DNA of 64,000 nucleotides from an uncultured virus (IMG/VR IMGVR_UViG_3300013102_000031) (Duplodnaviria > Heunggongvirae > Uroviricota > Caudoviricetes). How positions within the stretch are numbered: position 1 is the first letter of the stretch; each line of letters starts with the position of its first letter. The stretch is taken from the IMG/VR virus record IMGVR_UViG_3300013102_000031; one strand, given 5' to 3'. Under the pieces are notes generated by a model. It searched no databases. It was not told the DNA's origin and worked only from the letters and a program-made list of their open reading frames with translations. Below, in pieces: positions 1-64,000 of the stretch. A program made the translations under genes and the position numbers.

Positions 1-263
1 AAATAAATGATAAAAAAATTACTTTTTACAAAATTGAGGTTAAAAACAAAAACATCCTACTTCTTCAAATTAATTAAATAAAAAAAAAAAAACTTATTTT
101 CCTTATGAATTGTTAGTAAAAAAAAAAAAAAAGTAGAGATAGTAGTAGTATTAGTAGATAGATGTATTGTAGTACACTAAATGCTCTACAGGCCACGGTT
201 TATAGGGGTTTGTCCTCATTCTACTCGGTACTTTCTCTGTTTTGCTCTCAATTCATTCCACTA

Positions 264-292
264 AGACTACACCCTCCCAAGCTCAATGTCAA
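264..292 (-). promoter_or_regulatory. sigma70-like promoter, leftward (TTGACA-17-TAGTCT)
   Basis: Consensus -35 and 17-bp spacer in non-coding DNA, divergent from the promoter at 361. Confidence 0.5.
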
Positions 293-360
293 CCCTCACA
301 CCAAAAATAATCCCCACTCCAAATCAGCCTAACCACAGCTAAATTCTTTTAGCAATCCGC

Positions 361-389
361 TTGCTTTCCACAACAAGACGTGCGAGAAT
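361..389 (+). promoter_or_regulatory. sigma70-like promoter (TTGCTT-17-GAGAAT)
   Basis: Upstream of RBS AAGGAGA and the first ORF at 420. Confidence 0.55.
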
Positions 390-419
390 GGTTGCATCAC
401 TTAGAGAAGGAGATTTACA

Positions 420-758
420 ATGTACATGATTACTCGATTCAACAAGGCTAAGCGTGCAGAAGCACTTTGGTATAATCAATACTCGAATTCCACTATGTGG
501 GATAGTATCACACCAGTGTCAAATAAAACAAAGCGTGAGATTCATGAGGGATTGGTTGCTCTTGGTCCTTTTCCTACACCGGAGCAAGTGAATGAGATTA
601 TTGGAAACACATCTTGGACTGATTGCCGATGTGATGAGTGTGGTAAATCAGTTGACAAAGTGATTCAGGTTGGACAAGATCCAGATTATGAAAGTTCGAC
701 TGCTGAAATCTGTGTACAGTGTTTGAAGAAAGCTATTAAACTGAGTAAGGAGGTTTAA
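420..758 (+). CDS. hypothetical protein with CxxC pairs
   Basis: RBS; CDEC and CVQC motifs. Confidence 0.75.
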   Translation: MYMITRFNKAKRAEALWYNQYSNSTMWDSITPVSNKTKREIHEGLVALGPFPTPEQVNEIIGNTSWTDCRCDECGKSVDKVIQVGQDPDYESSTAEICVQCLKKAIKLSKEV

Positions 759-759
759 G

Positions 760-1218
760 GTGCGTTATTCTAAAGGACGCTGGGTAGCCTCTTACCGAGA
801 CACTTGGTCCCTCGACACAACCCTATCCCCAATCATCTACGCCGGATTATCCAAATTCCACGATGTCCTAGAACAAAAGAACCGCGAAGGGAAATGTCTA
901 GGCATCCCAAACGAATACATGAAAAATGAATCCGAATGGGTGACAGATTCTGATATACAAGATTGGCTAGACGACATCAAGAAGATGATGTATGCTTTCG
1001 AGAACAAAGAGCCTGATATGGGAGCGTATGATTTCTCTTTGGAAATGGTGCCTGTTCCGGGAGAGGTAGCTAAGGAAGGCTGCTCAGTCCCATACACAAT
1101 TGAGTGTGATAATTTGGAAGAGAAAGCTAGGTATTATGCTGATTGTGATGAGCATGAGAGGTTGGTGCAAGAGGGGTTGAATCTCTTTAGTTTGAGATAT
1201 TCCAGTTTGTGGTGGTAA
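760..1218 (+). CDS. hypothetical phage protein
   Basis: GTG start coupled to the upstream stop, 152 aa. Confidence 0.75.
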   Translation: MRYSKGRWVASYRDTWSLDTTLSPIIYAGLSKFHDVLEQKNREGKCLGIPNEYMKNESEWVTDSDIQDWLDDIKKMMYAFENKEPDMGAYDFSLEMVPVPGEVAKEGCSVPYTIECDNLEEKARYYADCDEHERLVQEGLNLFSLRYSSLWW

Positions 1219-1236
1219 ATTAATAGGAGAAATGTT

Positions 1237-1614
1237 ATGGAAATGAAATCATATACGAATGTTGTAAGCCTATTCAGGCTAAGAGAAGACTCAGTGTTTA
1301 ACAGTCTGAATGATGCCGTTGAAGTCTTTGAGGATGACTCATCAGTTGATGTTATCTTGAACACAGACCACCATCGTGTTGATGTTATATTTAAAGAAGA
1401 CGTGACTGTAGCTGACTGTGAATGTATTTACTTAGGTATTAATCAAGTACGTCCGATTGGTGTATTGATGATGACAAACCGAAATGACCTGTTCGCTAAG
1501 TATGAACAGAATTATATTAAAGTCAGTAGGCTTCAAAATAAGATGTTCAAACAATCAGCCAAGTTTAACAAAGCTAAACGTAAACTTGAGAAGGCATTGG
1601 AGAAGCTTGCATGA
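1237..1614 (+). CDS. hypothetical protein
   Basis: AGGAGA RBS; basic coiled-coil-like C-terminus. Confidence 0.7.
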   Translation: MEMKSYTNVVSLFRLREDSVFNSLNDAVEVFEDDSSVDVILNTDHHRVDVIFKEDVTVADCECIYLGINQVRPIGVLMMTNRNDLFAKYEQNYIKVSRLQNKMFKQSAKFNKAKRKLEKALEKLA

Positions 1615-1910
1615 TCTACATCCTATACTACCTAATCTGTGCTGTATCGAGCTTTTACCTTACTAAAAACTACGTTGAGTCCAACCTTAGACGTGTAGGC
1701 ATCCAAGACGCTAGCATCGCTACCGCTATGAGAAATGCCGCTAAGAAAGACGAAACAATTGATCCAATGCATGATTGTCCAGACCATGTAGCTTCAGCTT
1801 TGTTTTGGACGATAATTTTGGTGTACAATCTGTTGTGTTGGCCATTCTGTCTGATGACATTGGTGTATTGGCAGATTAATAAACAAGACTTTTCAGATTA
1901 TAGGGGGTAA
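1611..1910 (+). CDS. hypothetical membrane protein
   Basis: ATGA overlap; two hydrophobic segments. Confidence 0.7.
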   Translation: MIYILYYLICAVSSFYLTKNYVESNLRRVGIQDASIATAMRNAAKKDETIDPMHDCPDHVASALFWTIILVYNLLCWPFCLMTLVYWQINKQDFSDYRG

Positions 1911-1913
1911 TAT

Positions 1914-2770
1914 ATGATTACTAAAACTGACGACAAGAAACACAAATACCAAAGCTGGGAAACTCTCCTGACACTTAGCTATGGAGGTGCTATGGATTGT
2001 ATTACATTTGATTTAGCTGCTTGGGGCTCTACTGAACAAGAGTCAATGGATAATTTCAAGGTAGCTTGGAAGATTCTAAAGGATAAAGTGGATAACTTGG
2101 TGGCTAAAGAATGACAATAAAACTATCCCTATTCATGCTTGATCCTGTAACTGCTCATGCAAAGTACATGAAAGAAGTAGCTGAACTGAACGAAAAGATT
2201 GAAAAGAAAGATAGTTCTCACAAGGAACTTAAGCTACAATACAAACTTCTGAAAGAACGAATGAAGAGGCGTACAGGTGAACTTACCGTTGTGTCTAACA
2301 AGCTCTCTGAAGAGAGAAAACTAAATCAGGTATGGGAGAATTGAGATGAAACGAACAATCATGTACCGCTACAGTTCTTGGACAGAAGGTTGTGGATGTT
2401 GCTCAAATAGTGAATCACTCTATGATGTCTATGAAGATGGTGTGTTGGTATCAGAAGCAAATTGGTGTGGGCTTGCACAGGATGAGGCAGACTTACGGGG
2501 TATTCTTAAGCATCTAGAACCTTTTGATATTGATCCTGATAGTTGGTGGTTTTGATGAAAGTATGCTGCGGTAACGGAAAGCCTTATGACACTCTAACAG
2601 ACTTCGAACGTCTCGGTGGTTGCGGGAACGATCACTGTGTAGGCCCAATTAGTGTAGAAGATTATGATCTACTCTTGACAGGGCTTGGAACATTCGATAT
2701 AAGAGATTGCACAAGCTCAGATGAGTTGTGTAAGTTGATTAAACCAACAGGAGAGCAAGATGAAATTTAG
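1914..2770 (+). other. run of four small hypothetical CDS (1914-2114, 2111-2344, 2346-2555, ~2555-2770)
   Basis: Tightly coupled ORFs with RBSs. Confidence 0.7.
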
Positions 2771-2939
2771 TAAAGAGGCTTGGTGGGAATATGTCAGGGG
2801 TACTGAACTGAAAGATATGGAAGATGGTGATATCCTAATTGCACTGTAACAAGCGTTCTATTCTGGATATATCTGTAAAGAGTCTGAAATTAAAATTATT
2901 GATTCTCAACTCGTTGCACTCAAGGAGATGTTTAAGTGA
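2760..2939 (+). pseudogene. small gene interrupted by an in-frame TAA at 2847-2849
   Basis: RBS and ATG at 2760; the frame stays open after the TAA to TGA 2937-2939, which overlaps the next start. Confidence 0.6.
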
Positions 2940-3187
2940 AGCCCCACGAGATTGACAAGATTAAAAGTTTAGATCCTACAGGCTGCAACGGCACTGTGCA
3001 AAGTGTTCTGATGAATCCTAATATCAACCAAGCACATTATGCAGAAGTGTTGTATTATTTGTTGAGTAAGGTGCTTGAAGAGAAGGGGTATCTTGAGCGT
3101 GCTAGTAATGCCATGACTAGGGTGTTGCAAGCTAATGGGTTGGTGGATGAATTGAATAAATGTCTTGAATTGGAGGAGAAACTATGA
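2936..3187 (+). CDS. hypothetical protein
   Basis: AAGGAG RBS, GTG start. Confidence 0.7.
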   Translation: MKPHEIDKIKSLDPTGCNGTVQSVLMNPNINQAHYAEVLYYLLSKVLEEKGYLERASNAMTRVLQANGLVDELNKCLELEEKL

Positions 3188-3441
3188 ACTACATAGCAGA
3201 AAATGTTAAAGTATTCTTTGGAGATATTGAAGTTACAGGTTATGCACTTGCCGACCCAATCTATGCAAATCGTGAACGACTGTGGTACAAGGATATTGAA
3301 GGAAAACCTTTCACTGTACTTGCAACTTGTGAAGATTACACTGTAGTAGAGGTTCCTTTCAATGAATTAGGTTATGAAAAGCATATTAAGCCGATGAAGC
3401 CAACTGTTAAGAGTCCATTTAAGTGTGTGGTGGAGAAATGA
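3184..3441 (+). CDS. small protein with tail-tube-like N-terminus
   Basis: NYIAENVKVFFGDIEVTGY resembles the N-termini of the tube-like proteins at 62616 and 63113. Confidence 0.55.
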   Translation: MNYIAENVKVFFGDIEVTGYALADPIYANRERLWYKDIEGKPFTVLATCEDYTVVEVPFNELGYEKHIKPMKPTVKSPFKCVVEK

Positions 3442-3641
3442 TTTCTCATCTAGACTATTTAATGAGTCTTCCACAAGTACATAGGGAAATTTATGGTTAC
3501 GAAGAAGAAAACAAACCAAATGATTATTGTGTCTGGACAGATATTGGTTATAGTAAGAGTCTAATGGCTTGGGTTGAAACTGATGAGCACTTTAGAGATA
3601 GAATTAAAGAAATAAAGCTTGACTGTAAAATAGAAACATGA
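3438..3641 (+). CDS. small protein with baseplate-like ETDExxRxR motif
   Basis: GGAGA RBS, ATG 3438; VETDEHFRDRIK. Confidence 0.55.
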   Translation: MISHLDYLMSLPQVHREIYGYEEENKPNDYCVWTDIGYSKSLMAWVETDEHFRDRIKEIKLDCKIET

Positions 3642-3717
3642 GACATTGGTGGTGTAGGGATTTGTAGGCAGGAAAAGCGGGATAATTATTAAATAACCAG
3701 TAGAAGGAAACAAGTGC

Positions 3718-4542
3718 ATGGGAAGTCGCGAAAGGGCGTTTGTAGTACAAGTTGACGGTCAGGATATCGCCGTTCCCCGTAAACGTGTTCGTAAGGATAA
3801 GGTTGGTAAACCTGCTGTAAACCATAAGTATGATGATGAAAAAGAGTTTAATTCGTTGCACTTTAAGCCTATTGGAGAGGCACAAACGCTTGGGGCACAG
3901 TATCTGCAAGAAGGCCGTAAAATAGTTGCACTACAAGGCCCAGCCGGTGGTGGCAAGTCAATTCTAGCTGCATGGCACGCTGCAAACCTGTTGAAAGCTA
4001 AATCTATCCATAAATTGTTCTTGGTTCGACCTTATGAGTCTTGCGGGCGTACAATCGGGGCGGTTCCCGGCACGGAAGGAGAAAAACTCTCCGTTATCTT
4101 CACCAGCATCTTGGAGCATCTGACCAAGTTCCTTGGTAAAACGCAATTGTCTTACATGCTTGAGAAGAAAGTAATCGAATTCAAAAGCGTCGAATGGATG
4201 CGCGGTTATTCCTTTGAGGACGGCGTTTTTGTCTTGTGTGAAGAGGTGCAGGGATTCGATACTGACCTTATGCAAATGCTGACAACTCGTATTGGTGATG
4301 GCGCGCAACTTTGTATGACGGGTGATTGGCGTCAAAAAGACATCCGCAAGGAAACTGGGCTTAAGTACTTGAGTGAAGTTGTAGAGGCTGCAAATAACAC
4401 ACCACCAGAATTTCTTGATGACGAAGATATTCAGGAAATCAAGAATAACATTGGGTTTGTGAATTTTACATTTGAGGACAGTGGTCGTCGAAGTAAGTTG
4501 ACTAAAGCACTTGTGAAATTGTTTTACTACGAGAAGGGGTAG
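3718..4542 (+). CDS. phoH: PhoH-family ATPase
   Basis: Walker A GPAGGGKS, LVRP, GAVPG, MRGYSF, EEVQ, TRIG, TGDxxQxD motifs. Confidence 0.93.
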   Translation: MGSRERAFVVQVDGQDIAVPRKRVRKDKVGKPAVNHKYDDEKEFNSLHFKPIGEAQTLGAQYLQEGRKIVALQGPAGGGKSILAAWHAANLLKAKSIHKLFLVRPYESCGRTIGAVPGTEGEKLSVIFTSILEHLTKFLGKTQLSYMLEKKVIEFKSVEWMRGYSFEDGVFVLCEEVQGFDTDLMQMLTTRIGDGAQLCMTGDWRQKDIRKETGLKYLSEVVEAANNTPPEFLDDEDIQEIKNNIGFVNFTFEDSGRRSKLTKALVKLFYYEKG

Positions 4543-4544
4543 TT

Positions 4545-5363
4545 ATGGAAGTCGATTCAACAAGATGGGAGATTATAAAAGAATGGAAAGAGGGTAGACG
4601 CCACTACCTAGAAGTTAAGTGTAATATTTGTAATACACACTTTGATAGATCACGAAAAGAGCAAATCTTTGGAAAGGTTCTTAGGCAGTGTGAATGCGAT
4701 AAAACTGTGCGTGGAAAGCCATTTGAAATAGGTGAGCGGATTGGTAAACTGATAGTTCTGGAAAGAGATAACAGTATTACGGATAATAAACATGTTTGGT
4801 GGAAGGTAAAGTGTGATTGTGGAGAAGTTAAATCCTTACAAGGTAGTCAGTTGAGGAACGGTACAACTTCAACATGCGGATGTTTGCTTTCTGACAAACG
4901 TGGAGGTAAAAGAGAAAAGCATGGCAGGACTAAAACAAAAGAGTATAAAATTTGGACTAGTATGTGTGGTAGAGTAACAAGACCAGACGAAAGTACCCGT
5001 AAATGGTATTTTGACAAGGGTATTGGTGTTTCTTCTGAGTGGAGAGCTGGTTTTACACACTTCTATGAGGATATGGGAGACTGTCCAGAGGGGTACTCTT
5101 TAGACAGAATTGACCCATCAGGTGATTACTGTAAAGAAAACTGCCGCTGGGCTTCTCTTGAACTTCAATCTATTAACAAAGGATTGTTTTGCAATAACAC
5201 AAGTGGTAAGACAGGTGTTTCCTTGAATCAACACGGAAAATATATGGCTTACATTTACAACAAGGGCGAGAGAATCCATCTAGGGAGTCATGCAACTTAT
5301 GAATCAGCAGTCAAAGCACGCCTTGAAGCCGAAGAAAAATATTGGGGAGACATTAATGAGTGA
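4545..5363 (+). CDS. free-standing HNH homing endonuclease with C-terminal AP2 domain
   Basis: CDCG and TCGC repeats, SLDRIDPSGDYCKENCRW, NNTSGKTGV...HLG...AVKARLEAE. Confidence 0.9.
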   Translation: MEVDSTRWEIIKEWKEGRRHYLEVKCNICNTHFDRSRKEQIFGKVLRQCECDKTVRGKPFEIGERIGKLIVLERDNSITDNKHVWWKVKCDCGEVKSLQGSQLRNGTTSTCGCLLSDKRGGKREKHGRTKTKEYKIWTSMCGRVTRPDESTRKWYFDKGIGVSSEWRAGFTHFYEDMGDCPEGYSLDRIDPSGDYCKENCRWASLELQSINKGLFCNNTSGKTGVSLNQHGKYMAYIYNKGERIHLGSHATYESAVKARLEAEEKYWGDINE

Positions 5364-6126
5364 AGATAATATCGTTCCATTCTTTCAACCAAACAAAACG
5401 TTCACAACAGAATTTCGTGGTGTTCGGTATGATTACTACTTGACTGGTGAAATTGGCAAGGCTGAGGATTATGTAGACTTGTGTAATATTCTGCGTAGTG
5501 CATCGGCACAAGATGAGGTGGTGATAAGAATCCGGAGTGGCGGCGGGTCTGTACACACAGGCAATATGATCATCAACGCTATTAGTGAATCTGAGGCTAA
5601 TGTCGTTGGGTTCATTGAAAGTGACTGTGGTAGTATGGCTACGTTCATCTTCTTGGCCTGTCATACTTGGGGCGTTTCAGACACTGCTGAGTTTTTCTGT
5701 CACACTTGTAGCTATGGTTCTTGGGGTAAGGAACATGAAAATTTTGCACAGGCTGAGTTTATTCGTAAACAAGCACACAAACAGATGCGTGCTCGATATG
5801 AAAACTTCCTCACAACTCAAGAAATCGAAATGGTCATTTCTGGGACCGACATCTATCTAGATGCTGATGAAATTATGCAGCGACTTGAAGGGTATTCGGA
5901 AGCTCGAAATAATAAGCCTTGCGACTGTGGCTCAGAAGATTGTCCTCAAAACCAACGCCTCGCAGCTCTCCAAGAGGAAGAAGACTTCGACGACATGCCA
6001 ACACTGGAAGACATGATTTCTTCCGCTGTAGCTTCCGGTATTGAGCAATATGAAAAGAAACGACTTGCCGCTGATAAAAAGGTCACGAAGGTAAAACCAG
6101 CAAAAGTAATCGAAAAATCTGAATAA
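5356..6126 (+). CDS. clpP: ClpP-like serine protease
   Basis: IRSGGGSV, CGSMAT (catalytic Ser), FFCH (His); start refined to ATG 5356 after GGGGAG. Confidence 0.85.
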   Translation: MSEDNIVPFFQPNKTFTTEFRGVRYDYYLTGEIGKAEDYVDLCNILRSASAQDEVVIRIRSGGGSVHTGNMIINAISESEANVVGFIESDCGSMATFIFLACHTWGVSDTAEFFCHTCSYGSWGKEHENFAQAEFIRKQAHKQMRARYENFLTTQEIEMVISGTDIYLDADEIMQRLEGYSEARNNKPCDCGSEDCPQNQRLAALQEEEDFDDMPTLEDMISSAVASGIEQYEKKRLAADKKVTKVKPAKVIEKSE

Positions 6127-6131
6127 AGAGC

Positions 6132-6160
6132 TTGCATTAAATACGTGGGAGGGGTAAAAT
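6132..6160 (+). promoter_or_regulatory. sigma70-like promoter (TTGCAT-17-TAAAAT)
   Basis: Intergenic, precedes AAGGAG RBS. Confidence 0.65.
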
Positions 6161-6193
6161 TCTCCCACAAACTTAAACCAAAGGAGAATTAAA

Positions 6194-6403
6194 ATGGGTG
6201 AATTTACAGCGTGGCTTTGTTGTATGATTTTTGTTGCACTTGTGTCAGTTAACAATACAACATTCCGTTTCGATGCAAACGATGCAGTTAAAATGCTAAA
6301 TGAAGTATGTTCCAAGAATGGCGGCATTGAATATTCCAAAGTGGACATTGACAATTGGTTGTTTACTTGTAAAGATACTGCTAAATGCACTGTTAAACGT
6401 TAA
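6194..6403 (+). CDS. small membrane-anchored protein
   Basis: RBS; N-terminal hydrophobic segment, Cys residues. Confidence 0.7.
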   Translation: MGEFTAWLCCMIFVALVSVNNTTFRFDANDAVKMLNEVCSKNGGIEYSKVDIDNWLFTCKDTAKCTVKR

Positions 6404-6414
6404 GGAGAAATTGT

Positions 6415-7446
6415 ATGATCAGCGCACAAGAAATAGAAGAACTTATCGCAGAACAACAAGCTGACCTTGCTGCACAGGAACTGCTAGAGAATTCTGAGGA
6501 AGAAGAATGAACATCTTTGATAAATTATACGAAGTTCCAGATGAAGATGGACACCTAGAGCCAGTGTTTGATATTGATCCGTATATTTATTTAGAACTAG
6601 ATCTACATTATGCCCAAGGAGAGATGTAATGGATTTTGATGAATTTATTAGTTACCTGAAACAAAGCCTACCAGATAATGTTGACTGGTATGTAGACCAG
6701 AGCAGGTTCAAAGGTAATGATCTTGTAGGGGCAACCATTAAGTTTAATTTTCCTGTACAACAGGACGAGGAAGAATAAAATGCCACTATACATGTTAGTT
6801 AAAGTAGACTTCGAACATCGTGAGAATATGGGATTGTTTGATACACAGGCTAAGGCGCTTGCTTTGCAGACATCACTTGAGCTAGAATTATTTGACTCAG
6901 GTAGTTTGGCTGGTATTAGTTTCTATGTAGAGGAGCACTTTGTTAAATGAATTATGAACAAGATCAGCTAGAGGGGTTGGAATCATCTTTGGAACATTGG
7001 ATTCTGTCAGATGAAAAAGATATGGTAGATACTTTTGGTGAAGATCTGGTAGTGGCTGTAAAAGAGGCTTTGCACAATGAGTGACTTCAGTAGTTGGGAA
7101 GATTTAAAAGAGTGGTTATCTGATCCTGAAGATAACTGGAATACCGTAAGTTATCATGCTTGGACTTGGGGTAATTCTTACATGTCTTGTTATGATGAAG
7201 ACTGTGGTTGTTCAGATGATTTCGAGACTGTAGAAGACGCTGTGGAAAGTATTAGGGATTATTGCGGTAACAAACTTGAGTTGGTAATTAAGAATGACTG
7301 ACCACGACCGATGGCTTGACCAAGATTTAGATGATCACTACTTAGAACTTCTTGAGTCTGGCCTTGAAATACCCTGGCCCGATGAACCAGCAATAGAACC
7401 AAATAACGATTACGATGATTATGACGGCTGGGATGACATGCAATGA
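6415..7446 (+). other. chain of seven coupled acidic microproteins (6415-6510, 6507-6629, 6629-6778, 6780-6950, 6947-7084, 7077-7301, 7294-7446)
   Basis: Translated by hand; overlapping or abutting start/stop codons, most with RBSs; most are missing from the ORF track. Confidence 0.7.
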
Positions 7447-7628
7447 TGAGGGTAATTAAAATAACTCCTCACATCCCTTATTATCTAGCCGAAGGAAACG
7501 TTGTACAAAGTAAGTGGAGAGAACCTTTCGTAGACAGAGTTGGTAATAAAGCAACGCTAACGAAACTAGAAGTGCTTACGAAGAAAGGGAAGATTGTAGA
7601 TTACACAATTCAAGTTCAGTGGGAGTAG
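7443..7628 (+). CDS. hypothetical protein
   Basis: Coupled ORF. Confidence 0.6.
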   Translation: MMRVIKITPHIPYYLAEGNVVQSKWREPFVDRVGNKATLTKLEVLTKKGKIVDYTIQVQWE

Positions 7629-7633
7629 AGATT

Positions 7634-7939
7634 ATGGCTGAGAAGAAGCAGAGAGAAATCAAAGTAAGTTATATCTCCTACGAGGAGTATACCCAGTATG
7701 ACTACGTGGATGTTGCAACTTGGTTCATTGTAAATGCTCTTCAACAATATGTCTATTTTCACACGTCGGATCGTGCAGAGGCTCAGCGAGTTTGTAATGA
7801 TCTATACGGAGTAGGATTTTATACAGTAAAGACCTCAAAAATTCAGAAGACTAAATCAAGTCGTGAGGATGGCGGATATTCAGCTTACGGGTCGAATAGT
7901 CGTAAAGGGTTTGCAAGTCAGTTGAAGAAAACAACATGA
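7634..7939 (+). CDS. hypothetical phage protein
   Basis: GGGAG RBS, ATG 7634. Confidence 0.7.
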   Translation: MAEKKQREIKVSYISYEEYTQYDYVDVATWFIVNALQQYVYFHTSDRAEAQRVCNDLYGVGFYTVKTSKIQKTKSSREDGGYSAYGSNSRKGFASQLKKTT

Positions 7940-8352
7940 AGTACGATAAACTCTACATGGACTTAGCTTTACGAGTTGCACAGGAGAGTAAATGCCCACG
8001 TAAAGCTGTAGGTTGTGTCATTGTACCAGAATCAGGAATGTTGGCAGTTGGTTTCAATGGTCACGCATCAGGTGGTCCCAATATATGGGATTATTCAGAA
8101 GACGGAAATCCAGAAGTAGTACATGCAGAATTGAATAGTTTAGGGAAAATGCTAGAACAAGGGGTTAGTGCTAAAGGATCCACGGTCTATGTAAGCTTGA
8201 GTTGTTGCCTTGATTGTGCTAAGCTTCTTGTACGTGCCAAGGTAAGTCGAGTTGTTTATTTGGAGAGTTACAGAAAGACAGATGGGCTGGATTATTTGAG
8301 AAAATACAATATTTGTGTAGAACAATTTAAAGGAGAACAAAATGAAAACTAA
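7936..8352 (+). CDS. dCMP deaminase
   Basis: S-x-C-x-R-x-x-VG, GFNG, HAE, and CCLDC (PCxxC-type) zinc motif. Confidence 0.92.
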   Translation: MKYDKLYMDLALRVAQESKCPRKAVGCVIVPESGMLAVGFNGHASGGPNIWDYSEDGNPEVVHAELNSLGKMLEQGVSAKGSTVYVSLSCCLDCAKLLVRAKVSRVVYLESYRKTDGLDYLRKYNICVEQFKGEQNEN

Positions 8353-8764
8353 AGTAAGTGCTTGGAAAGACGAAGACATTGTAGATACTCGCAAACTCCA
8401 AATCTTTAGCTTGTGTCAAGTAATGGCAGCTTTCCATTATGAACTTGTAGAGTACAAAGGCCACGCTTCACGATTTGAAAGTACCCACCGCTCAAATAAA
8501 GGTCGTAATGTAATTAGCTGGTCTAAGGCCATTTCGCTCTATAACGGTGATTCTGTAAAATGTGTATTTGGTCGTCCTCCTAATCGTTTGACATTGTGGA
8601 GTTTTACCGACTACCAAGTAACACAAGCCAAGGCTGCAAGGATAGTTAAACAGCTCAAATTGCAGTTCTGTCGTCAAACCAAACAGGTGATTGTACAAGA
8701 TCATCGTGTTGAATTTATTACCCCTTCGTATAAAGCTCTATTCCTCGGGAATAAGTATCTATGA
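8342..8764 (+). CDS. hypothetical protein
   Basis: AAGGAG RBS, 140 aa. Confidence 0.7.
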   Translation: MKTKVSAWKDEDIVDTRKLQIFSLCQVMAAFHYELVEYKGHASRFESTHRSNKGRNVISWSKAISLYNGDSVKCVFGRPPNRLTLWSFTDYQVTQAKAARIVKQLKLQFCRQTKQVIVQDHRVEFITPSYKALFLGNKYL

Positions 8765-8949
8765 ACAGATCGATTATCTATGTCTGGTCATCAGGATTTT
8801 GGATATTTGGAGTAGATTATCATCACGGTACACATTCAGCTTTAGGTAAGTATCAAGAAGTTATTCTTGGCGAAGGATGGCATAGACAGGAGATTACTTT
8901 GATGGTGAATGACTTCATTGAAGAGAATCTATTGCTGTGGGAAGATTGA
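8761..8949 (+). CDS. hypothetical protein
   Basis: ATGA overlap. Confidence 0.6.
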   Translation: MNRSIIYVWSSGFWIFGVDYHHGTHSALGKYQEVILGEGWHRQEITLMVNDFIEENLLLWED

Positions 8950-8960
8950 TAGAAATTTAT

Positions 8961-9003
8961 AAGCTCTGAGGCTCTTGTCTCGGGGCTTTTCTTTTGTTAA
9001 AAT
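8961..9003 (+). terminator. intrinsic terminator fused with a sigma70 promoter (TTGTCT-17-TAAAAT)
   Basis: AAGCTCTGAG/CTCGGGGCTT stem plus T-tract; -35 spans the loop and right arm. Confidence 0.65.
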
Positions 9004-11380
9004 TATCTTATAAATTAACTAGGAGGCTACATGATCTACATAACAGAAATGCTGCGTTGGGGTGATGATGAATCCCACCATTATATCATTGGAGCATACT
9101 CAACCAATGAAGAAGCCTCTTACGCAGGAGAATTTCGTGAAGATTTGAATAAGATCAAGCACTTAGCTTATAATTTTGACTCAGATGGTGTTATTGATGC
9201 TATACGAACTCTAGAAAACAAAATGTTTGAGGTGTAGGTAATGAGTAAGAAAGGAAATCCTGATTTTAAACCAATGACAGACCAGCAAAGGGAGGAAGCA
9301 CACCTAAAACGTCTAGCTGACCAAGAATATGCTGTAAATCACCTGATAATTGAGTACAAAGATGCCGATTATTGGCGTTCATTAGCCTCAGAACAGGGGT
9401 TGAAGATGCCTAATTGGTGGATAAAGGGGGTAGAAGTTAAGTATATTCGGAGGGCTTGTAAGAAACTTGGAATTGATGTAGCTGAATATGTTGAGTCCAC
9501 TGGCTTTAAAAACCTTAAAGAATTCACTGAAAACAATGAAAAATGGACAGCTTTTGCCCATGTAGGGTTGGTTTTAGAGTTTTATAAAGAGAATACAGCT
9601 CAGAAAGGTTGTTAGAATCAATTGAAAGTGGTAAAGTTAAGGTAGTTTTTGATGTATTCAGCTCGATTAACATTAACAGAGCCCGGTAGTGGCTCTTAGG
9701 AGAAACAGATGCTTATCCTATTGTATTTTATCGTTGTAATTGTTGTTTCATACATCCATGCACACGGATGCTACGTCAAGGGAACTAAATATCCGTGGAA
9801 AGAGGATGCGATCCTATGCTTTCTTTGGCCCATCACATTGCCTATAGGTATTTGGATGATTATTGCATCGGAGAGTAGACCATGACACTAGCTGAACATG
9901 AAGATCGTCTTGTTAAAGACGAAGAATACCGTAGTAAATGGATTGATGAAGAAGTTCGCAGTTCTTCTGAGTGGTTTGTGCAGCAACTCAGCACTAAACA
10001 GAAGGATACACAAACAGTAACTTAGTGTGGAGAGTGAAATGACTGCGAATCGTCAGCTTGCAGAACAACGGGGTTTATCTGAACACCAAATTCAAGAGAT
10101 TGATCGTCTGCACGAACATCTTGACAAAACAATGGACTACTTTATTGAACAAGGTTGGACACAAGGACGGGAAGATGAAATTCATGATATCGAATACCTC
10201 TTGCAACAAGCTTGGGGTTTTCCTAAAGACTGTGGATACCATCGTTATGCACACCAATATGCTTTTGTCTGCCAGTGGTATGGGCGTACATTCAAGTGTG
10301 TAGAAACTGGGAATAAGATTACACTAGGTAAAGATATTCAAGAACGTCAATACATTTCTTTTGGTAATTGTGCAATTGACTTGGGTGTGTTAAACGGTTA
10401 TTCTCGTCGTATCGGAAACATGGAGGAGATTAAATGATAACAGATAAACAGAGGTTCGAAGAGTTTACTAGAAATGAAAAAGAATTTGAGAGTCAAGGCT
10501 GGGTAGTACATCACATTTGTGGGTGTGGGTACGTTCCTACGCACTCAGAGAACAGTGTGCTTATGAGGTTTGACTTTCCTTGGTGCCCTAAATGTGAAAT
10601 GAGAGACTACCGAAAGAAGTATCGTCGTTGGATTTCTCAATCTATTTGGTATAAACCACAGACATGGTTTCGCGGTTACTATGAGTGGGAACAACAATGA
10701 CCACACAATATTCACCCGAGAAACAATTGATCAAAGATTTCATCCGCTGGGCTAGTGATATGCATAAGTGTGCGATTGTGGCATTCCCAGATGAATTTGC
10801 TGCGAGTCAGTATGTGAATTACAAATTTGTCAATACATGTGAATTATTGGATGAATTTATGAAGGAGAGAAGTAGTGGGATTTAAAATAGATTTTATAGT
10901 TGAGGGTGGTGATCTTATTGATGACCATTGCAATCCCGCAATCTATACACAAGATATTAAGGTAGGTGGTAACTCATGCTCTGATACGGTGTTCCTACAA
11001 CAAGACGGACAAGTAGTGGGGTTTACTACAAGACAGTTTGAAGAGTTTATTCGTGAGGTTATGAAGTCATCCTTGTTTTGTGATTTGAGGAATGAGCTGA
11101 GGGAGGAATAATGAACCAAACAATTGAAGAAAGAATGCAATCCATTGAAGACCAACTCAAAGAGCTTCAGAAAGAACTGGAAGAATCTCTTGCGCGCTAC
11201 AACAAAAACCAGTATCCTTTTACAAATGGTGATATTAGTAAGTTCCGTAGTGGAGCTATTGGGGATATTCCTGAGACTAAATGTCTGTGGGATAGCATTC
11301 CTATAGAAGATCGTATGAAGCCTATGGGGCTAAGTTGTCCTTGTAGGAAGTGTTCGGCTTGGTGTTGAGGAGAGAAATAA

Positions 11381-11680
11381 ATGATTGTACTAAACGACTT
11401 GTGTGGTTGTGAGGATGACACTGTAATTGAAGTTGAATACTTGAAACAGTATCTACAAAACAGTATCTATGAAGCACTCAGTAAAACAGAACCTATTACC
11501 TATGAGCAATCAATTAAAATTATGGAGGGGCAATATAGGAAAGTTCTCATGGGTGCTTACACAAACCCTGAATATGATCCACAAGTGAAATGTACACTTG
11601 AAGAAGATGGAAAGATGAATGTAACCTTCTTGTGTCCACAATGGATTGCTGATATGATTAATGAAGATGGACACCATTGA
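11381..11680 (+). CDS. small protein resembling a tail sheath C-terminal segment
   Basis: VEYLKQYLQNSIYEALSKTEPITYEQSIKIMEGQYRKVL matches the recalled DUF3383-type sheath C-terminal pattern. Confidence 0.5.
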   Translation: MIVLNDLCGCEDDTVIEVEYLKQYLQNSIYEALSKTEPITYEQSIKIMEGQYRKVLMGAYTNPEYDPQVKCTLEEDGKMNVTFLCPQWIADMINEDGHH

Positions 11681-11859
11681 TGAAGCTGTTACTTATAGGA
11701 GTAATTTTAATTCTTACAGCATGTGACAATAAGCCTAAGACTCTTACTTGCACATCATCAACACCAAAAGGTTGGGTCACATGGGAGGAAGATGGTGGTA
11801 AAACTATTTGTTGGAAAAGTAAAGGTTTCCAATGTGCACCTAAATGTAAGGAGAAATGA
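11677..11859 (+). CDS. small lipoprotein
   Basis: Signal peptide with lipobox LTAC. Confidence 0.7.
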   Translation: MMKLLLIGVILILTACDNKPKTLTCTSSTPKGWVTWEEDGGKTICWKSKGFQCAPKCKEK

Positions 11860-12099
11860 GAATGTTAAAAGATACAGGTTTGAAAGAAGTTTTTGTTGTT
11901 TCTAATAAAGTATATATTGTCTTTCATGAACCAACAGAAGAGGTCGGGTTAACTGTGGATGACCTGCAAGAATTACTTTTGCTGTTGGTTGGAGAATAAA
12001 GATGATTGAAGGACTAAAGCTAGCTCTAAAGCACTGCACCAAATATGAAGACAGGATGTACTTGTCTTTCTTGATTAAAGTGTATGAGAGGAACAACAA

Positions 12100-12372
12100 A
12101 TGATTCTAGACTTGAAAGATAAAACAGAGTGTCGATTCAAAACACTTGAGGATATTCCGGGCTTTGTAAGTGTGCACGAAGAGGTTAGTGACTTCTTAAC
12201 GCTCAAGCTGACTATCATCTGTGATGACCCTAAAGACTTTGCCGAATATCTGTATTATAATCTACCCTCTGGTTGTAGACTTGTTGGAAGTACAACAGTT
12301 ACTATCTTGACAGATCTTGTTCAGTATGAGATTGGGGGTATTGATTATAAGTTTGATTGGGAGAAATCATGA
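12100..12372 (+). CDS. small protein resembling a baseplate J internal domain
   Basis: DFAEYLYYNLPSGCRLVGSTTVTI aligns ungapped to the J protein in this window, 10/24 identical. Confidence 0.6.
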   Translation: MILDLKDKTECRFKTLEDIPGFVSVHEEVSDFLTLKLTIICDDPKDFAEYLYYNLPSGCRLVGSTTVTILTDLVQYEIGGIDYKFDWEKS

Positions 12373-12627
12373 ACAAAACAGAACTTATAGGAGCAGCAAT
12401 AGCTATAACACTTATGCCTTGTATTATTGGGGTTTGGATGGTTTATAATTTGAGAGGTAAGAAGTGAGCTTATTTGAAGATTGGTATATTACAGTTCGAT
12501 CAGGCCCAGACATCAATGTCTATGATGATTTGAAACTAGACCAAGAAGGTGAGTATTATTACCAAGAAACCTTTTGGATGCATAAAGCATTTCTTGCTGG
12601 GCAAATAGTGTGTGAAGAGAAGAAACA

Positions 12628-13011
12628 ATGACAGACACATACGAACGTTGTTCCTGTGGCGCTAGAGATAGGGCTAAGTGTAGCAAGGAGAGTTTATCAG
12701 GTGGCGGTAAGCTGTGTGTAAAAGACTTGAAAGAGGAGAAAGTAGGTATTAAAGTTAACATGGAAGATATTGGTATTCCAAAATACGATCTATTTGGCGA
12801 GCTGTTCAAGCTAGGTGTCACACAAGTAACTGAGAAATGGCATGACCTTCTGATTGTTGAGCTTATCCTTGAAGGAGATTTTAAAGATGAGGATATTGCT
12901 AAGTGTCTTTATAAGAATTCTCCAATGATGTATAGACATGTGGGTGACATCACTCAGACAGTTGAAGGTGTGAATGGCATGTTGTTTAAATATGGGTTTA
13001 CGAGGGGATAG
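12628..13011 (+). CDS. protein with Cys-rich N-terminus and baseplate J-like C-terminal domain
   Basis: DIAKCLYKNSP...FTR aligns ungapped to J DIANAIWDNKP...FSR, 10/38 identical. Confidence 0.6.
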   Translation: MTDTYERCSCGARDRAKCSKESLSGGGKLCVKDLKEEKVGIKVNMEDIGIPKYDLFGELFKLGVTQVTEKWHDLLIVELILEGDFKDEDIAKCLYKNSPMMYRHVGDITQTVEGVNGMLFKYGFTRG

Positions 13012-13651
13012 TATGCCAAGATTTAAAGAGTCTTACAAAGTGGTGACAGAAGAGTTTACAACAAGGGAGGCGGCCCTGAAGGTCTTTCATCTACTGGATG
13101 CACTACCTAATGTCAGTGTTCATATTGAGCAAGTCAGTATGCCGGTGGTTAAGTGGGATTGTATCGATGATGGATATGGTGTTGTCGGCTACAGTTGGGA
13201 TTGTTTTACATGTGACACTGAGCATTCTTTTGTAACACCTTTCCTAGGGGATACATATCGTTGCAGCAAGTGTCACACGGAACATTATAGTGATTGGGAG
13301 GAAGAATGACACCAGAACAACAAGCTCTGATTGATAAAGCCCTTAGTCGTAAAAATCTTGGTCGTGAAGAACAGCGTAGGCTTGGACTGGAGTTGAAAGA
13401 TGCTCTTACGCTGAATAAATATCAGGCGAATATGATTAGGGAAATGAGGGGTGAGATTATTAAACTTAAGATTGAGAGGAAAGTATGAGTAATAAAGTTT
13501 GGTGTGTTATGACAGACGATGAAAATTATGAAACAAAGATTTCCATGGGATGTTATATGACTGAGAAAGAGGCAATCAAGAAGGCCGAATATTACAATTA
13601 TGATGAACACCCACATTTCTGGGTGGAAGAATATAAATTTAAGGGTGAGGA

Positions 13652-14221
13652 ATGTCAGGAATAAAAGAGCAGGCTATTGTTTTAAGAAAGCAAGGTCTAA
13701 CGTATGCACAAATATCAAGCGCCTTAAATGGCGCTGTATCTGTTGATTGGTGTAAACGAAACCTAAAGGCTGTCGAGTACAAGAAAACAGAAGATCCAAT
13801 ACTTACTGAAATCATTATACTTGCACTCAGACCAGAAGGTTGCACCAACTACGAACTGACGGGGATTGTAATGAAACACAACCCTGAATTGATTGATAAG
13901 AAAGGAGCTTACATGAGTGCATATAAACGTAAGGCACGGGACAAGAATAGGAACTCATTATTTCGGCCTTCATGGATTAGTCCAACTAAAGCTTTTGAGA
14001 GTTCTCAGGCTATGTACAGTATTGCTGATTCTATCTTTGAACGTATACAAGAAGCTGTACGTGACTATGCTGATATGTTCCCAGAGGTAGTAGATAAGAA
14101 AGCAATCCTAGATGAGATAGTCAAAATATCAAATGCTCACTTAGTTAAAGAGGGGTTGAGTACAAGGCTTTCAAGACATGAGGTGGTGGTAGAGAAGCTA
14201 ATTGACAGGCACCAGACATAG
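13652..14221 (+). CDS. putative HTH DNA-binding protein
   Basis: N-terminal AIVLRKQGLTYAQISSAL...VDW helix-turn-helix pattern. Confidence 0.7.
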   Translation: MSGIKEQAIVLRKQGLTYAQISSALNGAVSVDWCKRNLKAVEYKKTEDPILTEIIILALRPEGCTNYELTGIVMKHNPELIDKKGAYMSAYKRKARDKNRNSLFRPSWISPTKAFESSQAMYSIADSIFERIQEAVRDYADMFPEVVDKKAILDEIVKISNAHLVKEGLSTRLSRHEVVVEKLIDRHQT

Positions 14222-14323
14222 GTGCACTTTCTAGTCCTATTAACTCATTAGTGTGGTGCAGCTACTATTGCTGTGGGTGCACCTCATTTTTGATAATATT
14301 ATATACGTGCGGTGGAGTGTGAA

Positions 14324-14890
14324 ATGATTCAAGAAGAAATATTGACTGAAGTCTGGAAAGATATTGAAGGGTATTCCGGCTATCAAGTTAGTAACATGGG
14401 AAGAGTTAAGAGTCTTGTAAAGGCTTACAGACGTGAAGAGATTATTCTTAAAGGTAGTCCTAACACAACAGGTTATATTCTTGTACAGCTTTATCCTGAA
14501 CCAAGACAGCGTAAGTCACTGCTTGTGCATAGGCTTGTTATGCTAACCTTTCAACCTAATCCAATGATGGATGAACTGGAGGTGAATCATAAGGATCTAG
14601 ATACAACTAATAACAAGATGTCTAATCTTGAATGGGTTACTCAAAAGGAGAACAAAGAGCACTATCAGGCAAGTGATAAGTTTAAGACTGTAATCATTAA
14701 AGTGCCCAAAGGTGAGGAACAACATCTATCAAAGCTTACGGAGAAACAGGTGATCGAGATACGCAGACTGTATGCAGCTAACGAACACGGTACTAGGAAG
14801 AAACTAAGAGAGACTTATGGTGTAAGTGAAGGTTGTATTCGTAACATTCTTGACGGAGTTACTTGGAAACACCTTCTTCCAGAAGTGTAA
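14324..14890 (+). CDS. NUMOD4-HNH homing endonuclease
   Basis: EVWKDIEGYSGYQVSNMGRVKS; VHRLV...VNHKD...NN..SNLEWVT..EN; C-terminal HTH. Confidence 0.92.
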   Translation: MIQEEILTEVWKDIEGYSGYQVSNMGRVKSLVKAYRREEIILKGSPNTTGYILVQLYPEPRQRKSLLVHRLVMLTFQPNPMMDELEVNHKDLDTTNNKMSNLEWVTQKENKEHYQASDKFKTVIIKVPKGEEQHLSKLTEKQVIEIRRLYAANEHGTRKKLRETYGVSEGCIRNILDGVTWKHLLPEV

Positions 14891-14912
14891 ATTCTAAACC
14901 CCCTCTATTTTG

Positions 14913-14942
14913 GGAGTCAGCTTTCACTAGTGACTCCTTTTT
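14913..14942 (+). terminator. intrinsic terminator ending the + block
   Basis: GGAGTCA/TGACTCC stem plus TTTTT. Confidence 0.7.
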
Positions 14943-15159
14943 CTGTATCTGGAAAATATGGATATGAGCGGAAAGCCTTTACCTATAAGGGTCTGACTTC
15001 TGTAAATCACTGGCGGGCTATCAGTGCTACTTAACCGGTATTTGATTTCAGCTTTTGACTGGCTCTCACTTATAGAAATATCCTATCATTATCTCTTATT
15101 CAATAGACCTAACCTATACTCTATTGATCGTCTTACCTTAATAGACACAATCAACTAAT

Positions 15160-15176
15160 AGCAAGCTCTGTGCCAA
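15160..15176 (-). promoter_or_regulatory. sigma54 (-24/-12) consensus site
   Basis: Minus strand reads TTGGCACAGAGCTTGCT = TGGCAC-N5-TTGCW. Confidence 0.5.
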
Positions 15177-15225
15177 GTCACTGATCGATAGCTATAAACA
15201 ATACTGAGGCGTGTCATAACGTAAC

Positions 15226-15253
15226 ATTTCGCATAATGTAGCAAATGTTAAAT
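15226..15253 (+). other. dif-like XerC/XerD recombination site
   Basis: ATTTCGCATAA-TGTAGC-AAATGTTAAAT, 11-6-11 architecture. Confidence 0.55.
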
Positions 15254-15420
15254 GTTACCGAATAGACTCATCCTATCATGTTATCACTGAGCTACCACAC
15301 ATGTAGCTACTCTGTCAAGAACCTCTACTGGCCTACATGTATAGGGCCATATAGTGTAGTTGGAGTGGCTTGTCAAGGGTTTATTGGTGGATAAGTAGTG
15401 TAAAAGTGAAGACAGAATGT

Positions 15421-15438
15421 CGTAACGATATCGTTACG
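15421..15438. repeat. perfect 18-bp palindrome CGTAACGATATCGTTACG
   Basis: Read directly. Confidence 0.85.
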
Positions 15439-15636
15439 GTGTGGGAAGTGGGCGACAAGAAGGCTTGTGCTTAGCCATCAGAGATGTCTTCGCATATTGA
15501 TAGTGGTCACTAGAACGCAATGAACACATTTTGAGAGTACATGTGTACACTAGAATTGATAAGGCTTAGAGGATAATTTATAGTATCAACGAAAGAGATA
15601 CAGGAGTGTTGTTATATTAATCTTGTTAATAGACTA

Positions 15637-15655
15637 AGCCCTCCTTTGGAGGGCT
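15637..15655 (-). terminator. hairpin AGCCCTCC-TTT-GGAGGGCT after the last early gene
   Basis: 8-bp GC-rich stem; weak U-tract. Confidence 0.5.
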
Positions 15656-16598
15656 ATAAGAAAGCCTGCTAATGTCTTTCTTAGTACATGCTGTGCTTTT
15701 TCATGAAAGAGGTGATTTCTTCAGCTTCTTCAGTAGCTAAGAACCACTTGGCAGCATCGAACGAGCAAGAGAAGTTTTCTACACGTTCACGACCTACATA
15801 ACCAATCCAGTTACCGTGGATGTTAGATTTGAGGGATTTGAAACCAACTACATCAACCATGTTGCCTTTGTAGTCTTCTACTTGGATGGTCACTTTGGAG
15901 GAGGATTTCATTTTGATTAATCTCTGTGGTTGGCTTCAGTAGGTATAGAATACCACAAAAGAGACCTGAGTAAACAACTATTTGAAGTTATTTTACATAT
16001 TGATATCTATAAAGCCTAAGCTAGTAATAGCTTTTATTAAATGCCATACAAAGGTCTATAAGCCCCTGTAGGGAGTGGTTAGTTATAGTCTTGATGTTGG
16101 TATGTCTTTCTTTCTAAAACAGCGTACCAAAAAGTGTGCCAGAATTAAGGTATTAAGTTGATTATTTAATGACTATTTCTTATGCTTTAGTCACAGTATC
16201 AGAGTTACAACTTCTCAAACCTAACAGCCGTATACTCCAAATAGTCATCTGTCATACATAGGAATGACTTGTACATAGAGGCACGGAATGAATAGTCCCA
16301 CAAGATTAGCTGTATGCCATTGATTGATTTGATGAATGGAGTGATTACGTGGTTGGTGGTGGACATTTGAATCTCCTTATTCAGCAATGTAGCAATCGGA
16401 CTCTTCGTAGCCTTTGGCACTCATATACTTACGTTCAAGCTTAGCACATTGCTCGAAGGCTTCACTCTCTTCCTGTTGTGTGCTAACAGTCCAAGATGCT
16501 GGTTCGTAAGCATCACATTGGCTAGGAGAGGTGCAGAGTAAGGTGTAAAGAATGATTGTGTACATGATGGTGTTTCCTGTGTTTGTCTTGATGTACGG

Positions 16599-16627
16599 AT
16601 TATAAAACCTAATCAACTACCTGTAAA
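16599..16627 (-). promoter_or_regulatory. early promoter TTTACA-17-TATAAT
   Basis: Near consensus. Confidence 0.75.
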
Positions 16628-17065
16628 GCTTTTCTTTGCTTCTTTTAAGCTGTTAAATGTGCCTGTATTCTCTCCTTTATCTCTAGCCTGCCCATCTGCA
16701 TAGGTAGAGAAGTAAACCTCTTTCTTACCACATAATGTCCACCACTTAGCTATTATCCAGCCACGTTCTGAGTGTGTCCATGCATACAGGTTTGTCTTAG
16801 TCCAGCCTGCATTATTAGCAGTCACGACGGTGGCAACCAAGTTTCAACAGTTGGCTAATAATCTCGTCTTCTGCATCCATCAATTCACAGATAAGCGCAT
16901 CAGAGCATTCTAGCTTTTCAGCTTCACGAGTGTTGCCTCGTGCCTCGGCAAGCTTGTGTTGAAGGGAGAGGATGTTGGAGTCATTAGTGAATTTGTTCAT
17001 GATCATCTACCTTGCCTGGTTTGAGAGAAGCTATGTCAGAATGACAACCTCTCTTCTTGTGTTCT

Positions 17066-17093
17066 ATTGTACAGCTTCTGGTGTGGTGTGCAA
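17066..17093 (-). promoter_or_regulatory. early promoter TTGCAC-16-TACAAT
   Basis: Intergenic with AT-rich UP region. Confidence 0.65.
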
Positions 17094-17129
17094 GGGTTTC
17101 TTTCATAAAGTTTAATTTATTTTTTAAAC

Positions 17130-17154
17130 AAAAGAAAGCCCCATAATTGGGGCT
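17130..17154 (-). terminator. intrinsic terminator AGCCCCA/TGGGGCT plus T-tract
   Basis: Follows CDS 17164-17442. Confidence 0.75.
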
Positions 17155-17163
17155 GTCCGCTAG

Positions 17164-17442
17164 TTAACCTTTAGAAACTTCTTCGTGAAACCTCTCAGGT
17201 ACTTTTGCAACCTCAACACCATAAGCATCTTCAAAGTGACTTGGAAGCTCTCCATCTTCAAGATAAGCCCAAGACCTACCGTGATCATCATCTCGCACTA
17301 AGACGATACGAGATGTCATACCCTCTTCACAAGGGATTTCATTAATAGCTTTAGCTTTAGCAAAGCTGTCTGTATGGTTGTGATTCTGGATGTCCTCATG
17401 CTCATCCACTTCCTCTACATCCCACTCGTAGTATACAGTCAT
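17164..17442 (-). CDS. acidic hypothetical early protein
   Basis: RBS GCGGAG; own promoter and terminator. Confidence 0.75.
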   Translation of the reverse strand: MTVYYEWDVEEVDEHEDIQNHNHTDSFAKAKAINEIPCEEGMTSRIVLVRDDDHGRSWAYLEDGELPSHFEDAYGVEVAKVPERFHEEVSKG

Positions 17443-17489
17443 TTTGTGTTGCTCCGCTTAGGAGAGGTCTTTCTCTCCTTTCTGACTTG

Positions 17490-17517
17490 AGTATAGCAGC
17501 TTGATAGGCTAGGTCAA
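17490..17517 (-). promoter_or_regulatory. early promoter TTGACC-16-TATACT
   Basis: Near consensus, intergenic. Confidence 0.7.
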
Positions 17518-19223
17518 CAAGTATTTTCAACATTATTCATTGAAAGATTCTATCAGTCACCCATAAATCCATAGGAAATTGTAACATCTTCAGGCTTGTA
17601 TTTAGCCATTACATCATATTCACTCAAACTCCCTTCCACCAAGTCATAAGCCTGCACTTTCGTATTAAACACATATAGCTTACCCTTCTTCCTGTCGTAT
17701 TTGTATAGAAGAGTGGTGTCAGATGCTGGATAGCTGTCTGATTTTAGCCATACAGTGTTGTCTTCGATGTATGTGCAAATGAGGCGTAGAGAATTAAGTG
17801 TGTAGACAGCATCTGTTTTGAATTGGATAGTCATTATTAGTTCCTTTTGGTACACTCAAAAGTCTGAGTTAAATAACTCTCAATAGCCTCCTTAAGACAA
17901 CCTTTCAAGTTATTAAACAATGGAGCATCTACTTGCTGATACTCTTGGATCTTGTCTAGAAGCTTCCATGCTGCTTCATTCAATGCATCTGAGCCCATAT
18001 CAATTTGAATAGTCATTTAAAGAAGTCCTCCAATAACTCTGATTGCTTCTTGTTGATTGTGTCTATGATGCCAGTCTTGAAGCTTTCAGATAGAATCTCA
18101 TTCTTGATAAGAGAATCAACGAGAAACTCAATAGCACCGACTGCAATCTCCCAACTATCCTCATCTAGATTAGCGTTGTAAATGAGTAGATCATTAGCAA
18201 CTTGTTCTGTCTTATCCATCACTCTTCCCTCCAATTCCGCTTACTCTCCCTAATCCCTTTCCAACCTCGCTTAACACAGCTATGTTTATTGTGTCGTTCG
18301 CTGTGTTCGTATGGAGATGTGTCTAGACTGTGTTTGCTGGGACGTTTACGTTCGTATTTTTGGAATGTACTGCTATCTGCGATAGCCTTTGTTGTGTAGG
18401 TGTTCATTTGGTTTGTCCTGACAAAATTGAGAGGTCTGCTACTGAAAGCTTCTTATAAGTTTCTGAATCAACGCTTACCAACACACCCGTTATTTGTGTC
18501 TTTTCAGAAACTTTAACACTCAGTTTACACATGAAAGCAATAATTTCATAGCCGTTGTCATTGCATATTTTAATAGCTTCTTGTCTATTCATTTCCTTCT
18601 CCTTAGCTCAATGTATTGGCACTGTGTGCCTGTACAGCATTAACAATTACGTTCCAAAGCCCAAGCTCTTTAAAAACCTTGAAAGATGTGTGACCTTGTG
18701 CTGCTAAGTCTTCTACTGTGATCATAGCAGCAGTTAGGGTGATGTGTTTTGTGTTCATTGTTGTTTTTCCTGATTAATTAATTAAAGGACACTTGTCACA
18801 GTATCCACCTAAACCACATTGACCACCATCACATCTAGCTTTGTTTGAGTCAATACCATTATCAGTCAACCATTGTCTACCTGTACCTTTAGGAATGTAG
18901 ATAGTGAACCAGCAATCATCGGAAACTTCAGGAAAGTGGGGTGTAAAAGTTGGTATGGTGAAGTGTATTTGATCCATACCAACCTGTTGCGTGTCCACTA
19001 TGTACTGGAACTCTATTTCGACTTTCATAACCCAATCCATTCAGCAGCTTCAGTTTTAGACTTGAACAACAAGGCCACTGGACGGCCATCCATGAACACT
19101 TGCATGTCACCATCAAGACGGGACTTCTGAACCTTATAACCGAGTTGTTCAAAAGAGTCTACGGTCAGTGCATCTTTAGACCAAGATTTCTTGTTCATGC
19201 AAACTGCGTAGTATTTAGTCATT

Positions 19224-19847
19224 TCACACCGCCTTCAATTCATTCCAGTAGGATTTTGCTTTCTGTGACCATCTTACTGCTGTCTTCAGAACTGTGCAAG
19301 CTATTTTTAAAGGTTTTCGAAAAGAATTATTCGAAGACAATTCATCGATAAATTCCACACCGCAATCAACGTATCTCTCTGAAGCATATCCGTCATTAGG
19401 CTGAGAGCTAAAGCCGCTGGATGGGGTATATTCCAGGCTATCTTCGTCTGTTTCTTCTGCTTTCTGAACAGGAGCGATGGCCTTCTTCAGCAACTCTTCA
19501 GCTCTGTGAAGCTTACGAAAGGCTACTGAGCGAAGTAGAGTATATTCTTCAGCACTAAACTCACCAGCTTTGAAGGCTGATTCTAGTTCGATTGCTTCTG
19601 ATCGGAGTTTGTCAACACGAGCGGACTGTGGGAGAATTCTACTTCTTAGAGGAACACTTGAAGGTTTCCTTCCTCGTCTTGCCTCAATTGCTTCATCTGA
19701 AAATGCGCGGACATTGGGACGACCATTAATGTAGGTAGGTACAACCTCAACAGATCTGTCCCCACGATATTGTCCATTACCGCCGCTCCACTCACCATGA
19801 TCTGAGCAGCTGTCCACAAAACTTGGTTGTATGTACATGCGAGTCAT
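19224..19847 (-). CDS. hypothetical early protein (start refined to ATG 19847)
   Basis: AGGAG RBS; the TTG start in the ORF track is actually the -35 box. Confidence 0.75.
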   Translation of the reverse strand: MTRMYIQPSFVDSCSDHGEWSGGNGQYRGDRSVEVVPTYINGRPNVRAFSDEAIEARRGRKPSSVPLRSRILPQSARVDKLRSEAIELESAFKAGEFSAEEYTLLRSVAFRKLHRAEELLKKAIAPVQKAEETDEDSLEYTPSSGFSSQPNDGYASERYVDCGVEFIDELSSNNSFRKPLKIACTVLKTAVRWSQKAKSYWNELKAV

Positions 19848-19887
19848 GATAAAAGCTCCTAACCTAAAACACCTTTCGATGTAGAAG

Positions 19888-19916
19888 ATTATGGAGCTTT
19901 GGTTTGAATCTGTCAA
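19888..19916 (-). promoter_or_regulatory. early promoter TTGACA-17-CATAAT
   Basis: Near consensus. Confidence 0.75.
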
Positions 19917-19924
19917 GAATTATT

Positions 19925-20344
19925 TCAACGATATTTATAAGCTTCATTCAGATGCTCTTTCAGCCTTTCAACCTCAGATTCTAAGCTCTTGATCACATTA
20001 TTCTCAATGTCACCTTTACAAACGTCATAGATGTTCCTACACATCTGACCATACTGACTCAGATGAATATAGCTGTGCATTCCGTAACCATCACTGACCT
20101 TGAGATAAGGCTTGAGGCTGTCCGTAGAAATGTCCTCAAACTTACCAGCTAGAAGGTTCTCAATAGAGTGCTGTACACGATTAGAGATATTAAACTCAGT
20201 GTCGCTTGCAATGTGTGGTAGGACATCACTGTACAGATCACCTAGCACCTCATTACCAATCTCTGCAATCTTCTTACGAAACTCTGCGAGCTTATCGCTC
20301 AACTTAGTCTCAATGTATTCATAACGTTCTTGTTCGATGTTCAT
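19925..20344 (-). CDS. hypothetical protein
   Basis: GGAGGG RBS, 139 aa. Confidence 0.75.
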   Translation of the reverse strand: MNIEQERYEYIETKLSDKLAEFRKKIAEIGNEVLGDLYSDVLPHIASDTEFNISNRVQHSIENLLAGKFEDISTDSLKPYLKVSDGYGMHSYIHLSQYGQMCRNIYDVCKGDIENNVIKSLESEVERLKEHLNEAYKYR

Positions 20345-20514
20345 TTATTTACCCTCCATCTTAGGTCCACAAATAATACTCGCAGGCTTAACACCTGAAT
20401 TCTTAATAGTTAGCTCCACACTCTCATAGCAAAGCTCTTTGGTTGGATAGTCAACCTGAATGATTCTATCACACAGCCCCCACGTCAAGGTGGTGCATAC
20501 AACCATTGTCCAGA

Positions 20515-20712
20515 TCATTTATCGTTCCATCCTTTCCATTGATTAATACGAGCAAGCTCCTCAAGTGCAGCAGTCTGACGTTCTTGAAGCTTCCTATCAC
20601 GTTTCTTCTGCCCACTTCCAACACAGAGTGCGCAGATGATCCAGATTGGTAGCCAGATAAACCCAGTCAAGAGGGTTAAGATGAAGTGTACGAAATGGGC
20701 CACGCCGCTCAT
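20515..20712 (-). CDS. small membrane protein
   Basis: Hydrophobic HFILTLLTGFIWLPIWII followed by a charged coiled tail. Confidence 0.7.
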   Translation of the reverse strand: MSGVAHFVHFILTLLTGFIWLPIWIICALCVGSGQKKRDRKLQERQTAALEELARINQWKGWNDK

Positions 20713-21623
20713 GAGATATCCTCCTGCCGCTTCTTAGCGATAAAGTAGGCATCTTTGTACTGAAGCCCGTTAACTGCAATAATGACACCATGCACAGTTT
20801 CAGCAACAATATTCTCTGCATCCTTTAGCTCAGCCATACCAGCCATCACCTCCTCATAACTACCTGTGTCACTCTGAGACTTTAACTCAAAAGTTGCATC
20901 ACCTACAACCAGAAAGATTTGATATTCATTCTTCATTTTATTTACTCCTCAGTTTTAGTGACTCAATCAACTTCCTAGCCTTAATAACATCCTCATCCGT
21001 CTCCATATTCACATAAGTGACCAAGGGAAACAAGCTAATGATGCGCTCAAGGGATGTTGTTTACTACGTAAACCGTACAAGACGTTTTGTAGATGTCTTT
21101 GTTGTGCGGTATTCCTGCCGGACGGTGGTCATTGTTCCAGTTCCTTTACAAAGTAATTAGTCCACTAACTAGGACCATAGGTCAAGAAGTAATGAAAGCC
21201 GAATTCAGTAGTCTTTGAGATGGTCCCATCAGCATTCATTTTGAAGTCATACTCTTCACCAGCTTTGAATGCTACACGACCATCGCTGTTCATAACTACA
21301 TCACGTACACATTTAAGCTTCACGATACAATCTCCCAAATTTTAATAGCTCCGTGGATCAGGGTAGCCCATAAGATAAGGCTAACCCCTGTCCAGATTAG
21401 TAAAGGTTTGATGTGCATATTACACAGCCTTGGAGTAGATGAAGCGAACCACGTAGCGGACAGCCCCATACTGCAAGTCCTTCTTGTTAGCATAGGCACG
21501 AGCCACTGAGCCTTTACCTTCACCGTAGGACTTGACAACAGCTTTGGTCTGGTTGTCGATTACGTCGTAGCCGATTACTGTGTTCATGGTCTTGATTCCT
21601 TGTGTTTCGTTGTCTGTGATGTA

Positions 21624-21652
21624 ACTATAATGCCTTCTGAACAGGCCGTCAA
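21624..21652 (-). promoter_or_regulatory. early promoter TTGACG-17-TATAGT
   Basis: Upstream of CDS 21420-21587. Confidence 0.7.
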
Positions 21653-21858
21653 CCACTATTTACAAAATCTTTTAACCTTTTGCACCAATAGGTCATAGCG
21701 CTTTGCTACAGCTAAAGCCTCAGTGTAGTTTGCATGATCACATTTATTCAGGAACTCATGAGCCTTGATGATCCAGTCTTGCTTTTCTTTCTCGTAGTGA
21801 GTCAAGCGTTCTTGGTTGGTCATGGCTTGGTGCCCCTGTGTTCGTCTCTGATGTCTTT

Positions 21859-21894
21859 ATTCTAGACAAGAAAAAGCCCTGCGTCAACAGGGCT
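21859..21894 (-). terminator. terminator with the -35 box (TTGACG) as its loop; promoter TTGACG-17-TAGAAT
   Basis: AGCCCTG-TTGACG-CAGGGCT-TTTTCTT then TAGAAT. Confidence 0.8.
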
Positions 21895-22447
21895 GAGGTA
21901 AATCTTTTAATCTATTTCTCCAACTCTTTCAGTTTAGCTTTCAATTCTCTATTCTCTTCATCAAGCATCTCACAGATTTCTGCGTACAGGTCACGATCTT
22001 CTGTCACTTCAGCTAGCCGTACCTCTAAAGAATCATTCCATTTTACTAAGGCTGTAGCTGTGTAGTTCTCATCAAGGCTGACCCACTCAGGCAAGTCTTT
22101 CATGAACAACTCTCTGCCATCTCTAGAAATCAGGAAGCCAATGACCTTATTCATGTTAGTTACTCCTAGCGATAGAGCGAAATGCTTCGGCTAAGGTTAC
22201 CTTGACTCGAACTTTACCGTCAAGCCTAGTAATCCGATACCCCTCGGAACATTTCACTATAATTCCGATGAAGTTGTTACTAGCATCGAAAACACGCCGA
22301 GTGTTATTACCTGCCACTGGCGAGAAGTGCCCCTTTACTGCTGCTGACTGTGCCATGATATTCACCTTCTAAGGTTAGGTTTTAAGATGCACCTTGCGGC
22401 TAAGTCTTTACCTCCCTTGGTACATCAAATCTCCTTGCTTGATTAGA

Positions 22448-22476
22448 AGGATAGCGAATGTCTTACAAGCTGTCAA
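22448..22476 (-). promoter_or_regulatory. early promoter TTGACA-17-TATCCT
   Basis: Intergenic, followed by AAGGAG. Confidence 0.65.
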
Positions 22477-23518
22477 CCGATTGTGTCAAAATAATTCAAA
22501 GTATTTCAAGAGCCTGACCTTCAGCGTAGATAAGCCCTTCTGCGCAAAGGAATTCTTCGATTTTAGCGAGCTGCTGATAGTACTCAAGCTCACCACCTGT
22601 AAGCTCAGGATCATCGGAATCTCGCCACAACCATGACTGAAAGTGGTAAATCAGAGTTGTTACAGACAGGTTCAACAGATTACGACAATCTACCAAAGCT
22701 TGATTGTACACATTAGGATTGTGCAGCGATTCCAAAGCATTCATAATTTCTTGGTTGTTCATTTTAATGCTCCTACGTTGGTTTTGTGTTTCAACCTTGT
22801 ACCAGTTGATAAGCTGATGATACAACCTTTGGATCCGATAGCAAGAGGTGTTTCACGAAATTATCACATTTATTTTCAGCCTACTCCCTAATACTTTCTA
22901 CGTCTGATCTGTGTAAAAATCTACAGTTTCCATCATCTTCCACGACTTTCAGGGTAATGTTGACATTACCCGACCAAACCTCTTCCACCTCGAAGATTTC
23001 CCCAATCCTATCTGAGTACCAATAGCTCTGACGCTGCGCACTGACTACATTAAATCTCATTTCAACCCCCTACTTTAAAATGCTTGACAATTTCTAAAGC
23101 TTGGTGTTCCGAAAACCCTTGTCCTTTCAAATCATTGAAGTAGGACCAGTTAATCTGAGCTTGAATAGCCATAAACTCAAGGAATTGCTTCAGCTGGGTA
23201 GTGGTCATCAAGGGTTTGTCTGTGTTTCCGATGTCAACTACTTTCATCTCTCTTCTCCTTTAAAACATCCCAGTGATTTTGTGCCACTGTTCTTCTACGA
23301 ATGCAACACCTTCTTGGTACTGCTTATCTTCTTCAGAAAGCTTATCAGTGCCTAGCTGTTCATTACTCCAATTAAACACCAATACATTCAGCGCTGCTTC
23401 TCCTAGACTGCAAGCGTATAGACCATCACTGATAGCCTCTCTAAAGTCAGGACTGAACGCTACGTCATTCAAAATACTTTGTAGTTGTCCTTCTAGTATT
23501 TCCAGAGGTTTTATTGTC

Positions 23519-23725
23519 TCATAAAGATGTTGTGTCATTTGTATTATCCTTAGTAAGTACGTTCTGACTGGTATTGAGGAGCAAGTATCCGCTAATGATT
23601 GTGATTGTCAATGTCTGGAATGCCTCAACTGGCAAGTGCCCAAACCAAAGTGAGATGAACAATAACATTTGAATAACACAGGTCAAGATAAATTTACGGG
23701 ACAGGAATTTATCAGTCATCTCCAT
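23519..23725 (-). CDS. holin-like two-TM protein
   Basis: KFLSRKFIL start motif and two hydrophobic helices. Confidence 0.5.
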   Translation of the reverse strand: MEMTDKFLSRKFILTCVIQMLLFISLWFGHLPVEAFQTLTITIISGYLLLNTSQNVLTKDNTNDTTSL

Positions 23726-25035
23726 CTACCTCTAATGCGTAACCTTTATCTTTAAAGTACTGGGCAACTGCCTGAATAACTTGATGAATCTCGTAGTCCT
23801 CCATTGCATCTTTAAGTGGGTTACCGATTTCAATGTAGTTATCAGCCACCAGCACTGCGTTAATCAATCCCATGTGCAGATTAAGCTCAACCATCACACA
23901 ATCTCCTCATCACTCCAAGTCACAACCACTTTAAAAGTGCCTTTACGGAAACCATATTCGTCGTACGGAATTCCCAGATTTTCGTCAAAGACGGCATCGT
24001 CAATATCTTCACTCGCAGATATCAAACTTTCATCACTATATGTCTGCTCAAAGATTTTCATTCTTGTCCGTCCTCATAATAAAACTTCACTTTAAGTTTC
24101 TTATCCAGATCATGAAACTCTTCCCAAGCCGAATCTTTGTACTTATCATACCAGAAATTGGACACGTAGTCTTGTAGAGCTTCACCGAACTCATCGAAAG
24201 CTTCTTCATACCAATCCACTAACAGTTCACGATTGCTCATCTCAATATTCCTCCACATTAATAAACCTATAGGCTTCTGCCATGAATTCATCATTCGACA
24301 GTAAGTCTTTAACAAACTTAGCACAAGCTTTATCGTAGCTAAATCGCGCCTGTTTCAAATCCTCCCGATTCAGGATGTATTCAAGGCTATTATCTAGCGC
24401 TGATTTCGACTTTGCATAGGCACTTTCGCAGACCTCTAGCCGTTCTAGCAACTCAGACAAGTGCTTCATAGGGTCCCCCCTAGTTTATCCTCTAACTGGT
24501 CAATTTTATCCAATAAAGCGTGGATAAGTTTATCACCAACTAAGCTATCTGTTTTGGCTGTCCAAGGTTCTCCCTGACGATATGCCCACAGAATGTATGT
24601 CTCAGGACAACGTTCAAGACGATACTTACCGTCTGCAACTTCATAAACCTTTTTCATTTACTCATCTCCCAACGCTCTAAATGAATCCTATCACTAATGC
24701 AGACATGGAATTTATCACAAGCTTTACCTGCACCATCTCGCCTGTCGTCTGCTTGAATGTGACCTTTGAAATTATTGTTGATATAAACTGCGTAAGTAAT
24801 CATTTCTTCTCATCCTTTGCGATGGCTAAATCAATCAACCGAACAAGCTCTGTGCTCGCAGTTTCTACCTCCGCCTGCGCATCAAACACTTGAAGCCACT
24901 CATCGGACAAGTCTTCGAATCGAACACCACTGTGAATGATGAATTGAGTCCAGCGGTTTGCATTCTGTACGATTTGATCAGTGACTTTCTTAGATACAAC
25001 AGCAGTTTTCTTTGCAGTAGCCATTACTCTTCCCC

Positions 25036-25419
25036 TTACCAATCAATATCAATTGTGTATGTACCAGCTTCAATCAGCTCCATTCGGTACAGACTGTTTG
25101 CAACCATTTGAACATCTGGATAGAAGTTACGGCCCCAGAACAAATCAAGGAAACGTTTATCTTCTTGATCACCATTCCACTCTTTCGGGTCACGTTCAAG
25201 CCACGCTTTAAAGCTTACACCCATTTCCTCGCCATTGATTACTTCGGGGACAGAGTCGTTTTCGTAATCATCCGCATCATTAGGAATTGTAAGCTTAACA
25301 CGTTGACGGTCTTTACAACCATCTTGTTGTTGGAAGCTGTAGGGACGACCATAAGTGGTTTCTACCAAATTATCCCAATCACCTACGTCAATGACTTGTT
25401 CTGTTCTTGCAATCTTCAT
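25036..25419 (-). CDS. acidic hypothetical protein
   Basis: AGGAG RBS, 127 aa. Confidence 0.75.
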   Translation of the reverse strand: MKIARTEQVIDVGDWDNLVETTYGRPYSFQQQDGCKDRQRVKLTIPNDADDYENDSVPEVINGEEMGVSFKAWLERDPKEWNGDQEDKRFLDLFWGRNFYPDVQMVANSLYRMELIEAGTYTIDIDW

Positions 25420-26705
25420 AACATTCTCCTAAATAATTTGTTTTACACACATCTGTTCTGTGCATGGCTGTAAGATTAGCTGATTAGATTGGATGCGTCA
25501 AGGGTTTATCACTGCAACCCTGCGAAATTCTCTCCGAAAAATGATTGCGTTAGGCTCCACTTTCATCCACGCAAAGCAAGGTGTAATCTTGAACACTTTT
25601 CCTGTGTACAAATAAGAACCGTTATCAGCACCAAAGACTACGTTATCACCTTCCCTGATTTGTGTGTTGTTTACGTCTAGTGGTAAAGTGGGTAACATCT
25701 AATTTCTCCCTGTGCGTTTATCATTGCTTGAGAACATGATAAACAAAATCATTGTCGGATATAGTAGAAAGCAGAACAATAGAAACATCTTATTTCTCTC
25801 CATTATCAATAAAGAAACGACATTTGCTAGTATCAGGAACGCTTACTATCTGCACAAGCCAAGGTTGATACTTAGCGAGTGGTGGTACAGTGAATCGTAA
25901 GCAGCTATCACGTTTTAGGCAGTCTGTGCCGACACATTTACTGTACACGCTCACTCTTCCTCCCATTGCCTATCTTCATAATCGCTAAATTCACACAACA
26001 GATTCCAGTAAGCATCAAAGCTTACATATTGTCCAAACTCTGTTGTAATTTTCTGTACAGATGCTTGACCAAAGTCGTGGTATTCTACTTTGAAGTCGTA
26101 ACGCCTTGGATTCATGTGTTCATTGCTGCTCATTTCAGTTCCTCAATTACAAAATCATTCTGGCTATCAAACAGTCCTTTACCATCAGCGAAATAATCTC
26201 GATATGTTGTGTGCATGTGTAATGCGAAAGCATTCTTAGCAGCACCAACCGTAGCCCAACCACACTTTGACCCAAATTTGATAAGCTTGCCTGTAGAAAC
26301 TTGTCGAATCACATAAACAGATGTTACTTCAAATGCACGACTCATTTCCACACCTCACAAAATTCAACTTCATCGACCCAATACTCAATATCGGAGATCT
26401 TATAATTCGCTTGCAGATATTCACGTGCTTGATTAGCTGTGTCCATTGTAGAATAGATACCAAGATTACTTCGTGCATAGCGTGTCCCTGTCCACTCATC
26501 ACAGACAATTATGAATAAGCTCTTTGGAGCTTCCATCTGATTTCTCCTTAGTAAAAACTATCACGATAGCTATCAACTTCCTGCTGCACATATTCTTGAT
26601 ATTCAGCATCAAGATCACGCATTTGCTGATAATATTCTTTGTCAGAAATCAAACCGTCAGTGTGATCCTGTTGGATTTGTTCTGATGCTTTATCATGCCA
26701 ATTAC

Positions 26706-27215
26706 TCATTCTATACCCTCCAATTCATCCATCTTATCATTCATCTTATCATTCAACGACAGCAACCGACTCTCAATATACTCTTTCTGAGCCAACAAGT
26801 CATTATATTCTTTCACATATTTCTTCAACACTGCCATCTTACTAACACTACTCCCTTTAGGCTTAGCCCACTTCTTTGTGCACTGATACCCTACAAACAC
26901 AACACCTTCATAATCATCTTTAGCGTACTCATGCACAAATTCATAATCATTCAGGTTGCAGATGAATTCTAGGTCAAACCTTTCAACATCAATATATTTA
27001 GAATACTCACGAGCCAAACCTTCGTGTGTGAAGATGTTTGTATCTTCTTTGCCATCTTTGAAAGGCCAATAGTTGTATGTGTCAATTAGAACTATGTCGC
27101 CATGATTGTCTGTGCGAGCTATGCATGTTCTGTCTCTGCACCAGTATGGATCGTGTGCAGGAATGAGGCTAGGTTTCCAACTGTAGTGGAAATAATCACC
27201 ATCTTTAATCGTCAT
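26706..27215 (-). CDS. hypothetical protein
   Basis: GGGGAG RBS before ATG; coiled-coil-like C-terminus. Confidence 0.7.
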   Translation of the reverse strand: MTIKDGDYFHYSWKPSLIPAHDPYWCRDRTCIARTDNHGDIVLIDTYNYWPFKDGKEDTNIFTHEGLAREYSKYIDVERFDLEFICNLNDYEFVHEYAKDDYEGVVFVGYQCTKKWAKPKGSSVSKMAVLKKYVKEYNDLLAQKEYIESRLLSLNDKMNDKMDELEGIE

Positions 27216-27526
27216 TGTGTAACTCCCCAACACCGAATGTTATAGAATGCATAAGAATCTTCATTCATTTCTTTAGCAATCTCTGCTAACTCTTTTGTCT
27301 TAAACACACCAATGACCACTGTGTCATGTGCATCTATACCTGTCAGAATCCAAACGTTCATCTCTCTACTCCCACAATCTTAAAGTCAATATTATCAGCC
27401 ATAGCCTTAAACCTGTCAAGCACCGACATAAATTGATAACCTCCAGTTTTACTCCACACAAGGACAATAGCATTTCCTAGATGTTTGCGGAGTGTGTAGG
27501 GTTCGAAGTTTTCAATTGAGTACATA

Positions 27527-27937
27527 TCAATCACACCATCCCGGTTGTTCATGTTTCTTACGAGCTTCTGGAATACAATCTGCACAAGCTCTGCCTGCAA
27601 AACTGTAACGATATGTCTTGTCTGCTTCTTTCTTGCACACACCGCAAGTAGTCTCAGCCTTCAAGAATGTTTCAGGATTGTAAACTGTTGGCAGCTCAAT
27701 ACACAATCCATCTGGTGCCCAAGCATGTAGACTAACTTCGTATTTCCACTTACCGACATCTTTACGCGTGATTGCGGATATTACAAAACCGTCTCGTGTC
27801 AGGCGGCAAGCTCGCATAGCTGGTTCACTTGGATAAGTCTGTGATAGTTCCCAGCCATCAGCTCCAGCAGCTTGGATGAAAGCATTAGCTGCTTCAAAGT
27901 ATTTTACATCATTTGTGTGGCCGAATTGATTGATCAT
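27527..27937 (-). CDS. hypothetical protein with C-terminal zinc finger
   Basis: CGVC...CADC. Confidence 0.7.
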   Translation of the reverse strand: MINQFGHTNDVKYFEAANAFIQAAGADGWELSQTYPSEPAMRACRLTRDGFVISAITRKDVGKWKYEVSLHAWAPDGLCIELPTVYNPETFLKAETTCGVCKKEADKTYRYSFAGRACADCIPEARKKHEQPGWCD

Positions 27938-28251
27938 TTTGTTTCTCCTTTAGCCCATTCGATAGCTGCCACCAGCACATCACCATGGCATGACTTCGGA
28001 GCATAATAGCAAGCCAATCGCTTACCGTCAAGCTCAAGAAGCATTTCTTTGGTAATCACGCCCTTGCGAATCTGATTCCATAGATATTGTTTGTAACGTT
28101 CTATAGACTCTTCTCGTGTAGCAACTTGCATTTCTGCTTTGGTTGGTGTGCTTAAGCTAGTGTAGGGGTTTCCCCATTTTGAGCCTCTACCGATATAGAC
28201 AATATCAGCATCGGACATACTTACTTTGTATTTGTTGACTACTGTTGTCAT
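27934..28251 (-). CDS. DUF4326-family protein
   Basis: VYIGRGSKWGNPY...L.GKRLAC..P..CHGDVL. Confidence 0.85.
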   Translation of the reverse strand: MTTVVNKYKVSMSDADIVYIGRGSKWGNPYTSLSTPTKAEMQVATREESIERYKQYLWNQIRKGVITKEMLLELDGKRLACYYAPKSCHGDVLVAAIEWAKGETK

Positions 28252-28479
28252 TCTACCAACTCCACTTCATCCCTATGAAAAGGCCACTGAGCTGTATCAT
28301 CTGGATCAGCCCCATCAAACCTGACTTCTTGGATATAAATTCCATATGGACGATCATCAACATAACTGATTGTATATTCTGAGCCTACTTCGAACATTAT
28401 GTAGGGGCTAGAGATGATGCGTACTTTGTTGCCTGTAATGTACATGGTGTTTCTCCTATCAATTGGTTTGTGTGAACGA

Positions 28480-28514
28480 ATTTTAGACAAAAGAAAAGGG
28501 CCTGTCAAGGCCCT
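28480..28514 (-). terminator. terminator with the -35 box (TTGACA) as its loop; promoter TTGACA-17-TAAAAT
   Basis: AGGGCC-TTGACA-GGCCCT-TTTCTTTT then TAAAAT. Confidence 0.8.
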
Positions 28515-28541
28515 GTGTGGATATTTCTTTCTGTAAGGGAA

Positions 28542-29132
28542 TCAAGCAGTTGCACAATACCACCAAAATCTGATAGCGAAGCTGTCTCTGTGTCCGTTCT
28601 TTGCTTTCTTATCTGATCTAGTAAAGATTGTGTCTTCTGCAAAACCTTTAAAACTTTTAATTGCTTCGTCATCAGGTTTTCTTGTTTTATGCACCATCTT
28701 TTGTGAGTGACATTCGGAACACAGTATGTCATATCGTCTAGAATCGTTTATACAGCTACCGTCCCAAGTTATGTTGTGAGTCGTGCAGTGCATTTTAGTT
28801 CTAGTTTGTGAACCTATATAATCAGAAGACCAACCTAAGAACTCACAATTAAATAAAGAAGCTCTTCGATTCAATAGGATTTTATATTGCCATTCCTCCC
28901 ACTGGGGAGCTACAGAACAGCCGCAAGGTCTTACTTTATCTCTTAGTGTTTTCGTGCCTACATCAAATAATCCCAGTTTAAATAGTTCTGGATCTTGTTT
29001 GCATACTTCACACTCTACTACCAGTCTAAGCTTATTATTTTCATTCCTGTAAGAGCCAATGATGTTGTAGTAATCAGATTTATATTTATCTACATCTGTA
29101 TTTAGATCTTTAGTACTTTCGTATATCTTCAT
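28542..29132 (-). CDS. Zn-ribbon repeat protein of homing-endonuclease type, apparently lacking the nuclease domain
   Basis: CEVC, PCGC, CTTH, CSEC motifs; ends at WWYCATA where another repeat would begin. Confidence 0.6.
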   Translation of the reverse strand: MKIYESTKDLNTDVDKYKSDYYNIIGSYRNENNKLRLVVECEVCKQDPELFKLGLFDVGTKTLRDKVRPCGCSVAPQWEEWQYKILLNRRASLFNCEFLGWSSDYIGSQTRTKMHCTTHNITWDGSCINDSRRYDILCSECHSQKMVHKTRKPDDEAIKSFKGFAEDTIFTRSDKKAKNGHRDSFAIRFWWYCATA

Positions 29133-29189
29133 TCTATCTCTTTCTTATCTATTATATTAATATCTTATATACCTATTCTGTTAGATTAG

Positions 29190-29530
29190 AGTTTAGGAAA
29201 GATAGATTAATCCCAAGAAATGCCATACAGAAGTATCCTCCTGCCTAGACATAACTTTGATCTATCTTACCCTATAACAGCTCATTCTGTTGAGTTGTCG
29301 CTTAGGCTGACGTTAGGTCAGAGCTATCAAGAATCTGATAACAAGATTGTTCATCATTCCACCCAAAGGCGTAATCGATCCGCTATAATGAACTTCGATT
29401 CAGCTTGGCCGAGGATCTTCCCTCTTCATAACCTTTAATACAGAGCCGGTGAGTGCGCCTAAATAGGCCGTTGACATTTCTCTCTCTGTACGATGACCTT
29501 CTAATTTGCTCTCGCTTAGAAGAAGTCCAT
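29190..29530 (-). ncRNA. candidate highly structured non-coding RNA, ~340 nt
   Basis: Upstream sigma70 promoter, at least eight complementary stem pairs including a GAGA tetraloop, no minus-strand ORF in the track. Confidence 0.55.
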
Positions 29531-29536
29531 GTGTAA

Positions 29537-29565
29537 ATATTACGCTATTAATCTCTCAATTGCAA
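29537..29565 (-). promoter_or_regulatory. promoter TTGCAA-17-TAATAT driving the structured RNA
   Basis: Placed just upstream of the first stem. Confidence 0.55.
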
Positions 29566-29761
29566 GCTTTCTGACATGATATGTTTTTATAGCAAACAGA
29601 GAAAGCGATAACTACAAGGAATACCTAATCACCCTCCAACACCCTCAACATCTCTTCAAGATCCTCTCTACTCAGCCACAGAGGACGTTCCTCTTGTTGG
29701 TGATAGATGATAATTGCATTACCTACCTTGTCCCAATCTGTACCGTTGTCTGTGTTCATGT

Positions 29762-29989
29762 TCAAGCCTTCCTAACCAAATAATCCAACAATTTATAGAT
29801 ATCAGTGATAGCTTCTCCCATATCCATATTTCGTGAATTCACATTGTAACGAAGATCATCAAGTCTGCCCAACATCTCGGCTTTGTATTCCTCGGCATAC
29901 CTCTGCTCAAGAATCTTCTTGCAAGCCATCATTCCTTCACCAGTTTCTTGCTGCAAAGCTCGTACTTCTTCAATAGTTGGGCCTTTCAT
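29762..29989 (-). CDS. small protein with EF-Ts N-terminal (UBA-like) domain
   Basis: TIEEVRALQQETGEGMMACKKIL versus EF-Ts pattern VKELRERTGAGMMDCKKAL. Confidence 0.7.
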   Translation of the reverse strand: MKGPTIEEVRALQQETGEGMMACKKILEQRYAEEYKAEMLGRLDDLRYNVNSRNMDMGEAITDIYKLLDYLVRKA

Positions 29990-30548
29990 TTCACATCTCC
30001 AATAACATCATAAGTAGTCTCTGCACCATAAGGACGAACAGTCCACTTAGCAATCAGCTTCTTCTCATACTGATATTCATGTCCGTTGTCAACATAAATC
30101 CATTCATCATCCTCGGTGACATCAATCACAGGATCTACCCAATCTCGTGAGCCATCTTTAAGCTCTACAACGAATTCATTGTGCATTAGCTCTGCCCCTC
30201 CCCAAGCTTAAGTTTCTCTCCAGAAGATGCGTCAATGATTTTAAATTTCTTTTTCATTTCTTCAAAGCCTCAAGAATCTTTTTAAATTCATCAGAACCCA
30301 ATTCCTCTACATAGCCATCTACAGCGACAACATAGTGGTTTGTAGAAGGGCAATACTGCAAGCAAGCTTCCTCAGCCCCCTCATGAGACGAAAACCCGGC
30401 AGCCTTAGCCAATGCCTGCACGTCAGCTTCCGTATTAGGGATATACTCCCAACCTTCCCATGCTGGTGTCTGGTTAGGGTAGTAGTTGTAGGTCATCACG
30501 GATTCAATTAGATTTTGCATGGCGTTTCTCCTCAATTAATGTAGGCCA

Positions 30549-30576
30549 ATCATAACAGATCAAGGGGTGAAGTCAA
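30549..30576 (-). promoter_or_regulatory. first early promoter TTGACT-16-TATGAT
   Basis: Head of the minus block, divergent pair. Confidence 0.65.
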
Positions 30577-30657
30577 GAGGGGATAGCGAATAAATTCGCA
30601 TAGATGAGGAATAAATTTACTGGGATGGAGTGTAGGAGAATTTTGTTGGGAAGGTGC

Positions 30658-30685
30658 TTGACATAGCAAATTGAACGTGTAGAAT
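30658..30685 (+). promoter_or_regulatory. promoter TTGACA-16-TAGAAT for the replication block
   Basis: Near consensus, divergent pair. Confidence 0.75.
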
Positions 30686-30722
30686 GTGACGTATTGAAAG
30701 CAAACCTAATGAGGAAACGGAC

Positions 30723-32820
30723 ATGCAAAACAAATGTGTTGTAAAGGTGCAAACAGAGGCGTATAAACGTGGTGACACGTATTTCTATGGGAAATCCATA
30801 CGTGTCCTTCAGAAACTTACAACGTACGATCTACTGAAGGATGAATGTGATAATATTGGAATCTGTGATGGGCTGGAAAACATTATCAATTTACAGCAAG
30901 TGGAGGATGGTAAATACTATGTTGAAGCTGTTAACATTTCCAAAGATTGTGAGACAGGTTATATTGACGACTGGGACTTTAAGTTAGTGTCATTTGATGG
31001 GGAAGTAAAATGAGCACATTTGGCGACGGAACATTTAGACAAGACGTCTACGAGCAGATTCAATATTACGTAGACTCACACAGCTTGAAACCTTCTGAAG
31101 CTATCTCAGAGCTGATGGAGATTGTGCAATGGATGCTGATTATTAGCGACATTGAAGGTGAAGCATACGAACGTGGTAAGGAAGACGCTAAAGCTGAGAC
31201 TCTTGCAAAGCTTAATTAAGCCATCAACCAAAAGGAGTAATAGACATGCGAAACAATATGCAAACATATCAAGACATCTTCGGCACTGAAAACTGGAATG
31301 CTCATTTCTCAGGTGGGTTTAATTCTCGTGTGTTTGGTGATACACAAAGTCAAATGTTCCAAGGTCCGTATCGGTTTGAACGGCAACAAGGTTGGCGGCT
31401 GGCAGATGAGATGATCCGCGAAGGTAGAATTTACTTTACTCATCCGTTCCCGCATGGTAATTGTAAGTCGAAAGCTTTCACGTACGGTGGTACATGGGCT
31501 TGTAATGATTGTAACAGAGATCATCTTGACAAACCTTGGTGGAATGTTAAAGTGTTCAAGGATGGAGAGGCATTCTGTGTAATCGGACAAGGCTTTGAGA
31601 ATCTGCAAGAGTCTGACAATTACGCGTTCGGGACTACTAAAGAAGAAGCTCTTGAGAATTATTATCAACTCATGAAAGATGTCTAAGCTCTCAATGTCAT
31701 CGACATTTCGAAGAAACAATATACGTATAGGGTGTATGCAAGATTAATTTAAATATAGGGGTGGAGAGAAAGATTATGAACGAACAATACGGTTTGAAAG
31801 AATACAAAGAATTGCTTGAGCAAGCCTACAAGAAATATCAAAATCCTATGGAGTGTCCGTTTGGTATGGACCCTTACAAAGAGGGTGCGTTCTATCGTCA
31901 GAATAAATTAGAAATGCTTCAGTGGTGTTTGGAAATGTTGCCGGAGATTGAGTGATGGGTGTCCTAGCGTGTGACAGACAAGATTGTGAAAATATTATGT
32001 GTGACTACTATAGCTACGAACACGGCTACATTTGTCACGACTGTCTAAGTCAGCTAATGGATACACAAGGAAGCACCACAATCAGTCAATTTATGCAAAC
32101 ACCAAAGATGCATGAGAGGACTACTTACCCGAATGCTTGGGGAGATTATGTTGAGAGTGTTTTTCAGGAGAGAAATTAAATGAAAGACGTAGTAGGTTAT
32201 GAAGTTGTGCTGTTCCAAGCAGAACAAGACGGTATTGCAATTTTCCATAGCACATCCTTGGAAGAATGTAAAACTTTTGCAAAGAAAGAACGAAAGCAAT
32301 TTAAGGGTTTCGTTGAGAATGGTTTTCCTGTAGAATCATTGCCAGAGTTTGTGGTAGTGGTGAATTATAGTGATCAGAGTAGTGAAGTTTTGGAGGGTTG
32401 AAATGCCTAAAGTAATCGGTCAAGATCAGTCAGTTTACAAACGAGCTACCTGCCGGAAGTGTGGTAGCATCAACGAGTATGCGCCTAATGAGGAACGTGA
32501 ATTGTACAAAGGTCGCGATATCTCTGGTTGCATGTGTACTACCAAAGGATTTAACTGTGGTAATTGTGGGCAAGAAGTGATTACTTATGCAGATTAATAT
32601 TGCGAAAAACTACAGGCAGTATTCTCCAGAAGAGCTTCGGAGCTATGCTTATTCCGGGAATCTTGAGTGTAACGGCTATGATCTTGATTCGTTTCTGGAG
32701 TATCTGTTCCAAGACATGTATGGAGAAAATGATTTGAAAGGAGCCTTCGAGGAAGGTAAGAAGGAAGCACTTGACAGTGAGATTAGTATTTGTTCAGAGT
32801 GTGAAGAAGAAATTTATTAA
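30723..32820 (+). other. eight small hypothetical CDS (30723-31013, 31010-31219, 31246-31686, ~31776-31955, 31952-32179, 32180-32401, ~32403-32597, 32587-32820)
   Basis: Coupled ORFs, several with Cys motifs. Confidence 0.7.
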
Positions 32821-32834
32821 TTAGGAGAGAGTAA

Positions 32835-34481
32835 TTGAGTTACTTCAAAAAGCTAAAGGAGCGAGAAGTGGAAGTTTTTAATAAAGAAACAGTTGATGAT
32901 GTTAAGAAGTATGCGTCTGTAGACGCCCCTGAGCGTGGTATTCGTAAAGCTACGCTGGAGCGGTTCGGGGTAAAGGTTGCACTGTCTGAGAAAGATGGTA
33001 AGACACCAGAAGCTTTCTATTTTCCTTCGTACAGTCAGAAAGGAAAAATTGTAGGTTACACAAAACAAGATGTAACCAAAGGGAAGGACGAGAAAGGCCA
33101 TTGGTCTGCAATTGGCAGTGTTTCAATTAACAACAAACTCTTTGGGCAAGATGTCGCAGAGAATATTAATCGTAAACGAACTAACCTTATCTGTACAGAA
33201 GGCCAATGGGACCACCTGAGTGTTTATCAGTCTCTTTGTGATAATGTAAAGGGTACAAAATACGAAGGTATCGAACCGCTTGTAGTGTCTATCCCTCTTG
33301 GTACAGCTAATGCTGTGGAGGCTTTGCTTCACAATGAGTCTTACGTTTCATCTCACGATTCTTTGACTATTTTCTTTGATGACGATTACTGCACACCAGC
33401 AGAAACCAAGAAAGGGGTTATGAAGGGCCATGAAGCCCGTGAAGCTGTTGCTAACGCTTTTGTTGGAACTGGCTTGTCGTTGATGACAGTATCGCCAGCA
33501 GATGGCTTGAAGGATGCTTCGGATTATCTACAGGCTGGTCGTAGTGAAGAGTTGGCAAAGCTTGTTCAGTTCGGTAAACGTGCATACTCCGCTGAAAAGA
33601 TTGTCAAAGCTTCTGATATCAGTATTGAAGAGTTGCTTGAACCACGGCCAGAGGGTGTGTACGTTAACGAGTTTCCTAAGCTAATGGATAAGTTGCATGG
33701 TTTTCGTATGCGAGAGCTTGTCCTATTGACAAGTCCCAGCGGCGTTGGCAAATCCACTGTGACATCCATTTTTGCTAGTTCTTTTATGGAATCTGGTGAA
33801 AAACTTGGAATGATCTATTTGGAAGAATCAAACAAAGAGACAATGCAACGTTTGATTGCAGCTAAATTGAAAGTAAGTTATCTGAAGTTTAAAGACAAAC
33901 CCCTTGAATGTGCAACATTGGAACAGATTACACAAGCCCGAAATGAAATTGTAGACAACGATTTGCTTGTTATGTTGGGGCACTTTGGCAGTCTGCCAGT
34001 TAGTGAACTAATGAACAAAGTAAAACATATGCACTTGGTTGAAGGGTGTAAATACATTCTTATTGACCACTTGAGTATGGTTGTATCTGGAAGTCATGTA
34101 ACAGATGAACGAAAAGAGCTTGATATTGTAATGACAGAACTAGCGGCTTTCTGTGCTGCAAATGATGTTTGCGTTATTGCAGTGTCTCACATTAACCGAA
34201 GTGCAGCAGAGCAATTCAAAGCACCAAAAGGCAATGAAGACAAACCGTTTTGGGTTAAGGTAACAAAGGAGATGATGCGGGGTAGTGCGGCTCTGGAACA
34301 ATTGAGTTTTGTTATCATTGGTTTGGAACCACAGATTATGCCAGACCGCTCACGCGGTAATGTTCGACTAACTGTTCTGAAGAATCGACCTTGGAGTTAC
34401 TTGGGAGTTGCGGATGAATTTACTATTGATGAAAACACTTGGGCAGTGCTGCTTGCTCAGGAAGTTCCAGATGACTTTTAA
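32835..34481 (+). CDS. T7 gp4-like primase-helicase (TOPRIM plus DnaB-like helicase)
   Basis: CTEGQWD, FFDDD, KDASD, Walker A SPSGVGKS, IDHL, VSH, RGSAALEQ, LKNR. Confidence 0.93.
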   Translation: MSYFKKLKEREVEVFNKETVDDVKKYASVDAPERGIRKATLERFGVKVALSEKDGKTPEAFYFPSYSQKGKIVGYTKQDVTKGKDEKGHWSAIGSVSINNKLFGQDVAENINRKRTNLICTEGQWDHLSVYQSLCDNVKGTKYEGIEPLVVSIPLGTANAVEALLHNESYVSSHDSLTIFFDDDYCTPAETKKGVMKGHEAREAVANAFVGTGLSLMTVSPADGLKDASDYLQAGRSEELAKLVQFGKRAYSAEKIVKASDISIEELLEPRPEGVYVNEFPKLMDKLHGFRMRELVLLTSPSGVGKSTVTSIFASSFMESGEKLGMIYLEESNKETMQRLIAAKLKVSYLKFKDKPLECATLEQITQARNEIVDNDLLVMLGHFGSLPVSELMNKVKHMHLVEGCKYILIDHLSMVVSGSHVTDERKELDIVMTELAAFCAANDVCVIAVSHINRSAAEQFKAPKGNEDKPFWVKVTKEMMRGSAALEQLSFVIIGLEPQIMPDRSRGNVRLTVLKNRPWSYLGVADEFTIDENTWAVLLAQEVPDDF

Positions 34482-34493
34482 AATGGAGATAAC

Positions 34494-35339
34494 ATGAGAT
34501 CAAAATCAGGAGACACCCTCGGTATAAAATATAACCGATTGACTCCAATTGAAATTGCAGGCAAAAATAAACACTCTAAAACTTTAGTAAAGTGCCTATG
34601 TGACTGTGGGCAAGAATGTATTGTTATTGAGGCTAGAGTAAGGAACGGCCTCACACAATCTTGTGGTTGTTATAAGAATGAAACGACAAGTGCAAGAACC
34701 AAAATCGATATGACAGGACAAAAACTGGGCAGATTAACCTTTATTAAAGAGGTAGCCAAGCCAGAAGCACTGAGTATACATTGGGAATGCTTGTGCGATT
34801 GTGGTAATACTGCTATAATTAATGGCACTCTTGCTAGGGTTGGACACACAATGTCGTGTGGGTGTCTAAAACAAGAAAGGCTTCTTGCATCAGTCACTAC
34901 TCACGGTAAATCTTCTGATCCTACTTATTTCCTGTGGAACGGGATGCACCAAAGATGCTACAATACTAAACACCACTCCTACAAGAATTACGGAGAAAGG
35001 GGTATAAAGATTTGTGACCGCTGGCACGACTTCGAAAACTTCTATGAGGATATGGGAGACAAACCAGAAGGCTTATCGATTGAGAGATTAGATGTTAACG
35101 GTGATTATTGTCCTGAAAATTGCATATGGGACAATTCCAGTAATCAGGCGTTTAATATTAGACTGAGAACAAACAATACTTCTGGCCGAACTGGTGTTAC
35201 TCTAGACGAAGGTTTGTGGTTAGCACGAATTTGGAAAAATAAAATTTGTTATACGCTAGGACGATTTGAAAAATTTGAAGAAGCAGTCGCCGCTAGAGAA
35301 AAAGCCGAATTAGAATTATACGGATTTACCAAAGACTAG
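34494..35339 (+). CDS. HNH homing endonuclease with AP2 domain
   Basis: CDCG and SCGC repeats, YGERGIKIC, SIERLDVNGDYCPENCIW, NNTSGRTGV. Confidence 0.9.
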   Translation: MRSKSGDTLGIKYNRLTPIEIAGKNKHSKTLVKCLCDCGQECIVIEARVRNGLTQSCGCYKNETTSARTKIDMTGQKLGRLTFIKEVAKPEALSIHWECLCDCGNTAIINGTLARVGHTMSCGCLKQERLLASVTTHGKSSDPTYFLWNGMHQRCYNTKHHSYKNYGERGIKICDRWHDFENFYEDMGDKPEGLSIERLDVNGDYCPENCIWDNSSNQAFNIRLRTNNTSGRTGVTLDEGLWLARIWKNKICYTLGRFEKFEEAVAAREKAELELYGFTKD

Positions 35340-35348
35340 GAGAAACAA

Positions 35349-37667
35349 ATGAAACGGGTTGTACTGGATATTGAAGCTAATGATCTTTTGCAGAATGGTT
35401 TGGACTATTCGAAACTGCCGTACCGACTGAAAGACAACTTCAATGTCTGGTGTGTCGTATGTCGGGATATTGATACTGATGAAGTTGCTACATTTGTAGG
35501 TGAGGTTGAAATTAAGACAAAGCTTAAACCTTATCTTCAAAATGTTACCGAAGTTATCGGCCATAATATTTCAATGTACGATTTACCTGTACTGAAGCTT
35601 TGGATGGGGCTTGAGTATCATATTGGCTATGTAGGAGAAACTTCCACATTATATGGTAGCCCCGTGGTCTTTTGGGACACTCTTGTACTCAGCTATTTAC
35701 TTTATAGTGATACGGTTATCGGGCACAGTTTGGCGGCTTGGGGTGATCGTTTTGGTAATCCTAAAATTGATTTCCATGATTTCTCCAAGTACTCTGAGGA
35801 AATGCTCACGTACTGTATTCAGGATACATCGAGTAACGCCACTTTGTTTTCTAAACAAATGGAAGAATACGAAAGCTATAATTGGAAGACGGCCTATGCC
35901 CTTGAAAATAAGCTGGCAGACATCACTTTGTCACAGGAACTTTATGGTTTTAAATTCAACAAAGAGCTTGCTGAGCAATGTGTTGCTGAGCTGACAGAGC
36001 GTATGCGAGTTATCGCAGCTAATGTTGATCCCGTATTACCTGAAAAACCTTTGAATAAGGGGGAAGTAAAACAGTATATCCCACCTAAAATTCAATTTAA
36101 GAAGTGTGGTAATATTTCTGCTGTTATGGAAAAATGGGTTGAAAAGCACAATGGCAAACTGCTTGAAGAACGTAAGGTTGAGTTGTATGGTAATGTTTAT
36201 GATCTACCCCTGAGTGAAGAACCTATTATCTCAACAGGGAAGGCAACCGTTGATGATGGAGAGCACATTAAATGGTACTTGCTGTCTATGAAATGGAATC
36301 CAAGTCAGTACAAAGAGCGTGACTTGACAGTTGACGCGAAGAAAAAGAAGCGAACTAAAGAAGACTTCTTGAAAACAGTTGATCGCTATGTTGAACAAAC
36401 ACTTACAGGGCCTTTTAAAGAGTGGCGACTGAAGCTCTTGGAAGTACGTGAGACCGAACTTAAGTCTTGGCTCTTAGCTAAGGACGCAGGGAAGCCTATT
36501 CGTGTTCCAACAGCACCCACACTTACAGTTGGTGTTGAAAAAGAAATCTGCCCTAATCTTTTAGCAATGGCACATAAATTCCCATTTGCTAGAGATGTCG
36601 TGGAATACTATACTTATAAACATCGTAAGAACTCCATTGCAGGTGGCTTGGATGAAGATGGTGAACCTACAAGCGGCTTTCTGGTGCAAATGCGGGATGA
36701 TGGACGTATTCCAACACCAGCAAATACTAACGGCACTAATACCGGAAGATACACCCATCGTGGTGTTTGCAATATCGCGAGGGTAACAAGCCTGTATGGA
36801 CATGAAATGCGGAGTCTTTTTGGTGTAGATCGTGCAGCAAATCAAGTTCAGATGGGCTTTGACTTCTCAAGTCTAGAGGCACTTTGTAACGCACATTTTG
36901 TACTGAAAAAGAAGCCTACAGGTGATTTGGTATATCGGCATGGAGACGAGCTTGCAAAGACTCTGGTGTCTGAAAAACCCAACGATATCCATAGTGTCAA
37001 CGCAAGAAAGATGGGTATTGACCGCTCTACTGCAAAGACTCTAGGATATTCCTTGATGTATGGTGCTCAAGCTGCTAAGATTTCCAAGAGCATGAGTATT
37101 CCAATGGGACGAGCAAAGCAATTGTTCGAAGATTACTGGGCTGCTGTACCGGCTCTCAAGCAATTGAAAGACGCTCTTCAGAAGCACTGGGAAAGTAATA
37201 ATAAGAAATTTGTTCAGGGGATTGATGGGCGTAAGGTGTATACTCGTTCTGCGCATAGCTGCATTAATGCAATTTTTCAAAATTGCGGTAGCCTTGCAGC
37301 AAAATATACGTTAGTATATATCCACCAAGAACTTGAGCGCTTGGATTTGTGGGGGAATGTGTTTGATCGGGATTTGCACAACAAGCCTTCGATTCAACAG
37401 ATGATTGCCTACCACGATGAGGCACAATTTAGCTTGCATAAGAGTTTGGTTTCGTTTAAAGTATTCAAATCAGAGGATGAAGCAAAAGCTGTGGTGACAA
37501 AAGATTCAAGCACTGTTGGGCACATTGGGGAAAACTATTTTGTTGCATTTAGTCCTATGTCTCAAGTGATTAAGGACTCAATCAGCCAGACTGAGCAGCT
37601 TCTTAAGCTCAACGTAAACCTTGGTTTTGAGTGGGCTTGTGGTTCTACTTGGTCCGAGTGCCATTGA
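35349..37667 (+). CDS. family A DNA polymerase with 3'-5' exonuclease
   Basis: DIE, GHN...YD, YCIQD exo motifs; TGRYTH, DFSSLE, RSTAKTLGYSLMYG, HDE polymerase motifs. Confidence 0.95.
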   Translation: MKRVVLDIEANDLLQNGLDYSKLPYRLKDNFNVWCVVCRDIDTDEVATFVGEVEIKTKLKPYLQNVTEVIGHNISMYDLPVLKLWMGLEYHIGYVGETSTLYGSPVVFWDTLVLSYLLYSDTVIGHSLAAWGDRFGNPKIDFHDFSKYSEEMLTYCIQDTSSNATLFSKQMEEYESYNWKTAYALENKLADITLSQELYGFKFNKELAEQCVAELTERMRVIAANVDPVLPEKPLNKGEVKQYIPPKIQFKKCGNISAVMEKWVEKHNGKLLEERKVELYGNVYDLPLSEEPIISTGKATVDDGEHIKWYLLSMKWNPSQYKERDLTVDAKKKKRTKEDFLKTVDRYVEQTLTGPFKEWRLKLLEVRETELKSWLLAKDAGKPIRVPTAPTLTVGVEKEICPNLLAMAHKFPFARDVVEYYTYKHRKNSIAGGLDEDGEPTSGFLVQMRDDGRIPTPANTNGTNTGRYTHRGVCNIARVTSLYGHEMRSLFGVDRAANQVQMGFDFSSLEALCNAHFVLKKKPTGDLVYRHGDELAKTLVSEKPNDIHSVNARKMGIDRSTAKTLGYSLMYGAQAAKISKSMSIPMGRAKQLFEDYWAAVPALKQLKDALQKHWESNNKKFVQGIDGRKVYTRSAHSCINAIFQNCGSLAAKYTLVYIHQELERLDLWGNVFDRDLHNKPSIQQMIAYHDEAQFSLHKSLVSFKVFKSEDEAKAVVTKDSSTVGHIGENYFVAFSPMSQVIKDSISQTEQLLKLNVNLGFEWACGSTWSECH

Positions 37668-37691
37668 GATTCACTAAACCAAAAATATCGC

Positions 37692-37720
37692 TTGTAATGT
37701 CTGAATAAACGTGTCAGAAT
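37692..37720 (+). promoter_or_regulatory. promoter TTGTAA-17-CAGAAT
   Basis: Intergenic after the polymerase. Confidence 0.5.
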
Positions 37721-37750
37721 AGATGTATCAAAATAAATGAGGAGAGAAAG

Positions 37751-37999
37751 ATGAAATACGCAATGATTGGACTGTTCGCAATCTTCTTGACAGGCTGTTC
37801 TGATCCAGATGTGGCTACAAAAGCACTGAAAGGTGCAGGATACTCGGATATCAAGATTACTGGATTTGATATGTGGGCTTGTGGTAAGGATGATACATAT
37901 TCCACAGGATTTACAGCAAAAGGTCCAACAGGTATTGAAGTAAGCGGAGCAGTGTGTTCTGGTCTGTTGTTTAAAAATGCAACTATTCGTTCTAACTGA
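37751..37999 (+). CDS. phage lipoprotein
   Basis: Lipobox LTGC. Confidence 0.8.
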   Translation: MKYAMIGLFAIFLTGCSDPDVATKALKGAGYSDIKITGFDMWACGKDDTYSTGFTAKGPTGIEVSGAVCSGLLFKNATIRSN

Positions 38000-38186
38000 G
38001 GAGAAATAAAATGAAAACTATCTACACCTACCTGATTGCAGATGACAGCAATGTATACGCTGAAGCATCTACGCGAGAATCTGCACGACAGTATCTCAAG
38101 GAAGTGAAAGCAACTGGTAATAAATCTGTGAAAATCTTTCGTGAAGAATATGTACGACTTTCGTTTACACAGGTGCGATAAGAAAC

Positions 38187-38423
38187 ATGGGTAAAATTAC
38201 AGTAAAAACAAAAGAAAGTGCTGGACAAGTGTGTTACGAAACTGAGACAATCTACGAAAGCTCTGAAGATTACTTCTTTATTGAGAAAGAGAAACGATCA
38301 GCTTTGAGCAAGAATATTCAAAGTTTTGTTGGTGGAATGTACCCTGACGGGTATAATGAAGAACCAGAGCCGATGGTTGCTGATGTAGTGGTGACTAAGA
38401 AAGCTAAAGAAACAAAACACTAA
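38187..38423 (+). CDS. hypothetical protein
   Basis: ORF in block orientation. Confidence 0.6.
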   Translation: MGKITVKTKESAGQVCYETETIYESSEDYFFIEKEKRSALSKNIQSFVGGMYPDGYNEEPEPMVADVVVTKKAKETKH

Positions 38424-38500
38424 AAGAATTTGTCTTAACAGACAGATATACCTCACAATATTGTGAACAAAACTATACACAATTAAATAGAGAAAATTAA

Positions 38501-39193
38501 ATGACTACTAGCGTTATCGTAAAGCAGTTGCCAAAATCCGGTACTCTGGAAACCTTCAACGTTTATGTACTGAATGCTCCTGTGTTCTATGCTGCTGTAC
38601 ATACCCCGAAGACCAAGTACCAATCGACTGACAAAGAGTTTAGTCTGACAGCGTTTGTGGATGAGGCAACTAAGGACAAACTGCTTGATGAAGTGATGTT
38701 GAACAAGGGTTTTGCTCTCGTAGGCAAGGACAAGACTACCAAGCCACCTCGTCGGATTAAATATCCGTTGTCTAAGGATGTTGATGAAGGTAAGACCAAC
38801 TACGATGTTGTAGAAGGTATGTACGGTTTTGGTCTGGCTAAGCCTGAGTTTAGTAAGAAAGGGAACGCTATGAGTGTCAACGTTATTGACAAAGAAGGTC
38901 AGGCGTTTACTCAGGACATTGGGAATGGTAGTGTCTGCACTCTGAAACTGTTCGGATACCGAAATCCCGAAGGTCAGCTCACTGTAACTCTGGATACTGT
39001 TCAAGTGGTTGAGCACGTTCCATATGAAAGTAAAGGTGGTGATGGTAATGTTGTGGACGATGTACTTGGTACTTATGCAGTGAAGAAAGTTGAGGCTAAA
39101 GCAGAGGAGAAGGAAGAAGCTCCAGCACCGAAGCCTAAAGCTGCTCCACAACCTGAACCAGAAGACGAAGACCTTGAAAATCTTCCTTTCTAG
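38501..39193 (+). CDS. putative single-stranded DNA-binding protein (T7 gp2.5-like)
   Basis: IGNGS motif, acidic tail ending LPF, replication context. Confidence 0.75.
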   Translation: MTTSVIVKQLPKSGTLETFNVYVLNAPVFYAAVHTPKTKYQSTDKEFSLTAFVDEATKDKLLDEVMLNKGFALVGKDKTTKPPRRIKYPLSKDVDEGKTNYDVVEGMYGFGLAKPEFSKKGNAMSVNVIDKEGQAFTQDIGNGSVCTLKLFGYRNPEGQLTVTLDTVQVVEHVPYESKGGDGNVVDDVLGTYAVKKVEAKAEEKEEAPAPKPKAAPQPEPEDEDLENLPF

Positions 39194-39501
39194 GATTAAC
39201 TTTGAGCAAGGATGCTCATTTATTCAAGGAGAACACCGTGGGTGGTGAATATTATGATTAAATATTATGCAGACCTTACACTTGAAGAAATTCAAGCCAT
39301 ACAAAAGCTTCTTGGTTTCGTTTTATTTCACACAAGCCCTGAGTTGTATTCAGTATCTGGTAAGCTTGAGAGGCTGAATAATCCAGATAACGTTGACTAT
39401 GACTCAGTTGTGTTTTACAAGAATGATAAAGGTGGAAGTCCAAGTAAAGAGTACCAACACAATCGCATTTCGATTGCAATTAAATAGTTAAGGAGAGATA
39501 T

Positions 39502-39780
39502 ATGCAACTTACAGAAACAGAATTGTTTGTTATCATGACTGAGCGGTTTTATAATTTCCAAAACTCCCGTCAGTCTGAGGACAAGAAAGCTTTTGGAGAA
39601 ACCTTGAAATCTCTTGTAGAATTGTTTACTGACGGGCAATCTACAATCAAACTCAAAGAAGAACCAAAGCCTAAAACTACTGGTGAGCTTCTTTATGAAC
39701 AACTTGCCAAAGCTACAACAGAAGGTAACTTGGAAGCTGTACAAGCTTACTCTCAAGCAATTCAACGTCTGACATTTTAA
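39502..39780 (+). CDS. hypothetical protein
   Basis: AAGGAG RBS. Confidence 0.7.
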   Translation: MQLTETELFVIMTERFYNFQNSRQSEDKKAFGETLKSLVELFTDGQSTIKLKEEPKPKTTGELLYEQLAKATTEGNLEAVQAYSQAIQRLTF

Positions 39781-39792
39781 GGAGATACATTT

Positions 39793-40068
39793 ATGAGCAT
39801 TACCCTGTCGAAAGAATCCCTGTACGAACGTTCGAAAGCACTGTTCAATGAAATCGTAACACTGGAACAAGACCTTGCAGCACTCGGTGAGGAGTTCACC
39901 TATCAGAAGAATGAGAATGAACTTGGCCTAGAGAAAGCAGTTGTTAAATCTACTTTGAAAGCTGCTGAAACTTATGTTCGCAACAGTATTGATAAGGAAG
40001 AAGATAAGATTGTGAAAGCTAAAGAATTTGTAGAGTTTTACAAAGAGATTAGTGGTGAGTATAACTAA
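39793..40068 (+). CDS. putative DsbA/GapR-like dsDNA-binding protein
   Basis: Helical ~90 aa with ELGLEK...L...EFVEFYKEI pattern recalling T4 DsbA. Confidence 0.45.
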   Translation: MSITLSKESLYERSKALFNEIVTLEQDLAALGEEFTYQKNENELGLEKAVVKSTLKAAETYVRNSIDKEEDKIVKAKEFVEFYKEISGEYN

Positions 40069-40082
40069 GGTTTGAATATAAG

Positions 40083-40106
40083 GGAGTCGCAAGACTCCTT
40101 TCTTTT
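40083..40106 (+). terminator. intrinsic terminator GGAGTC-GCAA-GACTCC-TTTCTTTT
   Basis: GNRA-loop hairpin plus T-tract. Confidence 0.85.
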
Positions 40107-40123
40107 ACAAGAGGAGAGATACG

Positions 40124-40432
40124 ATGAATAATCTTTATAGTTTCTACGTTGATTGTGGTCGTATGGGTAGTCTTGATGGTTTGTTCATCGCTACACAAGA
40201 TGAAGTAGATAAAGCCATTGGTAAATATATGTACTTTGGTGAAGTGCTCGGTAAACATTCTGAAGTAGAAGGTAATCTTGAAGCACACGAAATCAAACTT
40301 GTATCTGATGATCAAGAGAAAGTTGATTGGTTGCTTGACTTGCTCGGTGTAAGTGTAAGTGGTTTTAATCCTCTAGCTTATATTCAAGACTCTGATGAAG
40401 ACGAAGAAGAGGAATATGAGGATGACGAGTAA
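40124..40432 (+). CDS. hypothetical protein with acidic tail
   Basis: GAGGAG RBS. Confidence 0.75.
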   Translation: MNNLYSFYVDCGRMGSLDGLFIATQDEVDKAIGKYMYFGEVLGKHSEVEGNLEAHEIKLVSDDQEKVDWLLDLLGVSVSGFNPLAYIQDSDEDEEEEYEDDE

Positions 40433-41492
40433 GCAATACACAGCTATCATTGATATCGACACACTCATAATTCACGCTGCATTGGCTGGACAAGAGACAA
40501 GCGTTCTAGTTACGCACAAAGACACAAAGTGGAGTAAGACTTTCAAGAATCAAACTGAGTTCTTTGGGCATTTTAAGAAAAGAGAAGGTGGTTGGCTAGC
40601 AACTCTCAACGAATCTCGTGAAGTTAAAGTCTCCCCAGACGCATTTGAGATTACACCGATTGTAACTAAGATTACTGATCAATACACAGAAGATGGAACT
40701 GTAATCACAGCAGAGACGGTTGTTAAAGGGCGGTTCAAGAATAAGATTGAAGCCATCACTTCACAAGATTGGTGTAAAGACTTTAAGATTTGTTTTGGTA
40801 CAGGTAAGAACTTTCGTTATGATATCGCACAGACTCAACCATACAAAAATGAACGTCCTGTAAAACCTTTGTTGTATGAAACTGTCAAAGAGTACATGCT
40901 TTGGAAATACAAAGATAAGATGTTGATTGTTGATGGCGTGGAAACAGATGAGATTGTAACTCAGGAAGTTTGGAAAGCTTGGGTTAAAGCCAAACGTAGC
41001 CATGACAAACTGGATGCTGTTGCTTGCTATATTGATAAGGACATTTCTCAGTTCCCTTGTCTTTGGTATAACTTTGATAAACCTGAGCTTGGCTTGGTGA
41101 AGATTGATGCACTTGAAGCGGTGAAGAACTTAGCTGTACAACATCTAAAAGGTGATACAATCGACTCTGTTCCCGGACTGCCAGCACTACCAGAGGATAT
41201 GTATAAAGAGTATTCTCTGCGTAAAACTAAGGGTATTGGGGAGACTACAGCACAAGGCGTACTAGCATCAGCAGAGACACCAAAGGAAGTATTTGAGCGG
41301 GTTGTGGAGGCATACAAAGGGCATTACGGAGAGGAAAAACAACCATTCACTTCATTCCGTGGTGAGGAGTCTGAAAGAAATTGGTTAGACCATTTGAATG
41401 AGCAGTTTAGACTTCTTAGGATGCGTACTGATGTGACTAAAGATGTTGGGCATGTTAGAGACTTTCTTAAAGCAATGGAGATTGAAGTATGA
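40422..41492 (+). CDS. 5'-3' exonuclease (T7 gp6 / FEN-like)
   Basis: IIDID, NFR...YK..R, ETDE, IDKD, GDTIDSVPG motifs. Confidence 0.88.
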   Translation: MTSKQYTAIIDIDTLIIHAALAGQETSVLVTHKDTKWSKTFKNQTEFFGHFKKREGGWLATLNESREVKVSPDAFEITPIVTKITDQYTEDGTVITAETVVKGRFKNKIEAITSQDWCKDFKICFGTGKNFRYDIAQTQPYKNERPVKPLLYETVKEYMLWKYKDKMLIVDGVETDEIVTQEVWKAWVKAKRSHDKLDAVACYIDKDISQFPCLWYNFDKPELGLVKIDALEAVKNLAVQHLKGDTIDSVPGLPALPEDMYKEYSLRKTKGIGETTAQGVLASAETPKEVFERVVEAYKGHYGEEKQPFTSFRGEESERNWLDHLNEQFRLLRMRTDVTKDVGHVRDFLKAMEIEV

Positions 41493-41830
41493 ATAAGATT
41501 ACAGAAGATTACCTGCTGGAATATATCTCAGACGTAGGTGAGTTCGAAAAAGAGCACCGCAAATACTCTTCTTTCTGGTGTACAGTTACACACCTAATTA
41601 CTCAGGAAGATGTTGACGCACTGGCAGAAGATGATGTTGACGCAAGTGACTTCCTGAACGTCTTGGTAACACGTAACGGTATGTGGAGTGATAGTGACGG
41701 TACAGATTGGGATAGTACAACTTACGAGAAGCTGCAAGAGTATCAAGAGCTTGTTCCTGAAGTTGTGATTCCTGAGCACTATGTGACGAAGTATAAGACT
41801 TCAGCTTTTAAGCCTGTGTTCGGGGAGTAA
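41489..41830 (+). CDS. acidic hypothetical protein
   Basis: Coupled ORF. Confidence 0.7.
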   Translation: MNKITEDYLLEYISDVGEFEKEHRKYSSFWCTVTHLITQEDVDALAEDDVDASDFLNVLVTRNGMWSDSDGTDWDSTTYEKLQEYQELVPEVVIPEHYVTKYKTSAFKPVFGE

Positions 41831-41833
41831 ATT

Positions 41834-42145
41834 GTGACCGATATTTATAAGCTGTTTGAAAAAGAAACTTGGACACCTGATGATTGCACACCATATATTT
41901 GGTACAGAGCGTGTGTTGATGAGTTGTCCTTTAACAAAGATGATGATGTCAATAATCTAATGAATGGCGATGGTCTTACTTACTCTTATAATGTAAGCAG
42001 CGAAGTCGAGCGTGATGGCTTTGTAATCTTCACCCTACAGAATGATTATGGTGGCGAATCGTTTCAAGCTATCTTTGATATTTCTAAGAAAGTTGATGAG
42101 GACAAGTACTGGGAAGAAGTTGATAGTGAAGATGAAGAAGAATGA
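41834..42145 (+). CDS. acidic hypothetical protein
   Basis: GGGGAG RBS, GTG start. Confidence 0.7.
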   Translation: MTDIYKLFEKETWTPDDCTPYIWYRACVDELSFNKDDDVNNLMNGDGLTYSYNVSSEVERDGFVIFTLQNDYGGESFQAIFDISKKVDEDKYWEEVDSEDEEE

Positions 42146-42672
42146 AAGAACCTTGGCTAAACTACCCTCACATCTGGCCCTCCAAGAGTTCTTTCCTTAG
42201 TTTTCTGCGTGGTGGTATCAGGCGTGCTCTGTGGAACCGTTCACCTATTAAATTGGAATTCATTAAGAAATACCGACGTAAAATTAAGAATCCAAATCCC
42301 AGAGGTAAGGTAAAAGAAGTTTGGGGTGGTACTTGCAATCTGTGCGGTGATGAATTTCCAAGCAATCAGTTGAACGTTGACCACCGAGAAGGCCAGAATA
42401 GTCTTAGAGAGTTGTCAGACTTACAATCTTTTATGGAAAGTATTGTACTTGTTCAAGAAAGTGATCTACAATTCGTATGTCTACCGTGCCACAAGATCAA
42501 GAATTTACAGGAAAGGACAGGGGTAGATTTCGAGACTGCAAGGACAGAGAAACTTGTAATTGAAATATGCAAGAATAAGCAAGACAAGGCATGGCTAATC
42601 GAGAAAGGCATTACTCCACTAGGAAATGCTAAGTTGAGACGCCAACAAATCACTGAGGAGATGATGAAATGA
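42142..42672 (+). CDS. HNH-fold endonuclease
   Basis: CNLC...VDH...LQFVCLPCHKIK. Confidence 0.8.
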   Translation: MKEPWLNYPHIWPSKSSFLSFLRGGIRRALWNRSPIKLEFIKKYRRKIKNPNPRGKVKEVWGGTCNLCGDEFPSNQLNVDHREGQNSLRELSDLQSFMESIVLVQESDLQFVCLPCHKIKNLQERTGVDFETARTEKLVIEICKNKQDKAWLIEKGITPLGNAKLRRQQITEEMMK

Positions 42673-43179
42673 CTAACAAGAAATTGAAAGTAAACAGTGC
42701 TGCCTATACAGAACTTAGTATTCAAATTGCCGTACTTCAAGCATCTGTGGATAAACTACTCCAACTCGCTATGAAAGATAATACTTTAAATATTATTGGT
42801 GACGTAGTTATCTCAGGAACTATCCCAACAGATGAAGAATTCTTGGAGGCATACAAATGATTAAAGATTATTGGACAGCAATCTTCTGGTGCGAGTTTGT
42901 TCAGTTTAGCGTGTTCTTCAACATCTGGACACAACAACTTGGTGTTTAGCTTGAGAGGTGGGTATGTCAGTTATAGAGATGTTTCCGAAGAAAGAAGTTG
43001 CAGATAAATCAGTTGAGCATACTATCTCTAAGTTAGACTTCTGGATCGGGAGGAATGAGATTATAAGTAGGGACTTTGTAACTTTCAGTGTTTACCAGAA
43101 ACAAGAGACGCTTGATACTGTACTCTCGATCAACAACCAATTGTATGAACTTATTTTGAAACTTAAAGGAGAGATTTAA
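42669..43179 (+). other. small hypothetical CDS (42669-42860, 42958-43179)
   Basis: Coupled ORFs. Confidence 0.55.
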
Positions 43180-43962
43180 TTGAGCAATCGCCACCTATTT
43201 ATTCCAGACGTACAAGCAAAAGAAGGCGTTCCACTTCAACACCTTGAAGCTTTGGGAAATTACATCGTTAAGAAACAACCAGAAGTTATTGTAATGATTG
43301 GGGACTTCGCCGATATGCCAAGCCTAAGTTCTTATGATGTTGGTAAGAAATCTTTTGAAGGTCGCATGTACACAAAGGATATTGAATCTGCACGTAAGGC
43401 GATGGATGTTCTTCTTGCACCACTAAAAGCTTTTAATATTCAGCAGTCACTTAACCGTAAAAAGCAATACAAACCACGAATGGTTATGTGCTGGGGTAAT
43501 CACGATCAAGGCCGTATTGAGCGGGCTATTGAGAATGATCGTAAACTTGAAGGTTTGATTTCTGTTGATGATCTTGGTTTTAAAGAAGCTGGCTGGGAGT
43601 GCCATGATTTCCTTGAAATTGTAAATATCGACGGTATCCGTTACTCACACTACTTTGTTAATCCAAATAGCTTGCTGAAGAATTGTGTTGGTGGTAACAT
43701 TGACGCGAAGCTGAAGAACTTGGGGTGGTCGTTTAGTATGGGCCATCAGCAGACTTTACAATACGGGGTCCAGTACTTGCCAGATGGTATTGCTCGCCAA
43801 GGTTTGGTTGCTGGTGCTTTCTACATGCATAACGAGAGCTACATGGGAACACAGGGTAATCTTTCTCACTGGCGTGGTGTTGTGATGAAGAATGAAGTTC
43901 AGGAAGGCAGGTACGATCCTTGCTTTATCTCTATTCCATTCTTGCTGGAGAAGTATATTTAA
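43180..43962 (+). CDS. calcineurin-like metallophosphoesterase
   Basis: IPDVQ, GDFAD, GNHD, SH, MGH motifs. Confidence 0.88.
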   Translation: MSNRHLFIPDVQAKEGVPLQHLEALGNYIVKKQPEVIVMIGDFADMPSLSSYDVGKKSFEGRMYTKDIESARKAMDVLLAPLKAFNIQQSLNRKKQYKPRMVMCWGNHDQGRIERAIENDRKLEGLISVDDLGFKEAGWECHDFLEIVNIDGIRYSHYFVNPNSLLKNCVGGNIDAKLKNLGWSFSMGHQQTLQYGVQYLPDGIARQGLVAGAFYMHNESYMGTQGNLSHWRGVVMKNEVQEGRYDPCFISIPFLLEKYI

Positions 43963-44098
43963 GTGGAAGACTACAAACTAAAGAACACTGTCAATCGCTT
44001 AGAGAATTCGGTTGACAGCTTAACTAAAGAGATCTATAATCTCAAACAGCAGCAGAAAGATATGCTGGAACAAATTAAGCGACTAAAGGAGGGGTTTA

Positions 44099-44536
44099 AT
44101 GATGGCAGTAGCAAATGAACCACAGAAGTTTAAAGTAAAGAATGATGTAACTGTCTACTCACTATTACCACCATTCATGGACACACACACTGTAGTTTGG
44201 AATGATGAGAATGGACACCACCAAGAAACAGAGTGTAGTATTGGATATGTAAAGGATCAGTTCAGGAATGATATCTGGACTTACATCATTGAGAGTCCTA
44301 AATCATCTGTAGATAAGCCACAATCAGCTCTAGACAAACAAGTCAGCGGTAATCACTATAAAGACTTTAAGATCCAACCTGCTGAATATTGCCATGCTAA
44401 CAACATCCCATTCTTAGAGGGCAACGTAATAAAATACACATCTCGTCATCGGGCTAAGAACAAGAAGAAAGATCTTGAGAAAGCTATTCATTGTCTTGAG
44501 TTGCTGATTGAGTTGGAGTATGGTAATGAGGACTAA
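44099..44536 (+). CDS. protein with C-terminal DUF3310 (T7 gp1.7-like) domain
   Basis: QVSGNHY...IQP...FLEGNVIKY..R...K....DLEKA. Confidence 0.8.
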   Translation: MMAVANEPQKFKVKNDVTVYSLLPPFMDTHTVVWNDENGHHQETECSIGYVKDQFRNDIWTYIIESPKSSVDKPQSALDKQVSGNHYKDFKIQPAEYCHANNIPFLEGNVIKYTSRHRAKNKKKDLEKAIHCLELLIELEYGNED

Positions 44537-44975
44537 GCGCCTATTAGGTATTGACGTTGATGGCGTCTGTGTAGACACACTAACCCTCTACAAACAAGCT
44601 TCACATCACTTGGAAGATCCTCTAGACTTCTGGCGAGATGAGAACCTTTATGATAACCTTGTTCCAATGGATGGTGCTGTAGAGAAACTTGAGCAACTTA
44701 GTAAATACTTTGGTATAGTGTTTGTGAGTCGGTTGAAGGGAAATCATCACCGTTCAAAGGTGTATTTCTTGAAGAAGTTCTTTCCGTTTATGACTGGCTT
44801 TATTGGTACTCACGAGAAGTACCTTTTGAATGAAAGTCTTGTTGCAATGGTGGATGATTTAGAGGATAATCTGTCCAAGTTTGAAGCTCACAAGCGAGTG
44901 TTGTTTGGACAAGGTGAATATAAAGATTGGAATAGTTTTAGTGTTAAAGATTTCTGTAAAGATTACTTGGTTTAA
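44526..44975 (+). CDS. HAD-family 5'(3')-deoxyribonucleotidase-like protein
   Basis: DVDGV motif I, MVDD motif. Confidence 0.8.
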   Translation: MRTKRLLGIDVDGVCVDTLTLYKQASHHLEDPLDFWRDENLYDNLVPMDGAVEKLEQLSKYFGIVFVSRLKGNHHRSKVYFLKKFFPFMTGFIGTHEKYLLNESLVAMVDDLEDNLSKFEAHKRVLFGQGEYKDWNSFSVKDFCKDYLV

Positions 44976-44989
44976 TTAAGGAGAAAGTT

Positions 44990-45469
44990 TTGAGTAATGC
45001 ACGGGTAACACGGTTTAATGTAATTTGCGGCAACCCCGTAAACATGGGTACTGATCTAGAATATTGGCGTCAAGTGAAAGAACAGGCTGCTCGTATTCTT
45101 GAAGAAGCAATTGAGATGAATACAGCAGCACAGGAAGAGGACTATCAAGGTGTAATTGATGGTTGGGGAGATGTAAAATACACCAACGAATACATGGATG
45201 ATATCCTGAAAGGTGCTGGTGTAGATACTAAGAAAGTATTTGATACGATTGCAAGTAACAATGATCAGAAGTTTACAACTAGCTACACATATGCTTGTGA
45301 TAGTAAAGAAGCTTTGGAACAACTTGACGTTGATTGTTATTTGGATAGCACAACTTACGAAGGGACGCTTTACTATGTTATTCGTCGAGTCCATGATAAT
45401 AAGATTCTTAAGCTGAAGCATCATGAGTCGCCGGATTTGAGTAGCTTTATTCCAAAGGAGTTGCTATGA
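44990..45469 (+). CDS. MazG-like NTP pyrophosphohydrolase
   Basis: EEAIE...DGWGD...SNNDQK pattern. Confidence 0.7.
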   Translation: MSNARVTRFNVICGNPVNMGTDLEYWRQVKEQAARILEEAIEMNTAAQEEDYQGVIDGWGDVKYTNEYMDDILKGAGVDTKKVFDTIASNNDQKFTTSYTYACDSKEALEQLDVDCYLDSTTYEGTLYYVIRRVHDNKILKLKHHESPDLSSFIPKELL

Positions 45470-45637
45470 TTCACGCAAGCACACAACAAGCTAGACCAAA
45501 AGCTAATTGGAAAGATTATGTCTTCAATAAAGAAGACTATAGTAAAGTAGTAAGCTCTGGCATGGCTTGGGTAGTATTTCCAGACTGGCCTACACCACAA
45601 GAGTTTAGTGAATATTTGAAGGAGAAGGGAGAGAAAG

Positions 45638-46297
45638 ATGTTTGATTTCATTAAATGTAAAGTTATCGGTGTAACGCAACCTGTGGTAGACTTCATCCCA
45701 GATAGTGAAGGCATCATTTCCTACGCAGCACGAGTCAGCGCACCACAGAATCAAAGTAACTTCGACACAGCAGCAAAGCTTCTTAAGTATTGCGTAGATC
45801 ATCAACACTATTCAGTATTTGAAACTTGTAATATCACAATGGAAATTGAAGCTCCACGGGACATTGCAAGGCAGATTCTTCGTCACCGTAGTTTCAGCTT
45901 TCAAGAGTTCAGTCAAAGGTACGCAGAATCCACAGACTTCATTACTCGTGAATGTCGTTTGCAAGACGAGAAGAATCGTCAGAATAGTATTCAAACAGAT
46001 GACCTAATGCTTCAGGATTATTGGCAGATTGCACAAGAAGAAGTATTGGAGCTTGTAAAGTTTCATTATGAAAAAGCTTTAATGCTAGGTATTGCTAAAG
46101 AAGTTTCACGTTGCCTATTGCCAGAAGGTCTTACAATGAGTAAGATGTATATGAATGGTACAGTACGTAGTTGGTTGCATTACATTCAGCTACGCGAGGA
46201 GAACGGCACGCAGCTTGAACACACTGATGTTGCTAAGAAGGCTAAAGTAGAAGTATTGAAGTATTTTCCATTCCTTGAGAATGTATTGGAGAAATAA
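45638..46297 (+). CDS. thyX: flavin-dependent thymidylate synthase
   Basis: RHRSFSFQEFSQRY signature; HYSVFE. Confidence 0.95.
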   Translation: MFDFIKCKVIGVTQPVVDFIPDSEGIISYAARVSAPQNQSNFDTAAKLLKYCVDHQHYSVFETCNITMEIEAPRDIARQILRHRSFSFQEFSQRYAESTDFITRECRLQDEKNRQNSIQTDDLMLQDYWQIAQEEVLELVKFHYEKALMLGIAKEVSRCLLPEGLTMSKMYMNGTVRSWLHYIQLREENGTQLEHTDVAKKAKVEVLKYFPFLENVLEK

Positions 46298-46298
46298 A

Positions 46299-46499
46299 AT
46301 GAGTTTTAACAATTCAGAAGAAAATCCTATCGAATTCTATCTTCTTGAAGTAGCATCATTGATTGCAGTGAGGGAAGGTAAAGAGAAACGTGTGGCGAAC
46401 TTGATTATTCTTGAAACTCTTTCTGAATGGATATTCATGTATGAAAGTGGTTTGAACCCAAAAACAGCGTATGGTAAATTTCGGAGTAGTAGTGTATGA
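46299..46499 (+). CDS. hypothetical protein
   Basis: GGAGA RBS. Confidence 0.55.
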   Translation: MSFNNSEENPIEFYLLEVASLIAVREGKEKRVANLIILETLSEWIFMYESGLNPKTAYGKFRSSSV

Positions 46500-46858
46500 G
46501 CGTAGGTTTTAATTTGAGTTTGTCAGACCTCCTTCTTTGTGAAGGTTTCGCTCAAGCATTTGGTGAGGATAACAAACCAGCAATTAATAAGTTTCTTTTT
46601 GATAACGGTTTAGACGTTTCGATGGGGATAGATGAAGTAGTTTGTAAGCATCGCAATCTTCGTGGGAATGTTGTAGACTGTTTGATGTATCAGGGGCATG
46701 AACGCTCTGATGAATGGTTGAAGTCTGGTGCTGCATCTTGGGATGCAATTGTTGAAGATTGTAGTTTGGATCTTCGGATTGATCTTAAGACAATGGGCAA
46801 GCAGAGTAATAATACTGGTATGATCCTTGATTCACTGGAACGCCACGCAAGTAAATAA
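46496..46858 (+). CDS. hypothetical phage protein
   Basis: Coupled ORF. Confidence 0.7.
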   Translation: MSVGFNLSLSDLLLCEGFAQAFGEDNKPAINKFLFDNGLDVSMGIDEVVCKHRNLRGNVVDCLMYQGHERSDEWLKSGAASWDAIVEDCSLDLRIDLKTMGKQSNNTGMILDSLERHASK

Positions 46859-46867
46859 GGAGAAGTA

Positions 46868-47851
46868 ATGCTAACGCGAATTCAAACGCCTAAGACAGAG
46901 TTTACCGTTGACTATCCAGAGGCTTGTGAATTTACTAATCAACAGGCAGCTGTCTTCTGGCCTCACTTTGAAGTAAAGGTGCATAAAGATAAACAAGATA
47001 TTCTAGTAAACATGACGCCTGCTGAACGTCACGGTACGATTACAACACTTAAGTTGTTTACTAAGTATGAACAGATTATTGGTGATGAATTCTGGCTTGG
47101 ATTTGTGTACAAGAAGTTCCCCCGTCCTGCTGATATCCAACCAATGGCTGCTTTGTTTGGTGCAATGGAGACAGCAGTTCATGGGAAGTTTTACAGTACG
47201 TTGAATGAAGAACTTGGACTAGCAACAGATGAATTCTATAATGAGTACTTGCAAGATGAAGATCTTAAAGCTCGTGTGGAATTCCTAGAAAGCAGTATTG
47301 CCGATAAAGATGATCTTCGGGCTCTCGGTTGTTTTACATTCGGAGAGGGTGCAATCCTATATTCTAGTTTTGCTTTCTTGAAGCATTTCCAGAGTCAAGG
47401 TAAAAACAAGTTGTTGAATGTGGTGAGTGGTATCAACTTCTCTGCGCGGGATGAAAATCTACACGCTGAAGCAGCGGCTTGGTTGTACCGTACACTACTA
47501 AAAGAAAAGAAAGATGCTGGGTATATCGATGCAGCTTACGAAGATGAGTTGAAGAAAGATGTCTACCTTGCTGCTGAAACAGTAATGGAACATGAAAAAT
47601 CAATTATCAAGAAGATCTTTGAGAAAGGTCGGATTGATGGTATTACAGATGTACAACTTGAGTACTTTGCACAGAGTCGGATTAACCTCTGTCTTCGCAA
47701 CCTCGGTTATGAAAATCTATTTAAAATTGAGTATAATCCTGTTGCTGAATGGTTCTATAAAGGCATTAACGGTTTCAGCTCTATCGACTTCTTCAACAGC
47801 CAAGGTAATCAATACCAGCGAGACTGGGATTCTGAAGGTTTTAAATTTTAA
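46868..47851 (+). CDS. nrdB: class I ribonucleotide reductase beta subunit
   Basis: FW...EV...D..D, E...H...Y, EG..LYSSF, RDENLH, DFF...Y. Confidence 0.92.
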   Translation: MLTRIQTPKTEFTVDYPEACEFTNQQAAVFWPHFEVKVHKDKQDILVNMTPAERHGTITTLKLFTKYEQIIGDEFWLGFVYKKFPRPADIQPMAALFGAMETAVHGKFYSTLNEELGLATDEFYNEYLQDEDLKARVEFLESSIADKDDLRALGCFTFGEGAILYSSFAFLKHFQSQGKNKLLNVVSGINFSARDENLHAEAAAWLYRTLLKEKKDAGYIDAAYEDELKKDVYLAAETVMEHEKSIIKKIFEKGRIDGITDVQLEYFAQSRINLCLRNLGYENLFKIEYNPVAEWFYKGINGFSSIDFFNSQGNQYQRDWDSEGFKF

Positions 47852-47861
47852 GGGGAATTAA

Positions 47862-49550
47862 GTGACAAATAGTTATCGTGTATTGAGTGAAGAACGTAAG
47901 AAGCTACAAGAAGATGGTTTGATGCCTGCCCATTGGTCTACCGGCTCTTGGCAATTATTCAAGAGTAAATACCTTTACCAAGCGTCAAACCCGAAAGAAC
48001 AGTATCAGCGAATTGCAGCAACATTGGCTACACACACGCCTGATCCGTCTGAGTGGAAAGAGAAGTTCTTTGATATTATGTGGAAAGGTTGGTTGAGTCC
48101 TAGTACCCCAATCTTAGCTAATACAGGAACAAATCGTGGTTTGCCAGTAAGTTGTGCTGGTAGTTATATTCCTGATAGTATCGATGGTATCTACAAAGCA
48201 AAACATGAAACTGCAATGCTAACTAAAATGGGTTTTGGTACGGCAGGTTATCTTGGAGATGTCCGTGCTCGTGGAGAATCGATCAGCGTAGGTGGTACTT
48301 CTACCGGGGTTATGCAGGTCATTGAGGGGTTTCAACGTGACATGGAGTACGTTGCTCAGGGTACGGCTCGACGTGGTTCTTGGGCAGGTTATTTGCCTAT
48401 CGATCATGGTGATTTTGATGAAGTTTGTACTTATCTAGAGCAACACCCTGACGGTAATAATATCGGCTGGAATGTTTCTGATGATTTTATTGAGAAGTTG
48501 AAAACTGGTGATAAGGAAGCAGTACGGCGTTACGGTAAAGCTCTGAAAACTAAGATGGTGACAGGTAAGGGGTACTTCTTCTTCCCTCAAAAGACTGAAC
48601 GTAAGCGTCCGCAATGGTATGTAGATCAGGGCTTGGATGTTAAGGCTCCACAGCTCTGTAATGAAGTAATGCTGCATTCAAGTAAAGATTTTACATATAC
48701 ATGCGTCCTTGCATCAATGAACGTAGAGCTTTTTGATGAGTGGCATGGTACAGACGCTGTAAACACTGCAATTGTTTTCCTTGATGCCGTATGTCAAGAG
48801 TTTATTGAACGAGCTAAGAATATTCCCGGTCTTGAGAAAGCCGTAGCATTTACGAAGAACAGTCGGGCGCTTGGGCTTGGACAATGTGGTCTGGGATCTT
48901 ACTTCCAAAAGAAGATGGTTCCATTTGAAAGCTTTGATGCACATATGCTGAACAACAAGATTGCAAAGTACATTCAAGATGAAGCAATTAAAGCTTCTGA
49001 ATGGCTTGCAAGTGTTTGGGGCGAGCCAAAGTGGATGAAGGGTTATGGTCGTGCAAATACACACTTGATTGCAATCGCACCAACTAAGTCAACAGCACTT
49101 ATAATGGGTGGTGTTAGTGAAGGCATTAGCCCCGATACTGCGATGGTTTACACACAGAAGAGTGCTGGTGGTGAAGTTGACCGAGTTAACCCTTACTTAC
49201 TGAAGTTGATGAAAGAGAAGGTTGTTTTCAACAAAGCTAACGTTGAAGATGTTCGTGACAAGATGGGTAGTGTGCAGCATGTAACTTGGTTGACTGAAGA
49301 TGAGAAGCTGGTGTTCCGTACAGCTTTTGAAATCAATCAACACACAATTATCCGTCTAGCTGCTGCCCGTGGTAAGTTTATGGATCAATGGCAATCGCTT
49401 AACTTGTTCTTTGCTGCTGGTGAAGATGAGAGTTACATTAACGAAGTACATAAAGAGGCTTTCTTGAACCCTGACATTCTTGGTTTGTATTACGTATACA
49501 GCATGGCTGGTGTTCAAGCAAGCAAGGATGAATGTTTGGCTTGTCAATGA
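47862..49550 (+). CDS. nrdA: class I ribonucleotide reductase alpha subunit (short, no ATP cone)
   Basis: SPSTP, VSC, QGTARRGS, LCNE, TCVLAS, RALGLG, AIAPT, DQWQS, LYY, C-terminal CLAC. Confidence 0.93.
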   Translation: MTNSYRVLSEERKKLQEDGLMPAHWSTGSWQLFKSKYLYQASNPKEQYQRIAATLATHTPDPSEWKEKFFDIMWKGWLSPSTPILANTGTNRGLPVSCAGSYIPDSIDGIYKAKHETAMLTKMGFGTAGYLGDVRARGESISVGGTSTGVMQVIEGFQRDMEYVAQGTARRGSWAGYLPIDHGDFDEVCTYLEQHPDGNNIGWNVSDDFIEKLKTGDKEAVRRYGKALKTKMVTGKGYFFFPQKTERKRPQWYVDQGLDVKAPQLCNEVMLHSSKDFTYTCVLASMNVELFDEWHGTDAVNTAIVFLDAVCQEFIERAKNIPGLEKAVAFTKNSRALGLGQCGLGSYFQKKMVPFESFDAHMLNNKIAKYIQDEAIKASEWLASVWGEPKWMKGYGRANTHLIAIAPTKSTALIMGGVSEGISPDTAMVYTQKSAGGEVDRVNPYLLKLMKEKVVFNKANVEDVRDKMGSVQHVTWLTEDEKLVFRTAFEINQHTIIRLAAARGKFMDQWQSLNLFFAAGEDESYINEVHKEAFLNPDILGLYYVYSMAGVQASKDECLACQ

Positions 49551-49559
49551 AGAAAACAT

Positions 49560-49620
49560 TTGACACAGTAATCTAATCTGCTACACTGACCCTATGAGCA
49601 GAAATGCCGTAGGGTCTTTT
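49560..49620 (+). terminator. promoter TTGACA-16-TACACT directly abutting terminator hairpin GACCCTATG...CGTAGGGTC-TTTT
   Basis: Read directly after nrdA. Confidence 0.6.
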
Positions 49621-49639
49621 ACTAACTGGAGGAATAGTC

Positions 49640-49828
49640 ATGAAAGGTTATGAAGATGTAGCAGCGGGACTTGTGTTGTTGGTAGTTGTGCTCATAGGTG
49701 GCTATTACTATTTACAATCTGAGGCATACCACCAGAAACAAAGCTTGCATCAACTGGATGTTAAAACTCAGAAGAAAGTAGACTACAACTGGTCTAAGTT
49801 TGAAGTTGCTTCTAAACGAACAGATTGA
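49640..49828 (+). CDS. small membrane protein
   Basis: GGAGGA RBS, one TM helix. Confidence 0.65.
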   Translation: MKGYEDVAAGLVLLVVVLIGGYYYLQSEAYHQKQSLHQLDVKTQKKVDYNWSKFEVASKRTD

Positions 49829-49841
49829 CTAAATAATAGGC

Positions 49842-49882
49842 AAAAGAAAGCCCCTCGTCCGTTGCTGGATAGAGGGGCTTTA
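49842..49882. terminator. bidirectional terminator between convergent blocks
   Basis: AAAGCCCCTC/GAGGGGCTTT stem with A and T tracts. Confidence 0.8.
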
Positions 49883-49934
49883 ACACATCTGAGATAAGCT
49901 GTTGGCTCAGCTTAGTGCCTAGTGGCTTCTTATT

Positions 49935-50276
49935 TTAATTATTCGTATTGTTATTTATATTCGTTTGAATCACTTTACTATTCTGCCGCTTATCAGCCTC
50001 ATACCACTTGATACGTTCTTCGATAATCCTTAGTCTTGAGTCAGTACCATTCTGATATGAATCTTGTTGCTCCGCTTGCCTATTCTGACGTGTCTCTAAA
50101 TACTGGACATTGTTAGACATCACTTTCATTTGTTCTTGTTTATACAAATCAAACTTAGCTAGTATGTTATCTGATTTTATTGTATTAGTGTTATTGCTCA
50201 GCAATATTGAAATAATGATGATTGCTAAAAGTAGGAATACTAAATTTACACTCCTCTCCACAACTGTCCAGAACAT
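49935..50276 (-). CDS. membrane-anchored coiled-coil protein in the lysis region
   Basis: One N-terminal TM, AAGGA RBS. Confidence 0.7.
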   Translation of the reverse strand: MFWTVVERSVNLVFLLLAIIIISILLSNNTNTIKSDNILAKFDLYKQEQMKVMSNNVQYLETRQNRQAEQQDSYQNGTDSRLRIIEERIKWYEADKRQNSKVIQTNINNNTNN

Positions 50277-50289
50277 TTAAACATCCTTG

Positions 50290-50559
50290 TCATTTTGAAG
50301 ACTTCTGAAAGTATAGGTCAAGCCGACTGAGAATGTCAGATTTCATGGCTGAGATGTTGGTGTTGATACGGTCCTCAACTTCACGTAAATCTCCTTTATC
50401 AACCTTACTTGTCTGTAGGACAATCACTGTTGACTCAAGCTTCTCAACTTTCTTAGATTGCTCTTGGAAAGAATAGACAGTCAGTGCTAGAACAATACCT
50501 AAGAGAAAGAGAGCTGCTCGCTCCCAGTATCCTTGTGGTCTTCCTTCATTTGGTTCCAT
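50290..50559 (-). CDS. membrane-anchored coiled-coil protein (possible holin/antiholin)
   Basis: One TM plus coiled coil; start refined to 50559. Confidence 0.6.
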   Translation of the reverse strand: MEPNEGRPQGYWERAALFLLGIVLALTVYSFQEQSKKVEKLESTVIVLQTSKVDKGDLREVEDRINTNISAMKSDILSRLDLYFQKSSK

Positions 50560-50812
50560 ACAACTTCTCCTGTTCAAGCTTCCACTTACGCTGCTTTTCT
50601 AGAAGAAGTTTATAATCAAACACACAGCCTGTGTTATTCACATAGCCTTTAGCCAATGAACGTACAGTATCACCAGCTTTAATTGCACCACATGGATCTT
50701 GCATAAGATTATTTGGTAGGAACACAGGTGTCTCCTTCGTCTGGTAAACAACTCTCGGAGAGCATCCTGACAAGATCAGAAGGCAAAGCAGAGTCAATAT
50801 CAATTTCTGCAT
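50546..50812 (-). CDS. o-spanin (Rz1-like lipoprotein)
   Basis: Lipobox LSGC, Pro/Cys-rich, overlaps the i-spanin 3' end. Confidence 0.8.
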   Translation of the reverse strand: MQKLILTLLCLLILSGCSPRVVYQTKETPVFLPNNLMQDPCGAIKAGDTVRSLAKGYVNNTGCVFDYKLLLEKQRKWKLEQEKLYGTK

Positions 50813-51125
50813 CTGGGGCTACCTTTGGTACATCCTGAATGGAAACTTTCTTAGGGAGGCTGTCAATCTTAGAAATAGTGGCTTGAGCCTTATCTTGCTG
50901 AACTTGTTTCTCAGATTGATATTCAGATGTGATGGTGTCACTTATTTTACAAGACTCAACCTGCAAGTTAAGGGACTTTTGTAATGATGTATTCGCATCA
51001 ATAGCTACCACTAGTGCTGATTCAGCTTCAGCCTGTGTTCCATAGAAATGATAACTTAATGCACCAAACAATCCAGATAAGGCCATAAAGAATACTAGGA
51101 TGTAAGATGTAATAGAATTACTCAT
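50709..51125 (-). CDS. i-spanin (Rz-like)
   Basis: N-terminal TM, coiled coil, C-terminal Cys. Confidence 0.8.
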   Translation of the reverse strand: MSNSITSYILVFFMALSGLFGALSYHFYGTQAEAESALVVAIDANTSLQKSLNLQVESCKISDTITSEYQSEKQVQQDKAQATISKIDSLPKKVSIQDVPKVAPDAEIDIDSALPSDLVRMLSESCLPDEGDTCVPTK

Positions 51126-51345
51126 CTTCTGGATGCTCCTCTTCATATTGCTTGATAAACTTACCTACAGAGCCCATCACCGCAATAGATCCCATTGCAA
51201 CCACAATCCATACAGGGCTAATAGTTGCTAGTCCAATACCTAATGCAAGACTAGCACCATACGCAATTGAGACAAGAACATTAGCAAAGAGAGAAAGGGC
51301 CGAGTAACTTTTTAGGTGTTGCTTCCAGTTATTTATTACTTTCAT
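51118..51345 (-). CDS. holin (two TM)
   Basis: IxNWK...SYS start, two TMs, between endolysin and spanins. Confidence 0.7.
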   Translation of the reverse strand: MKVINNWKQHLKSYSALSLFANVLVSIAYGASLALGIGLATISPVWIVVAMGSIAVMGSVGKFIKQYEEEHPEDE

Positions 51346-51883
51346 TAGCTAAGTCCTTTACTTCTTGTGGTACGTCACCTAGACACCACTTATATTCTTT
51401 AGTGGCTCTGACAACCAAACCATTCATTTTAACTTTAATACCCTCATGATTCTTACCATAAACAAATCTAGTAAGTTGTTCACAAACTAGCTCGTGTTTT
51501 CCAGCATTGAAGTACGAAAGCATTGTACTTGATTGGAGAGTACCGATACCTTTATTGTAAGTAAAATCAAGCATCGCTCCGTATTCCCAATCAGATTTGA
51601 ATGGACCTTTTGTAACTGAACGGAGTTGTTTATCATGCTTGATCAAGTCTTTTGCAAAGATATCTACACATTGATCATAAGTGAAAGTTTGCCCTAACTT
51701 CACTTCCGGTCCTGTATGGCCAAGACAATTTGTCGGGACTCTTCCAGTATCTAAATAAGTGTGAAGAATAGGTTGACCATTAGGAGCTTCGGAGGGCGCT
51801 GTTAAGAACGCCCCAGTCAAAGCCAAGGAGCCAGCAAGACCAACCCCAAGAAGTTTTTTATACAAATTAGAGTTGGCTGACAT
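51329..51883 (-). CDS. SAR endolysin, GH24 lysozyme
   Basis: Gly/Ala-rich N-terminal anchor after KK, E...YLD...PT...GHT, FTYNKG, GLVVR. Confidence 0.88.
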   Translation of the reverse strand: MSANSNLYKKLLGVGLAGSLALTGAFLTAPSEAPNGQPILHTYLDTGRVPTNCLGHTGPEVKLGQTFTYDQCVDIFAKDLIKHDKQLRSVTKGPFKSDWEYGAMLDFTYNKGIGTLQSSTMLSYFNAGKHELVCEQLTRFVYGKNHEGIKVKMNGLVVRATKEYKWCLGDVPQEVKDLANESNK

Positions 51884-51891
51884 CTATTAGA

Positions 51892-52461
51892 TTACCAAAT
51901 AATTGCGTTAATTTGAGCTACAGTAGTAGCAGCATCTACAGCAGCTAGTTTAGAAACAAGAAGAACTTGGTTTTCTTTGATATGTTCATTCATATCCCCC
52001 ATCACACCTACTAACTCTTCTGCTGTATGGTCTTTCCAAGTGTAACGTGTGCCATCAGAAGCCCATAGAGGCTCTGATCCCCCTGTATGATTTGCAACAG
52101 CATAGCGGATAGTGATATTGATTTGGTCAACTGTACGGCAGTCATAGTTATGAACAGTACCTAATGCAGAAGATGTAAAGGAAGTTCTTTCAATCTCATC
52201 ATCACAGTTTTGTCTAAGCTCTACTATTTTACTAACAACTGCCTGAGCCAGAGTTGGTCCAGTTTGTGGAGGGGAGAAAGTAGTTCCGTCATATGTCCAT
52301 CTCTGCTGTGGTTGAGGATCCAGGTCGGTGATATCCACCATCATGGCAACCATGTTGGGCGTATATCTATCCTCGATTGGGACGTCGACGCCATCCGGAT
52401 TCACATACGGCGGGATAACCTCAGAAACAGCTCCATCCTCAATTAGCGCGTAAGTTTTCAT
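51892..52461 (-). CDS. tail fiber assembly chaperone (DUF4376-like)
   Basis: Follows the fiber; FTSSALG..H.Y...DQIN...HTA...AIIW. Confidence 0.75.
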   Translation of the reverse strand: MKTYALIEDGAVSEVIPPYVNPDGVDVPIEDRYTPNMVAMMVDITDLDPQPQQRWTYDGTTFSPPQTGPTLAQAVVSKIVELRQNCDDEIERTSFTSSALGTVHNYDCRTVDQINITIRYAVANHTGGSEPLWASDGTRYTWKDHTAEELVGVMGDMNEHIKENQVLLVSKLAAVDAATTVAQINAIIW

Positions 52462-53760
52462 TTATGCATACTCCCAAATAATTACGATACCTGGAGCGCC
52501 ATTACCACCTATACGCGAGCTGCCTGCGCTTGGAATATTAGAGGTTGCTCCGCCGCCGGAACCAAAAGACGTAGAAGCTGTGCCGTTGGTTCCGGCGGCG
52601 GTATATTGAGCGCCGGGCCCGAATATCGTACCGCCCGGCAGAGCGCCAACAATAAGCCCTGCTGCCTGCGAAATCATGTTAATGCTAGCGCTTCCAACAT
52701 TTGAGGTTATATTTCCGCCCGTAGGGGCTGGGCTATTTAGTGAGAACGTATCAAATTGGCCGCCTGACGGCCCTGCGATTGGGCCGCCTCGTCCGCCAGG
52801 GCAACTGATACCAGCGCCAAACGACGACGTCCCTCCGTTACCGCCCGCCGAAGCCGTTACCCCAGCGCCACCAGCCCCGACTACAACAGTTGCACCTGAA
52901 AACCCAGAAGACAGAAGGCTCTTGGCGTATGAGCCTGCGCCACCAGGCGCACCGATTGCATTCTGCCCTGCGCCTGTTGCTACTGCACCACCGCCCGCGC
53001 CGCCTGCAGCCTGAACTTCTACGATTACTCTCGCGGTGCCTGGTGTTGGCGTATAAGTGAAGGTGCCGGGAGTACTGAAAATCTGAGGCGCACCAAGCAG
53101 CCTACCTCCAGACGTATTCACACCAGTACTAGCAATCAATACCCACGAACCCCCACCAATAGATGAGTTCCACTGAAGCCACACATCGCCATTTACAGAG
53201 ATAACTCCCATTGTTAGGGCTGTATGACCAGTACCAACAATGGGGGCTGCTGTAATAACACCATTATTTGGTGTAAAGGTAGATGCGCCGGTGTTGGCAT
53301 TGAGTGCCTTAAACCTCAACACCATACCATCAACAAGTGTTTTTACTACAGGAACATAGTCAGCTTTATAGGTGTTTGCTGTGCCCGTATCCAATGCATA
53401 AATAGGGCTGCCAGACTGGTTTCTGAAGGCTTGGCGCCAGTATGAATTAGTGGTATCTGTGGTTGGGTTTTGGTTGGTGCTGCTTTGCACAGCTTCGTAA
53501 ATAAGACCATCACTACCTTGTACAAACGCTTTAGGGGCAGATGCAGTGAAGTAGTAATCTTGTGTACTAGACCAAACACTAATACCCTTTTGGAAGATAT
53601 GAACAAGAGCATTATCTTGACGATTCTGTGACCAGTTCTCCCACTGAAATGGTGGAACTTCAGCAGTCCAACCAGTTTGAATCTTAGCGTTGCTAGGAGC
53701 TACAATAGCCCCACCACTTGACCATTGGTAGGTAAAGTCTGGACGTGAAATCTCTGTCAT
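52462..53760 (-). CDS. tail fiber protein with Gly-rich C-terminal domain
   Basis: N-terminal GW..E.PP.QWENW fiber anchor; F.....TYTP...GAGGAGG...GIVIIWEY. Confidence 0.85.
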   Translation of the reverse strand: MTEISRPDFTYQWSSGGAIVAPSNAKIQTGWTAEVPPFQWENWSQNRQDNALVHIFQKGISVWSSTQDYYFTASAPKAFVQGSDGLIYEAVQSSTNQNPTTDTTNSYWRQAFRNQSGSPIYALDTGTANTYKADYVPVVKTLVDGMVLRFKALNANTGASTFTPNNGVITAAPIVGTGHTALTMGVISVNGDVWLQWNSSIGGGSWVLIASTGVNTSGGRLLGAPQIFSTPGTFTYTPTPGTARVIVEVQAAGGAGGGAVATGAGQNAIGAPGGAGSYAKSLLSSGFSGATVVVGAGGAGVTASAGGNGGTSSFGAGISCPGGRGGPIAGPSGGQFDTFSLNSPAPTGGNITSNVGSASINMISQAAGLIVGALPGGTIFGPGAQYTAAGTNGTASTSFGSGGGATSNIPSAGSSRIGGNGAPGIVIIWEYA

Positions 53761-53776
53761 TTAATAATTTCCTTTG

Positions 53777-54538
53777 TTAGATGAGCTGAGCATATTGCCC
53801 ACCCAATGATAAATCGCTCAAGTCTCCATACCCTTTGGCATTAGGAAAGCCTTGAAATCCAAAAACGTTATCAGCAATAAATTCCCCAAAGTTCACTCTT
53901 ACACCAATTGGTTTTGGAATGAATCTTGAAGGGTAACCAGAAGAATATGAGGTGTAGTTGAGCAATACTTTTTCAAAAGATGTAAGCTCTCTGCCCATCA
54001 TCAAAGTAAATTCAGCATTACCTTCAGCAACAATCAAGTTGATATCAATACCGAAGACAAACTGCATAAATTCAATAAATTGATTTGGTGTTGCATTTGT
54101 ATTATTCTTAATAATCTTAGCTTTAATAAACAAACGATACTGTTCGTCTGTCAGTAGTGTGTTACCAGCTAGTGGATTATTGATATCGTAATACGGGCCA
54201 CCTAAAGATGGATTGTTCAAGTCGCCATATGACTGAGCATCTGGATAACCAACAAAAGCAAAGAAGGTAAGAAGTGCTGTGTCAATAAGTTCTCTAGGTT
54301 GACCAACAATATCTCCAATGATGTCTAGTTGAGCACCGACAGCAGTGTCAAGAGAACGTTCTTGCATAAGTTGACGGAAGACTTCTTGAAGCTCAATCTT
54401 TCCGCCAAGGAGGAGTTGGAGGTACTTATCGAACACGATTGGCCCAGAACCGTCAGCATCTAGCATAAATTGCTGAGTTACACGAGAACGAGCAACAGAG
54501 AGGTATTCTTCTATGAAAAATTGATTTAGCTCAGACAT
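53777..54538 (-). CDS. baseplate wedge protein (DUF2612-like)
   Basis: LDTAVGAQLDIIGDIVG, LTDEQYRLFIKAKI. Confidence 0.85.
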   Translation of the reverse strand: MSELNQFFIEEYLSVARSRVTQQFMLDADGSGPIVFDKYLQLLLGGKIELQEVFRQLMQERSLDTAVGAQLDIIGDIVGQPRELIDTALLTFFAFVGYPDAQSYGDLNNPSLGGPYYDINNPLAGNTLLTDEQYRLFIKAKIIKNNTNATPNQFIEFMQFVFGIDINLIVAEGNAEFTLMMGRELTSFEKVLLNYTSYSSGYPSRFIPKPIGVRVNFGEFIADNVFGFQGFPNAKGYGDLSDLSLGGQYAQLI

Positions 54539-54547
54539 AGAAGCCCC

Positions 54548-55987
54548 TTATGTAATGATGATGTTGACGCTTGACAGGGATGCTATCTGGTCAAAGTTTA
54601 TAACTACGTTACTAGTACCGACAGGACTTGGTGAAGTGCCAATCTTCAAAGATACAACTTCATGGCCGGGGATAGAATTTATTGGAGTATACAAACGGCT
54701 ATAAATAACATCATCACCTGTACCTAAGTTATCAGCGAAGTATTGAATCAAGGCACTCTGGATAGCTGCGTTACCATTAGCTGGGAAGTTGACATTAGTG
54801 GTGATGTCAATACTAATGTAGATAACAACAGGGGTTGGTCTAGAGAAGCTTACGTCGTGAGCGATGCCCTGTATATCGTTAATTGATACGGTAGTATTGC
54901 CATAACTCAAAATACCAATTGGTTTGTTATCCCAAATAGCATTTGCAATATCTGTACTCAAACCACCAACAACGATTGGAAGAAAGCTGTGTGCAGGAAC
55001 ACCATTACCATCTACAACACTTGTATCATTCTCATAAATAGTTACTTCACTAACATTATCTAAGTTGATGAGAGCGGAGTAGATAGCATCTAAAGTGTTA
55101 GTTGCACGATCAAACTTACCGTTACGAAAGCGTAAACGAAGCTGCTCATCCGTCTCACGATCTTCGCCGGGAGTTGCTGCAATTGGGTTGATTACACTGT
55201 CCCAACCAAGCATCGGTGTGAGGATAGTGTCAACGGTGTTTGCAGGCTGTACGATAATGCCGGAATTAACAGCAACAACTTCACCAACTGTTCGTACTTT
55301 GTTAATACCAAGATTAACAGATGTTGTAAAGTTAACAGTCTGGAAGATATCTAAACGATCAATTACAAGCGTTGTGCCAACAACTGAAGATACAAGACTA
55401 GGATGAGCACCAGCAATAACGCCTTGCAACCCAGCCAAGATTTCAGCTACAGTAGCACTTGCATCAGATGTAAATGTGATGGTGTTAGAGGTTGTTGTAT
55501 TGGTATAAGTGATGGTGTAAGCTGTGCTATTCTGTAAGGTGACTACGGAGACGGTGATACCGCTAGCGTTGCTGGGAGATAGAGAAATAGCACCAACTGT
55601 AGTGAATTGTTCACCAGTTGTAGAGCTACTTACTGTCTGTCCAACAGGGATAAGAGTGTTCGTATCCCCAGCTACCAGAATAGATGATGTGGTGAAAGTT
55701 TGTTCTTTACGTGTAATACCAGCGTATGCTACCAGATTATCTAGAGCAATCCCTGTTGCAGAGTTTGGGTCAAAGGCTGCGTATACTTCTTGAGCAGCTT
55801 CCCAAAGGTCAGCTTCACTTGGAGCAGCTAGGGAGATTAGGCGACCTAGTGCTGAAGAGTCTGAAACGTCGACCGTATCACCGGGAATCGTCAAATCTTG
55901 AAATAATTGAACAGCCAAGGCCCTGTCATCAGCAAGGATATCAGCCAATCTTTTTATAATAAATCCCTGATCAGTAATACCTGCCAT
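54548..55987 (-). CDS. baseplate J-like protein
   Basis: ATGIALD, GEDRETDEQLRLR, YENDT, FSRP. Confidence 0.9.
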   Translation of the reverse strand: MAGITDQGFIIKRLADILADDRALAVQLFQDLTIPGDTVDVSDSSALGRLISLAAPSEADLWEAAQEVYAAFDPNSATGIALDNLVAYAGITRKEQTFTTSSILVAGDTNTLIPVGQTVSSSTTGEQFTTVGAISLSPSNASGITVSVVTLQNSTAYTITYTNTTTSNTITFTSDASATVAEILAGLQGVIAGAHPSLVSSVVGTTLVIDRLDIFQTVNFTTSVNLGINKVRTVGEVVAVNSGIIVQPANTVDTILTPMLGWDSVINPIAATPGEDRETDEQLRLRFRNGKFDRATNTLDAIYSALINLDNVSEVTIYENDTSVVDGNGVPAHSFLPIVVGGLSTDIANAIWDNKPIGILSYGNTTVSINDIQGIAHDVSFSRPTPVVIYISIDITTNVNFPANGNAAIQSALIQYFADNLGTGDDVIYSRLYTPINSIPGHEVVSLKIGTSPSPVGTSNVVINFDQIASLSSVNIIIT

Positions 55988-56918
55988 TAGCTAGATCCTT
56001 ATACTGGTTTGTTTGAAAATCTACTAGTTCCCCCAAATCTGTAATAGATATGGTTTCAGTAAATCCGCTGGGAAGTTCCCATTGTGAAAAATATGAACCG
56101 AATGTTTTCCTAATCAACCTTTCATGTAGCTGGGCATCGAGACCTGTTGAATAATCCCAAGAGTAAGCTAATTCAAAATTAATATCTAATGGACGACAGT
56201 CTCTTTTGTGTTCGTAAAGACGTCTTTCAATATCACAAGTAATCCCGTACTTATAACCTTGTAAGATATTATCTTCAGAAATCACTCGTAGAATATATAG
56301 CTTTGCTGGTAACGAAGGGTTGAAGCCTGAAAAGGCACAGTGAGGACAGGCACAGTTTCTCCTAATACTGCCTATTTTAGTTATCCAATCCTTACCACAA
56401 AAATCGCAATTAAGACTAAACTCTATTTCTCTGACCCTTTTCTCGATCTTGTAATCTACAAAGTTAACTGTAAAATTATTCTTCTGACCTTTTTCAGAAA
56501 CCTTATTAAAAAGATCTTCTTTAGATGGACGAGTGTTGTTTGCACAAACCCTACAACCTTTTTGACTAAAAGCAACGCCACTGTAAGTACCTTCCCAGTG
56601 GAAGTCACAAGTATTACATTTTAGTTTTATAGGGTCGTGGGACTTACCAATAACTTCGTCTAATAGGGTAATACCAAGTTTATTAAGAATCGGCAACATT
56701 CTTTCAATTTTTCTCTCAGAGTTCGTGCCAAACTTACCACTACAAATACAAGGCTTCCGGCCTGATAAAATTGAAGCTGCTGTTACAGTGGAAACCAGAG
56801 AACAGATAATACATTTAACGGTAAACCTTGATCGTTGATTTTTGCCAAACTCTAGAACTTCGTAATTAGCCCCATTTTGGGAGTAAATACTATCTTTATA
56901 ATATTCTGATAAAAGCAT
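55971..56918 (-). CDS. Zn-ribbon plus GIY-YIG-like homing endonuclease inserted in the baseplate operon
   Basis: Multiple CxxC; GFNPSLPAKLYIL...YKYGIT...ERRL...E...GFTET. Confidence 0.75.
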   Translation of the reverse strand: MLLSEYYKDSIYSQNGANYEVLEFGKNQRSRFTVKCIICSLVSTVTAASILSGRKPCICSGKFGTNSERKIERMLPILNKLGITLLDEVIGKSHDPIKLKCNTCDFHWEGTYSGVAFSQKGCRVCANNTRPSKEDLFNKVSEKGQKNNFTVNFVDYKIEKRVREIEFSLNCDFCGKDWITKIGSIRRNCACPHCAFSGFNPSLPAKLYILRVISEDNILQGYKYGITCDIERRLYEHKRDCRPLDINFELAYSWDYSTGLDAQLHERLIRKTFGSYFSQWELPSGFTETISITDLGELVDFQTNQYKDLANGRYY

Positions 56919-56920
56919 AT

Positions 56921-57295
56921 TCAATTCAACGGATCAAGAGAAATGGGTGTTGTAATTTCCCCAGTAACAACTCTTACGCTGAATACCAGAGAATACTTAC
57001 GATTTACAAAAGTAGAATTAAAGGTAACAATTTCCTTTACACCCTGCTCTTTTAATATTTCCTGTTGGAAAATCAGATCAGCCGCTGCTTTAGAAGTTTG
57101 CTTTTGTCCAAGGAGTCTTTGGAACCAAGGAACACCATAAGTAGTGTCCAAAAACCATTCTTGACGAAAAGTAAGTAAACGTATCTTTAGCCGTTGTCCA
57201 ACAGTTTCAGTAAGAGGTTGAGTTGTATCTTCTCTCTGCAATGGCCCGTTGTGCCAGATAATATCCCAAGATGCGGGCTCAAGTTTGAAGTCCAA
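56921..57295 (-). CDS. baseplate wedge / sheath initiator (gp25-like)
   Basis: QRLKIRL...EWFLDTTYGVPW; TTG start after AAGGAG. Confidence 0.8.
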   Translation of the reverse strand: MDFKLEPASWDIIWHNGPLQREDTTQPLTETVGQRLKIRLLTFRQEWFLDTTYGVPWFQRLLGQKQTSKAAADLIFQQEILKEQGVKEIVTFNSTFVNRKYSLVFSVRVVTGEITTPISLDPLN

Positions 57296-57305
57296 AAGTA
57301 TCTCC

Positions 57306-58091
57306 TTATGCTGTAGGAGTACCAGAAGTACCACCGCCAACTGTAACGCCAATGTGTTTGTGGGTAGAGAATGGAATACCGTTGAAGGTTGCAATCCCAG
57401 TGATTGTATAATTACCAATTTGAACAAGATTACCTTGTAGGTTGATATTACCAATCCAAGTTGTAACGTCCGCATCAACTACCATACTTGGGGTATTCAA
57501 ATTAATGCTTGTTGCAGCATTAATAGTGACGTCGGAACCTTCAATAATAATCGGCATATTGCTTGTTGTAATTCCAATACTGCCGTCTGACTTAATTCTA
57601 ACTTCAGCTTCTACGCCACCAAGATTGCCGAATAGAACAGTATCCTTAGTATCGTGAGTGAGTACATGCTTTGCTGGGTTATTAACAGCTACACCGGGAG
57701 GCTGAATCCCCGGAAGGAATATTGCATCTCCTTTGTCCATCTTGGCAAAGTTGGCTGGACTAGATGGTCTGCCATTTCCACCTTTCCAACCATCCATATT
57801 TCTCATCGAGAATATTGCCATACCCGTATCCCCAACTTCAATTGGGAATGTGAAGCCTGCCTTCTTAGAGACTTGGAACGAGATAGGAACACCGCCAATA
57901 GTGGGGTACTCTTTTACAGTCCCGTCTTGAAACTTTTGATTGATGGTTGGTTGGATATCTACCATCTGCCCATTTAATCCGTCACGTACAGCAACAACGA
58001 TACAAGGAATATTGGTAAAGACATTATCCATCTGACTATCGAAAGCGCTTACTAGAGAGGCTTGGATAGCTGCTACAGCTTCTGAACTCAT
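57306..58091 (-). CDS. baseplate central spike (gpV / gp138-like)
   Basis: VDIQP, PIEVGDTG, DAIFLPG, C-terminal beta repeats with HKH.GV..G...SG.P. Confidence 0.88.
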   Translation of the reverse strand: MSSEAVAAIQASLVSAFDSQMDNVFTNIPCIVVAVRDGLNGQMVDIQPTINQKFQDGTVKEYPTIGGVPISFQVSKKAGFTFPIEVGDTGMAIFSMRNMDGWKGGNGRPSSPANFAKMDKGDAIFLPGIQPPGVAVNNPAKHVLTHDTKDTVLFGNLGGVEAEVRIKSDGSIGITTSNMPIIIEGSDVTINAATSINLNTPSMVVDADVTTWIGNINLQGNLVQIGNYTITGIATFNGIPFSTHKHIGVTVGGGTSGTPTA

Positions 58092-58990
58092 TTAGTTGCA
58101 GCTCCTTGTTGAATAACTTTCTCAAGACTAGTAGCACGTATCTCAGTGTACCAACCTGAACTTCTCCAACCACCAGAATGTCTTAAAGTGTCCACCTTAA
58201 ACCACCCAGTAATTAACGTATCTTCAAGCCTAATGATATCACCCGCCCGTATGTCGGGATTTAACAGAATCTTCATCTGTACACCGGGCTTTTTAACTTT
58301 ATCTTTCTTAGAGCGTTGTCGATCACCAGAAACTCTGTAAGCACTTTCAATTAAGCCCGTACCTTCCGATATAACATAAGCTTGCTGAAAGTTCTCAGAG
58401 TTTCCTCTGTCATTGTCATGAATATAGACAACACCATCATCTAGTTGCCAGTTGCAAGCGTACTTCTCACAAATCTCATCCAACATCTCTTTGGGCGTGC
58501 CGCTTAGTGGATATCCGTATATGAGAGGATTGCTAAGATTAGTTCCGTTAAATACTCCACGATCTGCACCAATGGCCTTGATAAGCCGATTAGCTGCATC
58601 TTTAGGGCTTTGGCCTTCTGGGACAAACTCAGATAAAACTTGATGGTTAAGTTCGGTGTAGCCTGTACCCATTGTGATTTGGGTAACACGATCAGTACCT
58701 GATTTACGTGTTGAGGTGTGGGTTACTTGACCTGAAAATAGACGCTTGGGCCCACCAGTATCCAAGTAACCAGCGCTGAAGACTGCTGCTGGGTAGTCAG
58801 TATCTAGGAGTTTGATATGCTCAAGAGATAGGTTGTACACTTCAATACTTGCACTATTAGTTTTCTTTTTATTATCTGAGCTTTTACTAATGTCAAATGT
58901 AACTTGAAGATCAGTGACCTGCAAACCTTCTCCAGTCTGAAAATCCCCAATGATAAGTTCGTACTGGCGATTCCTCTGGATTAAGTCCAT
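58088..58990 (-). CDS. baseplate hub protein
   Basis: FDISKS...N...IEVYNL, AGY, LLNP; synteny. Confidence 0.8.
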   Translation of the reverse strand: MDLIQRNRQYELIIGDFQTGEGLQVTDLQVTFDISKSSDNKKKTNSASIEVYNLSLEHIKLLDTDYPAAVFSAGYLDTGGPKRLFSGQVTHTSTRKSGTDRVTQITMGTGYTELNHQVLSEFVPEGQSPKDAANRLIKAIGADRGVFNGTNLSNPLIYGYPLSGTPKEMLDEICEKYACNWQLDDGVVYIHDNDRGNSENFQQAYVISEGTGLIESAYRVSGDRQRSKKDKVKKPGVQMKILLNPDIRAGDIIRLEDTLITGWFKVDTLRHSGGWRSSGWYTEIRATSLEKVIQQGAATK

Positions 58991-59328
58991 TAATCTTCCT
59001 CGGTGGTATAGATGTAGAAGAGATTGTAATACTGATCAATTGAATCAGGATAAACTTTATAAGGTTCACTAATAATATCTGCTTTCTCTTCCATCCAGAT
59101 AAATCCTGTCAACGGAAAGATTGCATAGTCCAAGAATATTGGATAATTAGGAACTAGAGCTTCACCTAAAACAACAGGATTGTTATCAGCATCATACAAA
59201 TTGATAAAGTACAGCTTAGCCCTTTCATTATAGATAAACTCAAAGATGTATGAGTCACCTTGAAAGGCTATGGTATAAGTGTAATATGTGTCACCAAACA
59301 AAGGCATTGCTATATATTTATCAGCCAT
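58990..59328 (-). CDS. virion structural protein
   Basis: F.YNER motif; synteny. Confidence 0.7.
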   Translation of the reverse strand: MADKYIAMPLFGDTYYTYTIAFQGDSYIFEFIYNERAKLYFINLYDADNNPVVLGEALVPNYPIFLDYAIFPLTGFIWMEEKADIISEPYKVYPDSIDQYYNLFYIYTTEED

Positions 59329-60106
59329 TAGCTCTTGCCTGCCTTAGCGGATCAGTGTCTTTAGGGGAGTTACCACTACCAACATCTTGTGGTGTACTGT
59401 CTTGTTTACCTTTAGAGTTCTTACTAGAAGCTTTCTTTTTCAAAGCATCCTGCACATCTTTGGGAATGACAGTTTTCTTCAAGAAAGCAAAAGTAACTTG
59501 CTCAAACGTGATGTCACAATAAAGACCATACCCAGTGTTAGGATCTTCTTTGAAAGTAATCTTAGTCATTACAAGATTATTGATTACTTTACGTAGCAGT
59601 GTGTTATCATACTCAAACAAGCGTACGAGCTGAATACTCGGATCAAATTGACCGGTCTTGTCGTTAAAAACAACACCGGCAGTAAGATCAATAAGAGCTT
59701 GTCTAATCTGCTCAATAAGATCAGCACGCCTACTATCAATAACTACTTCAGGAGTACTGTCTGACAGAAACTGACCAATGCTGTCCGGGATAAACTTCTT
59801 CAAGACACTTTGATCTGTGGAGTTTACACTAACAGCATTAGGAGCTTCGTTACTGTTGTAAGGGTTGTTGCCATCCAAGTCTTGAATTAGGTAAGTACCA
59901 GTAGAGATATCTACACCAGTAATTACGGCACCAATTGTAAAGGTGGGATTATTACGGATAAAGTGATCAGTAACATTAGATCCGCCGTCAATTGGGTGTT
60001 TTGTCACACTACCAGTATAACTTTGAGTGTACGCGACCGTCGCATCCAGATAGATGAATCCGCCATCTTGAATTGAGGAGTCACCCCATTCGATTGCCAA
60101 ACTCAT
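59321..60106 (-). CDS. tail/baseplate organisation protein (Dit-like)
   Basis: VTKHPIDGGSNVTDH; follows the tape measure gene. Confidence 0.75.
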   Translation of the reverse strand: MSLAIEWGDSSIQDGGFIYLDATVAYTQSYTGSVTKHPIDGGSNVTDHFIRNNPTFTIGAVITGVDISTGTYLIQDLDGNNPYNSNEAPNAVSVNSTDQSVLKKFIPDSIGQFLSDSTPEVVIDSRRADLIEQIRQALIDLTAGVVFNDKTGQFDPSIQLVRLFEYDNTLLRKVINNLVMTKITFKEDPNTGYGLYCDITFEQVTFAFLKKTVIPKDVQDALKKKASSKNSKGKQDSTPQDVGSGNSPKDTDPLRQARANG

Positions 60107-60116
60107 AGGTGACTCC

Positions 60117-62003
60117 TTATTGTTTTACTGGGAACTGGACATTAACTTGATCGAATGATTGAACAAACATATTTGCTACAGCTTCACCAATAGCTTGAGC
60201 TTGAGCATTTGCGTCCATACCCTGAAGCGTTGAGCCATCAACATTAACTTCAATGTTGATTTCATTGCTATTGTTATTCACAATACCCATTGCTTTATCT
60301 TCAGCCGCTGCCTTGGCCATTTCAGCTTGTTGATCATCATAACCAGCAGCATCATGGTAGTAGAGAGAATTAGGATCGTCATAAACCGCACGGCCTCTTT
60401 CGCGGGCTTTGTTCATGTTAAAGCCAGTGTTGTTTATAATGTCACCAACAATGGCTGCTGGTGAAGCATACTCTAAACCAAACAAATTAGCTTTTTCAGT
60501 GGAACTATTACTTGTCTCGGAAGTTGGAAGCGATCCACTTTTCCACTTCTGGAATTCAGCAATCGCATTCATGATAGAGGCAATTTCTTTTGCTGTGGCT
60601 TCAAGTGTTGGGAGGAAGTCAAACTTAATACTGGAGATATCTGTGAAGATTTGCTTAATATCTGTCCAGTCTTTCTTGAGTTGTGCCGTCTTATCAGCAC
60701 CTAACCAATCAGCTACAACACTATCCTTGCCTTCTAAAGCCCTCATGAACGATTGTGGAAAAAGGAGTAGATCATCGGCCCACTTAGTGGCCTCATTAAA
60801 GCCCTCAGCCAACCCCTTAACCAGAGTACCACTCTCACTCAATCCTGCGTTTAATGTACGGAATATACGCGCAAAACCCTCTTCTACACCAGCATCAGAA
60901 GCTACAATAGCCATATCATTAACAGTATTCTGATAACGGGCTTGTTCAGCCTGAGATGCCTGAGAAGCCTTTACCAATCCCGGCTGGGAACGTTCACTTG
61001 CAATATTGGCTGCGTAGTTGAGGATATTACCACGAACTTGCCCCTTCTTCATTGCAGCTTCAAGTGCAATGATAGCAGCGCTTCCTGTAAGATCCCCCTT
61101 TCCCTTACCAGTTTCTCTCAACTGCTGTTGATAAGCTTGTGCAAAGATATCTTTGGCACCGGGAAGGCTGTTGCCAAGTTGTTTTGTCAGCTCTTCTGCT
61201 TGCAGTTTATCTTTACCGGCAATTTGAGAGAGTGCGTTAAATACTAGTTTCTGTCTTGCTGGAGAGAGCTTGTTAACACGCCCGTATTCAGCAAAACCTT
61301 TAAAGATGTTCTGTGACTGCGCTACAGTACCACCAGCACCTAAGAGGTTAGAGGTAAGTACGTTGAAATCACCAGATGAGTCAAGGTAGTTGAAACCTAC
61401 ACGGTTCGCAGTCTTGCGCAGCCAATCAAAAGATTGTTCACCTTGTTCAGCCGTACCGCCATTCCCTGTGATCACTGCTTGAGTTTGAAGCTGAGCAGCA
61501 ACTACTTCTTGGTTACGTTTATTAAGAGCATTAAGCCCATAACCACCAAGACCAAGCGCAATGGCAGGACCAAGTAAACTTGGCATTCCACGAGTACGAC
61601 CAACTCCTCCAGCAACTGCCCCAGTAACAGCGGCCTCTCTTACACGCCTCCCCGGTGGAGTGACAGGAGGGATGTGCGGAGGTTGAATAGTTGGCCTTAG
61701 AGGGTGGGCCATCCCGGCTCGGGCCATTGCCAAGCCAACAGTCTGATTCAGTGCAGCTTGGTTGACAACAAATCTGTTAATGTCGAAGACAACACGATTA
61801 CTAGCTATGTCAAAAGCAGTACCAAGAACTCTTTCAAGTTTGCGTTGGTCAACTGTAAAGTTACCAATACCAAAGCTTAGATTACCAAAAGCACTAAACT
61901 TCTTAAGTTTTTTCTCAAGAGTATCTAGGGCTTTATCAACCTTCTTCAATCCTTTGGTGTCTACATCAAAACCGAGTGACGCAAAGTATTTTGCAATCTG
62001 CAC
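60117..62003 (-). CDS. tape measure protein
   Basis: YFASLGFDVD start, Ala/Gly-rich, ALSQIAGKDKLQAEEL..QL tape-measure domain. Confidence 0.9.
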   Translation of the reverse strand: MQIAKYFASLGFDVDTKGLKKVDKALDTLEKKLKKFSAFGNLSFGIGNFTVDQRKLERVLGTAFDIASNRVVFDINRFVVNQAALNQTVGLAMARAGMAHPLRPTIQPPHIPPVTPPGRRVREAAVTGAVAGGVGRTRGMPSLLGPAIALGLGGYGLNALNKRNQEVVAAQLQTQAVITGNGGTAEQGEQSFDWLRKTANRVGFNYLDSSGDFNVLTSNLLGAGGTVAQSQNIFKGFAEYGRVNKLSPARQKLVFNALSQIAGKDKLQAEELTKQLGNSLPGAKDIFAQAYQQQLRETGKGKGDLTGSAAIIALEAAMKKGQVRGNILNYAANIASERSQPGLVKASQASQAEQARYQNTVNDMAIVASDAGVEEGFARIFRTLNAGLSESGTLVKGLAEGFNEATKWADDLLLFPQSFMRALEGKDSVVADWLGADKTAQLKKDWTDIKQIFTDISSIKFDFLPTLEATAKEIASIMNAIAEFQKWKSGSLPTSETSNSSTEKANLFGLEYASPAAIVGDIINNTGFNMNKARERGRAVYDDPNSLYYHDAAGYDDQQAEMAKAAAEDKAMGIVNNNSNEINIEVNVDGSTLQGMDANAQAQAIGEAVANMFVQSFDQVNVQFPVKQ

Positions 62004-62017
62004 TGTTTATTACTCCG

Positions 62018-62589
62018 TCACTTTAGTTTATTTTTATCTGCTTTAGCTTTTTCTATAGCTTGCTGATGTAGAGAATCATACACATCCAGCATTTCAATCA
62101 ACTTAAGCATCTGTCTTGTAGAATATTTCCATTCCATCTCAGATGCTAATTCCAACCCACCTTTCTCATGCATTGCAATTCTGTAAATACTCCAATGTTG
62201 AGAAAAGGTTTTGTCTATCTCTTGATCCAATCTTGTTTTACCCGATACAGGCTGTCCATTGGACTGTATTATTCTTCTGTATCGGGTGCCTGAAAAAGCT
62301 CTTCGAAGTTAAAGTTCAACACTTCCTTATAGAGCTTGTTCAAGTGGGCATATTTGCGAGAGAAGAAAACATCAAAAGACTTCTCAGTGATCTGCATATT
62401 ATCTTTAGACACATAGTTGCAGATGATTTGTTTCATCTGACTAAGGTCAGCTTTGCCTGCGTCAATAGCTTCTTGGTGCTTTTCAATAAAGATTAGACCC
62501 TTGGTTGCAGGCATAGCTGATACAAGGTATTCAATATCATCAACTGTAATAGTTGTTTGTTCAAGTACTTCAAATTTTGGAGCTGCCAT
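62018..62589 (-). CDS. tail assembly chaperone G (62269-62589) and GT via -1 frameshift to the stop at 62018
   Basis: Position before the tape measure; CTT TTT slippery site, open -1 frame, downstream 11-bp stem. Confidence 0.7.
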
Positions 62590-62615
62590 TTATTTTATCT
62601 CAGAAATTACATCAG

Positions 62616-63113
62616 TTAGAAAATGTTACTAATAAAATCAGTTGCTTCATTTACCGCACTGTCAAATAGACTTGTAGACGGACGAGTGTTGCCACCAATT
62701 TTATATGTGTCTGTTGACTGGCAAAAGATTTCCCAACCTCTGTATTCAAAGCCACCTGAATAAGTGGTAGTTGGGTATCCAGTAATGTATGCCTCATTGG
62801 ATGAGAACACACTTCCACCAGAGCCATCTTTCAACGTAAGGGCGATCCTTGCTGTACCTTCCTCTAAATCCAACTCATGGATATATGAAAGTACATCATT
62901 AGTTGGGGAGAATTGAGCTAAGGAGAATTGAATAGTTGCTGAAGTATCTCTGTTGGGCACTCGTGTGTTTTTACCACGAATACCCCTGACAACACTAAAA
63001 CCTTTGACAGTTCTGGATATAGAGATGGATTGCCAGCCAACAACTTGATAGCCACCGATGGTGAGTTTAACATCACCGGGACTATAAGTTGTTACCGTAA
63101 AACTATTTGCCAT
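62616..63113 (-). CDS. tail tube-like protein (DUF3277-like)
   Basis: TYSP.DV...IGG, SPTNDVL, LKD.SG, AYI...P. Confidence 0.75.
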   Translation of the reverse strand: MANSFTVTTYSPGDVKLTIGGYQVVGWQSISISRTVKGFSVVRGIRGKNTRVPNRDTSATIQFSLAQFSPTNDVLSYIHELDLEEGTARIALTLKDGSGGSVFSSNEAYITGYPTTTYSGGFEYRGWEIFCQSTDTYKIGGNTRPSTSLFDSAVNEATDFISNIF

Positions 63114-63616
63114 CAGATAATTCCTTCTAGAATTGGTAGAGCACCTGTGGCAATATTAATTAAGTCTTGGAGGATACTTTGTTCATTTGCATTGCTGCCA
63201 ATGTTGATAACTGCTTGTGAACTTCTCAATACCCATGTCCGTGTATCTACAGAAGCGCTCTTTGACAAAGTTGGAAGACCCTCAATCCATGTAGTGGTAC
63301 TGAAGAATAAATCAGAGCCAGAGGAATCTTTACAGAGGAAGGCGAATTTCCCTCTTTGACTTATTTCATCAAGCTGCCAAAACTTAGTCAACACATCATT
63401 TGAGAAGGATCCAGCGTGAAGGGTCAGTGTGATTGTATAAGTCTGATCACTCTGATACAGCCTACCCATCTGACCATCCGCTGTCTTAACAGATGTGAAT
63501 GGCATCATATCTTTATTAATGGATATGAAAGTTCCATCTACAAAACCCTCAACTGGCAAGATACCACCAATAAGGCAAACTACATCGTCTGGACAGTAGT
63601 TGAAAATTCCAGCCAT
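63113..63616 (-). CDS. tail tube-like protein (DUF3277-like)
   Basis: Y.PDDV...IGG, GF.DGTFI, ITLTL, SNDVL, KD.SG, RTW. Confidence 0.75.
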   Translation of the reverse strand: MAGIFNYCPDDVVCLIGGILPVEGFVDGTFISINKDMMPFTSVKTADGQMGRLYQSDQTYTITLTLHAGSFSNDVLTKFWQLDEISQRGKFAFLCKDSSGSDLFFSTTTWIEGLPTLSKSASVDTRTWVLRSSQAVINIGSNANEQSILQDLINIATGALPILEGII

Positions 63617-63628
63617 AAAAGCTCCTTA

Positions 63629-63656
63629 GAAAAGAGAGGGCAGACAAGCTGCCCCA
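63629..63656 (-). terminator. intrinsic terminator after the major tube gene
   Basis: GGGCAG/CTGCCC stem plus TCTCTTTT. Confidence 0.7.
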
Positions 63657-63661
63657 TTCAA

Positions 63662-64000
63662 TTATGGATTCAACTGCCAGCGCGGATCAACTTCACCACC
63701 AGCAGCTTCAACTGCCGCAACTTCGGAATCACTAAGCGGAATATTGCCCCCAATAAAGAGGTCAGAACCAAACAAGTAGATAGCCCAGTCGCGGGTGCTA
63801 GTGTCTGAAGCAAATTGAACTGCTGGTGGTGCGACGATGATTGCGGTATTGGAACTAGCAACAGTCTGACCACTGGGATCTTTTAGGGTGCAGTTGAACA
63901 CCCAATCGTTATTAGTTGTGTTAGCATCAGCCAATTGCAACTGCTGTAGTACAGTATTACTTGGAGAGTACTGATGAAGTGTAATAGTTACATTCATACC
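63662..64000 (-). CDS. tail tube protein, C-terminal part (truncated by the window edge)
   Basis: VTITLHQYSPSNTVL, KDPSG, RDW motifs shared with the two downstream paralogs. Confidence 0.75.
   Translation of the reverse strand, partial: GMNVTITLHQYSPSNTVLQQLQLADANTTNNDWVFNCTLKDPSGQTVASSNTAIIVAPPAVQFASDTSTRDWAIYLFGSDLFIGGNIPLSDSEVAAVEAAGGEVDPRWQLNP

Follow-up and report, generated by a model that had tools for sequence, protein, structure and literature searches.

Probable single-module copies of contractile-tail proteins among the accessory genes of a FelixO1-like myophage

Four small genes of an uncultured FelixO1-like myophage appear to be old, domesticated partial copies of tail genes that were kept as working proteins, with predicted interface mimicry as their mode of action, a reading to which we assign a probability of roughly 0.5. 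The window, a 64,000-nucleotide stretch of the virus record IMGVR_UViG_3300013102_000031, carries its tail genes at 50.7-64 kb on the minus strand, with the sheath gene lying past the window end. A sequence-only reading had described five plus-strand ORFs, named here by their first position, as free-standing pieces of tail proteins. Their coordinates and strand were correct (Table 1). On the strand opposite to the tail module and 37-60 kb away from it, they sit among small accessory genes. When compared with tail proteins by profile and structure, as that reading had proposed, the resemblance held for 12628 (profile and fold), 12100 (profile) and 3184 (profile), was probable for 11381, and was unsupported for 3438.

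Table 1. Coordinates of the flagged ORFs and their parent genes in the window.
Feature	Coordinates	Strand	Evidence or remark
Mini-tube gene, 85 aa	3184..3441	+	hhalign, family profile
Small 67-aa gene that overlaps the mini-tube stop	3438..3641	+	tail origin unsupported
Mini-sheath gene (probable), 99 aa; similar at ~9-68 to the C-terminal-domain helix-loop-helix of sheath (DUF3383)	11381..11680	+	
Mini-J gene, 90 aa, one baseplate-J (wedge 2) internal domain	12100..12372	+	paralogue of 12628; member of family A4
Fusion gene, 127 aa: N-terminal four-Cys module (~5-32) and complete mini-J domain (~53-127)	12628..13011	+	profile and AlphaFold model
Parent baseplate J / wedge 2 protein, 479 aa	54548..55987	-	PHROG 6, E 9.5e-63
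Three tandem tube-family paralogues (phrog_280), parents of the mini-tube	62616..64000	-	PHROG 280, E 3e-33, 2.7e-32, 1.2e-14

Profile methods, not direct BLASTP, confirmed most of the claimed resemblances. BLASTP of the flagged ORFs against the 17 tail and lysis proteins encoded in the window gave nothing significant, its top match being 3438 with J over 8/16 residues (E 0.077 in this tiny 17-protein database). Searches against the parent PHROGs gave no match save that of 11381 to PHROG 205 (E 0.053 at positions 319-369). Two backgrounds served for the profile comparison. In the first, 85 small accessory ORFs were scanned without bias against 14 tail families (1190 pairs; mean score 11.5, standard deviation 2.8), and only 11381 (37.5) and 12628 (37.3) stood clear. 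Single-sequence scores for 3184, 12100 and 3438 (23.7-27.2) ranked with the highest background values, alongside unflagged ORFs that scored 26.0 and 22.9, as would be expected from chance resemblance, and the choice of best-looking matches in the original reading introduces a selection effect in the same direction. The second was a genome-wide control of 48 conserved families against the same number of small ORFs (85), where the best non-orthologous matches were sheath to 11381, J to 12628 and the three tubes to 3184. The match of J to 12100 came just behind that of one unflagged ORF, 9031-9237. This latter ORF is similar to a segment of ~50 residues shared by three larger proteins, paralogues of one another, that relatives encode.

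The two matches to baseplate J had been singled out as the strongest, and this was borne out. The products of 12628 and 12100 are paralogues (29% identity over 82 aa, E 3e-4), and a profile of their 13-member family matched J with an hhalign probability of 88.7% (P 2.6e-6, score 46.2), the runner-up among 37 families scoring only 18.2. The score of 12628 to J climbed from 37 to 46 once independent homologues were included. As a single sequence, 12100 also placed J on top (27.1 versus 17.3 for the next family), and phmmer aligned it with J of genome G005 at 339-371 (E 0.0074). In a six-frame search of five complete related genomes, the mini-J profile found the J gene in 5/5 (E 1e-6 to 8e-4), the sole further match being one mini homologue. 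Among 177,635 PDB sequences, its best match was the phi92 baseplate-region protein gp145 (340-390 of 495, E 0.057). The copied region corresponds to approximately residues 300-390 of the parent, with the hhalign alignment covering 344-387, inside the Pfam Baseplate_J match of the parent at residues 215-431 (51.9 bits). None of the 13 family members matched Baseplate_J itself at E <= 1.

Structure comparison agreed with the profiles. The AlphaFold model of 12628 had pLDDT >89 at residues 50-127 and the order helix, two strands, helix, three strands, which is that of the baseplate J/gp6-like wedge domain. Against 48,161 PDB representatives, VIA ranked baseplate chains of myophages or contractile systems in all of the first ten places. 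The best was 7yfz_A (Z 10.2, rmsd 1.9 Å over 72 residues), followed by 9cuy_T (Z 9.1) and three matches at Z 7.7, 6.8 and 6.6. Foldseek agreed, with baseplate wedge chains at ranks 1-9 and probabilities of 0.99-1.00 for the top five. Residues 53-127 of 12628 and all of 12100 correspond, in sequence signature and in fold, to a single internal domain of baseplate J/gp6-like wedge proteins (PF04865; wedge 2 gp23 of Bas63, gp22 of Pam3). However, they differ from those proteins in having one ~75-residue domain rather than four, in lacking the core-bundle helix, and in being patchily distributed outside the tail module, with similarity below the reach of Pfam's model. Family members measure 74-127 aa and lack the full multi-domain wedge architecture. 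An exhaustive search returned 28 matches, all of 49-108 aa, in which the four-Cys module and the J-like domain occurred separately; 11/28, at 74-100 aa, were the J-like domain alone. The assignment of 12628 and 12100 as paralogues carrying one complete baseplate-J domain is solid.

For 3184, the evidence emerged only with its family. Its single sequence scored 23.7 against the tube (rank 6 of 85, not above background), but the score rose to 51.1 as independent homologues were added. An 18-sequence profile matched the three tube paralogues with hhalign probabilities of 95.2%, 94.8% and 90.4% (tubeA, tubeB and tubeC), compared with 1.7% for the next family. The third of these paralogues is truncated by the window end. 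Of the 85 residues, the first ~55 alone aligned, over 42-54 columns; this part shares with FelixO1-like tube proteins (phrog_280) the motif region Y-x-P-E-D-V ... G-F-A-D-G-x-F-I. Searching the five genomes in six frames with this profile recovered tube paralogues in 2/5 together with mini homologues, and nothing unrelated. Homology of the first ~55 residues to the tube N-terminus is solid. In contrast to the tubes, 3184 sits among accessory genes, has no PHROG match, and does not reach the complete tube fold or length (~165 aa), with about two thirds of the fold gone. Residues ~56-85 instead form a strongly conserved, unrelated tail (GYxKHIKxxKPxxxSPFK) that holds most of the invariant residues of the family, which suggests that this tail, rather than the tube-like part, may be the seat of function. 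The family comprises 29 small proteins (clusters) of constant size, 80-97 aa. Comparison with the orthologue in G006 gave a dN/dS of 0.12 (dS 0.97). Constant family size and this low ratio imply that the minis are kept as functional genes.

The case for 11381 is probable and runs in one direction only. A sheath HMM of this lineage found it at E 0.0047 among 6670 ORFs (6e-5 among 85 ORFs), hhalign linked it to sheath at 72% and 62%, and its BLASTP alignments were collinear in 4/4 sheaths of relatives. In the reverse direction, a shallow 11381 profile retrieved the sheath in 0/5 related genomes. Its model (helix-helix-strand-strand, pLDDT 62.6) gave weak fold matches: the best Z was 4.8, and chains from contractile systems (Z 3.6-4.6) were interspersed with POTRA and dynein-light-chain folds. 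Entries from contractile tails or injection systems made up 17 of the 50 matches listed, and in 10 of these 17 the alignment fell at the C-terminal end of a long chain. The model also resembles small baseplate/initiator chains. Small sheath initiators (gp25-like) share the C-terminal sub-fold of the sheath. The probable resemblance of 11381 to the sheath C-terminal 'handshake' domain spans the two helices preceding the hairpin; N- and C-terminal exchange strands are absent from 11381. A second mini-sheath family, present in G002, G003 and G008, matched sheath at 81-86% by hhalign and had no detectable similarity to 11381, and a sheath piece is accordingly counted as captured at least twice independently.

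A baseplate origin of 3438 was unsupported. The ETDE..R.R motif on which it had been proposed matched over only 12-17 residues, no better than background. Its hhalign probability to J fell from 20% as a single sequence to 4.3% with one homologue added, and its score to J was 23.1 versus 20.8 for the next family. It is 85% identical in G006 with a dN/dS of 0.12; 3184 and 3438 are both real genes under clear purifying selection. Overall, chance resemblance or the decay of functionless relics is a very improbable account of the set. The falling score of 3438 fits it, but the scores of 3184, 12100 and 12628 rose with independent homologues, reverse genome searches with the mini-tube and mini-J profiles matched parents only, and both the strong fold match of 12628 and the clear purifying selection on 3184 and 3438 oppose it. 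Chance, the fall-back of the sequence-only reading, is excluded for 12628, 12100 and 3184 and unlikely for 11381, and remains the best reading of the tail resemblance of 3438, which is itself a real gene.

Relatives carried the fragments in differing combinations. G004 has only the mini-tube, G005 only a homologue of 3438, and G003 and G008 each have a mini-J; the 3184 and 3438 pair occurs together in two lineages and apart in two. The five genes are not contiguous, and the minis are patchily distributed in a mosaic region. Given the different subsets in G002-G006 and G008, the genes do not form one co-inherited multi-gene system, and the earlier description of them as a system was not supported. 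The flagged genes have small-protein families in metagenomes, but no deposited phage genome or cultured phage was found with them, and the mini families, lacking Pfam or PHROG annotation, so far have metagenomic relatives only.

This distribution also bears on whether the minis serve their own tail, either as minor parts of the virion or as factors for its assembly (caps, initiators or chaperones, for example). Contractile tails are built of duplicated modules, and the available text of the structure papers describes Bas63 wedge 1 as repeating wedge 2 domains and the Pam3 sheath initiator as having the same strand-exchange hairpin as the sheath. The likeness of the 11381 model to initiator chains points the same way. 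However, the genes lie on the opposite strand, far from the tail module and among small accessory genes. Because close relatives with orthologous tails lack the minis or have other subsets, the minis cannot be essential tail parts, and we consider a role as own-tail helpers improbable.

Our preferred reading is that the four genes would each retain a module that contacts other tail subunits in the parent, separated from the remaining protein. Specifically, 3184 joins the first third of a tube protein to a new conserved tail, 12100 and 12628 each carry a single entire internal domain from baseplate J (wedge-2 'D3'-type), and 11381 probably represents the helix-hairpin core of the C-terminal sheath domain, all of them being separate single genes in a fast-turnover accessory pool. 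Structural papers on Pam3 and Bas63 place a wedge domain of this class in the trifurcation unit, with docking sites joining neighbouring wedges and fibres, and describe a sheath that grows by strand exchange onto a hairpin belonging either to the sheath or to its initiator. If the parental interface module is kept while the remaining protein is missing, a mini could occupy a surface that receives tail subunits without carrying assembly forward, by capping or decoy binding. The candidate surface would be found either on a tail-assembly intermediate (a rival's or the phage's own) or on a host protein recognising tail folds. Since the minis are only about 20-30% identical to their parents, conservation of the parental interfaces is putative. 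Interface mimicry is our best guess, with exaptation for an unrelated role nearly as likely.

Contractile tails are known to have expanded through duplication of their own modules within the tail operon; here, tail modules occur as free-standing, selected small proteins of the accessory gene pool. This pool is the usual place of counter-defence and inter-phage competition genes. The minis resemble known anti-defence proteins acting by mimicry or as decoys (DNA mimics such as Ocr; nucleotide sponges) in being small, patchy, under purifying selection and located in a hypervariable accessory block. The mimics described in the available part of an anti-defence catalogue are DNA mimics, with no virion-protein mimic mentioned there. 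A bolder proposal, which we consider unlikely, is that phages maintain a shifting toolkit of interface mimics (tube, sheath and wedge sub-domains), expressed apart from the tail operon, that would poison or cap the contractile tails of co-infecting relatives, tailocins or type VI secretion systems, or blind immune sensors of tail folds. Were this so, the twice-captured sheath piece would reflect repeated selection for one trick. Action on tail assembly or on tail-protein sensors would place the minis in a new class of phage weapon and would also supply ready-made inhibitors of contractile machines.

Exaptation is a tentative alternative: illegitimate recombination would have captured fragments of tail genes, which then served as stable scaffolds for unrelated accessory functions, with function residing in the added parts. 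Both added parts are consistent with it: the non-tube tail holds most of the conserved columns of the mini-tube family, and 12628 is fused to a Cys module found by itself or with other partners in 17/28 of the matches from the exhaustive search. However, the J-like domain stands without an added module in 12100 and P0004-P0011, tail families gave the top fragment matches among the 48 conserved families, and the capture of three different tail proteins, with the sheath piece taken at least twice, exceeds what reuse of any stable domain would lead one to expect. If the minis do not act on tail assembly or tail-protein sensors, they offer a clean example of orphan phage genes arising from pieces of structural genes. 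The unflagged ORF 9031-9237 suggests that domain fragments are general raw material in this region, as exaptation would have it.

The window belongs to a FelixO1-like myophage. PHROG scans of it placed replication and nucleotide-metabolism genes in a + strand block at 31-50 kb and lysis and tail genes in a - strand block at 50.7-64 kb. The latter contains spanin, endolysin, fibres, wedge 1 (253 aa), the baseplate J (wedge 2) protein, an HNH gene, a gp25-like wedge subunit, hub, tape measure, chaperone and three tandem tube-family paralogues (phrog_280), while the sheath gene lies outside, past the window end. By its J protein, the nearest named phage is Pseudomonas phage vB_PsaM_M1 (65% identity), followed by Otagovirus-like and Felixounavirus-like phages. 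The five small genes that a sequence-only reading had put forward as copies of tail-protein pieces, named here by their starts (mini-tube 3184, 3438, probable mini-sheath 11381, and mini-J 12100 and 12628), sit among closely packed small ORFs in a + strand accessory block that also encodes PhoH, HNH endonuclease, a ClpP/S49-like protease and dCMP deaminase. Five HNH endonuclease genes occur within the 64 kb; one separates the gp25-like gene from J, and another adjoins PhoH. A strong terminator-like hairpin within the accessory block may split it into two transcription units. A promoter scan gave counts at the chance level (46 against 44.5).

Coordinates of features in the window and in related sequences (G and L numbers denote related viral sequences and their loci)
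Feature	Position	Strand	Remarks
Baseplate J / wedge 2	54548-55987	-	479 aa; PHROG scan
HNH endonuclease	4545-5363	+	
HNH endonuclease	14312-14890	+	
HNH endonuclease	34494-35339	+	
HNH endonuclease	42142-42672	+	
HNH endonuclease	55971-56924	-	
Terminator-like hairpin	8961-8988	+	12 pairs, T-run; promoter-like sites after
3184+3438 cassette	3184-3641		counterpart L037 6001-6431
Four-Cys module	12640-12725		C-x-C-x7-C-x11-C; 12628 residues ~5-32, fused to mini-J
Second small sheath-like family	G003:76196-76414		73 aa
Second small sheath-like family	L002:3040-3267		
Second small sheath-like family	G002:83110-83460		
Sheath gene of G004 (L012)	G004:45775-49791	-	
ORF 25036	25036-25419	-	127 aa; conserved family phrog_27943, E 5e-49
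ORF 9031	9031-9237	+	
ORF 26342	26342-26536	-	

Pfam gave no tail family for the five flagged ORFs or for 13 members of the mini-J family, none of which reached its Baseplate_J model. Of the five, only 11381 matched a PHROG, and weakly (tail sheath phrog_205, E 0.053, profile positions 319-369). No significant match came from BLASTP of the minis against the 17 tail and lysis proteins of the window, the best being 16 residues of the 3438 ETDE motif against J (E 0.077 in a tiny database). Protein-atlas look-ups of 3184 and 11381 returned no usable named match, and the mini-tube and 11381 profiles found no tail protein among PDB sequences. HMMs for 12 tail families, derived from the window and the complete relatives G002-G005, were run with HMMER filters off against all 6670 six-frame ORFs of those five sequences. 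The top non-self matches were exactly the flagged genes: J matched 12628 (E 0.0057) and, with the same J region, 12100 (E 1.1); sheath matched 11381 (E 0.0047) and an ORF of G003 (E 7e-6); and tube matched 3184 (E 0.087) and its G004 homologue (E 2.9). The same order, behind two true orthologues, came out of a broader comparison of 48 conserved families with the window's 85 small accessory ORFs (sheath to 11381, E 6e-5; J to 12628, E 6.8e-5; the three tubes to 3184, E 0.005-0.011; J to 12100, E 0.013).

The choice of ORFs in the sequence-only reading carries a selection effect. When the 85 small ORFs were compared with 14 tail families using hhalign (1190 pairs; mean score 11.5, sd 2.8), 11381 (37.5) and 12628 (37.3) stood well above the rest, followed by 3438 (27.2), 12100 (27.1), the unflagged ORF 25036 (26.0) and 3184 (23.7), with more unflagged ORFs just below (22.9 and 22.8). 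Because unflagged ORFs score alike, three of the five are inseparable from background as single sequences, and it is the addition of independent homologues that decides between background and homology.

Independent homologues bore out the proposal that 12100 and 12628 carry the same internal domain of J. The two proteins are paralogues (29% over 82 residues, E 3e-4), and an exhaustive search with a profile across 1.84 billion representatives yielded 28 proteins, each of 49-108 aa; 11 match the J-like domain at the C-terminus of 12628 and the others its N-terminal Cys module. A 13-sequence mini-J profile aligned to J residues 344-387 (hhalign 88.7%, P 2.6e-6, score 46.2; the runner-up of 37 families reached 18.2). 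Searched in six frames against complete related genomes, it matched the J gene in all five (E 1e-6 to 8e-4), and the sole non-J match at E <= 0.1 was a mini homologue in G003; G008 also carries one. Its best match among PDB sequences was phi92 gp145 (340-390 of 495, E 0.057). In 17 of the 28 small proteins, the four-Cys module stands by itself or is joined to other C-terminal parts; it is also present in L004, G002 and G003.

Structure pointed to the same domain. The AlphaFold model of 12628 was confident over residues 50-127 (pLDDT 89-98) and of low confidence in the four-Cys module. Myophage baseplate chains filled Foldseek ranks 1-9, led by a chain of Felixounavirus Bas63 (E 0.003, probability 1.00). 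In an independent fold search, baseplate entries occupied ranks 1-10 among 48,161, including Pam3 7yfz_A (Z 10.2, rmsd 1.9 Å over 72 residues), PhiTE (Z 9.1), XM1 (Z 7.7), Bas63 (Z 6.8) and E217 (Z 6.6), with the first unrelated folds at Z 5.0. Wedge chains that contain the domain include long ones and short ones of 148-190 aa, which agrees with the available text of the Bas63 paper, where D1 and D3 of wedge 2 recur in wedge 1. We label the copied domain 'D3' only from residue ranges and the accessible portions of the Bas63 and Pam3 papers. A single co-folding run of J with the mini-J domain, made without controls, scored 0.00, which counts neither for nor against binding.

The claim that 3184 resembles the tube N-terminus also held once homologues were added. 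A profile search of a 5.8-billion collection returned 29 clusters of 80-97 aa, with the tube N-terminal motif plainly visible in several members. An 18-sequence profile matched the three tube paralogues at 95.2, 94.8 and 90.4% (P 2.7e-8 to 1.4e-6 over 42-54 columns), the following family reaching 1.7%. In five complete genomes, this profile found mini homologues in G004 and G006 and tube paralogues in G005 (E 0.001) and G002 (E 0.014), with no match beyond these two classes. The neighboring ORF 3438 behaved differently. Its likeness is limited to E-T/N-D-x-H-L/F-R-x-R, which recalls a J motif at residues 277-288, and its hhalign match to J fell from 20% alone to 4.3% once the G005 homologue was included. 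ORF 3438 is a real gene with no demonstrated status as a tail copy. Neither 3184 nor 3438 evolves neutrally, with dN/dS of 0.12 for each relative to G006 (Nei-Gojobori; dS 0.97 and 0.77). The mini families, too, are argued to be real genes by their constantly small size and by motifs conserved over 30-90% identity.

Evidence linking 11381 to the sheath C-terminal segment was consistent but weaker than that for mini-J or mini-tube. Forward comparisons supported it: in addition to the HMM match, hhalign gave 72% with the lineage sheath alignment and 62% with a deeper one, and 11381 was collinear with the sheaths of four of four relatives (28-37% over 52-58 aa). However, a word-index search for homologues found nothing beyond two near-identical proteins, and the shallow 11381 profile recovered sheath in none of five genomes. 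The model of 11381 (helix, helix, strand, strand, helix) was of middling confidence (pLDDT 62.6) and its fold matches were weak (best Z 4.8). Among the 50 matches listed, 17 were contractile-tail or injection-system entries, and 10 of those were long chains in which the alignment fell on the C-terminal 60-90 residues. Going by entry titles, we take these long chains to be sheath proteins.

Searching G002-G005 with the sheath PHROG recovered their sheath genes and, in the accessory block of G003, a small ORF matching sheath positions 357-417 that is collinear with relatives' sheaths (26-31% over 60-61 aa). This second sheath-like family occurs in G002, G003 and G008 and matches sheath at 81-86%. 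It has no detectable similarity to 11381, so there seem to have been two or more captures of a sheath segment. At L002, the ORF of this second family separates sequences that are contiguous in the window at about 6508/6510, and the family thus behaves as an insertable cassette. The sheath gene of G004 is split by a group I intron (Rfam RF00028, 95.3 bits, E 5e-24) followed by a 260-aa HNH ORF, and its 102-codon exon 2 starts approximately where similarity between 11381 and sheath begins. That 11381 might descend from such an intron-split exon is an unproven idea. J and the relatives' sheaths share an inserted domain, with J HMM positions ~139-240 matching sheath residues ~80-180 (E 1.5e-5 to 0.0065) and the sheath HMM matching reciprocally.

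The minis were distributed patchily. A scan of viral contigs for neighboring PhoH yielded eight loci, one from the same phage; G001, the one DNA relative for 11381, 12100 and 12628, was 99.956% identical to the window across 13.8 kb. At the remaining loci, PhoH DNA was 74-91% identical, the block was otherwise mosaic, and most minis were missing. The 90-kb relative G006 carries the 3184+3438 pair at 79% and 85% protein identity, beside a PhoH of 30% identity; PhoH, HNH and protease around the cassette together span only 30-36%, a sharp mosaic boundary. G004 has a mini-tube without a 3438 homologue and G005 the reverse, and the mini-J and mini-sheaths occur in different subsets of relatives. 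Given this patchiness, the five genes do not form a system inherited as a unit. Among 50,697 deposited phage genomes, there was no DNA or protein match to the block, 12628, 3184, 11381 or a mini-J relative.

Each solid case retains a discrete piece of a tail protein that polymerises or docks, and these pieces are under selection within a hypervariable block. Duplication of tail modules inside the tail operon is well known, and tail modules as selected small accessory proteins are a new variation on it. Full-text literature searches turned up no description of free-standing copies of tail sub-domains among accessory genes. According to the available text of the Pam3 paper, docking sites that link neighboring wedges and fibres lie on the wedge trifurcation unit, and the sheath grows via strand exchange onto a hairpin of sheath or initiator. 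A free domain that accepts such tail contacts without passing them on could act as a cap or competitor, or it could stand in for the tail protein at a host sensor; the accessible part of a 2026 survey describes Avs sensors recognizing conserved core folds of virion proteins, the tail tube included. Putative mimicry of interfaces is the most likely mode of action on our analysis, with a probability of roughly 40%. Exaptation of tail pieces for an unrelated role comes close behind, mainly because the most conserved part of the mini-tube is not tube-like: its tube-like part comprises the first ~55 residues only, and its invariant columns fall mostly in the C-terminal tail.

Other small ORFs in the window showed fragmentary resemblances. 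ORF 25036 weakly resembles the gp25-like wedge subunit (hhalign 17.9%, 20 columns). ORFs 9031 and 26342, which Pfam did not name, resemble a C-terminal piece of ~50 residues from three larger G002 paralogues of 202-231 aa (E 0.012-0.058), and, judging from these alignments, may be additional fragment-derived genes.
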